This document shows, piece after piece, positions 1 through 64,000 of a stretch of 64,000 nt of DNA. The first letter of the stretch is position 1; the number at the start of each line of letters is the position of its first letter. The notes under the pieces were generated by a model. The model was not told the DNA's origin and made no database searches. It saw only the letters and a program-made list of their open reading frames with translations. The stretch is taken from the NCBI RefSeq assembly GCF_964204645.1, contig NC_134027.1:15904485-15968484 (forward strand). Direction: 5' to 3'. Origin of the DNA: Tubulanus polymorphus (Eukaryota; Animalia; Nemertea). The position numbers were made by a program, and so were the translations under genes.

Positions 1-470
1 TGTGTGATTTGAAGAAATGGAAGCTGCATACCTAGGAGTGCCCCCTTTTGGCCAAATTCAAAAAAGGCTCTGTACTTTGTAGGTATTGGTCCATAGAACA
101 TTCATACCAAATTTCGACTTGTTCTGATTAAAAATGTAGAACTAATAGCAATTTGATGAAATAGAAACTCCACCCCCAGGAAGCCCCCTGGTGGACAAAT
201 CCAAAAAATTACCGTTACTTTATAGGCCTAGGTCCATAGAACATTTATACCAAATTTGGAATTGATCCCATTAAAACTGTAGGACAAGTAGCGATTTGAA
301 CAAAATAGAAACTCCACCCCCAGGGGCGCCCCCTGGGAGACAAATTCAAAAAATGGCTCTGTAACTTTATAGGCCTAGGTCCATAGAACATTCATACCAA
401 ATTTGGAATTGATCCAATTAAAACTGTAGGACTAGTAGCGATTTGAAGGAATAGAAACTCCACCCCAGGG
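1..470. repeat. Tandem array of ~145-bp units (about 3 copies), probably the internal repeats of a dispersed element
   Basis: GGTCCATAGAACATT(C/T)ATACCAAATTT recurs at ~88, ~231 and ~378; AATAGAAACTCCACCCC recurs at ~160, ~304 and ~450. Confidence 0.75.
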
Positions 471-3245
471 GGATTAGCCTGATAGCAATAATGTGTTCTT
501 AAGCTCGCTGCTTACCAATTATCAACAGTTACTTGCCAAACACTAACACTATCAATTTAAATCAATTAATTCGATATTTCTAAGATTAACAAGAAAGAAA
601 TTCTAAAAATGGGCTTGCTGACATGGTTGTACTGAAAGCTTGCTTGGTGGTTTTGCATTTCTGTCGTAGAATTAATCGAACTTTGAACTGATTACTTGTT
701 AAAGAGCTAAGAGATCGGTGTTGTCTTACATCGTTACATAAAATGTTACACACGGGGACTGGGAATCAGAATGGTTTTATTGTAGACGCAGACCAAGTTA
801 GTGCAAGCTTTTGGATAGTTGTTATCTGAATATTGCAGTGTCTTTAACAGAATCTAGTATCATGTTGATAATTGCTAGATTACTTATCGGATTGTGTGGA
901 AATGATTTTGCATAGAAAAATTTACAGCTGAAAGAAAAAATGTGACTAACTCGAGTGACTTCAGGTGAAGAAAAGCAAACACGAAAATAGATAAGAGCCA
1001 CGATTTTTCTTTTTAAAATAATAAAGACAATAAGCAAGATTAAGTTACATTTCCTTAAAATGACAATCCACTACGATCATCCGATGAAGTTTATTGCCAC
1101 CATAGGCTACCGCCCTTGGCTCTTTGAAGAGACAGGGAACCAGTCTTCAATTCAATTCATAATTTATTTTACAGAAAAGCGGTTTTTAAGTTTTAGATAT
1201 TCAAACTGAAAAATATAAATTTTCATACTGAGATTTTACAAATGGCTGCTATCGCAAGCACCCAATGAAAATAAAAGAAAATAAAAGAAAATTAAAAGAA
1301 TTTTTTAAAAAGGTGAAAGTAAATTTTTCATTATGAAATTTTGTGTCAATAAAGAATGAATTGAATTGCCAGCAGCACTATGCCACGCATGAATACCAAG
1401 GTTGGTATGTGCTGCTGAAATAACAAAAAACGATTAAACAAAATCATAAAACCATGAAAACGACAACCGTTATAGCCAATATACGAAAGGAACCTAGATT
1501 TTGTTACTGCATTAAATCTGTGTAAATATCAGAGCCCAAGAAAGGTTCTATCTAAAGTTATCGACTCCCCAAGCAAGTTATCAATCCGTGTGATAGCAAT
1601 ATGGGCTTGCAAGCATGCAAGCCCATGAAAATATGCTATTTCATGTAGGCCTACTCACTATTGCTGGCTTTTTTTGCTGTATCATTTGCTTTTTGAGATT
1701 GCCTTTTTCTGCTATTTTGTTTGTCTGCAACTGGTTTTCCAAATCGTTTTGAAAGCCCTATCAATGATCGTTGATTGTTCATTGTCAGGCATAGGTGTAA
1801 GGATGTACTGTGGCCAAGTGTGTCACTCATGGCAAAATCAGAGTTAAACATAGTTTCTAGTCCTCAATGTTTGTTCAAGTTTGCATTGTAGTATATCGTT
1901 TTTAGCCTAATTGGGACTTTGGTTTCAGACTGATCGCATCTGTTGTATTTGTCAAAGTATTTTGCCAAAACCCAGAGGTTCACCGAGTGCTTAGCATGAC
2001 ATTTTGCCAACAAAAACAACAAGAGCCCTAACGGGGGCACTATGGCCAGCCTGTCAGCTTTCATAAAATGGCAAATGATAATGCATTCTGTAGGTTAAAT
2101 TTGCCACAAAACACTCCGAGCTCAGAGTCAATACCTAATAATTTACACGATACAATCGTCGAATACAAAAGTAACACAGACAGCGACTGGATCTGGCAGG
2201 AACAAATACCTCAGATATATCTTTTCCCTTGGTCTTATTGATTTTAATGCGGAATAGAATTGAATTTTCTGAAATTTGGTCAATAAAACAAAATTGAATT
2301 GCGGAATAAAATTTGATTAAATTTGTAGTTTGAGCACATGGCTAATTAGCATATCAAGGTCATCTATCCGGTTTAAGAATAACTCTTTTTCCCGGACTTT
2401 GCACAGTGGCCAATGATGTTTTCTGTAGTGCTAATAAAAATATTCCTCCCAAAAACCAAATCAACTAAAGCTTTCACAGAAATCGATCTTGAAATGACAA
2501 TTTTAGATCTTAAAATAAAACCCGGAAGTAAAACCGTAGACGATACCGCGGGTTCACGTGAACACCTTCTGCGGCTAAGCTAATCATAGAGGAGTCTTTG
2601 CTTTCCGATTGGCTTTTCAAAACCAATGTTTGAACCAATGCGATCAGATATTCGCGAAAAAGCTCATATAAATTTTAACGAGGCCCTCTTTCAAAATTCA
2701 GCCACGTAGAGTTTGGAGAATGGATAACGCTTTAATGAATAATTTGTATGAATATAATGTCAGTTGCACAGTAAAAGAGCCTTTGCTCTCGAAACCATGT
2801 CATTTAAATTCGCTCCATTCGTATAGTAATAGGCTCAGCCTACGGCTGGCCTAAAAAGTGAATCTTATTGTAACACGGGTCACCATATAAAATAGTATGA
2901 CACGTACAATTATATTGTTTCTGAAAGATATTTTATTTTGATTGATTTTAATGAATTTCTGGCGTATAGACTTCAGTTGTTGGGTGGTGACATGTCAGAT
3001 ACCTGACTCAACAGTTTGGAAAAATGGTGGAAATCTGACTGAGAAAATTTTTGGCCTTGGTGATAGTCTGTCGAATTTCGAGCGGCAACATCAGGAAAGA
3101 GTGTCGAATGTGTGAAATTGGGGGGTCAGATTTCACGTTGATAGCTGCATAACAGAAAGTTACTTTCAGAACCATTCTATAAGGGCCAACACAGTTGATT
3201 GTAAGAACGAAATGTGAACTTGATTTGATGTTTTAATGGTCATTA

Positions 3246-3584
3246 GCAGCGATCATACGGAGATGATTTGGCCCGGGCCAAATTGGCACGGATCACGCTC
3301 GGGCCAAATTTGGCCCGTGCCTAATTAAAGAGCACGTTCACACGCAAACCATTCACTCGATACTAAACAATGCTCAAACAAAGCGAAGTGGATCATTTCC
3401 GGTGCCAGTTGCTATTCAAACGCAATCATTTGTCTGGTGCTAAAATTTAGCTCGGGCCTGGTCCGTTTTTGGTCGGGTCAAATTTGGCCCGGGCCAAACA
3501 GGTTTCGGGCCCATTTGGCACCCGTGTGAACAGTTGTTCCAGGCCAAATTTGGCCCGGGCCAAAAATGCTTGTGTGATCGAGGC
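3246..3584. mobile_element. PIF/Harbinger-like MITE
   Basis: Imperfect TIRs (GCAGCGATCATACG / TGTGTGATCGAGGC) flanked by TTA on both sides; internal repeated palindromes TTTGGCCCGGGCCAAA. Confidence 0.5.
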
Positions 3585-3799
3585 TTAGCTTAAGAACACA
3601 TTTTTGCTATTAGGCCACTCAAACTAATTGTCTCTCCAAGTCTCTCTGTGAGTTCACCAAAAAAAGTTTTTCACCTTGTGTATATAGAATTTGTCTAATA
3701 GTCTAGATAAAAAGATCCAGAGCATCACGATGTGTTCAAAACGAAACAATCCATCGAATATACACTACCAGCTTTATAACGGCAGTCGCTAGAATAATT

Positions 3800-4033
3800 G
3801 TGCGCTTTTTCGATCGTAATAGGCGGGATTTTATCATTCGGAAACGTGCGACATTAAAGGATTCAGGGATTATAATACGCGAAGATCTTTGCCCTGAAAT
3901 TGCGAAACTAGTTAATCGCGCGGTTAACTCGAGACTATATAACAAAGTGTGGACAATCAATGGAGAAGTATTCGGTTGCACTGAGAATGGTGAGAAAAAA
4001 AGAATTAACATTTTCAAACCACTGCCGAAGTAA
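3800..4033 (+). pseudogene. LINE ORF1 C-terminal fragment
   Basis: RF..R.RRDFI...LKDSGIIIREDLC...VWTINGEVF resembles the C-terminus of L1-like/L2 ORF1 proteins; lies just upstream of ORF2. Confidence 0.65.
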
Positions 4034-4461
4034 TAGCAGTACCGGTAATTAGCTAATTGTGAATAACTAACTTTTTTCCTTTCTTCATTCGTTTATGCGT
4101 TACACATTGTTAGCAATACAGGTATCTCTAAATGGATCTTACCAATAATTCAAATATTTGGTCAAACTTTCTGAATTACCAAATTATTGATATGTACATA
4201 TCAAATTACCAATCCTAATATAGAGTATCAGTTTGGTTTAAATAATAACCAAAATGATTTTCTGGGTAACCAGACTAAATTATTATGTTTTTGCTAAATG
4301 ATTTCGCTATATATATCATCTATTCTCAACTCATATGAAAAGTTCAATGAAACTCAATACAAGCAATATTACAACTTGTTCTGTAATACATGAATATGAA
4401 TTATATTGGTACCTGGGGATCTTAGCTAAAGTTCTATTTTTGAAAATCTTAGTAAAAAGAA

Positions 4462-7400
4462 ATGTGTTTAGGTAATACAGATCCAGAGAGCCGCATTAAA
4501 AGCATAAGAAACAATCCCAATCTATTATTAGATGTATTCGGCAATCAACCAATAGCCAACAATGACTCTCCTTATGTTGAAATTAATGAACTGGATTATC
4601 CTGATTGTCAATCGAAATTGAACATTCTTCATTTGAATATACACAGCATTCCTAGTAAACTAGAGAAACTTAAAACTTTGATAACAAAATTCGACAATAG
4701 GAAGTCTGCTTTAGACTTAATTTTATTATGTGAAACTTTTATTACTGATATTAACCGTAACCTTTGTGAAATTCCAGGCTATAACTTAATAGAAAAACAC
4801 AGAATTAACTCAATGAAAGGTGGGGTGGCGATTTATGCAAGCAAGCGAGATCAGAAATGTCATAAGCGTATTTAAAGAGGGTAAATTCGAATCCTGTTTT
4901 ATAGAAATAATTTCTAAAACCGGGAAAAACGCTAGAAATATTATTGTTGGAGAACTATATAGAATACCGGGAACTAGCGAATCTGATTTTTTGTTAGATT
5001 ATCAAGGCATACTAGAAAAAATAAATCATGAAAGAAAAGATATAATCATTGGGATGGACCAAAACTTGGACCTCATCAAATCTGAAACCCACAGAAACAC
5101 AGCTAGATTTCTTGATTTGAATCTCTCCTATGAAGTAATACCAACAATACTACGTCCAACTAGAATCACACATAATACAGCCACCCTCATTGATAATATA
5201 TATATAAGCTCAAAACTAACTGACTATTATAGATCATGCATTGTCACAACTGACCTATCAGACCATCTGCCCTGTTATATATCAATCAAAGATAGGAACT
5301 ACAAAATGAAAACAAAGGAAACTAAATTATTTCGAAGATTCAATTGAAGCAACTTAACCAATATTAATAATGAACTCTCTGAAATTGATTGGGCTGTAAT
5401 TGAAAACATGAACAGCGATGATGGGTATAGCTTTTTAATTGAAAAGCTCACTCAATCTTTAGATAGACATGCACCCCCGACTGAAAGGAAAATTGGGCAT
5501 ATAAAGATAGACGAACCATGGATGACACATGGTCTACTAACATCGTCAAAAAAGTGTGATCGTTTATATCGTAAGGTACTTGGTGCTCCAAAAAGTGATC
5601 CAAAATACGTAAGATATCTTAATTATCGAAATCAGTTGAATTATTTAAGAAGAGCAAAGCATAGTTATTATGCGAATAAGATACTTAGTTTTAGAAATAA
5701 CAGTAGAAAGTTATGGGATTTACTAAAGACCACCATAGGCAAACATAATGACAAATCATCTACTATTGAAAATCTAAAAATTGATGGAATAATTGAAAAA
5801 GACCAGAAAAAAATTAGTGACGCACTGTCTTTGTTTTTTAGTAATATAGGAAAAGAGTATGCCACTAAAGTCCCAACTTCTAAGCATTCATTTCAAGAAT
5901 ACCTCAATATCCATAACAATATTAACATTTTCTTTAGACCCACTGACACTAATGAGATCATTTCCATAGTGAAATCATTACCAAATAAAAGTAGTACTGG
6001 TTTCGATAACATTAGCAATTATCTCCTAAAACAAGTAATTTATACTATATGTGATCCGTTATGTACAATATTTAACAATTCATTAAGAGATGGCGTAGTA
6101 CCCAAATTAATGAAAATTGCAGAAGTTATTCCTATCCACAAAGGTGATGATAAATCCCAAGCAACTAACTACAGGCCTATCTCACTTTTACCCGTAATAT
6201 CTAAAATACTAGAAAAAATAGTTCACAACAGGCTATATAACTTTTTTATTACGAACAACTTACTCTACAGCAGCCAATATGGGTACAGAGAAAATCATTC
6301 AACTGCTCAAGCAATACTTGAATTAACCGGAAATATAATTAGTAGCTTCAACAATGGTAATAACACAATTGGAGTCTTCCTTGATCTGTCTAAAGCGTTT
6401 GACTCGCTCGATATCCCAACGTTGATATACAAATTAGGTAAGTATGGAATAAGAGGAATTCCATTGCAATGGTTGAAAAGTTACCTCAGTGAAAGGAGAA
6501 TGTATGTAAAGGTCAACGGAATCAACTCAAATCTAACTAAAGTCGAATACAGAATTCCTCAAGGCTCTATACTTGGACCACTGCTTTTTCTTATATATGT
6601 TAACGATGCCCATCAAGTTTTAAAATCCTGTAAAAGTATATTATTCGCAGACGACACTAGCATATATATTACCGGAAAGAATCTTAACACTATTTTAGAT
6701 CTTCTGAAAGATGACCTATCTACACTGATCGATTGGTTCTATGCTAACAAATTAACAGTCAATTTCAAGAAAACTAATTGCATGATTTTTAGGCCCAGAA
6801 GTAAAAGTTTCCAAACAGATATAGATCTCATATTTGGCACTGAGAAAATAAGATCAGTAAAACAGTGTAAATTTTTAGGAGTACTTATTGATGAAAATCT
6901 ATCTTGTGAACAACAATTCAAACAAATCTGTTCAAAAATCAATAGAAACTTGTATTTATTAAGAAGAATAAAACAATTTATACCTGCTTGGAGTAAGAAA
7001 CTGCTGTATTATGGCTATATACATACACATTTATCTTATGCAGTGACATCGTGGGGCACTCTTCTCTCAAAAAAGCAAATAGACACCATTTTCAAATTGC
7101 AGAAATGGGCAATCAGATATATCCGATAACAGCCGCTATAATGCCCCCACATCACACTTATTTAGAAAATATGATATCCTAAAATTTGAAGACATAATAA
7201 ATTTAGACCTCGCAAAAATTGGCTACAAATACTTCGAAGGAAAATTGCTCACCCCGATAAGAGCATTGTTCCAACATAACCAAGTAAACCACACACATAA
7301 CACAAGATCAAGAAATTATCCACAATCTGCCCGTCACAAAACGAATATGTTCAATAAATCGTTTCTTAACAAAGTTCCAGTCATTTGGCAAACAATCGAT

Positions 7401-7475
7401 AACACAATCAGAAAATCTCCATCAATTCATTCATTCACCAGGCTCTACAAAAAACAGCTCATCAATAGATATTGA
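4462..7475 (+). pseudogene. LINE ORF2 (AP endonuclease + reverse transcriptase), disrupted
   Basis: APE motifs ILHLNIHS, LCETF, GGVAIY, TLIDNIY, SDHLP; RT motifs NYRPISLLP, FLDLSKAFD, PQGSILGPLLF, FADDT; frameshift near 4850, in-frame TGA at 5345, frameshift near 7130. Confidence 0.92.
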
Positions 7476-8146
7476 ATATTCATCTCGTCCCCCTAAAATA
7501 TTCTATCATGGTATGTTTATGTTATATAATAGTTATTGTAGTATAATTACCATTGTATGTTGTATGTTGTTTTGAAAATAGCTTACCATAGATAAACCTT
7601 ATAATATTGACCTTTGTATCTTTGTCATCATCATCCATTTCATAGTCACCGGGGCTCGTCCACTCTGTTCAGAGCTACAGCCTTCAGGCTCTGGACGAAT
7701 CCTTCATAGTTCATAGTTCATTGTGGCATTTTGTAAGATACATTATTATACTAAACTATGTTCTACGAAAATAAAATCAATCAATCAAAATTGGCAGTAG
7801 TTTAGAAGGCAGCCAATTTCTTGGAAACTAAAACTAGGCCACGCGTCTGAGGCACGTTTTCACACGATGCACACTGACTGCAGTACATTTAAATATAACC
7901 ACTGATCACATGAGCTACTATCGTTGATATCATACGAGATATTTCATAGCCGTCGCACGATTCTTACTTATAGTCGGGTGCGAAAGCTTATTTTGAAAGC
8001 CCTGACTCATTACTCGTGACTCGAGGGCGGACCTACGGCAAGTGATGAGGGCACAAGGGCGAGCATGGGACACATCTGAAGGGCACAAGGGCGGCTATTT
8101 TCGGGGGCGGGGCTTTACCCTCCATTTTAGGCTAGATGAAGCACTG

Positions 8147-9266
8147 CTAACAGGAGGAAGCTCGCCCTATATCTCTGTACACAATATCAGTAACGCTGTC
8201 AATCAAACTGTTGGCACAGGGATAATTGATGAGGCTATTGTTAGCCTATTGTTTGGATTTTTGGGTGTGATGTATTCACCTCGCCAGACATGGATGAGCC
8301 AGACTATAGAATAACATCAAAACTCATATATGTACAAATTACAAAATAAAGTATTTCATGGTCCTAGAAGTAATTTTCATCTTTTATAAAGGTAATGGAG
8401 GTAACTTCTCTTTTATATTTTCATCTTTTATAAAGGTAATGGAGGTAACTTCTCTTTTATATTTTTAATCTAATATTTCCATGTTGTGTACATGTATTGC
8501 ATCAAGACAATTTTCGGTCTATTTCTGTTTTAATTTTCCAGATAACTAATATTTGTTTAGTACACTAACAAAACTTTAAATGACATCATGTGAAATTGGA
8601 AAGAACAGCAACTGTGGAATTGGTTGTCCGTGATTGATGTATTCTAAGGATATATTTTTCTTGAATTCTGTTTTCATATTAGTAAATAAACAGTATCCAT
8701 GTAGTTTATAATTAATTTCTGTTAAGAAGAAATAGCAACTATTTACCTATATGATCAGCGTTTCTAGAAAAAAATCGGTCAAAACGATGATCAGCCATAT
8801 TGCAGGTGAGTATATTGTATTTTTGTAAGATTTTGGCAGCATTTTACCCTCATTCCGCATTCATCGGAATGTCATCCCGGCATTCATCAACACTACATCT
8901 ACTCAAAACTGTATATTTTATTCACAGGAACCGTCAAGAACATACAAAATATGCGATTTATAAAATATATTTATTGAAGAACGTACTAAAAATCTCGGGA
9001 GATGCAATGATATCGTAAAAATCTTAATTATCAACCGACTTTCAAAATGTTTTCACCGAGCTGTGGATTTCGTAAGCACAGTCATAATAGTGCCAAATAC
9101 GCATGAGTCATCTTAACACTACCTGTATGGATTGCTTTTAGAATCAACGCGCAGCGCTGCTCTCCAGCGATGTCGAATCCCATACACCCCTGACTGTATG
9201 ATTGACAGCGTTTCTGATCGTACCAGTGTGTAGTACACTGATATAGGGCGAGCTTCCTCCTGTTAG
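8147..9266. mobile_element. Non-autonomous TIR DNA element, superfamily unresolved
   Basis: 27-bp inverted repeat CTAACAGGAGGAAGCTCGCCCTATATC (from 8147) / GATATAGGGCGAGCTTCCTCCTGTTAG (to 9266); no coding capacity. Confidence 0.7.
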
Positions 9267-9958
9267 ATAATTGCTCGTAGATGATACCAACAACCGACGA
9301 AGTCTGTCACTTAAGTGAGAGGGTTTCCTACACTGATTGAATAACCTTTCGGATATGTAACAGATCCCAAATATAAAGCCTACAACTCACCACAATCTTC
9401 AATGATAAAACTATTAGGAAGCTTCAAATCTGGGAATTCACGCTAAAGATGACCTTTTTTATCATAAAAAGCCACAACACATTTCATGTCTCATCAGCCA
9501 ATTCAATCTTGAACTGATGGGCCTTGGTGGGAGTTTTGCAGGCCTGCAGATGTGTCTAGGGTAGATATTAAAATAACTGGATTCCATCTACAGAGGACAT
9601 TCCGTTTGAAGTGCATGACTACGCGACACCTGCTGCACCAATCGAAAAATTTGAATATTCAAAGGTGTCGTGTTACTGCTTAGTTCATATAATATTCTTC
9701 TTAAGGATTAAAAAAATCCTGATTCCGTCTATGGACTAACGAGTGAGACACAAAAAGTGAAAGCAATAGCCCACTGAAACTTATGTCCCAAGTGGGCACA
9801 CAATTACATCATTGAACTTTTTGCAATTGTCTTAAAGAAACTAAGTCTCTATTGCTTGTTTTTTAGGATCAAAGTAAGAAACTTCCCATATGATAACAAC
9901 AATATAGGCACCACTATTGTGAAAAGCCATAAAAGGTAGGCCTATAGGAAATAATCAC

Positions 9959-10171
9959 CTTTTCCAATGTTTTTCCGAGAGCTTGTACTTTCTTTGACGT
10001 AGCACCTTTGGCATTAATTTCAGCCCTTTTCTTTTGAGATTCTGCATACCGCAATTTATTCTCTGATTGAAGGGCTTCTGTGTGATATAAGTGATACGTT
10101 TTCAAGGAACTATGGAGTTCATTTAAGATTTTCATTAGTTCTTCATGGCTGTCAATTCCAATATCCCGGCA
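9959..10171 (-). CDS. SRGAP: srGAP-family RhoGAP, coding exon 4 (F-BAR region)
   Basis: CRDIGIDSHEELMKILNELHSSLKTYHLYHTEALQSENKLRYAE...TLEK matches the srGAP motif LHE.LMKVLNELY..MKTYHMYH.E; acceptor TTTTAG, donor GTGATT; phase 0-0. Confidence 0.9.
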
Positions 10172-12559
10172 CTAAAAAAACAAGAAACGAAATTCTTAGT
10201 ATGGCCTTTCCTAAATTTATATGAATGTATGTTTAATCAGCATCAAAATTAAACATTGGTACTCTAAAGATTTAAGAACAAATGAAAAGGAGTGGTAACG
10301 ACTGCATTGAATTCATATCATGGGAGAAAATTGAATTGTTACAGACAATAAGAGTGAAAATAAGGACAGAAAATATCAAGAAAAAAATGTATTTTCTCAA
10401 ATTATGAATGGAAACGGTCGCATGCATATCTTCGGCATGAAGTTTTGGGCAGAATATCAGAGAATCTGTGCTCCAATTAATCAAAAAAGCCTCTAAGATG
10501 TCCCCCTTGATTGAATCGAGATGTTTTCATGAAAATCTGTCAATTGATACGATCTCGACAACTGCATGATGATTCATCATGAATATACATGGCAGTGGGT
10601 TTTCCCCACTGACTCAAATAGACACTCTCCACGTTCATGGTGTGACGATATCATTTATTTCATTTAAGCACCTGCTTTTTTAACGGAAGAAGAAAATAAT
10701 CAGAAATGTTTGCCTATCGCCAATAATACTAGTAGTTATAACAGTACACCTTTGACAACATCAATAACAACAAAAACAACAACAACCTGGTAGTGTCTTT
10801 CTCGTGTTCATATTCTATCCTTGCTCCCCACTGAATTGTGATTTTCATCTGACTGAAGTTCTAATCTAGATTCTGGAGTTTATATAGCCTTTTTTCCCAA
10901 ATGTACAACAGTTTAAAATCCTCGACCAGAATTACATATCATTAATGGAGAAAATCATATAAAGTTATAAAAAGTAAATGCACAGTTACTTCAATAATTA
11001 CGTCAAATTTAAGAAGATTTCAAATTTATAATACAAATAATTAAATCAAAATACATGTAGAGCCATTATTTGTAAAAATGTTAAAATTGTTATTGAAATG
11101 TATTACCAAGTTTGTTCTCTGGTTTTATTATGATGTGAAATTAACTACATTACAAAGTTAGTAATGATAGACTGGGACACTTTTTCCGGGGACATTTTTT
11201 CCCTGGGAGAAAAAAGCTGAGTCAAAGAACAATTTTGGAAGTGAACTTGGAACTGGCCACATCATTGTTTGGAAAATTTGTCCATTTTTAGCAGTACTAG
11301 TAGAAACTGCTCTATTTGGGTGCTCAGAGATGTAGAGCTGGCCAATTATCTCGAGATCAGTTGCTAAATATGGACTGCAATTTATCAGAAGTTGCATGTG
11401 CAGATTTTCATATTCTAATGCAACTACTAAACCGCCACGATTAATATTTCTCCAGTTATTTTGTGTTGCAAAAATATCAGTTCAAATTAGTGGCATTAAT
11501 TCATTAAGTCTTTGGTTAACATTGAACTGACTGTCCAGTGCCATTTGCTAAGGCTTTTTTAATAGCTTGGTTTATGGGAACCGCCTCCTGAAAATTTGAA
11601 AACATTTTATTTTTATTTCTGTCTGTGGAATTCAGTGAAAAAATGAGCAAAAAAAGATTTTGAACCTCTGCCGAATGAGGATCCTGCCTTGAATGATGAA
11701 AAAATTGAAAAACGCTAGGTTCTTTTTTGATCACAGCGTGCAGAATTCGAACTTCCCAAGAATAATTTGTTTGTACATGTATATTGCCCTATCGACAGTT
11801 CACTCTTCCATCAAAAAGTGATTTTATCTCACTGACGTAAATTTTTCCTTATTTTTATTTCTCCCTCCATAATGATATTTCACTGTCTACCCCATAAACC
11901 AAGCTATTAGAAAAATGGCCTAAGACCATAGTAATTATGAGCTATAAAATACATCCACTTTCTGTTAATATGCATAAATATCGTATAGGGTATTTGTATG
12001 CCGGGTAGCTATAGTAATTCGTAAGTCTAGTATATGCAATTAATTATATTTTATCCAATATGAAGTTAAAAGACTCTTTATATATTGAGGACATGAGCAA
12101 GAATTTATACCTCGCATTTCTGCTCACATGTGTTTTGACATGCATGAACAAAAACATCTGCTCATACTTCTAACCATGAGCAGAAATAATGTGTGCATGA
12201 GCAACTTGCAAAAATGTAAACGAGTGCATGCACAACTTTATGAGCAACTTACAGACTTAGGGCTATTATATACCTGGTTATTTTGAACCAAAGCAAGAAA
12301 GTTTCATATGTGATAACAAAATGGACTTCGCTAAAGCCAAAGTCCATAAAAACAGAATTCTTTTCAAAATCGAATTGTTATTAAAATGGCTGCCTAAGTA
12401 TAGTATAGGTACAGAAATAACATAGAAATACTAAGTTATTGTATTGTTCAACGCCCCCTGGTGGCCATATGCAAAAACCAATGACTTTGAAACTCACCAA
12501 AATCATAGAACACTTCTACAATGCGATCGAAATCGATCTTTTCAGTTCATTGAACAAAC

Positions 12560-14050
12560 TCTTAAAGGTTACATCATATGTTCTCCCCGTTTTGTGGATA
12601 CGATCAAAAAATGTCGAAAGCACTTTGGTCCATTAAGTGTTGTGGAGATCGAACGAGTGGAGAGCTTATGGGTACCTTAGTGTCAAGGGGTTCACTTTAG
12701 TAGTATAATTGAGAAGATGTCAAAACAGGAAAGTATAGTACCAGCTATCGCTAATCAGCTAAGATTGTTTATATCTTCTGATGGGTTTTTGCGTTGCGTT
12801 GGGAGAATTCAGAATGCTAGGTTACCAGAATCAACTACATATCCATCTTCGCTGCCTAAGTACGACAAGTTCACAAGTTCATGAACTGTGTTCATTGTAC
12901 AGTTATGCATCAAGGGTTAATTGACACGATATGCTTTATTCGGCTATTCGAGATATTGGATAACATGCATTAAGAGGAGAATCAAGTCAGTACTAAGACA
13001 ATGCATTGTAGGCTATGCAAGTTAATCAATGGAATGCCTATTAAACTACCTGATCCTGCCCTGCTTTAAGTTGCACCCATTTGCTATATAAGGTGTAGAT
13101 ACTGGTGCTCTACATGTTAAAGGTTTTTCAAAGTTGAAAACTTATGTGTCTTTTCAAGTGCGCAGTTACGCTTGCGATACATCTTTAGCTGGTTTCAGAT
13201 CCAAGTACGGATTCTTTTCAACAAGCATTTTGTAGGTTTCAGCACGTCGTAGTTTGTCTAGAACCCTGATTAGTGACAATGCGTCAAATTTTGTGTGCGC
13301 TTCGGACGAACTTCCATTATTCAAAGATCCTCGAATAAAGGAATCAATGGCTTTACGCCACGTAGAATGGTGTTTCATTCCTAAACGAGCCGCGTAGCAC
13401 GGGGGATTTTGGGAGATTGATCGGTATGGTAAAGTCTTGTATGAAGAAAGTTCTCGGTCCCGCTCTAATTAATTTTGAAGATACGCAAACACTTGTTATC
13501 AAGTGCGAGTCAATTTTAAATGATCGTCCTTTAACACATGTATCTTCAAACATTTTAGATTGTGAACCATTGACATCCGTTACATGGAAGAAGGTTAACT
13601 ACCTTACAGCATCCTATAGTAGAAGAGAATCTGTAAATGATCCAAATTACGGTCAAACCGAGTTAAACCAGTGTATCACTCATCGCGCTCAACTTATTTC
13701 TCAGTTTTGGTCAAGATGGCACCACGAGTATCTCACAGCTTTGAGAGAATGACATCTGACGTCAGGCAAGAATGACGAAATTATCGAGGTCAGTGATGTG
13801 GTTCAAGTTTATGGCGAAAAACGTAGGGTCAGCTGGAAAATAGCAGTTGTTGAACGATTGGAGTGCGGGAATGACAGCAGACTTCGTTAAGCTCATATTC
13901 GAACTGCTAGGGGGCGTATGACACGGCCAATTAACAAATTATTTCCTTTGGAAAATAAAAGTCAAGATTCGGATATAGAAAAGGTTGTCATCCCCTGTGC
14001 TACTGCTATTCGTGTTAACGCTTCTCGGCGTGCAAAAATTAATGCAAAAA
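12560..14050 (+). mobile_element. Degraded BEL/Pao LTR retrotransposon integrase region
   Basis: Remnants of LRCVGRIQNA, ISDNASNF, GGFWE, LNDRPLT, FWSRWHHEYLTALRE; many stops and frameshifts; no LTRs seen. Confidence 0.85.
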
Positions 14051-15213
14051 ATCGTTTATCTCTAATTATCACCTTCACAAAGATGATTATATAACTCTTG
14101 AATCAGTAAATAGACATACACTGTTTTATCCATATCAAAGCTATCCAACAGTATATAACATGAGAAGAATGGGTGCTTAATTTTTTATTCATTCTTAAGT
14201 CAGTCTTTTGAAAATTGCCCGGTTACTGAAGGATCCCCAAAACAGGGATTGATTTAAGCGCTGGCCCGAAACCAGTGGATTTCCTGTCGTGCAAGTACAT
14301 TCTTTATTGCTAGAAGTCCATCGGACCAGTGGATATTTCAGCTACAACTGTATAAGTAATTTGATCTAGGCCTATGTGCAAACATCTGTTTTTCCATGTC
14401 TCAGTACATGTTTTACATTGTGCTTTTCTCAGTCAACTCTCAGCATAAGTCAACCCCAATATAATCGTGTTGCTTCATTTCTTGGAGCTGTGTGTAGAAT
14501 AGGCTACTTGGAATCTCTACCTGATCAGAATAGAAGGCAGATTGCGTTGAGCAACCAGAAGTGTTTTTATGAGGTCGCACTGCTCGCAGACTCGGCTAGA
14601 AGTCGTCTAGTAGTGCCATAAATCATCATTTAGGCAGGCCATTAATGGACAGGAATAAAAAAAACATTCGACATATATATCAATTCAGGTTTTTAGATCC
14701 CAATTGTTTAGGGAAATGCACTATAAATATCAGAAAATCCCCTGGGACGGTGCCGGTTATCAAAACAATCTTGGCAATTATGTAGGAGCGAACTCTCTAT
14801 CAATATGTAGTTTTCCTTCCATTGGCTGTCTCTATAGCCTATCTACATCAACTTGAATTTGAAAAAAAAGACAGCGGTAAAAAAACGAAGGGGCCAGTAA
14901 AATGACCAGAGGGCCAGTTACAAATCAAATCCACTGGTCCTACAGGCCAGTGGAATTTTTTTCCTTATACATAACCCTGCAAAATGTTAAGTGCATGGGA
15001 CTGAAACAGTTAAGCCTATAGGCTTAGACACAATACTGACCCAGGTTCTAAAGTTCGAGAATTCCTGAAACTAATACCCAGAAGTATTACATATACGTAC
15101 ACTTAAAACCCATATAGGCCGATGATCAAAATCAGCAACACAGACACAGGTTGCAACTATTTTTAGACAGAGGAGTCTCACTTAATAATCATCATTTTGT
15201 ACTTTTAACATAC

Positions 15214-15379
15214 CCTCCTATATATTCTTTGTGAATCTTCCATTAGATCTGATAATCGAGGTGTAATTTTGCTGGCATACATATTACTTAGCACCATATG
15301 GTCATGACTGAGTTTTCTAGAGCAGGATAATAACGTCTGCCAACATGTATATGTAGCAAATAATGGCCACTGTTCTCTC
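15214..15379 (-). CDS. SRGAP: srGAP-family RhoGAP, coding exon 3 (F-BAR region)
   Basis: REQWPLFATYTCWQTLLSCSRKLSHDHMVLSNMYASKITPRLSDLMEDSQRIYRR matches srGAP CW..LL...R..S.DH..LS..Y...EDS.R; acceptor TTTCAG, donor GTATGT; phase 2-0 fits both neighbouring exons. Confidence 0.9.
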
Positions 15380-17729
15380 CTGAAATTACAAAGCAACAGG
15401 TAATTACATAAACAAACTAGGGGTCAGGGACACGTATGCCTTCTTGTTTTTCCACCCATGAATGAGTACTGATGACACGAAGATGGCCGCCAATTGCGAG
15501 ATAATCGGCTGATCATAAATACCCGTCTCAGGAATTGAAGATCCCTTCCCGTAGAATAGCTTACAATCTAATAATTTCAATATTCAATGCCCCCCATAGT
15601 GACCACAAAAACCAATGAATCTTGAATCATGTAAATCATAGAGCATGCCACAAGATACAATTTTGCAAATGACTGAGATAACAAAATATGCCTAGGGCCA
15701 TCCCAAGTTAATTAATTGTCTGTTTGCCGTAACACCGACTCAAGTTTTCAGGATGAGTCGGTGGGTAGGTAGAAATTTTTATTTTGCAAAATTTTAGGGA
15801 AAAAAACTAGGGGTCCAGGGACACCATGCCCACTTGGGAAGTGGTTTCAAATGCTCATCAATCTAACAATTTCAATATTCAACGCCCGACTCAACACAAT
15901 CATAGAACATGTTATAACCTACAAATATGCAATGGATTGTGGCAACAAAATTAGCATAGGTACCAATATAATGTGGAAATACTAAGGGGCGATTCTCCTG
16001 AAAGTAACCTTGATTTGTGAAAAATGAAATTTGCTAGACAGCCAATTAAGGTGTCAAATATTAGCAAACACCCTATATTTGAGGATTCTAAACATGTGAA
16101 GTTCTCTACGCAATCAACAATGTGAAATTTTTCCTACCAAAGTCATATCCTGAAAATACTTGTGAAATGCTCACTGGGCACCATAAGGTCAGGGGCCTTT
16201 AGGATTGAAATTGAATGAAGTTTCAATGATTTTTGTTATTTTACATAGAATCTATAGGCCTATGTGTCTAATGACTAAAAATAAAGAGAAAATGAGTTTA
16301 AAGCAATTTCATTATTCACTAGCCTCAAATAAGAATCTGTGTATTTTGCATGTCCTGTACAACACCACAACTAGGACTACCTTTTTTTAAATTTCCAGAG
16401 TTAAAAGTGACCCATTTGCTAACTGAATCCAATTTCTCCTTAGTATATGAGTATATCATGCTATTCTAATATTCAAAATCATCATGGTTAGCATGGGGTA
16501 TCCACTAACTGCTAAATAATTTTGTCCTATTCAACACTTGTCCTGTACAACACATGATATAAGGCCTTAAAATCATTTTTAATGAATCATACTCTGCAAT
16601 TTAATGGTGGAAGATGTTAGATAAGGTGGCTGCTTACAGACACTTAACTCCAACCATTTTTATACCTTATTCATTACTACTTTTGAGGACTAATTTATAC
16701 TACCCAAAATATATTTAGTACGTGTGCCGCACAGTTTATAGATGAAAACGACCTATTTATCAGTGGTATTGATTAATTTTATAAAATACAAGTAATAATC
16801 TTGCCAATTATGATTTTTTGATTGTTCCCTGGTCACTTAGAATATTAATAACCTATGTCTTAGCACAGGTGAATCTGAAGCTGGATTTATGCTCGGTATA
16901 CTAGTTGCATAACAGACAGATACCAATTTCGTAGTATCTAAGACAGTGACGTTTCCACTGCTATTTGCATTATCATATCATTTGCTATTTGCGTTACTTT
17001 ATTATTTGATCAAAGTCATCAACGAACTCCATATTTTGTACTAAGCTGGATTAGTGCTGACTTTCGTTACATTGGATCTTCTGGTGACGGTGGTTACAGA
17101 TCTTGGCAGAGATGCATGCAGCAGCTGTTAATTCGTCATATACGCATTGAATTAATCATCGTTAAATTGCAACTTCTTTCGTCCCGTTCAGGCTATTCAT
17201 CGTGTTAAGACTGTTGGTGTTGCGTTAAACTATTTGTCGTGTTAAAACTATTTTTGTGTTGCGTTCAACTATTTTGAACTATTGGTCGCGTTGAATTATT
17301 CGTAGCGTCTTTACTAGTGGTTCCGTCCAAACTATTCGCGCAAGGAATTTCATCAACAGCAAGTCAAGCGATTGCCGGAGATTTAAGTATCTTTCTTTTT
17401 ATTAATAGTAATATCTAATTGTTGAGTATTTTTTGGCCACTAGACATTTTATACTTTGGGTATTTTTGTCCATAAGACATTTTAAAGTTTGGGTATTTTT
17501 GTCCATAAGACATTTAAATCAAGGTTGAGTCAGGCATGATGTTTTAGCTAGGAGTTAGATGTTTTATCGACTCATTTCATTTCCTATTTCATAGTTTCAT
17601 CGCAGTAATAAATAACCCATTATATAAAAATATTTTTGTTGTGTTGTGTCATTAGGAGAGGTGGTTGCGATGGTTTTTCGCGGTTTTTGGACCAACGGTG
17701 CACAGTGGCTGTTTAACACTCCTTGGCAA

Positions 17730-18231
17730 GTGCATTACAATGATGGCCGCCAATTGCGTCATAATTGGCTGATCAAAATGCCTGTCTCGGGTATAAAAGA
17801 TCCCTATCCAAGGAATACCCATCACAAATTGCAATGAGAAAATTGAAAACCAGTAGGAAGCTACAGGACCCAGAATTCGACCCAACTTTTTTCATGCTGA
17901 TGGGCCCTTGGGGGTTTAAAATAAATACAAAAGATCAAGGTAATTAATCAAAGCGTCTTCAAAATTCCCTATCCAAAAGTTCAAAAATGTGTAAACAGTG
18001 CTGATGTTGGCGATTAATAATGGCTGCCAGTCGGCCATTTTGATTTTGACAGGGCAAGTTTTCAGACTGAAGATGTGTCTTGGGTAGATACATGTACAAA
18101 CCAAATATCAAGACATTACATTGAAGAGTCTTCAAAACTTCCCAAAATAACTGGATCAGTCTACGGAAGGACGGATGGGCGAAAAATGAACGCAATATAT
18201 CGCTGGGACTAAAGTCCTGGGTGGGCTAAAA
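17730..18231 (-). mobile_element. Partial copy of the Helentron/HINE-like repeat at 26927-28022
   Basis: Colinear with ~27470-28022 (GATGGCCGCCAATTGCGTCA...ACGGACGG...GGGACT...GTCC..GTGGGCTAAAAA); further fragments at ~9760, ~12420, ~15414 and ~15806. Confidence 0.65.
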
Positions 18232-19431
18232 AGGCCTAACATGTGTCCCTTTGAACCCAGGAAGAAAGCCACTAAATATTTGGATGGATATATGAAAGCT
18301 GTGGATACTGGAGTGTGTAATGGGTAGTGTACTGTGATCTGTGTGCATTTGTGGCCAGCACACAGGTCACATTGTTCATTGGGGTTTGGTCCAGGACTCG
18401 CGAGATTTTCAACAACACGGAAGTAACGTGTAATAAATGATGACTTGAATTGCATGACTACCTATCACCCCTCATTATTGTTGGAAAACTAAACGTTCCG
18501 CACTGACTAAAAATTAGTAATTACATTTTAGAAATGGCCAGAATTTTAACTTAGGTTCTATCTCATTTTTATTTTACAATTGCGATTGGTATAATTTTTT
18601 TTTAAACGGCCGTTAAGGCTTCATGTTTCGTCTGCAATTCACTGCAAATAGTTACGCAACTACGCACATTTCAGTGTTTTTGGCAGCTGTACACTCAATC
18701 GGCACCGTTCGTGGCTAGCTTCACTGCGGAATTATCATTAATTAACATCGCCATATCACATCATCAACTTATATTGTGCCTTAAAACCCTAACAGCCGAA
18801 ATAATTGAAATGCACACACGATTTCTATCATTGAAAATTGAGAGAGTGGCCGTGTTTGTGTACTGCTGCTTCGCGTAAATCCTGCGCGGTGGCGCAACCG
18901 CGCGGAGTGGGGCCGTTAGTCATGAAATTTTAATGAAATCTGTCAATTGTCACGATCTCAGGGAAGCGCTACACATATGATAACCATGCAGAACTGCATG
19001 ATGATTCATCACACCTAATAGTGGGTTCTTTCCTCAAATAGAGCAGTAGGCTTATTGAAAATTGTAAGTTCTTTGACAAAGCTAGCAATAGTGAGTTAAG
19101 TTAACTACACAGTACAAGTCATGCGTGTGTAAAACACTGCAAGAGGCTTTACTAAGTGACATGGAACAATGAAGTCTGTGTTTATACAATTATTGATGAA
19201 CCGGTAATAAAATTGAGCATGTAAACCCGATAAATAAAATCTTCGAGCATGGCAGAACTTTTTTAGCATGGCATAGGGGCCTATCTTTTATTTGCTTGGC
19301 GGTAAAGGGTCATAGCATGGCAGGCCACCGTGTAAAAATCCCTCAGCGAGAACAATGTCAATGGTCTGTAGGCTTAAATGTTTCCCCTCAGTTAATAGAA
19401 TTAGCAATTGCAGTGGAAGCATATAACATAC

Positions 19432-19615
19432 CGTTGTTTCTCAGCTTTATGTCGTTGCATAGTATCTCTGACAAGTCGGTCAAGTTTACGTGCATATTCT
19501 TGTTCTATATCAGCCCGACGACGGTAAAAATCTTGAATTTCATTAAGCATCAAGACTTGCATATCCAACTTTTGATCCAGCAGTCTGAGTTGTTCATTTA
19601 ACTGTAAGCGGATAT
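19432..19615 (-). CDS. SRGAP: srGAP-family RhoGAP, coding exon 2 (start of FCH/F-BAR domain)
   Basis: (D)IRLQLNEQLRLLDQKLDMQVLMLNEIQDFYRRRADIEQEYARKLDRL matches srGAP IR.QL.EQ..CL.Q....QDFFR..AEIE.EYS..L.KL; acceptor TTTCAG, donor GTATGT; phase 1-2. Confidence 0.92.
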
Positions 19616-19689
19616 CTGAAATAAACATAGCATCATTAGTAATTAGTCATTAACATTTAAATCAAAATAGTTTCAAAGGCAAAAAAAAA

Positions 19690-20370
19690 TAAAGGACCAA
19701 TGGTCCAGTGGCTTGCCAAACTGGTGTGAAGTATAAATCTGTCACGTAGGCTACTGGTATGCAAACAATCATTTCATTGAAAATCGAACAATAAAAAAAT
19801 ATATAAAAAAGGACTCAATTTTGATCAGTGTGAGCTTTTAATGATAACTGACTTTTAATGAGAATGAAATGTTAGAAAAATTGATTATTTTATGGGCCTT
19901 TTGTCTGAACAAATGTTCATAATTGTAATACATCCCTTGAATGATGTAAAACAACTAAAACTATGAGTGACCCGATAAGATACGGTACAAACTTGGTGAG
20001 AGCCTGGGTTTCATCACTTTTATCATACAGACCAATAAGGACAGAAGCTCCCAAGTTCTTCAAATTTGAGGCCAGTCAGTGCCAGTTACTGACGAAACAA
20101 AGTTTATCGACTAACATGATTTTTAATAATTTCACGATAGGATTGCTTTAAGTAGCTTACATCTTCACTCAGGTTACGTGTGACCTACACCGTGGCGCAC
20201 GTACACCATAACTGATACATACACAGTGAACACGAGAGTATAAGGCTATATTGCCTACGCCACTGTACACGACTGTTTTCAACGTGAACGTTCCAATGTG
20301 CCCCAGTTAACAAACTAATACAAATAATCAGGCTCCAAAACGGATCGCCGATGCGAACGTTAATGATGAG
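19690..20370 (+). repeat. Dispersed repeat, second copy at ~48938-49500
   Basis: Shared blocks AAAGGAC.AATGGTCCAGTGGCT.GCCAAACTGGTGTGAAGTA, CAGAAGCTCCCAAGTT and AATCAGGCTCCAAAACGGATCG in the same order. Confidence 0.8.
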
Positions 20371-22589
20371 ACTTAGTTAGAAAATAGGTTTATAGTGCCG
20401 GCAATGATTTTGATGAAATGATATCGTTGTCATGGCAACGGACATCAATAACAATAACGAAGAACCAGAAACTATCCATCCTCAAGGTCATGTATATCCA
20501 AATTATTTGTCTTATTTGGAAGCCCAAAGGTTATCAACACCATGGTTTACAATGTATCAGTGTCAAATACATAGGTAACAATTTTCTGGGGGCCTCAAAT
20601 TATACCCAAATGAAACCCCTTGAAAAGTTGGTAAATGATTGGAAAAATTAATTCTTTTGTTGTTCTATTGCTTTGAAATTTTTTCTACATAAAGTAAGGA
20701 TATATGGCATACAATTTCAATTGGAATTGAATAGATCAGTGCATTTTGCTGGGAGACAGACCAGTTTATCTGAAACTTTTTCATGAATTTTTTTCATGGC
20801 GGCCATATTGGAGTATGTGACCTTGACCTCAAGTTCACTTATATCCAAATTATTAATGTCTACTTTGTTGGCCCTAAAGTTATCAACAACATGCTATATA
20901 ATTTTTCTGTGTCAGATAACCTGGTAACTATTCTATGAAGCCTCAAATATACCCCTATACCCCGAAATTCCCTCCAGTACAGCAGTGGAGACACTATGTG
21001 GTATTGAAAGGGTTCATAAAATGACTTCAATTAATGATGATAAAACAAGTATTCCAATCGTGTAAATATCAGACTCATCTCTAAAAATTCGATCCTTCAG
21101 TGAATCAGCCGTGTGGCGAACACGAAAGTAAATTTCCGCATTTTGAAACCACATTTTCGTCAGATATCTTGATGCAACGTTACCTTATGCACGGGATATC
21201 AAACTAGATGAATCATTGAACACATTGCACTCAATAAATCGTTAGGCCTATATGATACGCCTTGAATATCAGTATTCGCGCTAGAAATGATGAATATCAA
21301 TCTATTCAATCTACCGCCACGTTGTTGTGAAATAACGCGCACCAGCTGATCCAGCTTGTTCAATGTTATGACGTCATGATGGAAGTCAAAACCGAGTCAA
21401 CACAAATTTTATAGAACCAAGATTTTGAGGGGTTTCGTCTTTGAAAGCCCATAATTACCGAACCAAGCGTCGGATCTTGGCGATATAAAGTTCTTCCGAT
21501 TCAATTTCACATGTGTTATGGAATTTCCCGGATTTTGAATTGAAATACGTAACATTTCTGGAAAATCGTAACACCGTTATTTCAATTTAATTTACGTAAC
21601 CATTCCGGGAAAAACAGAATGCCGATGGTCGGCAGGTCTGCATTCCATAGGATTTTGCTAATTCTTGTCGATACCAGTGGGTATCCGAAGATGGGTCCGA
21701 GTAGCTCGAAGTTCCATACGTCGGAATATCGCATACCTCAGAATGATTTTTTTATAAATTGAGTCCTAAAATTGTGTACTTAAATTCTGAACATCGTCCA
21801 GACAATATTTTTTCAAAAACGCATCCCTAGCCTACTGTATTGCATTATTTTTCGTTAAAGGGGCTGTTGCAAGAATGCATATAATCAGCTGATGATCATA
21901 AGAATTAGAAGCGTGCCAGTCGCGCTAGTTCTCGGCTGTCTTTAATACGAATAGCCAATTGAATAGATGTAGGCGGAGCTATAGACTTGTCACTGCACAT
22001 CAAACCCACGTGTTTTTAAATTCTCTCAACTGGAAAGGAGGGGCTTTACTTGGCGTACTACAGTACGATGTTTTGATTGAAAAGATGACAAGTCAAATCT
22101 CCCGGGGGGATATGAGGTTTTGATTGAAATAACAATAAAAGCCTGTCAGATATGGTACATATACAATGTTTATTCAACATAGATTAGTATAAGAAGGATA
22201 ATTTGAGCCCACGTGTCAGCAACAATTTTTATTATGACAAAATTTGCGGACCTTAAGCCGGCCGTCGAATCGTCACGTCACAAGTGGCCGCGCAAGTCGG
22301 TTGCGATGCGGTAGTCTGCGACTGTGTGCGACTAGTTGCTGCCAGTCGCAACAGCACGCAGGTCGGTTGCGACGGTCGCGTCGCAGAAAGTAGAACATGT
22401 GCGACTCATTGCGACTGGCGTCGCTGGCAGTCGCAAGGTAGCGTAAATCGGTGAGTCGCTGCGACGCTGGCGGTCACAAGCCGTCGCAAGGCCGACCTAC
22501 GCCCGCCATAATATACCTCGGATATCGCATACCTCAGAAAAAATTTTGCAGTCCCAAGAATTCCGAGGTAAGCGGAGTCTACTGTACTC

Positions 22590-25115
22590 AAATAAATTAA
22601 ATAGTTACCTTGTTTACTTTGAAAACGTGTTTTATGTTAATAAGCTTATTTTTGATGATTTAAATTAGAAACCGGAGAATTTATTGAATTGATTTAAATT
22701 GAATTTTTGCCACAATCGGGATTTACAATATGGACTAAATTGATAAAATGTAAAAATTTAATATACGTCTCCCTTAAATTACCCTAAAAGTTATCTTTTG
22801 TTGATAAAACTTGAATTAATTTAGGTGAATTATACTTAAGGATTTGAAATGAGAATAATATCTGCTTTTTTGCATCAATGTCAGTCCAAGTTCAAGTCCG
22901 AATCCTTATTTACACACCCATCATGCAAATCGCAAAGCTGCCATATTTGTAACGTTGCTTCACTTTCTACTATTTTTCAACGCGACAAATCAAAAGTTTT
23001 GAGTTACTACGGTCATCAAAAGCTACTTAGGACATTTTATACCCAAACCGCAGGGGCTCTAGTAAGCTGAGATTACGTTCATTTGTTGAATAAATTCTGG
23101 TTATGAACAAAATATAAGATGCTCTTCACTTGAAGTTGAAAGGTAGAGGATTTTGACTGCCATAGCATTTGCTGAACAGGATATTTTTTGACGCCTTATA
23201 AAACGTTACCATTATGAAACCTAAACAATGTTAACCATTCAGCGTCATTTTACCAACGACAGCCGTAAATCGATGTGCAAAACGTCACAGGTCTATGTGT
23301 ACACAAATAAGCTATCTGGCAAAACATTATTGACATAGATGTAGAATGGCTTCCTGTGATTATATAATGACCTATATTTGAACGTCGAAATGTTATATTG
23401 CATTGAATATCATTAGAAGACGTATTGTAATAGTAAAGGATGTATGATTATATCAGAAGCGGCAGGCATAAATAGAAATGATAAGTAAATCGGATTATTC
23501 GGTTAAATGGCGGATGTATACACGATTTGGAAATCTGATATAAAAGTCAGACCCTGACGTGGGCATGCCGGTGGAATGACGAAGCTATCTACGATGTGTG
23601 TAGGGCCGGCGTGAATTTCATCAGCGGCTACAAGCGGTCAATATGAAAATGTGTAAACATATAATTTCAATATTCAAACGTTTTAGAAAATATGTTTGAT
23701 ATTAGGAGTATGCAGGTTTCGTGAGATTAGCAATTTATAATAGCATAGCTATCATATACGGCTCCGCGTCCTCTGATGGCATGTGTATTAGGTGACAATT
23801 CAATTCAATTCTTTATTGATCCTTATTACATTGAAATTTCGGGATAAAATTCCCAAATTCAATAAATACAAATTTTAAAATAAATTAATACAACATACAT
23901 GACACACGGGTAATTCATACAGAACAACATAAGCATGTTATTTTAAATGACAATGTCTACTTCAACCCACCCAGACTCAAGACTCTAGGATATCGAGTGA
24001 CAGCCAAACCCGTGGCCCGGGCCGGCTGGCTAGGCCACACGATATGCTCGAAGTCATGATGAAGCAGACATCAGAAGAGCTCGTTCTTCAACCATGGAGG
24101 CAATGAAGTTGCAGACCAGCTTAGAGGCATAAGTAAATGAAGTCGGTCGCAAGTTCGCGATCAATTATTGAGAATTTTCAATAAAAAAAATTTAAACCAC
24201 TACTAGAGTCGAAGACCCGCTGTATCATCTACCCAATCGCTAAATCTCATCATTCCCCAAATTTCTTAAAACTTCGATTTCAAATTTCCAATTTCACATT
24301 AGCTTAGCCCAGAAATTATACATTTTTTTCGCAGGCGTCAAATAATTTTCTAAAATTAATTTTCTTGTTGGAGTCTTTGACTCGTTTAATCGCGATTTCG
24401 AGTGTTGAAATATCATCAAATGGCCTTCTAGTAGACACATTTAGAAAATATAGGATGTCTTGAACAATTCAAAATGGATTTCACGGAAATCCTTTGGATA
24501 TTTTAGGAGAATAGCAAATTCAAATCGAAGTGTCTGTATACGAGTTTCCACCATTTTCTTTTTATATATGTAGTACCTTTGATAGGCCTATTGGATGATC
24601 TAAGCTACAGTTCACCCCCAAACTTCAAATACGAGCCCCTGTGGCCAAATTAATAGTTAGGCTAACTACCATTGGATTAGGCCTACAGAACACTCAGTTT
24701 GCGATAAGTTGATGATGTTTTAACCCATTCAGTGCATCTACACTGCAGTACGGTGTATGAATCGGTGATGGATTTTGTGAGTACACAGCAGTGCGGTGTA
24801 TTGATTTAATTAGTAATTAGTAATTATCTCTCTTGAAAAATGGCAGCACCTGTCAAACATAGTGAAATACTAATAACTAACGATACACCGCGCCATGATG
24901 TAGACGCACTATAGTGGAATTCATGTTATTCAACACACTAGGGTGGAATTTCTTAAAACTTTCAAATTATCTCCAGCACTATAGGGTATTGATTAGTCAG
25001 CACTGAAAGGGTTAAGGGGTGAAATAGATGCTCAAAGCTTCGTCCCTAAAAATGAGGGACGAATTAACCCTATGAGCACTTTCGCCTTAGACGTTGTTTG
25101 GGGAACGACGGCTAG
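22590..25115 (+). repeat. Expanded copy of the repeat at ~31250-31866, interrupted by later insertions
   Basis: 22590-23035 aligns to 31252-31685; 24690-24723 plus 25016-25112 aligns to 31730-31866. Confidence 0.75.
24724..25011. mobile_element. piggyBac-type MITE
   Basis: TTAA|CCCATTCAGTGC...GCACTGAAAGGG|TTAA; the paralogous empty site with a single TTAA is at ~31761. Confidence 0.88.
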
Positions 25116-25220
25116 GTACTAGACTAAGATTTCACCTATTACATTTTGGCAGGTGATATTTTGCCAATGCGGCATTATTCCTGTTAACGCTATTTTGCCA
25201 AGGGCACATTCTGATTGTTG

Positions 25221-25473
25221 TTCACTCAACACCACCCGTAAGTTTTCACTACATAGCCTCACCTTACCCTAACCCTAACCCTATCCCAAGGGGTAAAACG
25301 GACCATCGCGTTCACTCAACACCACCCGTAAGTTTTCACTACATAGCCTCACCTTACCCTAACCCTATCCCAAGGGGTAAAACGGACCATCGCGTTGGAG
25401 CCGGGCACCCTTCGTACATGACCCTAACCCTCACCCTCTGGACCCTGATCCTATCGAAACCCTAACCCTAAAC
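25221..25473 (+). repeat. ~90-bp tandem duplication with degenerate (CCCTAA)n telomere-like repeats
   Basis: 25221-25310 is repeated at 25311-25394; CCCTAACCCTAACCCTA runs at ~25267, ~25347, ~25422 and ~25460. Confidence 0.8.
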
Positions 25474-26926
25474 AATGATTTTATTGTCATATCTTATTAC
25501 TATATCTTATTATATATAGGCCTAGCCATATTGGCGAAAAAGCGTTTACTCTACTGTCTAAAATAATGCTGCACTGCCAATTTTCACATTTCTATGGTAA
25601 AATGGGTGTCACCATAGCAATGTGGAAATTATCTAGGGTGTTTTGTCGTTACTCATTCCAATATATGTATAACTTGTATAAGTAATGGCAGTATGTTTAA
25701 CTTATTAGGCCTAGGTTTTAAAGAGTTTGCATTGCTATCAGTCTGTTACCCCTATTGAAAAACACTTTGCTCTACTGAAAATAAGAAGCGAAATATCGCA
25801 GATTTTGGAACCTTCTAAATGAAAATGCTCGATAACTGTTGGGCAGATTTTCAAAAGTAAGGGCGTTTTAGAATCATCTTCAAGCCAGCTTTCCATTTAA
25901 ATCTATTTTTTTATGAATTACAGACTTTGAAATTTCTGTGAACCTGCCTAGCATTGGCATAATATCCACTTCCTAATTCCTTACATATTACCATCTCTGA
26001 CGATTTTTACACTAAAATTTATTGGAAAAATTATCTGAGACGTTGGCCTAGTATAAACTCAGGGAGTCAATCGTCTATAACCCCTCAGTCTGACTAGGAG
26101 TGCCGAGGCTAGGGTTTTAAGATCAAGTGATCAAACCCGGCCATAGTGCCGTTTTTTCCCACTTCAAAAGTTATGAACTTGATAAATTTAATAATTGTCA
26201 TCCGATTTACTTGAACTAAATTTTCGAGGAAAGATAATAAGCATCTTGTACTGTGTTGAAAATTCCATGTTGATGCATGGCGTAGTCGGCGAGTTACAAG
26301 CTGTTGGACTCCAGCCAACTTTAGATTGTTGATTGACAGGTGGGCGTGTACTCTTCACCGCGGATTTCAAAAAATGCAGTTTTGAGCTTCTAGGCGATCT
26401 CACAGAAAAGGGGCGGGACTGGGGATCACGAAAAATTCACAGGTGTTTTCAGAAGTTCTTGATTGACATCCAGGTATGCCGTACTTATTTGTACCAGCAA
26501 TTTGACCGATTTGGCGACACTTAAAAGATTTTAACGCAATATATTTCATCAAATTGTGAAATTTAGAAATTAGTTCTCCCCCAAGTGGGAAAACAGAGTA
26601 GTTTTAGTGTATCTTGCAAAAGGTTTTAGTTTGATTCGTTAAGCCATTGCTCTCAACATTTGGGGTAAAGTTGGGAAGTATCGAAAAATTGCTACATTCG
26701 GGTATTTTCATTCACTTCCGGGTTCGCGTAAGCGTTTGTATACATGTGTAAATCAGCCGTTAACACTAGTTTTAAGTTGTTTCAAGTCATTTTCTTTCAC
26801 GAACAATGAAATGTATTATAATTATTTTATTTTGAGCAACTTGGGAGATGATGTCGGCGATAAAGCTCAAGAAATCCTGAGTATCATTCTGAAGACCTTA
26901 GGCCGACCTCATCAATCACACTGCTG

Positions 26927-28022
26927 AACTAGGGGTCCAGAGACACCATGCCCACTTGGGAAGTGGTTTCCAATGCTCAACAATCTAACAATTTCAATAT
27001 TCAACGCCCCTGGTGACCATATACAAAAACCAACTCACCACAATCATAGAACCTGTCAGCAGCTACGATTTTGTAGGCCTAATTGAATGTGATAACAAAA
27101 TATGCCTTGTTACCAATTTAATATGGAAATACTAAGTAATTCTACTATTCAAAGCCCCCTAGTGATCATATGCAAAACCCAATGACCTTGAAACTCACCA
27201 CAATCATAGAACATGTCATAAACTACAACTTTGCAATTGATCATGGTAATAAAATATGCCTAGGTATCAATCTAATAAGGAATACTAAGTTAATCTACTA
27301 TTCAACGCCCCCTGGTGTCCATAAAGAATTACTAATGTCCTTAAAACTCACCACAATCATAGACGATGTCATGAGCTACAACTTTGCAACTAATTGTGGT
27401 AACAAAATATGCTTAGGTATCAATATAATGTGGAAAAACTTTTTCCCACCTATGAATGAGTACTGATGATACCAAGATGGCCGCCAATTGCGTCACAATT
27501 GGCCAATCAAAAATACTTGGCTCAGGTATAAAATATCCCTTTCCAAAGAATACCCATCACAAATTGCAATGAGAAATGGCAAACCAGTAGAAAGCTACAG
27601 GACTCAAAATTTGGGCCAAAATTGACATTTCTGGGCACTAAAAAGGTCATAGGACGGCCATCTTGAGTCCGATTGACCCAATTTTTCTTACGGTGATGGG
27701 CCCTTGGGCGGTTCAAATATATACAAAAGATCAAGGTAATTGATATAAGCGTCTTCAAAATTTCCCTCAAAAAGTGTAATCAGTGCTGATTTTGACGAAC
27801 AACAATGGCTGACAGTCGGCCATCTTGATTCTGACAGGGCCAGTTTTTGGGCTGAAGATGTATCTAGGGTAGATACACGTATAAACCAAATATCAAGACA
27901 TTACCTTGAAGCGTCTTCAAAACTTCCCAAAATAACTGGATTCCGTCTACGGACGGACAGACGGACGAACAACAAGTGAATGCAATAGCCCGCTGGGACT
28001 ACAGTCCCAAGTGGGCTAAAAA
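26927..28022 (-). mobile_element. Helentron/HINE (DINE-1-like) non-autonomous element
   Basis: Minus strand begins TTTTTAGCCCAC, then a short hairpin (TGGGACT.TAGTCCCA), a (GTCC)n microsatellite and ~150-bp internal tandem units (TATTCAACGCCCC at ~26998, ~27146, ~27299); ends CTAGTT. Confidence 0.6.
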
Positions 28023-29826
28023 TCATCAGTAGATGGACTCTGTCCCTCCCAAATAAAAATGTCCCTATAAAAACCAAACCGAAATTAAAATACAATATTT
28101 ATTCATCAAAAAATCATTTATTTGTTTTTCAAATTAATGATAAGCTACAATTGAAATGGCCTAAGCTGACTCTTAGTTTATTATCATGGACTTGGGCCAC
28201 TGCAAAATTTAAAATTGCTGTATTTTATTGCTCATATTAAATTCTCAATCCACAATTCCATTTGAAATACTTCCTGAGCTCCAGCAACCATTTTGATACC
28301 AAGGAGCAATTGTTGCTATAGTGGTTACCATGGCAACCAATTTTTATGTGTTGCGATGTCTGCAATTAATTATGGTCGGATATATTTATGCCTGTAAAGT
28401 TGTAACACAAATTAGTAAACATTTATCCTCTGTTTTTAGCTGATAAATGCCTGGATCTGCCAATGAGCCAATTAATTAAGCTAATTACCCTTAATTGGCT
28501 TAATGAATAATTAGTTTAAGTTTAATAATCAATAGGGTAAGTATTATTCTGAATTTTCCCTAAGTTTGATTGAAATCGGATGACAATTCTCAAAGATATA
28601 CAAGTTTCTTTTCTACTTTCAATTGTTTTTTAACTAAGAAATTGATCATTTGGTCACCACTTAGGCCTACATGCCTGTAGCGTGAGTTTTGGGTGGGGGG
28701 TACTTTTCCCATAATTTTGGACCATATCCCCAGAAAAATGAAGGTGAAGCTGACAGCACGAGCGCCGCAGGCGCGACCACCAAATGTGGGGGGTCTGGGG
28801 GCCCTCCGCCAGAAACATTTTTCAAAAAGATGTGTTAAAACGTATTCTGAGCGAGTCTGTAGAACATATAAATGTAACAGTAAGGTGGCTTTCAGTTTGA
28901 TTTAGGCCTATGAACTATAATTGCTGCTTTTTATAACATTTTACAATTAATTTTTCAATTCCATTCTTCGTTGCAAATGTGTCTACTTACACGAGTTACA
29001 TCAATTTTACTGTCATACTGGGTGTGAATTAGAGCCAGCGAACTGAGGCGTTCCTGTCCCATTTATTTTGTCCACGGCGCCCCATTTTGATTTTGCCGCT
29101 TATGGATTGATGTGAACTCAGTGTGCTTGTGCCGCAGTGGGTGGATTATCTAGTTTATGACTATACTGAAGCAGATTGAGTGCGGCACGTTAAACAGTTT
29201 CGTATCAGTTTGATCATATCAGGTTCTACACCATAGTAAAAATAGTATTTCAGTGCAAGACACAGGTGCGGACAGCTGGCCAGACAACATCAAACTAGGA
29301 TACTGAATGCCGTACTGTGTATTTATGTACGAACAAGAGGCCCATGGGCCTTGAAGCATAGGTAGATTATACTGTGGTATTAAGTGGTTATAATTTTTTA
29401 CATCTGCCGGCAAATCTTCTATGACGATGTTGATTGGGACTGACCACAGACTTAAAGGTCTATTTGTCTAGTACGATTTTATTCCTGAAAATGAATTTAT
29501 TTTCTGCCGAACGATTTAGCCTAGGCTATTTGTACTGTTAAACCTCATTAATGCGATTCTGTTAAAAAGATGAAACTAGTTTATTCTGATGTTTTCCATC
29601 ATGTCCCAGCCAAGATATTTATATCAATCAAGATTTGGATACAAAAACCCATTTTTACGCATGAACTGTTAGGCCCCACTGAATAATGAAAACAAAAACA
29701 GAACGATTTTTCTGAATGCAATTGCAAGACCCTCTGATCTTTGAGCTCCAAGCTCTGATGCATGTACGCATGCAAAACGTCGCAGAGAGCGATGCCGGCA
29801 TTGGTGTCACTGAGGCCGGCTGATGA

Positions 29827-30050
29827 TTGTTTGTTTGTCTTTTTGTTTGTTTGGCTTTACCTACGTCGTTTGGATCTTGGTTTCCCAAGACTATTCCTAT
29901 TGGATTGTTCATTTCTCACAACGGTACGGCCTTTGAAGTGTTGCCTGCACACTGTTCGCAGCCAGCAGGACTCGAACCCACTTGTAACTCAGCATTGATA
30001 GTGGATTCAACAGCATCACGCCTTATCTCACTGAGCTACCGAGGCCGGTC
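29827..30050 (-). mobile_element. tRNA-derived SINE
   Basis: Minus strand has an A-box TAGCTCAGTGAG, a B-box GGTTCGAGTCC, a short body and an (AAAC)n tail; a related head occurs at ~45430. Confidence 0.75.
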
Positions 30051-31124
30051 GATTCAATTCCAAAAAACTACAGCAACGGCAAATAACCATCGCAATATTG
30101 CAATTTACGACACACAACGCGTAAATTCAATCACTGTTGTGCAACGCATGGAAAAGATAATAAAAGGTATTTTTTCCCGGCGCGCAATGCAAAGCGAATC
30201 TCTGCCGAGTGCGTAAGAGGGTGCTACCGCCTTATGAGTGCGCAGCAGGTGGGTAGGGCGTCCTAAAAAGAAAACTTATATTAGAATATAGCCGAATCGA
30301 ATTTTACAATGTCAGTCAACTGATTGATAATACAACTCGGTGTACTTAACAATGATATTTTCCTCCAATAAACAACTCTGGTAAAATTGAATAAAATGAT
30401 CTATCTTTATTGGTGATATCCTATCATGGTGGTAGCCTACCGTTTACCGTTTGATGTTTCGTGTCATCATGAAATGGTTTTAACTTTAGTAAAGGCGTTC
30501 CCGCACGATTACACACGGGTTTCAGTCAAGAGTAGGCTGCCGTTCCACTGCTCTAGAAATACGTATTCTGACGCTGAGAATTAATCCCAAATAATCCCAT
30601 GGATACTGATAGTTGGAATAACAGTGATATCCAAACACTGTGATATTTATAAACCGGAGGTACATAATTTTATGTTTTTCTATTCAGAAGAGGCTGTTCC
30701 CATTCTTTACTGCCAATGTCAATGCGGACATATCGCTACGCGATTGTTTAACCCGCTCTCATCTACCAGATAATGAACGAGAAAAATGCGATCGAATGAC
30801 TTTTTGGACCATTAAATCAGAAATCTGGCAACGCTATGTTGTGGGGAATAATTGAAACATTTTTTTTAGTCATTTTCAGCTGTTTCTAATGTTTGACGTG
30901 AACGGAGTGACAATTTGAAGTTACTATGAAAATGAGAAGACTCGGCGCTATTTTTTCGTGCTACTATTTTCGATCCATTTTACTAGCATTGGCATGACGT
31001 CATAGACGTCAACCAATGCTAAAAATCAAAACAATGATATTTTTACGGACCAAATTGACAAACCCCCCACGCTACGGGCCTGATTTAACCTTATGACCTT
31101 TAGTTCATTTCCTAATGAAGACTC

Positions 31125-32790
31125 TATGGCTGAGAATACCAGTCGTCGTTACGGTTCCCTACAACGTCTGACGCTTAAGTATCATATAGAGGTTAACTCC
31201 TGTTAATTGCAATGCAACAACTGATTTTAGTGTCAAATCAAACCTTTGTACTAAAATAAATTAATAAGTTACCTTGTTGACTTTGAAAACGTGTTTTATA
31301 ATAAAATTTTTGATGATTTAAAATCGCGAACAGGAGAATTTATTGATTTGATTTGATTGCCACTATCGGATTTCCAATACGGACTAAATTAATAAAATGT
31401 GAAAATTCAATATGTCTCTCTACAATTACTCTAAATGTTATTTTTTGTTGATAAAACACATAAATTTTGGTCAATTTTAACCTTAAGGATTTGAAACAAG
31501 AATAAGCATAATATCTGCATTGGCATCAATGTCAGTCCAAGTCTAAGTTCGAATCCGTAATTTACACTCCCATCATGCACCACCAAAAGCCGCCATATTT
31601 GTCATGTTGCTTCACTTCAACTGTTTTTTGAGGCGACTAGTCAAAAGTTTTGAGCTAGTACGATCATCAAAAGCTACTTAGGATTACAAATTTATGCACA
31701 AACAATAGTTTACTTCCATCTGATTACAATACAGTCAGTTTGAGGTAAGTTGATGGTGTTTTAAGGGGTGAAATAGACGCTCAAAGCATCGTCCCTCAAA
31801 ATGAGGGACGAAAATTAACCTTATATGAGCACTTTCGCCCTAGACGTTGTTTGAGGAACAACGGCTACTGTCTGTCACACCTGCTCTCCCTGCAACGTTT
31901 TGGCCCGTAATTTCGTTAATAATCGGTTTATCTACCTTTATTAGGCCTACCCATCAATTTGTTAAGTGAGGAATTTGCATTCAGAAATAAACAACAATTT
32001 TTACTAAAGTTGTTTTTGTTTTCATTTATGAGCGATAGTTTACTCAGCATACGCTCGCGTAATGCTGAAAAATCCGCTCCGCGGACGCTCGGAAACGTTA
32101 CAGTGACGTCATCACCTGCGCATTAGCATATCAAAATACAGTGATATGACAGTTATATATCCTATTATTCCATCCAATTGTGAGACACTATCAATTTGTG
32201 AAACGTCTTTACTAATATAAAAGAAAAGGTACTTGACGAAGCGTGGGCGTATAGGAAAAACTTTACAGGCGTTGAGACGGCAACACTAGGTCACACGGGC
32301 ACCTGCTACAAGTATTCCCCTTCTATATTCAAATAAAGCGGGATTTCGTTATGACGTCACTCAACGGTTGAACGACGTTCGGTGACCTAGTGTTGCCGTC
32401 TCAACGCCTGTAAAGTTTTTCCTATACGCTCACGCTTCGTCAACTACCTTTTCTTTTATATTACTAAAGACGTTTCACAAATTGATAGTGTCTCACAGTC
32501 GGATGGAATAATAGGATATATAACTGTCATATCACTAGTAAGTGTCATATAGGCCTAAAATAAAAGTTTTGATTTTAGATTGAAAAACGAAGTTTGTTCA
32601 GTATTTTGTGAGGTCGCCGTGTGTGGAGCCAGCGGCCATCCAAGACGTTTTTTCTCGCATTTATTGCAGAATAACCACTCAAAACACAGATACACTATCA
32701 AAAACCCCAGGAACTGTATCCCAAGCCCATCGGCGAGTGCCTGTGGTCAGACGTTGTACGGAACCGTAACAACAACTGGTATTCAGACTA
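31125..32790. mobile_element. Non-autonomous TIR element with TAG-type termini (possibly Academ-like)
   Basis: ~50-bp imperfect inverted repeat GAATACCAGTCGTCGTTACGGTTCCCTACAACGTCTGAC (~31134) / GTCAGACGTTGTACGGAACCGTAACAACAACTGGTATTCAGACTA (to 32790). Confidence 0.5.
32139..32538. mobile_element. Palindromic MITE with ~155-bp TIRs (possibly Tc1/mariner type)
   Basis: 32140-32294 is the near-perfect reverse complement of 32382-32536; TA on both flanks. Confidence 0.8.
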
Positions 32791-33117
32791 GGGATTGACT
32801 ACAATTAATTTTCTATGTGTTCCTAGTCACTGACAATATTTTGTGTGTATTTCATTATACACTCATAATACACAATACATACACAACACAAATTACAATA
32901 TCAAAATACACGAGGACGAGGTTGTTTTCGAATCGAAATTTGTTAGTATAAAAAATTAAATCAAGCTGTGACGAAGCGTCCGTCACTTAGATTTCATCTA
33001 TTACATATTAAACCCTTCTTTCATTTAGGCCTTTTAAATTGTTTCTATCGTGTTTGGAAAATTTTCACTTGAAAACCCTACTGAGGTGCAATGTCAATAA
33101 GTCTGGGCCTGACCAAC

Positions 33118-33217
33118 CTTTTATTTGACTTTCTAGGTCTAACACTATGTCTTTGTCCTTCCGCATTATTGCAACGTTAACACTATCGCAATCACTACTT
33201 GATGAAAAAGAACTCAT
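33118..33217 (-). CDS. SRGAP: srGAP-family RhoGAP, first coding exon (start codon uncertain: 33253, 33217 or 33166)
   Basis: MSSFSSSSDCDSVNVAIMRKDKDIVLDLESQIK resembles the srGAP N-terminus KKDKEII.EY..Q.K; donor AAAG|GTTGGT is phase 1, and G+AT restores Asp with exon 2. Confidence 0.8.
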
Positions 33218-33938
33218 TTTTAAGTAGAACAAAAACACCAAACTTATGGACATAGGCCTAGGCTATAGGCCTACAGTGCACTGTGGAGTGTGAGGTGCTG
33301 AGGCGCGGCCATTGAACACAAATATACCATGTTGCCTGAACCGTGTTGTCTTCACATTCGATATTCAATTCAATTTAATGTAGTTTTTTCAATTCAATTT
33401 AAATCAGGCAAAAGTTCATGTCTTGAGGCCGAAGTTGGCACTAGCTTTATAGACATAGATATAACTATAATACGTACTGCCCACATATAAGAAAAGGGAG
33501 TACCGGTACCGGGTACCGGTACCGTAAGTTCGATGTCGTAAATTTTGAGAATTCCTTGATAATCGGGCATAACCCCACAAGAAAAATAACTTCATTTCGT
33601 AGGCAATGTGACTATGTTCAGATTCAAGAAATTTCACAAAATGGAGGATTTTCTCTCTTATTCAACTTGACTAATGGAGACTTTTTGCCAACCATTATGA
33701 GTTTTCCGGTTTGCTCGGCTACCAGTACTCTGGCGGGGTAGTCTAGAGAGGCCAATGAAAACTTCGGTTTGCTGAACTACCCCTCTTTGCGGGGATGCGG
33801 TATGATGTTTGATCTGACAGTTTCAAGTGCTTACAACGATGCTTATTACTTCTTGGTACATGGGTGTTACTAAAACTATGCACACTAAAACGAAGACCGA
33901 AGACCTATGCACTTTGCGAGACTAAAACTATGCATGAC

Positions 33939-34275
33939 AGTAATATGGGTAATAGGCTTTCAGGCCAAAGGTCGAACGGTCGAGCTCATAAAAAATGAAA
34001 AATATGAAAAAATAATAACAATTTCTACTTGAATTAGTCGCGAAACTCATAAAAAATGAAAAATAATTCTCACACACTCGAATTTATTTTTCATTTTTAC
34101 TCGCTAGAAAAAAGTGTGAGTAAAGTGTGAGTGAAATAAATTCGAGCGTGTGAGAATTATTTTTCATTTTTATGAGTTTCACTCCTAATTCAAGTAGAAA
34201 TTGTTATCATTTTCATATTTTTTAATGAACTCGACCATTCAACCTTTAACCTGAAAGCCCATTACCCCTATTACT
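33939..34275. repeat. Left terminal hairpin (two inverted copies of the element terminus)
   Basis: 33939-~34090 is the imperfect reverse complement of ~34134-34275, which ends CCCATTACCCCTATTACT. Confidence 0.85.
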
Positions 34276-34395
34276 CTTAAAATATTCATATATATGAATA
34301 AAATATATATGAATAACATATAAATTGATAGATTATTCAATATAAAAGTGTGAGTGAAATAATTCATATTTAAAACATTGAATATTTATATTTGA

Positions 34396-35046
34396 ATGAG
34401 TTTTAATAAAAATTTTGTTATAAAAATGAAGAAAGAAGAAGAAGAACCCAACTTTAAAATCGAAATCAATGAAACCAATAAATCATTGTCACAGTTTAAC
34501 ATTAAAAATTATATTTCAGCAACAAATTTAGTGTCTCCCAGACATTATAAAATTGAAAATATTACTGTAATTAATCAAATATTATCAAATGAAACATATT
34601 TAATTACTAAACTAATTGATACTTTTGATAATGGTGTTAAAAATCCTAAATTGTTCGATACAGTTTTAAATTTTAAAGGAACTTTAGATGAAAACATAAT
34701 TAATATTCTTAAAACTCCTTTCAATGAAAGAAATGATGATATAATACTTTCAAAAGATTACAATGATTTGATTAACTTAAGAATTGAAAAAAGACAATTA
34801 TATTATTTCAATTTTGATAATAAACAAATTATCTATAATGAAAATTCATCAAATATTGGAATTCAATGTGAATTAGATAATGAAAAATCATTTAAAGATA
34901 TTGCAGTTCAATGTAATTTAGATGATGAATTTAGAAAATTCAATCCTAATGAAAAAGTGCATTGCTACTGCGGAGGTAAATACTTAAAATCACATAAATC
35001 AAAGCATTATGAAACAATTAAACATAAAAACTGGCGTAAAGAGTAA
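34396..35046 (+). CDS. 216-aa hypothetical protein with a C-terminal CxC...H-x5-H zinc-finger-like motif (element-encoded)
   Basis: Intact ATG-TAA ORF in very AT-rich DNA; C-terminus KVHCYCGGKYLKSHKSKHYETIKH; mirrored in the other arm. Confidence 0.7.
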   Translation: MSFNKNFVIKMKKEEEEPNFKIEINETNKSLSQFNIKNYISATNLVSPRHYKIENITVINQILSNETYLITKLIDTFDNGVKNPKLFDTVLNFKGTLDENIINILKTPFNERNDDIILSKDYNDLINLRIEKRQLYYFNFDNKQIIYNENSSNIGIQCELDNEKSFKDIAVQCNLDDEFRKFNPNEKVHCYCGGKYLKSHKSKHYETIKHKNWRKE

Positions 35047-35098
35047 CAATTTTACATTATAATTATTGAATTGAGTTAAATGATTTAAATATCTAATA

Positions 35099-35660
35099 GA
35101 CTGTTAAAATGATAAATTGTTTGACAGTTGAAATGATAAATTGTTTGACAGTTGAAATGATAAATTGTTTGACAGTTGAAATGATAAATTGTTTGACAGT
35201 TGAAATGATAAATTGTTTGACAGTTGAAATGATAAATTGTTTGGCAGTTGAAGAAATGATAAATTGTTTGACAGTTAAAATGATAAATTGTTTGACAGTT
35301 GAAATGATAAATTGTTCTACAGTTGAAATGATAAATTGTTCGACAGTTGAAATGATAAATTGTTCGACTGTTGAAATGATAAATTGTTCGACTGTTGAAA
35401 TGATAAATTGTTCGACTGTTGAAATGATAAATTGTTTGACAGTTGAAATGATAAATTGTTTGACAGTTGAAATGATAAATTGTTTGACAGTTAAAATGAT
35501 AAATTGTTCGACAGTTAAAATGATAAATTGTTCGACAGTTGAAATGATAAATTGTTTGACAGTTGAAATGATAAATTGTTTGACAGTTGAAATGATAAAT
35601 TGTTTGACTGTTGAAATGTAAAATTGTTAGACTGTTGAAATGTTAAATTGTTTGGCTGTA
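35099..35660 (+). repeat. 24-bp tandem array, left arm (~23 units)
   Basis: Unit GACAGTTGAAATGATAAATTGTTT with TTCG/TTCT/ACTG variants; degenerates toward 35660. Confidence 0.97.
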
Positions 35661-35735
35661 AATTTAATTGTTATTTGATTTGAAACATATAAATATTAAA
35701 TATTTTATAAACTGTTTAATTTTTCTCTTAAATAA

Positions 35736-35957
35736 ATGGATGGTTTCATCCCAACTGGGAAAAGTGATTTGAAACATTATTTAGTAGCAGGCGGATTAAT
35801 ATTGGCTGCGCTTTTCTTTTATTATGAAAATATCAGTAAGGATTTGATGAGGAATGAAAATATAAAATTGAGCAAGAAATTAAAGAAGTTAAATGGAAAC
35901 AATCACAGAAAGAATAACAATAAAAAAGTTAATTTAGAAAATGATTTAGAGGAATAA
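35736..35957 (+). CDS. 73-aa putative single-pass membrane protein (central cargo)
   Basis: AAATAA-ATG start; hydrophobic stretch YLVAGGLILAALFFYY followed by a basic/Asn-rich tail. Confidence 0.45.
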   Translation: MDGFIPTGKSDLKHYLVAGGLILAALFFYYENISKDLMRNENIKLSKKLKKLNGNNHRKNNNKKVNLENDLEE

Positions 35958-36004
35958 AACAGCATCTTTTAATTTAATTTATTCTATATATTTTGTCTAT
36001 AAAA

Positions 36005-36247
36005 ATGAGTGAAAATAAGGTATTAGAAATATTACATCTAATATATAAAAATCAACAGAATATTAAATCAATTATTATGATTTCAGGTTTATTTTCATTC
36101 TCAGTTTATACTATAAAACAGTTGTTAGAATTCTATCATTGTTGTAAAATTAGATACACTGAATTAAGAGAAAATATGAATTATATTTCAGATAGATTGA
36201 ATAATATTAAATGCTGTGAAATATGCAATAAAAGATATAAAAGTTAA
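36005..36247 (+). CDS. 80-aa putative membrane-associated, Cys-containing protein (central cargo)
   Basis: AAAA-ATG start at 36005; hydrophobic IIMISGLFSFSVY, heptad-like segment, C-terminal CCEIC. Confidence 0.4.
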   Translation: MSENKVLEILHLIYKNQQNIKSIIMISGLFSFSVYTIKQLLEFYHCCKIRYTELRENMNYISDRLNNIKCCEICNKRYKS

Positions 36248-36406
36248 AAGAGTTTGAGAAATCACATGTATATTCATGAACTTGATGAAAAATTATATGA
36301 ATCAAAATAAGAAATCGACTGTTAAATTAGCTGAAAATATAAAATATATTAGTTGAAATGTATGAAAATAAAAGCTAATAAAAAAGGGGGTTGAGGTATC
36401 AATTAT

Positions 36407-37260
36407 TATCATTTCAACTGTCAAACAATTTATCATTTCAACTGTCAAACAATTTATCATTTCAGCTGTCAAACAATTTATCATTTCAACTGTAGAACAA
36501 TTTATCATTTCAACTGTCAAACAATTTATCATTTTAACTGTCAAACAATTTATCATTTCAACTGCCAAACAATTTATCATTTCAACTGTCAAACAATTTA
36601 TCATTTCAACTGTCAAACAATTTATCATTTCAACAGTCGAACAATTTATCATTTCAACAGTCGAACAATTTAACATTTCAACAGTCGAACAATTTATCAT
36701 TTCAACTGTCGAACAATTTATCATTTCAACTGTCAAACAATTTATCATTTCAACTGCCAAACAATTTATCATTTCAACTGTCAAACAATTTATCATTTCA
36801 ACTGTCAAACAATTTATCATTTCAACTGTCAAACAATTTATCATTTCAACTGTCAAACAATTTATCATTTCAACTGTCAAACAATTTATCATTTCAGCTG
36901 TCAAACAATTTATCATTTCAACAGTAGAACAATTCATCATTTCAACTGTCGAACAATTTATCATTTCAACTGTCAAACAATTTATCATTTCAACTGCCAA
37001 ACAATTTATCATTTTAACTGTCAAATAATTTATCATTTCAACTGCCAAACAATTTATCATTTCAACTGTCAAACAATTTATCATTTCAACTGTCGAACAA
37101 TTTATCATTTCAACTGTCAAACAATTTATCATTTCAACTGTCAAACAATTTATCATTTCAACTGTCAAACAATTTATCATTTTAACTGTCAAACAATTTA
37201 TCATTTCAACTGCCAAACAATTTATCATTTCAACTGTCAAACAATTTATCATTTTAACAG
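36407..37260 (-). repeat. 24-bp tandem array, right arm (~35 units), inverted relative to the left array
   Basis: Plus-strand unit AAACAATTTATCATTTCAACTGTC is the reverse complement of the left unit. Confidence 0.97.
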
Positions 37261-37314
37261 TTTATTAGATATTTAAATCATTTAACTCAATTCAATAATT
37301 ATAATGTAGAATTG

Positions 37315-37965
37315 TTACTCTTTACGCCAGTTTTTATGTTTTTATGTTTCATAATGCTTTGATTTATGTGATTTTAAGTATTTACCTCCGCAATAACAAT
37401 GCACTTTTTCATTAGGATTGAATTTTCTAAATTCATCATCTAAATTACATTGAACTGCAATATCTTTAAATGATTTTTCATTATCTAATTCACATTGAAT
37501 TCCAATATTTGATGAATTTTCATTATAGATAATTTGTTTATTATCAAAATTGAAATAATATAATTGTCTTTTTTCAATTCTTAAGTTAATCAAATCATTG
37601 TAATCTTTTGAAAGTATTATATCATCATTTCTTTCATTGAAAGGAGTTTTAAGAATATTAATTATGTTTTCATCTAAAGTTCCTTTAAAATTTAAAACTG
37701 TATTGAACAATTTAGGATTTTTAACACCATTATCAAAAGTATCAATTAGTTAAGTAATTAAATATGTTTCATTTGATAATATTTGATTAATTACAGTAAT
37801 ATTTTCAATTTTATAATGTCTTGCGGACACTAAATTTGTTGCTGAAATATAATTTTTAATGTTAAACTGTGAAAATGATTTATTGGTTTCATTGATTTCG
37901 ATTTTAAAGTTGGGTTCTTCCTCTTCTTTCTTCATTTTTATAACAAAATTTTTATTAAGATTCAT
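37315..37965 (-). pseudogene. Inverted copy of the 216-aa zinc-finger ORF with two nonsense changes
   Basis: Near-identical translation; AAA>TAA at ~37750 and ATT>TAA at ~37342. Confidence 0.85.
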
Positions 37966-38085
37966 TCAAATATAAATATTCAATGTTTTAAATATGAATT
38001 ATTTCACTCACACTTTTATATTGAATAATCTATCAATTTATATGTTATTCATATATATTTTATTCATGTATATGAATATTTTAAG

Positions 38086-38427
38086 AGAATAGGGGTAATG
38101 GGCTTTCAGGTTAAAGGTTGAATAGTCGAGTTCATTAAAAAATGAAAAATATGAAAATAATAACAATTTCTACTTGAATTAGGAGTGAAACTCATAAAAA
38201 ATGAAAAATAATTCTCACACGCTCGAATTTATTTCACTCACACTTTACTCACACTTTTTTCTAGCGAGTAAAAATGAAAAATAAATTCGAGTGTGTGAGA
38301 ATTATTTTTCATTTTTTATGAGTTTCGCGACTAATTCAAGTAGAAATTGTTATTATTTTCATAATTTTCATTTTTTATGAGCTCGACCGTTCGACCTTTG
38401 GCCTGAAAGCCTATTACCCCTATTACT
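38086..38427. repeat. Right terminal hairpin
   Basis: AG(-)AATAGGGGTAATGGGCTTTCAGG at 38086 pairs with CCTGAAAGCCTATTACCCCTATTACT ending at 38427. Confidence 0.85.
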
Positions 38428-39363
38428 CATGACTAAAACGGAAGACCGAAGACCTATGCACTCATTAGAAATCATAACTAGGGGCGCTATCTGTATATTC
38501 AACCATCTGTAAATCTGCTATCTGCTATCTGTAAATAACGTTTGTTATGTTTCAAAGTGCTTTTATCTACTGTTTTTGTAAATAATTGTAAATACTGTTT
38601 TTTCCTCCATGTACCATGGGAATGGTTGGAGTGTAATAAATATTCGTATTCGTACCACCTCTGTCGATGAGTATAGGCAATCGGGACCTACTAGATATGT
38701 AACGTAAAATGTTCGGTTATTTTTCTCGGGTGCATAGGTCTTCGTTTTAGTAGTGCATAGTTTTAGTAACACCCACACACGCAAAACTAAAACTATGCAT
38801 GACTAAAACGAAGACCTATGCACTTTTACAAAACTTACTTCAAACATAGAATTATTCACGCAACCACTTCGGGGAAGCTCCAGTTACGACTATGCCGATA
38901 AATGTACGTATTTACGTATGTACGCATATGTGAATTGTGTAGACATCGTTCAGAAGGTACTGGACAATCCTAAGATTAGGAAAGTAGGTATTGAGTAAAT
39001 GGCAGAAACAATTATACTTAATGATTCCTTCTTAATTGTATTATTATATTCTTGCATGAAAGTTTAATATGTGTATGATTAACATGGATGATGACCTTTT
39101 ATTCTTTTACACTGAGGCCAGAATTTGACTGCTCAGTGTCATACCGTTTAAATTATGTTTACGTAGAATGTATGACGAAGTGAATGTGCACCTTGTGTAT
39201 AACGCTCAGAAGAGAGTATTATTTAGTTTCTAATTCTAATCGTCTTTTCAAGCTGACAGGTGACCACACGAATTGTTTTTCATTGTTAGTGGTATAATCA
39301 TGTACATTATAAGCATGTACCGACGACCCAGTATCTAGTGGAAGCTGCACTACAAGCAAACGT

Positions 39364-40693
39364 TTGAATTCAAAATGGCGGCAGTTTAAAGTTGTGATTC
39401 GTTATCGGTCTCTGAAATTTTGGATTATTTATACGTTCATCTTCGACTATAATCTAGTCAACCTACTGCAAGATGGATTTAAAGCGACCGTTAACTATTA
39501 TGTGCATCGGCAAATTAAAACTTTTATGGTTAATGAATTGCCCAACACTACGAATGTAACCATAAAAGACGCTCCGGTCGAATTATCTGATGCGTTCATC
39601 GCCGCAGAACTGTCCAGATTCGGCAAAGTTGTAAACGGCAGCGTTCGCCGTGGAAAGATAAAAAATACTGAGATTCTGAATGGGACAATATATGCAAAGA
39701 TGATCGAAGTAAAAGATATAGTTCCAGTTGAGACAAAATTTGGCAAATTCGATGTTAGAATTTATTGTGACAATAACAAGACGCAGTGCCGGTATTGCGG
39801 GGGTACCGATCACCCATATTTCCGTTGTCTTTTGCGCTCGCGGAAATTGTGCTGCAAGTGCAAAGCTGCAGATCATCTGGCGGCGGATTGCTCATTAGGC
39901 ATTGTTTGTTTTTATTGCCAGACTGAAGGACACAAAAAAACTGATTGCCCTAGACTACGGGAAGTTCAGACAAAATTATTCAATGAACCGGACTCGAACT
40001 CAACTAGTGAACACAGTTCTGATATAGTTGAATCAACACCAGCTATCGTCAGATCAAAACCAACCGCCCGTAACTGAGGCGTGTTCAGCTGCCAAATCGC
40101 CTAAATCGCCCGAGTGTCTGATAATCGGCGATTCGAATTGCCACCGCCTTATGTTCACTGACATTCCAAATAATGTATGTGTGAATGGGTTATCGGGTGC
40201 CACTGCTCGTGAAATTAGTCAACAACTATTAAGCCTTGACAAGTCACTTGTTCGCGAAGAAATAAAAACACTAATTTGTCATTTGGGGACAAAAGACATA
40301 TCTCTCCAGAAAGAGGATCACGATCAAGTAATCCTTGATATGACGAAAGCTGCGAATATCCTTCTCAGCCAATTCCCTGCCGCAAATATAAACATATCCA
40401 GTATCTTGCCTCGGAAGGGAAAAAGCAAAACCGTTATGGCTTTGAATTTAGTTACATCCCTCGTAAACAGATACTTAAAGAAACTTTGTGATAACGAGAG
40501 CAGGCTTCATTACATAGATAATGATATAAAATTCTGCCCAGATGGATCAGCGATACGATCGATGTTCGACTCTACTGACACCAAGGGTGTACATATCGGT
40601 ATTGATGGGGCGAAAGAACTGACCCGCACGTTCTTGGATGTTCTCGGCATCAATGCTGAAGCGAGCAAAAAAAGGCTACGAAGTCAGTCATAA
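39364..40693 (+). pseudogene. LINE ORF1: zinc knuckles + SGNH/GDSL esterase-like domain, frameshifted
   Basis: Three CX2CX4HX4C knuckles (CRYCGGTDHPYFRC, CCKCKAADHLAADC, CFYCQTEGHKKTDC); SGNH-like blocks IIGDS, SGAT, HLGTKD and GVH. Confidence 0.8.
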
Positions 40694-40823
40694 TCTTCGG
40701 GTAGTCCGAATAGTGTTCAGGCTTCTAAAATCCTTATTACCAATGATTCACCGGTAACAGTTGCATAATTTCTATGCATTGTTCTTTACCTATACATCTC
40801 TGAATATATTATAATTTACTATA

Positions 40824-43721
40824 ATGGACTTTTCTACAAACGTTGATAATATCTCACAGAACTGTTTAGATTGTAAATATTTTAGTGATAATGATTTTCC
40901 TTTTCGTAAGGATACGTTTTCTATTTTATCCCTTAATGTACGAAGCATGAGTAAAAATTTTGAAGCTTTAACTCATTATTTGGATATTTTAAAACTCAAA
41001 TTCTCGGTTATTGGTCTTTCTGTGACTTGGGCTAGCCAAAATAACAACAACAGCAACATGTACCATCTGAATGGATACAAAAGTATTTTCAAATGTAGGG
41101 AAAATGGCAAAAGAGGGGGTGGGGTATCATTGTATTTGAAAAATAATTTAGTTTTTAATCTGCGTTCGGATTTAAGTAAAGATGAGTTGACGTTTGAGTC
41201 TTTTTTGTAGAAATTAATTATAAAAAGCATAAAAACACTATTGTTGGAATTATATATAGACCACCTGGATCAAGTATGCAAAGTTTTCAAGATGAATTTA
41301 ATACACTCTTAGACAAATTAAATCGTGAAAATAAAAATTGCTACCTTTTTGGTGATTTCAATATAAATCTGCTTATGTCTGATGTACATCATCCTACAGA
41401 TGTTTTTATAAACACATTGATTGCAAATTCCTTTTGTCCTTTGATTGATAAACCGACTAGAGTAACCAGCGACTCAGCTACCTTAATAGATAATATCTTT
41501 TGTAACAACTTAGACCAGAGTTTCAAGTCCGGTATTTTATGTACCGATATTTCAGATCATTTCCCAGTTTTTGTTTTGTGTGGTGATCAACAACCCACCA
41601 TTCAAGCGAGCAATATCAAAACGAGGAATTTTTGTACGCGTAATATCGATATTTTCACTCGTAAGCTGCAATCAGTAGACTGGCCGATTGTAACTAATAA
41701 TCTAAATGCAAATCTGTGTATGATGAATCCTTCCCATTAATGAATTCTAAAATTGATAAAGTTACTCGTAACAAACCCTGGTTGTCAACAGGCCTTTTAA
41801 AATCAATAAGACGTAAAAATTGTTTATATAAAACATTTTTAAGAAATCCTACGGATGCCCGTAAGCTTAGATATTCCAGATATAAAAACATTCTTAGTAA
41901 CTTATTAGACTATGCAGAGAAATCTTACTACGGTGAGCAACTATTTTCGGCTTCTAATGATATGAAACAAACAGGGAAAATTATAACGATATTCTTGGAA
42001 AGACTTCGAATTCGGAACATTTACCTGACGTATTTAAACTTGATGGGTCACTAGTAAATGGAAAAGCCAATATTGCTGATAGTTTTAATGAGTATTTTGT
42101 AAATATCGGCAATAAACTTGCCGACAATATCCCTCTCAAAAACACACATGTCAAAGTTTTTTTGCGAAACAGTCAAAATGAAAACTTCTTTTTATTTCCA
42201 GCAACACCAGCTGAACTGACGAATATTGTAAAGAATTTTGATTCCAGGAAAGGTTTGGGTATTGACGAGATTAGCACGAAAGTAACTAAAAATGTTTTTG
42301 ACTTAATCAAAGATCCTCTCTGTCATGTTTTTAACTTAAGTTTACAGACTGGAATTGTTCCAGACAAATTAAAGATTGCTAGAATCCAACCTCTTTATAA
42401 AAGTGGTGACAAAGATAATTTCAATAATTACCGGCCTATCTCAATCTTGCCTTGCTTTTCAAAAATTCTTGAAAAAGTCGTATATGATAGACTAATGTCT
42501 TATTGCGATAAATTTTCTATCATTAATTCTAACCAGTTCGGTTTTAGGAAGAATCATTCCTCTGCCATGGCACTTATCAAAATTTATGATGAAATTTCTT
42601 ACAATCTTGAAAATAAAAATCCCACTATCGGTGTTTATCTGGATTTGTCAAAAGCTTTTGATACAGTCGATCATGAAATATTATTGTCAAAATTGGATTT
42701 TTATGGAATTAAAGGTCAAGCTTTATGCTGGTTTAGAAATTATTTGGAAAATAGACAACAAAAAGTTCAAATTGGTAATTTCAAATCACGACTTTTGAAT
42801 ATATCTACTGGTGTGCCTCAAGGTTCAATTTTGGGACCATTGCTTTTTATAATCTACATCAATGACTGCATTAATGTCAGCAAAATTTTGAAATTCACGC
42901 TTTTTGCAGATGACACAAATGTCTTTGCGAGTGGTTCCGATATTAATCAACTTGTTCCGACCGTATCTAGCGAACTTGACAAACTAGCCACGTGGTTTCA
43001 CGCTAACAGATTATCCTTAAATTTGCCTAAAACTCATTGCATGGTATTTGGATCGAAACTACCACTTAACACTTCGATTAAAATTAACGGAATTAATATC
43101 AACCAAGTTCATAGCACAAACTTTTTGGGTATAAATATTGACGATAAATTATCATGGATTAATCACATCAATGATGTTCAACGTAAAGTATCTAGGAGTA
43201 TCAGCATGTTAAATAGAATAAAACGATTTTTACCGGAGAAAAATCTTATTCAATCATATTTCAGTTTAGTGGAACCGTATCTCAGTTATTGCAACATAGT
43301 CTGGGCTCAAAATTTCAATGTGTACTTAAATTCCTTATTGCTACTTCAAAAGCGTGCGGTTCGAATAATAACAAATTCAAACTATTTAGAACACACTGAG
43401 CCACTTTTTAAAAGACTGAAAATACTAAGAATCAGAGAAATGAACAAATTACAGTTAGGATGCTTTTTGTTTAATTATAACAAATCCATGCTACCTGATT
43501 GTTTTAATAATTATTTTCAATTTCGATATGAAATTCATAATTATCGAACTCGTAGCTTAAACAGTATGGAAATCCCTCGAATTCAAACTCGAAGAAGTAA
43601 GTTTTCAGTAAAGACTTCTGGTCCACTACTTTGGAATTCACTCGATCCAATTTTAAAGGAGTCGAAGAGTATCTTCGTTTTTAAAAAGAATTTCAAACAT
43701 CATCTGTTAAGAGGTCAATAG
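40824..43721 (+). pseudogene. LINE ORF2 (AP endonuclease + reverse transcriptase), frameshifted
   Basis: SLNVRS, GGGVSLY, GDFNIN, TLIDNIF, SDHFPV; NYRPISILP, YLDLSKAFDTVDH, GVPQGSILGPLLF, FADDT; spread over four frame segments. Confidence 0.93.
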
Positions 43722-44996
43722 TTATGTTTAATCTCTGTTCAATGTATATTGATTTATTGGTATGGATTTATTGTGTCATTTTTTCACTGCCTTGTCATGA
43801 TTTTCATGCGTGTGTCTGTCCAAGTGCGATAGTTTGGTGAAAGGTTGTGTGCATGTGTATATGTTTGTGCGTGTGTGTGTGATTTCCATGGGTGCCAGGG
43901 CCATGCCTTAAGGTTACAAGTTTTTATCTTATCCTGGTATCCTTCGACTTATATTACATTACCATATTATTATCGGTAATTTTCTAATGTAATCTAATTC
44001 GTAAATAAAGAATTTTAATTTCAACGATTTGGCTTTTTCAACAAATGGTGTGATGGTGCCAGTTCCAGTATCTGTTGTTGGGTTTGTGGGAGGCGCTAAT
44101 CTCACAGTCGTTTCCTTTCAACCATCATTCAAGGATGGTACTATTTCAATTTTAATTAATTCTGTGTAGACCGTTCATGTTGCCGGTGTCCAGTCTACAA
44201 GGTTAGATAATTTATTATATACCACTTAGGGTTTAAGCACTAGGCATAGTTAGTATCAGTATTCCCTTCTACAACACTGACAATCAACACTTGTATACAT
44301 TTATATTGAATTTCATCATTTTAATACAATGTTTTTGAGTGACTGTCAATATAACTTGGGTGAAAGTAACTTTTATGTATCTTACGTAAGTAGATATTGT
44401 TCTTGTAAATACTTCATACTGATGTTTTCCTATTTCTAACTATTGGTATAAATCAGATGTCACAAGTTTTATAACTATGTTTCGAAGTGGTCTAATGTAA
44501 ACAACCACAAGTTTAATCATGAGTTGATAAATTTCAATTGATGATTAGAAATTTTTCTAAAATAGAGAAAAGGGATTTAATGTAAAAAAAAGGTTAATCC
44601 CAGTACAAAGGTGAAGGGGTCAGGATAAGTGTCACGTGATCTGAAGTCACGCGATGCTTAGCCGCAACACGATCTGTCTTCTGTTCGTGGACACCAATAC
44701 GATAAGACGTGTCGAATTAACTAGCATATAAAGTACAACCACTAGTAGTTTCGTGTTATGAGGATTTTGTTACCCGGCATAAAGGACGATCCCCAGTATG
44801 GTTCAGATGAAAAATTCTATCATATAAAATTCGAATAGTGGGATTTCTTCAATTATATTTCTCCATGCTTACCACTGCTATTATTATCTACTCAATTAAC
44901 ACTATCCGGTTTCCGGTCGCATGTATTCACACCTCGATGGTCTAATATAGAGAGAGTTCTTGTATAAATATCCTGGTATTATATTTTGTTCTCAAT

Positions 44997-45036
44997 ACGC
45001 CTGATGATGGCTAACAGTTGTTAGCCAAAACGTCGC
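44997..45036 (+). ncRNA. Degenerate minimal hammerhead-ribozyme-like motif (Penelope/retrozyme type)
   Basis: CTGATGA-T-GGCTAAC-AGTT-GTTAGCC-AAAAC-GTC; stem II is perfect, but the conserved GAAA reads AAAA and stem I is weak. Confidence 0.35.
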
Positions 45037-45429
45037 TCCTCAAATATAATCATTCTGATATAGAATTTTTCAATCTTGGCTTCGTTATTGTGGGATTTCT
45101 CTCGTTATCATCATACACGGATATTGTGTATCTTCTCGTCTTATGACGGTATGGTCTGTCCCATCCCGGCGGTTTGGTTTTAAGTTGCTATTAAGTATTA
45201 TAGATTTGATGGTACTTGTTTTTAAAATTCATTTCTTATCTGTACCTATAAGCTGAAGGGTTTTCCATTTCTTTGTATAAACAGTCATGTATTAACAGTC
45301 AATTTTCGTTGTAAGCATTATTCATGTCCAAAATAAGAAAATAAAGAAGAATAATAACACGTGAAGAATTGTCGCTCGACTTAGCTGTATTATCTACAGG
45401 TAAGGCAAGAAATACAGAAATCTGCAACT

Positions 45430-45510
45430 GCCAGCAGGACTCGAACCCGCTTGTCACGCAGATAATGACCGGTGAGTGATTTCATCAACACCATACCTAA
45501 TCCCACTGAA
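45430..45510 (-). mobile_element. tRNA-SINE head fragment
   Basis: GCCAGCAGGACTCGAACCC is identical to the SINE at 29961; B-box on the minus strand. Confidence 0.5.
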
Positions 45511-48500
45511 GTAATGTCATTTCAAAGTCCCAAAGCCTCTTCGCTTCGAAAGGACAGCCCCCTATACGTGTTGTAATTTCGTCTTGAAATGTTTTGATAG
45601 TTAATATTACTTCTTGAAAAGCCGTTTCAATCGGCCACCATGATGAGGATTTAATGTAAAACGCTCAAACCTGAAAAGGTAATCCTCAGCCATGTGAAAT
45701 AGTGGTGTTACCGTGAACACTAAAATGATGATTACGTGAAGGATGGACATGTATGTCCACAGAAAAAAACGACTGTGCAACAATCAACAGCCAACGAAAC
45801 ACGGCCAATGCTTTGCCGATGCGGGCGAGCGCGATTCATATTTCAATTGTGGCATTTGACTTTCTTGAGAAACTGGGGTATTCATTTGTGTGCCTAATAC
45901 TTAAATATGCCTATAAATAAAGATAAGCTACTGCTCATTGGCTTCCAGGAGAAAACTAAAACTAGTTAAGTAAAAGCTTCGACGGACGAGCAAATAGTTT
46001 TTTTCGGTTTAATTGTTGGATTTTTTCATTTGCCATAGTAGCTATATATCATCTCAGTCGCCAGCTTAGCAAAGAAAGTCTCCCAAAACATATCCGCCAT
46101 TTTAAATTTTAAATTCATTCTCATATGCTGTAAAAGTTGAAGCTATCGCTTGAAGCCAGCTACCCTTGACACATCATTGATTGATTTATATTTGTGCATT
46201 TCTATTCTGTACGTTTATTTTGTGTCTAAATACGTAAACTATAAAAAATTGGTTTCAAAATAAGGAAACATTTAATGGTGACCTAGTGTTTTAGAAAGTC
46301 GTCTTCAATTGATTAATCTTTGAACCATCCAAATCCTCTGCCGACATAACTTCCGGGAATCTTCTAAACCAAAGCTGTCCTCCTATCGTTTCCTTGCACC
46401 CTTCAGTGTGGGGACAATAGAGAAAATTAAATACTACCGATAAACTATAAGTATGTACGTATACAAGCCTTTCAAGATAGAATTCTAGTATTTTGGTACC
46501 AGATTCTAAAAAGATATTTTAGAGTCCAATATAGTTTAGAAACACAAGTAATAGTATTCAAATGTAGGTATAACGGTTTTTATTTCGTACTTTTCCTCAT
46601 TTGGTCTTTTGGCTCGCTGAAGCCATGGGTCTGACCAAGCCCGTTGAACTGCAACATCAGGAAAAATGGTAGCATCGTTGCTAAGAAAATAAAGCTCATC
46701 TTATGGAATACAAAAACTGCTTTAACTTTAGATAGGGCTTAGATACATTACCGTACCACCCATTGTAGATTTTATGTAAGGAACGTGAATGTCCAATTAT
46801 CATACACACAAAATCCATTGAATTTGTAACTCACTTCCCGGCTACTGGCTTGTTGAAGAGTTACTACTTAGGGTGTCATGTCACCTTCTATTGAGTTTGA
46901 TTGTTCCCCGAAGGCCTGCAGTCGACGGCTTTCTGAGCAACAATCAAAACAACATAGATGACTTTTCAGGAAGACATCTATAAAAACAGAAATACAAAGT
47001 TTAAGAAGGTCAGTTCTCAGTGACCTATGACAGACTAAAGAGAAACATTTAAGAAATAAATCAGTTCATTGATTCAAACTAGTCGCATTGTGACAGTTTG
47101 ATATTTTAGTTGAATACAAATTGTTTACTTGGTATTTTTTTTCACGAACATACTGCATAAATGTAAGTGCTGGCTACGAATGAATTTTATCAACCTTCTC
47201 CAGCTCATCATGACTGATTTTATCTGGATACTCGAGCATGATACTATACACGCATACGGCTAGTTCAGAGCGCTCCGTGTACATTCAGGATCCAAGCTGG
47301 TGACTTACAGACCGTGCAAACACATATTTCCTACCTCCATATATATACTGTCTGCGTGTGTGTTATTACGCTTGTGTGTTATTACTATCAAAACGTATTT
47401 TACTCGAATGTCCCTGGTTTTTCTACTAATTCTACTATTTTCTCAAATGAGTCCTAAATTAGTCCTAAAAAACTTACCCCGGGCGATGTCTCTGGTAGCC
47501 GAGCCAGCAATTCGACACTCAAGACCACGATTATAACATAGGCCAAATGCTCCGATTTAGATTACAAGTCTTTGTTGAAACGACATTTTATACATCTGCG
47601 GCCACCTCGTTTTATTCATTAGCCGGGGGTGGTGGGTATAACAAATGTGTTATTCGAATAATCACTTCCGCATCTAATAACAGTAAGTATGTATTCTCTA
47701 TGAACATATCACATAAAAGTAAAAAGGTGTGTGTAAAGGAAACAGTCCAAACGTAACTCAGCGTATTAACGCAAAATGAGCTATTTCATGGGAAATGAGC
47801 TACCCACTCATCGTCATAGACATTTTCGACTGTTCGAAAGACGTCGTCAGATGACAAGCTGTTGTGCTGTGGTCGTACACATGTTGCATAGTTGTCATTG
47901 TTGACGTGTATAAAGTAAAGGACCAGGTTCATTGTTTCTCTTTGTAGAATGATAAAAAGCACGGAATGAATGAAAACCAGAAGAAAGTCTTCCTGGCAAT
48001 GTATATTTGTCGTGTGTCAAAACCCGAAAAATAGAGATATGACGTGTTCGTTTCCCAGGTCTTGTTGAGGAACAGGTTTTTCGTCTATGTACGAACTCAT
48101 TGAAATCTGAATACAATGATGCAGAAAAATCAATTCCATACATGATCAAATGAAGTCCTATAGAAAACACATTGCATTCAAATCCAAAAATCTCAAGCTG
48201 TTCGTCAAGCGATCCTCAACCGAGCATAACTTGATATCAAACATGTTTAATAACGCTTCCTTCATAAAACCAATAACATAGACTGTATTTTGGAGGTTCT
48301 TCAGTATTTCTGCGTAAAATGGAGGGTCAATGATCCATCGATGTTTCTAAATGCTTCATACATGTAGTATCATGTATCAAAGTCACAACTTAATAACAGT
48401 TTTGAAAATATAGCTTTGAAAATATCCACACTAAGAATAGGAAACCGGTTTGATCAATAACGTTTAGAAACAGTTTTTCTTAGTGATATGTTGCTCAAAA

Positions 48501-48937
48501 TATATGTACACTCCGTACAACCCCGTATACATATATACATAGTACGGACGTTGGAACCTTCATCGGTATGCGAATCAAATGACTAAGTTTAGGCCGTTTT
48601 TTTGTAAAAAGTTGGATTGATGGGTTTGAATTGATTACGGAGGCGGGAAAAAAAATTAAAAAAATTAAAATGAAAAAAAAATATTTCTCCGAACATTTAA
48701 TTCATTACAACTTTATAGTGATCGGGGAGCGGGAATTGAACTTGCCCTATCTTGGAGGTTGTCATAGGATAATGATACCCGAATATCGTCTATTTGCTAC
48801 CTACATTCATAACTGACACCGCCATTTGTGCAAGTCACACTATTTACTGAACTAACCCGACAAATATGGCCATAAGAACACACATCGTTTACCGCAACTT
48901 TTTGTGTTTGGTGTGAAAAGATGACGTGGCAGTGGAA

Positions 48938-49500
48938 ATAAAGGACAAATGGTCCAGTGGCTCGCCAAACTGGTGTGAAGTAAAAGATTTGTCATGTAAA
49001 GGCTAAGTACGCAAAAATTCACTTTCGTGAAAAAGAAAAAATATATCAAAAAGGACTTAACCATGAGTGACCCGGCAAATTGAGAGCCTGGGCATCGGAG
49101 GTTTTTCATTATCGTATTACCAATGAGGCAGAAGCTCCCAAGTTTATGCAAATGTGAAGCCAGTGCCGTTTACTGACGAAATAAAGTTTATCGACTGACA
49201 TGGTTTTTAATTATTTCACGATAGGATTGCTTTTAGCAGGCAAGCTTATATCTTCGTTCAGACAAATCGTTATTACGCGCGACCTGTGCCTTGGCGCGCG
49301 TTATCTATAATTGATACATACATACACGCAGTGAACACGAGAGTAAGGCGAAATTGCCTACGCGAATGTACACGACTCTTTTCAACGCGAACGCTCATCA
49401 CTGTGCCGCGATTAACAAACTAATACAAGTAATCAGGCTCCAAAACGGATCGTTAATGCGAACGTCAATAAGATGACTTCAATTAATGATGATAAAACAA
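48938..49500 (+). repeat. Dispersed repeat, paralog of ~19690-20370 (plus ~21020)
   Basis: Colinear shared blocks; its tail ATGACTTCAATTAATGATGATAAAACAA is found at ~21021 in the other copy. Confidence 0.8.
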
Positions 49501-49829
49501 TTAAAGAGTAAAAGGTACCAAGTGTACCAAGCAAATGTCAAAATAGTTTTAAGAATAACACAGATCAGGTGCTCTAACTATACAGTCCCTTGTGACAGTG
49601 TTATGAACTGATTATGCCGGATATCATGTTGCACAAGTCAAGTGTATATGTATCGCTACCTATGCCAAGTTATGTTTGTAATAACTTTATTTGTCTAAGC
49701 ATAATAAGTTACATACAATTAATTTAGACATATTGACAATTAATGCATAGACAAGCCTAGTGGCTGAACTCATAGTAGAGACCGATGCCCTAAAATGATA
49801 ATGATAATGACATGTCTTGGGCACACTTA

Positions 49830-52800
49830 AAAGTAATATAATTGACCCGGAACCAATCGATCAATGTAGCAATATCTTTTTCTATGTAAGTGTGTACTTT
49901 CTGCAAATCTTTAATCGTGAAAAGTACATTAGTATCATCTGCAAATAGTATGGGTTAAGAATTAAATATATTATGGCTAAGGTTAATATATACCAAAAAG
50001 CAGAATCATGGGGCACTCAATAAGTGATAAATTTAAGTGAATAATTGGTATTTAGATGAGAAACATATATTTTCCTAACTTTTAAATAACTTTGAAACCA
50101 TTTGAGACAGTGGCCGCATATTCCATAATGGGATAATTTGATAAAAGTGTGAGTATTCAAGGAATCAAAGGCTTTTGAGAGGTCCAAGAAAAGAGTCTAA
50201 GGGAAGAGTACTTATTTTCAAGGTTATGAAGGATAGTTCCTACCTCAGTGATGGCATGACTTGTAAAATGACCGGACCGGAAACCGTACTGACTTGGAAA
50301 TAGAATTTCGTTCATACGTAGGAATTCATAAAGCCTAGAGTGGACAAGCCTTTTCAGAACTTTAAATAAAACAGGTAACAAGGATATTGGCCGATAGTTA
50401 GTAAATTTTAATCGATCATCACTTTTGAAAATTGCGATAACATAAGCTATTTTCATCTCGTTAGGGAATATACACCTTCTAGGGATTTATTAAATATCAG
50501 TCTTAACGGACGAATAATACGACCCCCAATGCTATTAATAGGTACATGATGATTTTCTCAAATTAAACTTCACTTGTTGGATTTATAAACATAGAATTTA
50601 AGTTCCGAGAGGAAGATACTCCGAAAAGGCTTTATTTGATTTGGGAACATTGCCGGCAAATTCGCGACCAATGGTACTAAAATAATCGTTAGCCATTCGC
50701 TATTTCAATAGGACAGGTAGAAACTTTATCATTGACAACAAAACTATTAATGACCTTAGTTTATCATTATAGTGACCGATTGAATATTTCAACATTTGCC
50801 AAAGTTTTTTTGGAATTATTCTTAAAAGATAATATTCTATTAGAGTAAAAATCTCACTTTAAGCGCCTCTTAGATCAACGAAAACGACGGATTGACGGAA
50901 CAGCTTCAACTCGGATTTATTTACTAGCACAAAATAACGAGTACCGGTTTGCTACAATACAAAAACAACTAAATGAGTAACAATTCAATAAAATTAGCAG
51001 AAAATTGTGATAATTCGATAACTTACAATTGCTATCTCCAGCCATAGCGTAGTGCTGGCATACCTTAAATTCGAATGACAGGATAAGACTGTGCAAAATT
51101 TATACAGATAGAAATTCATGGTTTACTAAATCTATTCAATTCTACGTGAAGCGATACGCGAGACCCCTTTTGCGCGTAATCTCAAACTCAAGCGGGTACA
51201 GATCAGTCGTCAGGAAAGATATTCAAAAGATTTTAACGCAGACTTAAACTGCAAATAACGCTCTTTAACCTCCGCGAAAATTGGAAATATAGCTTTAAGA
51301 GATACTTAGTTATTTTGAAATTAATAAATATTGCGATTTCTTTTACGCGCGGTTAAGATATGCGGTCCTTGGTTTCAAATCGTCACTGTTCTCAATTGTT
51401 GAGTTCAAAAATTCCAAGAATCGCCAGCAAATATCTGCATTTTATTTCCTTTAAAATGGTGTATAAATTAATTTCGTCAAGCAAGGGACTGCAGAATTAT
51501 ATGATATTCAATCTCAACTTATGTTTTAAAAATGAGCGCAAATTATCGCAACAATGGGGACCTCGAGGGACCGCCACAAAATGGCGCCTAGAAACTGGAA
51601 ACTTCTTTGTACCGGTAAAGGAAGCTCAAATTTAACTTTATAGATTTCAACATATTTATACCTCGCATGGGTTCTATCAAGATTGGCAACTTTACGATAC
51701 AGTCTATCACACTTCAAGGAGCATATCAAAAGTGAAGGAGTCATCTAATCTTCTTTGATTGTGAGGGATTTCTGTTTAAAGCTTATTTCTGGGGCTATTT
51801 CGTCAAGAATATCAGTAAGAGTAGCTGTCATCAGTACCCAATTGTGACAGAGAAGTCCAGTCAGTTGCTAATAATCTTCTATCTATAAGAGATAAATTCG
51901 TTAATTTAAGTTTACGCTTTTTTATTTCATTAGGTATATGCCTACTCTGGTTGACAGTATAGTCATCATTGATCAGGCATGGTAGGTGGTCTGGGATGAG
52001 TCGGTGTATTGCGCTGGTGGTTACTGAACCTAGATTAGGTGTGACGTATACTATATGTAAGAGTTGTATTTGTCCGGTTCCGGGTCGAGTCCGGACCCAT
52101 TGTTTTATGTTAATTCCAGAGCTTGCGCATGCGCGTTGGCGTTTTTGGGTTTCCACCCACCTGTTGGTGGGTGTATTTCGGTTTTTCCTCGGCTGTTCAG
52201 TTTGTAGATCAAGTATTTTCATTACGAATCTTTAAAAGCATGCCATTATAAGCTGTAATAAACTATGTTTCTTGGGTCCCTGGTACTGTAGAAGCAATAG
52301 TTATAGGGTTTTATGTGTGTGGAAAAAGATAATGTGTGTGTTTGTAGTGTGCACGATAGCGCATACTCGACGTGTCCTGCTGCGCACACTGAATGCAAAT
52401 GGCTCAGGTTACAAGGAGGGAGTATGTTCAAAAGAAAGGACAGCATTTAGTTACGATAATTAAATGGTTAGTATAGTACAGGAGGGAGTAGACTGGGAGT
52501 AGTAGGGATTGATAATACCAAATAGGGTAAGGATAGAAGCGGGTGAGGCCAGGCTATAGGAATGTAAAGAATGTACCAAATAGTATGTAATCTAAGGTTT
52601 TTTGAAGTTAAGAGAGTTGGGGCAATAAAGCAGAAAGTTATGTAACACAAAGAAGAAGAAAATAGGGAAGTAGTGTGGTCGTTGTTTCAGCTTATATTCA
52701 CTCAAGAAAAAAGATAGCTGAGGACAAATAGACAAGCCGGTCACCATCTAGTGAAAGTAGTCACACAACAACTATTAAAATTACTCCGTACCACAACAAC

Positions 52801-53000
52801 TGGTGGAGAACAGCGGTACGTCCCACCTCTCGCAGCCCGGACATTTAGAGGTAGGAAAATCGATTTTGCGTGTTATACGACTGGCTGGATGTACTTTACG
52901 TGTTCGAGAAAAAGGACCGCGAATATTCAAATACAAAAAATGGATCCTGTAGTAGATACATTTATATTTGAATTTATATCTATGTGAAAATGGTGTCGGG
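49830..53000 (-). mobile_element. Heavily degraded CR1/L2-group LINE ORF2, related to the 4462-7475 copy
   Basis: Minus-strand remnants IHFLYLNIRG, DHLPCLI, KCDRLYRKV, NSKKLWQMLK, NYRPISLLP, SQYGFRSGH, LFADDT; interrupted at ~50870-51630 and ~52240-52690. Confidence 0.8.
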
Positions 53001-53164
53001 ACAATCAGTCGACGATTTTGCGGACGAGGTACGACGGAAAGCTTCAGAACTGGAACTACCACCTCATGTAACCTTAAGTGTATTTTTGGATGAGTTACCA
53101 ATGAAGATAAAGAAAATTGTGTGGACTCAAATACCGGAAATTTCGAAAAAGCGGTAGAATTAGA

Positions 53165-54190
53165 TTCTGGATAATCAGATTTAAAATATATTTCAAAAGC
53201 TGCGGCACTTTGACGAATTTTTTTAATAGTATTTATTTTTGGTGGTTCTTCTGAAAAATCAATTTCATTAGAATTTAATTTCTTTCTTTTATAATATATT
53301 TCTTTTCTATTTTGATCAGTTAATTCAAAATCTCCATATATTACAAATGGTACTTAATCATATTCTTTGAATTCTAATATTTTATCTTTTTCATTTGGTA
53401 AAATTAATTTACAATTATCATGATTATCATATAATTGTTTATGATTAATAATGCACTTTCATTACTGAATTTAGCAATACATTTTCTACATAGATACATT
53501 TTATTATTAAAATCAGAATTTGATTTAAAAAATAAATCAATTTGTTTTATCCACATATAAAAAATAATGATTCTCATAATATAATATATCTATAACACCA
53601 TTTGAATCATAATCTTTTGATAAATACAAAGGTTCTAATGTATAATGTTTAATATTATCACCTTTAGTATTTGGTAATTTAATTAAATCGAATACATGTA
53701 TTTTAAGATTATTATCTAAAAATATTTTTTGGAATATTTTTAATTCTAACAGGATAACTGTCTATCGAATAATTATTTTCAAATTATCCTTTGTTAATCT
53801 AAAACTATGTCTAATATCTTCTGTTGGATGTAAGCAACTAATTATTGACCAAAAAAAACATTTATAATCTTCATTTTGTACATTTATAACAGCATTAGTT
53901 TTAAATGGTAATTTGATATAACTTGATGCATTTATATTATCATCTTTATAATATGATTAATTATTTTCATCAATTGGTTTTGATTTAGTTAACTTATTAT
54001 ATTTTGTATTGTATACATGTAACGTCATAAATATTATTTCATCAAATATTAAACCAGATCCTATCCTTCAAAATATTACTCTTCTATTTTACTTTTTATT
54101 TCATTATTACATTTATTTAATCTATCATCTATATGTAATACGTCAACAGGTGTATGAAATGAGGCGTAAGTAACAAAGAATATACTTGTT
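53165..54190 (-). pseudogene. Fragment of a Polinton/Maverick-type protein-primed DNA polymerase B ORF (N-terminal region to exonuclease motif I)
   Basis: Manual minus-strand translation gives GSGLIFDEI, ASSYIKLPFKTNAVINVQNEDYKCFFWSIISCLHP, YLCRKC and VPFVIYGDFE; several stops and frameshifts; sharply AT-rich. Confidence 0.7.
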
Positions 54191-54502
54191 GTCAGGTAAA
54201 AAGAATGAATAAAATACAAAAACAAATGAAATAATGAGTATTACCTTAGAAAAGGGGACCCCGAGGGTCAGGGTTCGGGTCAAGAAAGACTCCACCAGTC
54301 AGTGGTTAGTTGTTAGGAGAAGGGGAGTGTGGGGACGATGGAGAGACGGTGGTCGTTTCGGGTTGTGGTTCAAGATGGTAAGGGATGTCGGAATCCGAAT
54401 CGGAATATGATTCGGCAGGATTAGGGGTGATGATGTCCGATCCGGGAATGGAGACATCATCAACGGTATCAGGGAGGATAATGACATCGCTGTCGGAATC
54501 CG

Positions 54503-55011
54503 TGTCGTGCGTTGGCTGACAGGCGACTGGCAACGATCTAGACTAACTACAGCGAACGTTTCAAACACATTATTTATTATGTATTCACGGTTTGCTACAA
54601 AGAATAAACAAACAAACATTACAGCAACAATAATTATGCTCATTTTACATCATGTACCACAAATTATAGCATTTGAAATAATTGATACATGTATAATCAT
54701 ATTTAATGACCAATTTCATGTTCACTGTGCGACATGTAGAGCTGACACTGAATACACAGATTTCTGATCAAACATTATATAAGCCAAAAGTTACTGAGCC
54801 GTTAAGGCATGATATAAGGCATTCGCCTACACAGAAATGCAAAACTCATAAATCTATAATCCATATCAAAACTTGCCGAGCGTAAAAAAACACAAAGAAA
54901 GTATGAAATTACAAATCATAACAAATACAAAAACCATAGCTCTAATGAATAATTTCTTATACGACAAAACCATTTACTAATCTAATTATAAATTAAAGCT
55001 AATTTCTAACA
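54503..55011 (-). repeat. 3' LTR of the BEL/Pao element
   Basis: TGTCGTGC...TTCTAACA; direct repeat of 62395-62901 with a few indels and substitutions. Confidence 0.93.
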
Positions 55012-57717
55012 TAGCACCTCCTTGGCAACAATACAAATGTTGGCAAAATTTAACAACGCTTTTAGTCACTCGTGTGACAGCACATGTACCCATGATACGG
55101 TTATTATCTAATAATAATTTTGATAATAATTCAATCAGCGATTTTCCTCTAATACACAAATTTTAGATACAGGTCGTATGAACTCAGAACCTCTTGTTTT
55201 GACCTTAAGGGCTCTTACTCGTCCATCCTTACCGGGCATAGTATTTGTTACCCTACCTAACGACCATTGTCCCCTTGGGATATTTTTATCAACGATAATT
55301 ACTAAATCTCCAATTAGTCCACTTACCTCTTACAGTGAGGGAAGGCAAGTATTCAATGATCCATCGTCTCCACACATGGTCCGCCAGAACCTGACACTGC
55401 CGCCACCTTTTACGGCTATTGATCTCTTTGTTTTCAAACTTACCAAATGAAGACTATTGAAGATGCTCCACCATGGAGAAAATGATTAGGGGTTATTGGT
55501 GTTAGATCGTTCGGGTCTGAGCTGTTATATGTAAGGGGTCTACTGTTAATGGCACCTTCCACCTCTGTAAGGGTAGTACGTAATACAGTTTCACAGACAC
55601 ATTGCTCCCCAAGTACTGACTTCAAAGCTCTCTTAACCGACCTTAGTTAACGTTCCCATACGCCACCGAAGTGAGGCGCGTTGGGCGGCATGAAAATCCA
55701 CTTTGTGCCTTTTTCTACTAATAAATTTGATACGAACGACTGATTCCATTCTGAAAGACAAGACTTTAATTCCCTTTCAGCACCAATGAAATTGGTTCCA
55801 TTGTCACGATACAACTCCCTAGGCGTACCACGTCTACTAATAAAACTACGTAGAACCAACATGAAACTATCAGTTTCGAGGGAATCTGCTAATTCAAGGT
55901 GAACTGACCGAGTCACAAGGCAAGTGAATAGACAAACTCATCGTTTAATAACAGAACGACCTCTTTTTATCAACAGAGGTCCAAGGTAATCAACTCCTGT
56001 ATATTCAAATGGGCGAGAATACGCAGTTAAACGAAAGTCCGGTAAATCAGACATAAAAGGTATCTTAGGCATTGCCGTTCGTCGCCAACAAGTAAAACAT
56101 TTGCGAATGACTGATTTCGCCACAATTCGAGCCTTAATAGGCCAATACTTTTGTCGTACAGACGCTATGACATGTTCAGGCCAAGAATGCAATTACAATA
56201 AATGTTCACGTTTCACGATTAGATTCGTACTATGGTGACCAAATGGGAGTAATAATTGATGCTTAGCTTCATTTGGAATATAGGGTGCGTTACGTATCCT
56301 ACCCCCGACTCTTATATAGGGACCATCTATGAATGGATCGAGACAACGTAACCTACTCTTATTAGCTACTATGCCTTGATGCAGCGAATTATACTCGCTC
56401 CGGTACGATTCCCGTTTGCGCATTTACAATTAAACACATCTCTGCATCATTTAATTCCTCTGGTAAAAGATATTTTGATTTTATAGCTGTCATACCTAGC
56501 CTGGGAATTTTAGCAGCAAAATTTCTTACCGCTCGCAAAATCCATGCAGTTTTGCGTTTTAGCAACATCAATGATGAAACATCTTGAGGCGTAATTAGAC
56601 CCTCAAGGTCTAAACTAAGAAGTAATGAACTGTCGTAAACAGCAGTGTTGTTCACATATTTGAACCTTTGAACGTTATCATCGTTTTCACTAACGGAACC
56701 CAAGACCGGCTGATCCGGCCATTTTTCAGTCGTCTGAAAAAGAAACTCTGGCCCTCGTAACCATCTTTGTTCAATATTTAAACTTCCAGCTGGAAGACCA
56801 CGAGTACAGTCATCTGCTGGGTTTAAATTACTAGGGACATATTTCCACTGATTAGGATTTGTAGATTCACGAATCTCCGTAACTCTATTAGCTACAAACA
56901 TTTTGAATCGCTTCGATTCATTGCTTATGTACCTCAATACAGTGGCTGAATCAGACCAAAGATATACTTTATCAAATGAAATTCCTAATTCAGCCTTTAA
57001 CGTCTCTGATAAACGTGCGGATATAACTGCACCTTGTAGTTCCAATTTTGGCACCGTTAATCTCTGTTTAATTGGAGCTAAATGAGTTTTCGATGCAGCT
57101 ATTGAACAATGAATAGAATTATCAAAAGTATAACGCAGGTACGCAACAGAACCAAAGCCACGTTCTGAAGCATCCGAAAACAGATGTAACTCAATATGTT
57201 TTGCGTTAGAAGAGAAACCTAAGTGGTGGCGAGGGATACTAACATTTGCAAGAAAAGGTAACTCATCTTGCCACGCGCGCCATCTAACAAGCAAATTATC
57301 GGTCAATTCATCATCCCAGTCTAAATTGCACCTCCATAAATCCTGTATTAAACATTTCGCTTTAAACGTAAATGGAGCGAGATATCCACAGGGATCGAAA
57401 ATTGAACAAAGAGTGCTAAGAACACTGCGTTTAGTAGGAGAAGTTTCCTTAATGTCAGGCCTAAACAGAAAAACATCATTTTCAGGATTCCACTTAATAC
57501 CCAAGACCCTCTCGACTGGCAGTTCATTGAACTCTAAATCTAACGTGGGATCATTACGATCGATATCAGGTATATGCGCCAAAACGTTTTTACTTGAAGA
57601 CATGAATTTGTTAAAATGAAACCCGTCTTTACCGATAATTTCACTAACTTCCCCTGAGAAATTAATAGCGAATGCTTCAGTTTCAACGGATTTGATTAAA
57701 TCATCTACATAAAAGTC

Positions 57718-58843
57718 CGGTGTTGTCATATCGCGGAATCACGGAATCGCGGAATTTTCCAAAAAACACGGAATTTCTTCATTTTCACTATACATAGTAA
57801 CCGAGTTTTTTTCACGGGATACCCTTTGTTGGACAAGGCACCGGACGCATGTTTTTCATTTTTTCATTGCCGGTACCTTGTAGGTCTATGTGATAATCTA
57901 TTACGATCGTCGCTCAACTAATTAACGATATTTCCAGACGATAAATTGGAGAACCTACGCAGGCAATTAATCTATCAACATTGGAACCGCATCTACGAGT
58001 TCTGTGTATGTTACGAATCAATAAACCTTTAACTAATTGAATATATGCTGCATTGTAAAATGGATATAAAAACGATGTATTATTTTGACTGCACTCTTCC
58101 ACTGGTCGTATTAAGACCAAAATGAGGTATGTTTCTATACGGTCAAGAGAAATATCCCAAAATGAACGATGTCAGACGAAAACAGATATACATTTTGCAT
58201 ATTCTGGCTTGAGATTTTTAATTGAATTTTGCGTCTCGTGCATCTAAATTGTGATTAATGCGAGTGTGGTGTATCTAGAAGAGTTATAAAAGTTGTTGAA
58301 TGATATTGAAGATTACTTTTAAAAATGGTATATTTTCTTAACTCCGTTATTTGTGAAGAGAAAGCAGTTACTTAGTTGCTTCTCCTATTGATTCCTTAGG
58401 TCTGAAAAACGTACTATCGGTACTAGACGGCGGTTTCTATCAAATATAAGTTTTAAGGAACCGCGGTACACGCTTGGTAGTAGCACATTTCACGTTTGCA
58501 GCCATCTGAAACTACGGCCCAACCTAGAGCGTCCGTGCTCAAATCTACTAAGAAGATCGCAAAAAGTCGATTAACTTCGATAACCGATGCTTGCACTAGT
58601 GCCAATCTCTTTTTCCGACTACATTCTGACTGTTACTGAAGCTGCAGGTAACTGAACGGTATTATAAAACAATGTCAGATAAAATTGCGTGCGAATAGTG
58701 TGATTCGAAGCTAACTTAGTGCATTGATTGTTCCGGTTCCTTGTTCCCCGCAGGAAAACCAGGTGACTATTTATAGTGAAGGTGAAGAAATTCCGTGTTT
58801 TTTTAATTCCGCGATTCCGTCATTCCGCGATATGACAACACCG
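57718..58843. mobile_element. Mutator-like (MULE) non-autonomous element nested in the BEL RT
   Basis: TIR CGGTGTTGTCATATCGCGGAAT / ATTCCGCGATATGACAACACCG; 9-bp TSD ATAAAAGTC (57709-57717 and 58844-58852). Confidence 0.85.
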
Positions 58844-60234
58844 ATAAAAGTCCCTGACAACTGTATCTACAGTGACTTTACTATATTTACATCGGTTGCT
58901 GATCGCTTCAACGCATAATTGGCACAACTAGGGGAATCCTTGGCCCCAAATATATGTACATTCATTTTATATACTCCAGGTAATCCGGGTTTATAGACAT
59001 CCTCCTTCCAAATAAACCGTAAAGAATCAGAATCTGCCTCAGACACTCTCACTTGGTGGAACATCGCCTTTATGTCGGCAACTAATGCCACCTCATAAAG
59101 CCTAAAACGTTGAAGAATACCAAACAAGCTGTTTAACAAATCTGGCCCAGTCACACGAGTTCTTCATATTTTGAAGCCGCGTCGAATACGACTCTGAATT
59201 TACCAGGCTTGTTTGCATTCAACACGCAATGATGTGGTATGAACCATGTTCTGGGACTAACGACTGAAGCTTCCTCAGACGTTAACTTGCGTGCATAACC
59301 ATCGGCGATGTAAACGTTCAATGTATCAGAATACTTTTTTCATGTTTGGATCTTTATACAAACGACTAGCCAAAATTCCAAACCTCCTTTCAGCAACAGA
59401 TTTATTAAAAGGAAGCGTACTACTCTTATCCCTCCAAAGCATCCCAACTTCATAGTGCCGCTCAACGATTTTTGTAGTATTTTCTAAGATAGACAAGGCC
59501 CTTTGATCCTCAATTGACCCTGTCTGACCTTGACAGGCTACATCAAAAGACTCAGTGGACCAAAAACGTTCAACCTGTTCGTTTAAATCCTTATCCCCTG
59601 CAATTATACAATTAACGTGAGCTTGGACATCAGCTAAAGATTCTACATATGAAGGACCAAAGAGACACCAACCCAGGCAAGTTTTTATAGCAAAAGGCTC
59701 CCCTGCAGCGCCTTCTTTTACGTCAATTTGGAGGTGAGCCTTTGGTACATCCGCTCCTATTAATACCCTAATCTGATCGGGAGAAAATCACAAATCGTCA
59801 CAAATCTCCAAACCATTCAAATGTTGCATATCAGAAACACGTGCTTTAAGATTTTGAGATGAACAATTGAAGTTGCCGTAATTTGTCCATGCATTTTTTA
59901 CAGTAATAACATCACTGTAGAGGTCCGACTGAGAACACATTGAAAACGAAAGGCACTGAGAATGATGCGAAGTACTAGTATGGAGGGTGTTAACCGTTAG
60001 CAAGTGTCTCTTACCATGCAAACCAAGATCATTCGCTAGTTCATTGTTAATTAAGGTGACATCACTGGCAGAATCCAGCAGAGCATATGTGGACACGCGG
60101 TGACCGTTGCTTCCCTGCACTGTAATCGGCACTATCTGAAAATAAACTTGCAGAGTATTACAACTTGAATTAACAACCGTACAGTTACTAGATGTTTGAA
60201 CATTATTAACAGTACTTTTATCATTACGTGGCCG

Positions 60235-61022
60235 CACAGGGGTTTGGCGATGGGCTTGGATTTTATTTCCGGGTTGTTGACAATCTCGCGAGAATGGCGC
60301 TAAATATGAACTGCGAATAAATTCAAAATATCACGGAAATACCTTGTGTTTATATTGTTTATTTATCCGCTATAAAGTTCTGATAAACAATTGGTCGTTA
60401 AGAATCATTATCAGACGGTCGTCATGCTTTACTATATAAAATCACAAGGGATGAAACGCCAGGCCTCCGCTGTACTTAAATTTTCAGCCAGAAAGTTGGG
60501 ACAGTCACGTGACATTCTGATGACGTCATCGCATTTAAAACTTCAACACGAAAAGTTAACATATTCACAGACCGATATCAACTGTCAGATTATGATTCAT
60601 ATGAAATAAATAACTTATAAGGAATAAATTATGACGAAATATATAATTCATAGTAAAAAAATGCATTTGAATGTAAGTTATTCTCAAATATTTTTCGTAT
60701 CATAGTTTCCATCTTATATGCTTCAGGTTCGCGTTCAGTCAAATAAGAAGCGTTAAGTCACGTGACTGTCCCAACTTTCTGGCTGGCACAACTCTGAAGG
60801 CGTTTCATCCCTTGTTCTTTTATATAGTAGCGTGACGACCGTCTGATAATGATTCTTAACGACCAATTGTTTATCGAAACTTTATAGCGGATAAATAAAC
60901 AATATAAACACAAGGTATTTCCGTGATATTTTGAATTTATTCGCAATTCATATTTAGCGCCATTCTCGCGAGATTATCAACAACCCGGAAATAAAATCCA
61001 AGCCCATCGCCAAACCCCTGTG
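60235..61022. mobile_element. P-element-like (or hAT-like) MITE with ~280-bp TIRs, nested between BEL gag and protease
   Basis: Termini CACAGGGGTTTGGCGATGGG / CCCATCGCCAAACCCCTGTG; 8-bp TSD CGTGGCCG (60227-60234 and 61023-61030). Confidence 0.85.
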
Positions 61023-62394
61023 CGTGGCCGATGAATAGAAGTATGATGTTTCTTCCCGCATCCCAATTCCTTACAGACGCCACTGGATGGACCGAATTAA
61101 GGAAATGACCAGGATATAAGCAATTAAGACATAAACGATTGTTTCTAATCAACTGATATCTATCATTAATTGATTTATCGATATAATATTTACACCTAGA
61201 TAGATGATGGTTTTCTGAACAAATAACGCATTGTTTATCGTTACCGTTATTACATTGAGACGTACATTGAGAGTTGTATGCCTTACACGAGGAACTAAAG
61301 TTCCAGAATTACTTATCTGACTATCACTACGTTTGTACTTGCTAGCAACGGAATATGGACCAAAGTCCGCATCAATGCAGTATTTGAGCCAATGCTACAA
61401 GTCGATTAAGGTTGGTTCTCTAACTCGAGATATTCTACGGACATAGCCGTTCCACTTCCACAAGTCGCTACTACCTAACTCATGTACATAGTTCATTTGT
61501 TTAAGAATCATAACACAATCTCTAACGGAGATGTAAAAGTTACGTAAACCAACAGAATCATATTCACTAACAGAAGGTCCTTTAGCAATAGAGTCAATGT
61601 AGGCACGTGCCACATGAACCCGATTGCCAAATGCAAACTTAAGCTCTTTTAAAGCCAAAACATAATTTGTAGCACTAAACCCGAGACCCTGAATGAGTTT
61701 TCTAGCCTCACCTGACACATGGGATTGAAGCAAGTCCATTCGACGAATGTCTCTCAGTGTTGATTTAGAGTGGACTTGTACGAAAAACTGCTCGATAAAT
61801 CTTGGCCAATTCAACGAAGCTCCATCGAAGACCGGAAGTACGATTTTTGGCAGATCACGATCGGTTTCGAGTCTCGCAAAGACTTCCTCTAATGGTGGTG
61901 ACTCAGTTGATGATAGTTGACTTGATGTTTCTACACCCTCGACAAGAGCGTCGATCCAAGCATCCACGGATTCAAACATTTGATCTGGAGAAATATCGTA
62001 GTTCTCGGTGTGCGGCTCAAATGGCGTTGCTTCAGGACTTAAAATGCTCGATGATGACGGACTCTTAGTTAATTCGTCTAATCTAAGGAGACATTGAGTG
62101 GCTTTCTGAAAGTAAGTATCAAGCCATTCCTCCGCCTTTATGATGTCAGATTCTTCTGCGAGTGACGAAACGTGACGATTATGCGCCGACTGTAAAGAAC
62201 TCATACAGCCTGTTATTCGTTCCTTCAACGGCTGAATCTGCGAAGACTGTGCTGTTAAGGAATCCGCCTGATTCAGTGCTCGAGACAACCAACCCGCAAG
62301 ACTGGAGGATGTTTTCCTGAGCGAACTCGACTTCGGATCCATTTCCGTCATAGCTAGCGATAGCAACACAGCAGATTTGTAGAAATTCAAACTA

Positions 62395-62901
62395 TGTCGT
62401 GCCTTGGCTGACAGGCGACTGGCAACGATCTAGACTAACTACGGCGAACGTTTCAAACACATTATTTCTTATGTATTCACGGTTTGCTACAAAGAATAAA
62501 CAAACAACAATAATTATGCTCATTTTACATCATGTACCACAAATTATAGCATTTGAAATAATTGATACATGTATAATCATATTTAAAGACCGGCTACTCA
62601 CAATTTCATGTTCACTGTGCGACATGTAGAGCTGACACTGAATACACAGATTTCTGATCAAACATTATATAAGCCAAAAGTTACTGAGCCGTTAAGGCAT
62701 GATATAAGGCATTCGCCTACACAGAAATGCACAACTCATAAATCTATAATCCATATCAAAACTTGCAGAGTGTAAAAAACACAAAAGAAAGTATCAAATT
62801 ACAAATCATAACAAATACAAAAACCATAGCTCCAATAAATAATTTCTTATACGACAAAACCATTTACTAATCTAATTATAAATTAAAGCTAATTTCTAAC
62901 A
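62395..62901 (-). repeat. 5' LTR of the BEL/Pao element
   Basis: TGTCGTGC...TTCTAACA; adjacent to the start of gag. Confidence 0.93.
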
Positions 62902-63171
62902 ATCCGATATATCGATAATCTCGCTATCGGAATCAGCGATGTCAATAATGGAAGGAGAGGGAGCAGGCCCCCCAGTGCTGGTGGATTGGAGAGGACAGGT
63001 GGAAACAGGGTTTGGAGGAAGTTCAATTGGAGGGTTATTTGGAGAAGGGGTGCCGGATAGTAGAAAAAAGGGTATTAAGGGAGGATAATCAGGGTCGCGG
63101 TCATAGTACGGATTGTATGAGACGTCGTTGGTAGGGTGATAGGGGTGTACTCTGTGGATCTAAGGGGCGTG

Positions 63172-64000
63172 AGTAATAGGGGTTTAGTTGTTCTAGATCA
63201 AAGGTCGAACGGTCGAGTTCATTAAAAACAAAATATTAAAAGTAATTTAAAACTATAATATATTTTCATAGCCGGGTGTATTTTATATTATAACTAAATA
63301 TTTATTCTAAGACATTAATAATTTAAATTTTAAAAGCATATTGCTCCGCGACCAATTGATTTATTTACAATACACAAATTCATATAATCAAATATATTCA
63401 AATAATAATAATTATTCTATTATTTAACTAAAATACACCAAAAAAAGTAACGAGTAATTAACGAGCTCTTATAGAATAGATATATAGATATATTTTAAAC
63501 ATTATTTCAATATTTATATTTGTATGAGTTAGATTTTTAAACATTAAAAGTGTTAGTAAAGTGTGATTGAAATAATTCATATATAAATCATTGAACTTCT
63601 AAAATCAATAAAAAAAAAAAAATTAGTATTAAAATGGAAGCAAATAAGTACTACTGTCCAACATGTAATATCAATATAGATAAATCCTAAAAATCAAGAC
63701 ACAATAAAACTAAAACACATTTAGAGAATAAATTGAAATTAGAATATGTAGATGATACATTAGAAACTAAATTAGAAGAATTAAAGAATGAAAAAGAAAC
63801 ATACAAATGTTATACATGTAATCAATCATTCAGTGATAAAAGATATCATAAAGAACATTTAAAATCTAAAAGTCATATTGGAAATATGAATAATGATATT
63901 TTAGGTGAGGATTATTTTGATAATGACAATGATAAGAAACATAAGACAATTAGAGATGACCGAAGCATTTAAAAGTGATATTGGTTCAGCAGCTATTAGT
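63172..64000 (+). mobile_element. Left end of a second Polinton-like element (runs out of the window)
   Basis: Starts AGTAATAGGGGT and shares CAAAGGTCGAACGGTCGAG.TCAT, AAAGTGTGA.TGAAATAATTCATAT and AATATTTATATTTG.ATGAGTT with the 33939 element; abrupt switch to AT-rich DNA. Confidence 0.75.
63634..63972 (+). pseudogene. Tandem C2H2 (H-x5-H type) zinc-finger ORF with a premature stop
   Basis: MEANKYYCPTCNINIDKS*KSRHNKTKTH...YKCYTCNQSFSDKRYHKEHLKSKSH; in-frame TAA at 63688. Confidence 0.65.

Follow-up and report, generated by a model that had tools for sequence, protein, structure and literature searches.

Background

Polintons, also called Mavericks, produce target-site duplications (TSDs) of 5-8 bp, typically 6 bp, and have terminal inverted repeats that begin with AG and end with CT, while an 'N' in a Repbase Polinton name marks a non-autonomous element. 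In foldback elements (FB, Galileo and TU) the inverted arms are long and modular and have tandem arrays on their inner side; these elements use cut-and-paste transposases and produce TSDs of 7-10 bp (9 bp in FB, 7 bp in Galileo). In the excerpts cited here, Polintons/Mavericks are given as 13-25 kb in length with inverted-repeat arms of 100-1,500 bp (10.1101/2023.08.22.554363), Polinton-1N1_DR occurs as a name in print (PMC9341505), Maverick consensuses with deletions are reported at lengths of 600-4,500 bp (PMC8504770) and Polinton-N1A_NV is stated to encode a capsid (PMC11296320). Transpovirons are described in an excerpt of another report as linear elements of ~7 kb with terminal inverted repeats and, together with Tlr1, as helper-dependent derivatives of the Polinton supergroup with inverted ends and Zn-binding ORFs (PMC5499653).

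Results

Element architecture and target site

The window, the whole 64,000-bp stretch of Tubulanus polymorphus DNA that was analysed, contains an element of 4,489 bp (33939-38427) with the ends AGTAATA…TATTACT. The exact CATGAC duplication and AGT…ACT ends of the original prediction were recovered, as was the uninterrupted copy of the target that had been placed near ~38792.

The features of the insertion site are:
33933-33938, no strand: left TSD, CATGAC (sequence, and empty-site form in reads and a contig)
38428-38433, no strand: right TSD, CATGAC (sequence)
38781-38830, forward strand: uninterrupted paralogue of the host repeat, the former target, with a single CATGAC at 38798-38803

A chance match of the 6-bp flanks is expected at ~4e-4. 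The TSD was read from a single filled site (33939-38427), and the empty-site form was present in 65 raw reads of X5, another sample than that of the element's assembly, and in one X1 contig (joint 33936->33884). The TSD by itself does not establish the further claim that all 4,489 bp arrived in a single insertion. Such a duplication would outlast a deletion in place.

The inverted arms measured ~1.73 kb and were 95% identical overall, with 20 mismatches and 11 gap columns among the 1,168 alignment columns outside the arrays (1.7% divergence). The unique core amounts to only 751 bp and the inverted repeat therefore makes up 83% of the element, in agreement with the predicted figure of over 80%. 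The GC content of the element was 0.24, compared with 0.36 across the window and 0.20-0.23 in the Polinton relics and relatives. An Rfam search returned 0 matches.

Polinton relatives and shared ends

Two further Polinton sequences were located in the window.

63172-64000, forward strand: sister Polinton terminus followed by a broken family-B polymerase N-terminus, continuing beyond the window
53165-54135, reverse strand: decayed Polinton polymerase fragment, 56% identical to residues 244-558 of polymerase P0015

The sister terminus was 79% identical to the element over the first ~75 bp, and both carry a motif at position 30 that had 4 matches in the window vs 0 in 100 shuffles. Over 89 aa the sister ORF shares 60% identity with the N-terminal end of P0015 (E 2e-33), which contains all 6 of the exonuclease/polymerase motifs sought, gave no informative PDB match, and is 33% identical to the L005 protein, which passes Pfam DNA_pol_B_2. 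A polymerase was present in the 63172 sister and in the relatives L002-L004, which come from other samples than the window. In L004, a 78% polymerase homologue precedes a tandem array, two small ORFs and an integrase that scores above cut-off as rve; L004 is the one relative with integrase evidence. The polymerase-coding sister terminus, together with the polymerase- and integrase-coding relatives, supports the Polinton/Maverick ancestry proposed for the ends, and the ends common to a polymerase-coding element and the 6-bp TSD argue against termini of a cut-and-paste transposase family. The closest known systems include Polintons/Mavericks, probably those of pPolB2 type that contain an HNH/endonuclease VII insert, and the 63172 family is a candidate helper lineage.

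Terminus patterns had 0 matches in viral contigs and 0 in metagenome contigs, and scans of the viral contigs with the polymerase, a polymerase alignment and the integrase gave no matches. Eight viral loci that matched a looser terminus motif were treated as chance because they had no relative of the five query proteins and no long hairpin. L001 was rejected as a relative, with a low-complexity match and no tblastn match.

Terminal hairpins

Each end of the element is an imperfect palindrome.

33939-34275, forward strand: left terminal imperfect palindrome, 337 bp (sequence; hairpin turn in raw reads)
38088-38427, reverse strand: right terminal palindrome of 340 bp, also imperfect, which in inverted orientation matches the left one at 98.8% identity

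Both hairpins were 87-88% self-complementary, and the left one folded with a z of about -22 relative to 60 mononucleotide shuffles. Its inner arm closes with a second copy of the terminus, and the motif at position 30 is conserved. The turn of the left hairpin (34089/34105) was observed in 92 raw reads of X5 and a turn at 34037/34042 in 155 reads, and hairpin length thus differs between copies. The two ends represent the same hairpin isomer (98.8% identity inverted vs 88% direct) with no sign of flip-flop.

L002, a polymerase-coding relative, starts with its own 257-bp AGTAAT…ATTACT hairpin (85% self-complementary, z -15), and L003 contains a loop and an inner arm. The sister terminus at 63172 has no hairpin (z +1.4) and therefore is not the direct parent of the element. 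An origin of the hairpins by snap-back of the 33939-38427 copy, as originally suggested, is not supported given that L002 is hairpinned too. The terminal hairpins are a feature of the lineage, and are no marker of satellites because a polymerase-coding relative has them. Non-autonomous Polinton derivatives are already known, and the new part of the finding is the lineage-wide terminal hairpins; no description of hairpin ends, mirrored genes or selected cargo in non-autonomous Polintons was found in the literature searched.

Genes, arrays and core

Between the hairpins the element carries zinc-finger ORFs, 24-bp arrays and a core with two small ORFs.

34345-34382, forward strand: upstream motif common to the polymerase-coding sister (35/38 identical, sequence comparison)
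34426-35046, forward strand: ORF206, encoding an orphan protein whose CxC…H…H zinc finger is C-terminal (sequence)
35099-35654, forward strand: left 24-bp tandem array, 23.0 copies, inner edge decaying
35736-35957, forward strand: core ORF73, encoding a small, basic-tailed protein with a single hydrophobic stretch
36005-36310, forward strand: core ORF2, hydrophobic stretch and C2H2 finger, with an in-frame stop at 36245-36247 inside the finger
36406-37258, reverse strand: right 24-bp tandem array, 35.5 copies, inverted
37315-37965, reverse strand: mirror zinc-finger ORF, broken by premature stops at codons 72 and 208

The motif at 34345-34382 is likely a promoter. The left zinc-finger ORF has 216 aa when read from the upstream ATG at 34396 and probably starts at the second ATG, 34426, giving 206 aa. 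No Pfam or NCBIfam family was assigned to ORF216/206 and a word search gave 0/175 candidates, while a HMMER search returned 14 weak matches, nearly all limited to the C-terminal finger, including GIY-YIG proteins in 3/5 of those scanned. The best Atlas score (0.88) is a lead only, and the single-sequence model (pLDDT 34) was too poor for a fold search. Of the mirrored zinc-finger genes first proposed, the left one is kept and the right copy is interrupted by its two stops. The order of variant units was unlike between the two arrays, and long ORFs across the arrays were discarded as genes, being merely open frames of the 24-bp repeat.

Outside the arrays the element has only three ORFs; none matches Pfam or NCBIfam above cut-off, and L002-L005 contain no homologue of any of them. 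No homologue of ORF73 was found. Among the variants listed, which are the best-supported 40 of 163 variant sites, 8/14 in ORF73 were synonymous vs 17% expected (p 9e-4), and ORF2 had no third-position excess (6/17). For both core ORFs together, 153 reads had in-frame indels vs 4 with frameshifts. These sequence variants indicate that ORF73 is under purifying selection among copies.

Copy number and read depth

In the X5 raw reads, depth at the terminus was 1,200-2,200 vs a mean of 5.8 on unique flank, and copy numbers derived from it are based on 9 flank bins in a different sample with a possible two-fold error. At the left end, 1,250 reads clipped exactly before 33939 (agreement 0.35), a count that includes sister-family ends and inner arms, and 913 reads departed after 33995 into sister-type sequence. 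The clipped reads with many different flanks and the high terminus depth support real DNA in many copies. Depth across the two core ORFs corresponded to ~12-35 copies, dropping to ~5 and then to ~1 at the right core/array join, vs ~14 copies at the left join.

36373-36406, no strand: abrupt core/array join at near single-copy depth (read depth)

This join is likely a breakpoint. Since the right zinc-finger ORF is broken and the right join has single-copy depth, the exact 4.5-kb form probably derives from a longer family member by a rare truncation. The ~1-copy depth of this join lends no support to a family that moves in exactly this 4.5-kb shape.

Missing core functions

Searches of the element by tblastn with 7 related-Polinton proteins, two polymerases and one integrase among them, gave no match; neither P0015 nor P0016 matched it, and the L004 integrase matched neither the element nor the whole window. 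ATPase, protease and capsid genes were absent from the 4.5-kb element (Pfam/NCBIfam above cut-off), no helicase or Rep was found in its ORFs by Pfam/NCBIfam, and no ORF encoded a fusion of an SF1 helicase with an inactive polymerase domain. The predicted lack of integrase, polymerase, ATPase, protease and capsid thus stands, and non-autonomy is supported for an element without a replication, integration or capsid gene.

Discussion

Origin of the element

We favour, with some reserve, a reading of the element as an internally truncated, non-autonomous representative of a hairpin-ended Polinton/Maverick family with many copies. The truncated element would have retained its two ends along with three small accessory genes, with the 6-bp duplication presumably made by a Polinton rve integrase. 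At the 36373-36406 join the centre may have been lost, or the left end copied back; this could have happened in a replicating intermediate or once the element had inserted. The differing order of variant units in the arrays does not fit a simple recent copy-back. No longer parent of the element was seen, and such a parent may itself be without core genes. Later movement would depend on relatives that share the first ~57-75 bp, the 63172 family for example, to supply polymerase and integrase in trans. In a single strand that had been displaced or excised, the hairpins might allow each end to fold into a putative short duplex origin, or might allow self-priming from the 3' end.

A dedicated satellite family is possible but on balance doubtful. 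Such a family, with hairpin ends, long mirrored arms, a small variable centre and its own selected cargo, would never have had core genes in its genome and would rely on the polymerase-coding sister family for its copying and integration. Hairpin depth corresponds to ~50 elements (if four arms each) and core depth to ~30, so most hairpin elements could carry the core ORFs, and hairpin length is variable among copies. ORF206 occupies the position of the sister's polymerase behind the common upstream motif. The selection on ORF73 also fits a satellite, but an autonomous parent predicts it equally. The satellite reading is further weakened by the near single-copy depth of the right core/array join, as opposed to a left join common to copies, by the broken mirror ORF and ORF2 in the 33939-38427 copy, and by the hairpins of the polymerase-coding relative.

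It is very unlikely that a linear replicon with hairpin telomeres, parvovirus-like or transpoviron-like, was captured by a Polinton integrase. The imperfect terminal palindromes, zinc-finger ORFs and small size are alike, but neither helicase nor Rep was found, both ends show one hairpin isomer with no flip-flop, and the ends belong to the Polinton lineage. Still less probable is an origin as a foldback element that derives from a Mutator/FB-like or Galileo-like cut-and-paste DNA transposon and is mobilised by an unrelated transposase; the long inverted arms with unequal inner tandem arrays resemble such elements, but the ends match a polymerase-coding element, the GC content is near that of the Polinton relics and relatives rather than the window, and the TSD has 6 bp instead of 9 bp (FB) or 7 bp (Galileo). 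A fold-back assembly artefact, which would account for the palindromic layout and for the whole element being spanned by no contig or read at hand, is hardly credible given arms that differ by 20 substitutions, two stops and unequal arrays, an exact TSD, and the hairpin turn and empty site in raw reads of another sample.

Implications

To our knowledge, Polinton replication and excision have not been demonstrated experimentally. Hairpin ends in a polymerase-coding relative may hint at how Polintons copy themselves and, if the proposed role is true, would show a hairpin-assisted step in their replication. The shortest elements with both ends point to the required cis signals. The position-30 motif and the inner inverted terminus copy occur in the element and in relatives from other samples, with the motif only in the sister family, and this recurrence offers concrete predictions of origin and integrase sites. 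As a speculation that we consider rather improbable, animals may harbour a class of hairpin-ended Polinton satellites, near-palindromic elements that would hijack a helper's polymerase and integrase, use fold-back self-priming or origin rebuilding, and carry selected membrane and zinc-finger cargo genes by analogy with transpovirons on giant viruses. Should the family turn out to be a true satellite whose cargo is under selection, an endogenous DNA virus of an animal would have its own helper-dependent parasite; a one-off truncation would be an ordinary defective copy within an unusual Polinton lineage.

Comparison with known systems

The foldback elements FB, Galileo and TU likewise have long modular inverted arms and inner tandem arrays but differ from the element in its 6-bp TSD and in its ends, which are those of a polymerase-coding lineage. 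Transpovirons and Tlr1 resemble it as reduced elements with inverted ends and Zn-binding ORFs, whereas their SF1 helicase fused to a dead polymerase is absent from the element, which also has an animal host. Repbase non-autonomous Polintons and fragmented Mavericks, compared by description only, have likewise kept their ends and lost the core genes. With Polintons/Mavericks the element shares a 6-bp TSD, long terminal inverted repeats running from AG to CT, ends common to a polymerase-coding element, AT-richness, small accessory ORFs and internal tandem arrays of the kind also present in L004; it differs from them in its length of 4.5 kb, its 1.73-kb arms with a gene inside each, the lack of any core gene and its terminal hairpins of ~340 bp.

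Insertion and architecture

The element at 33939-38427 is a real, non-autonomous Polinton derivative, and its exact 4.5-kb form may not itself have moved; it does not qualify as an autonomous Polinton and agrees with a derivative in the features tested. It spans 4,489 bp between copies of CATGAC, begins with AGTAATA, ends with TATTACT and lies inside a small host repeat, an intact paralogue of which, with a single CATGAC, is located at 38781-38830. The target site duplication (TSD), AGT...ACT ends, length and uninterrupted target copy nearby given in the original prediction were all borne out in the sequence. The target repeat itself is high-copy (depth 200-900x over 33546-33938 and 38428-38830 in the raw-read set X5), and a rearranged, partly inverted paralogue is located about 300 bp right of the element.

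Inverted arms of about 1.73 kb surround a unique core of 751 bp, so that 83% of the element is inverted repeat, in line with the more than 80% predicted. Going inward, each arm carries a terminal imperfect palindrome, then a spacer, then a zinc-finger ORF and finally an array of 24-bp units (23.0 in the left arm versus 35.5 in the right). The palindromes are 337 and 340 bp long and 87-88% self-complementary; with one inverted against the other they are 98.8% identical, and the right inner copy of the terminus has lost bases at its tip. Mirrored zinc-finger genes had been predicted and the ORF was present in both arms, although the right copy is broken by stops at codons 72 and 208. For the left copy (ORF206) the likely start is the ATG at 34426, since what precedes it is nearly a repeat of what precedes the polymerase gene of a metagenome stretch, L002.

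Other repeats in the window included tandem arrays (~145-bp units at 6-471 and ~153-bp units at 27032-27440), a separate ~400-bp imperfect palindrome (32140-32536, 85%) that is probably a MITE-like element, and two LINEs at 4817-7129 and 39313-43721 (+). Both LINEs code for endonuclease and reverse transcriptase, and the second (Pfam zf-CCHC and RVT_1 matches) also has an ORF1 containing a CCHC knuckle. A BEL/Pao-like LTR retrotransposon identified by eye (54503-62901, -) is bounded by ~510-bp direct repeats (54503-55011 and 62395-62901, 93%) and contains an inverted repeat pair at 60233-61024. Judging by the LINE and BEL/Pao-like ORFs of the window, its host is probably an invertebrate.

Ancestry of the termini

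Polinton-related features, those in the window being assigned by sequence comparison
63172-64000, + strand: sister Polinton left end without hairpin, followed by a disrupted polymerase N-terminus that contains two C2H2 fingers
53165-54135, - strand: decayed, AT-rich polymerase piece of the P0015 type
L004:1-7154 (metagenome): Polinton segment with polymerase, HNH-like ORF, 11/22-bp tandem array, two small ORFs (one hydrophobic) and rve integrase

By sequence comparison the ends of the element belong to a Polinton lineage, likely of the pPolB2 type. The element terminus was tracked to 33995 by 913 X5 reads that then diverged, their continuation matching a second terminus in the window at 63172, which suggests that the latter end type is abundant. 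The two termini are 79% identical over 75 bp and have in common a 38-bp upstream motif (35/38 identical) and a position-30 motif with four matches in the window versus none in 100 shuffles. The 63172 terminus leads into a broken ORF that matches the N-terminal part of P0015, a 1,363-aa polymerase protein, at 60% identity over 89 aa; this and the integrase-bearing relative L004 upheld the Polinton ancestry originally proposed.

All six exonuclease/polymerase motifs sought were present in P0015; its endonuclease VII match was weak (E 0.003, below the cut-off) and P0015 itself had no match to Pfam DNA_pol_B_2. A metagenome protein that matches this family (L005) is 33% identical to P0015 over 1,114 columns. 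No recognisable ends were located near the 53165-54135 fragment. Relatives were encoded by 4 of 47 metagenome stretches. The L004 integrase scored above the Pfam cut-off, and its HNH-like ORF, without a Pfam match, was assigned by eye. Polintons are defined by protein-primed polymerase and integrase genes (PMC5499653), a definition that L004 fits as it encodes both, and are described with inverted repeats of 100-1,500 bp and TSDs of 5-8 bp (10.1101/2023.08.22.554363) or of 6 bp (PMC3014272). The GC-rich (61%) contig L005:145-9495, with a repeat-rich 1,507-aa ORF, a family-B polymerase containing an endonuclease VII insert and the start of a following ORF, looks like a Polinton-like virus.

Copies in raw reads

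The element is real and many-copy. Four of ten listed sequencing runs were compared with the window. In X5, a different sample under the same species label of which 12% of the run was read, unique flank had a mean depth of 5.8x (9 bins) versus 1,200-2,200x for the outer hairpin arm. Clipping exactly before 33939 was found in 1,250 reads, and their agreement of 0.35 reflects many different flanks; sister-family ends and inner arms are among these reads. Core depth corresponded to ~32-35 copies at the peaks of ORF73 and ORF2 and ~12 copies past the ORF2 stop, figures possibly off two-fold. Across 33939-34105, reads also contained hairpin length variants (turns at 34037/34042, 34049/34099 and 34055/34093) in addition to 60- to 70-bp skips, and the hairpin body was entered at 34009 from different upstream sequence by 402 reads; these entries and the variants suggest further end types.

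Depth was ~83x at the left array/core join and 31x then 5x at the right join, where the array starts abruptly without decay, and most core copies therefore continue differently rightward. The exact symmetrical 4.5-kb form is rare. Insertion of the 4,489 bp as one unit, as originally predicted, agrees with the exact TSD, but a TSD also survives deletion occurring after insertion and the form is rare by right-join depth. The best-supported reading, which we consider reasonably probable, is that the element belongs to an autonomous family as a defective member, if longer copies carry polymerase and integrase. Should these carry only more cargo, the hairpin family would be a satellite of the 63172 family, a second and rather doubtful reading. 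A fold-back assembly artefact, a danger raised by the original prediction itself, was rejected, as 20 differences in ~1,157 aligned arm bases (arrays excluded) are not expected from one and raw reads contained both the hairpin turn (92 X5 reads) and the empty site (65 X5 reads and one X1 contig).

Core ORFs

Two ORFs, ORF73 and ORF2, lie in the core, and each contains a single 19-mer of moderate hydrophobicity (mean 1.5). Of the 40 best-supported variant sites listed (out of 163), 14 belong to ORF73, 12 at third codon positions and 8 synonymous (17% expected, p 9e-4); ORF2 lacked a third-position excess (6/17). Core-ORF indels listed were in frame in 153 reads versus out of frame in 4. The in-frame stop within a C2H2 finger of ORF2 is not general, since 42 of 95 reads differ at 36245 and 18 at 36246. 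Searches with ORF206, ORF73 and ORF2 returned no named family and no full-length homologue. The finger of ORF206 is similar to the ones in small repeat-finger proteins and in GIY-YIG proteins. For the cargo ORFs, both DNA binding and a membrane location are predicted.

Terminal hairpins and comparison with known Polintons

L002 opens with GC-richer, host-like DNA, then a 257-bp palindrome running from AGTAAT to ATTACT (L002:190-446; 85% self-complementary, z -15) whose loop contains a GC-rich sub-hairpin; a small ORF and the polymerase come next. Another relative, L003, starts inside a comparable hairpin with loop and inner arm present (L003:1-120), and the sister end at 63172 had no terminal hairpin (z +1.4). 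From these comparisons the terminal hairpin is a trait of the lineage, though not universal in it. The snap-back derivative originally suggested was set aside, as hairpins in polymerase-coding relatives argue against an accident of this element. The inner arms had a GGTTGA motif version in 3/3 examined while outer arms keep a CG-containing form, a hint from three cases that outer and inner arms do not swap.

In the usual model, Polintons replicate by protein priming at their ends. A Polinton integrase would have made a staggered 6-bp cut at the target. The inverted terminus copy 260-340 bp inside could let each single-strand end fold into a duplex origin or, alternatively, prime its own copying from a base-paired 3' end. 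The present layout would be explained by template switching, or by a deletion, at the array.

In the open literature searched, no hairpin-ended or near-palindromic non-autonomous Polintons were described, and Repbase entries, supplements or subscription papers may contain such elements. Reduced Polintons are known by name, as Polinton-1N1_DR (PMC9341505), and also as fragments (PMC8504770).
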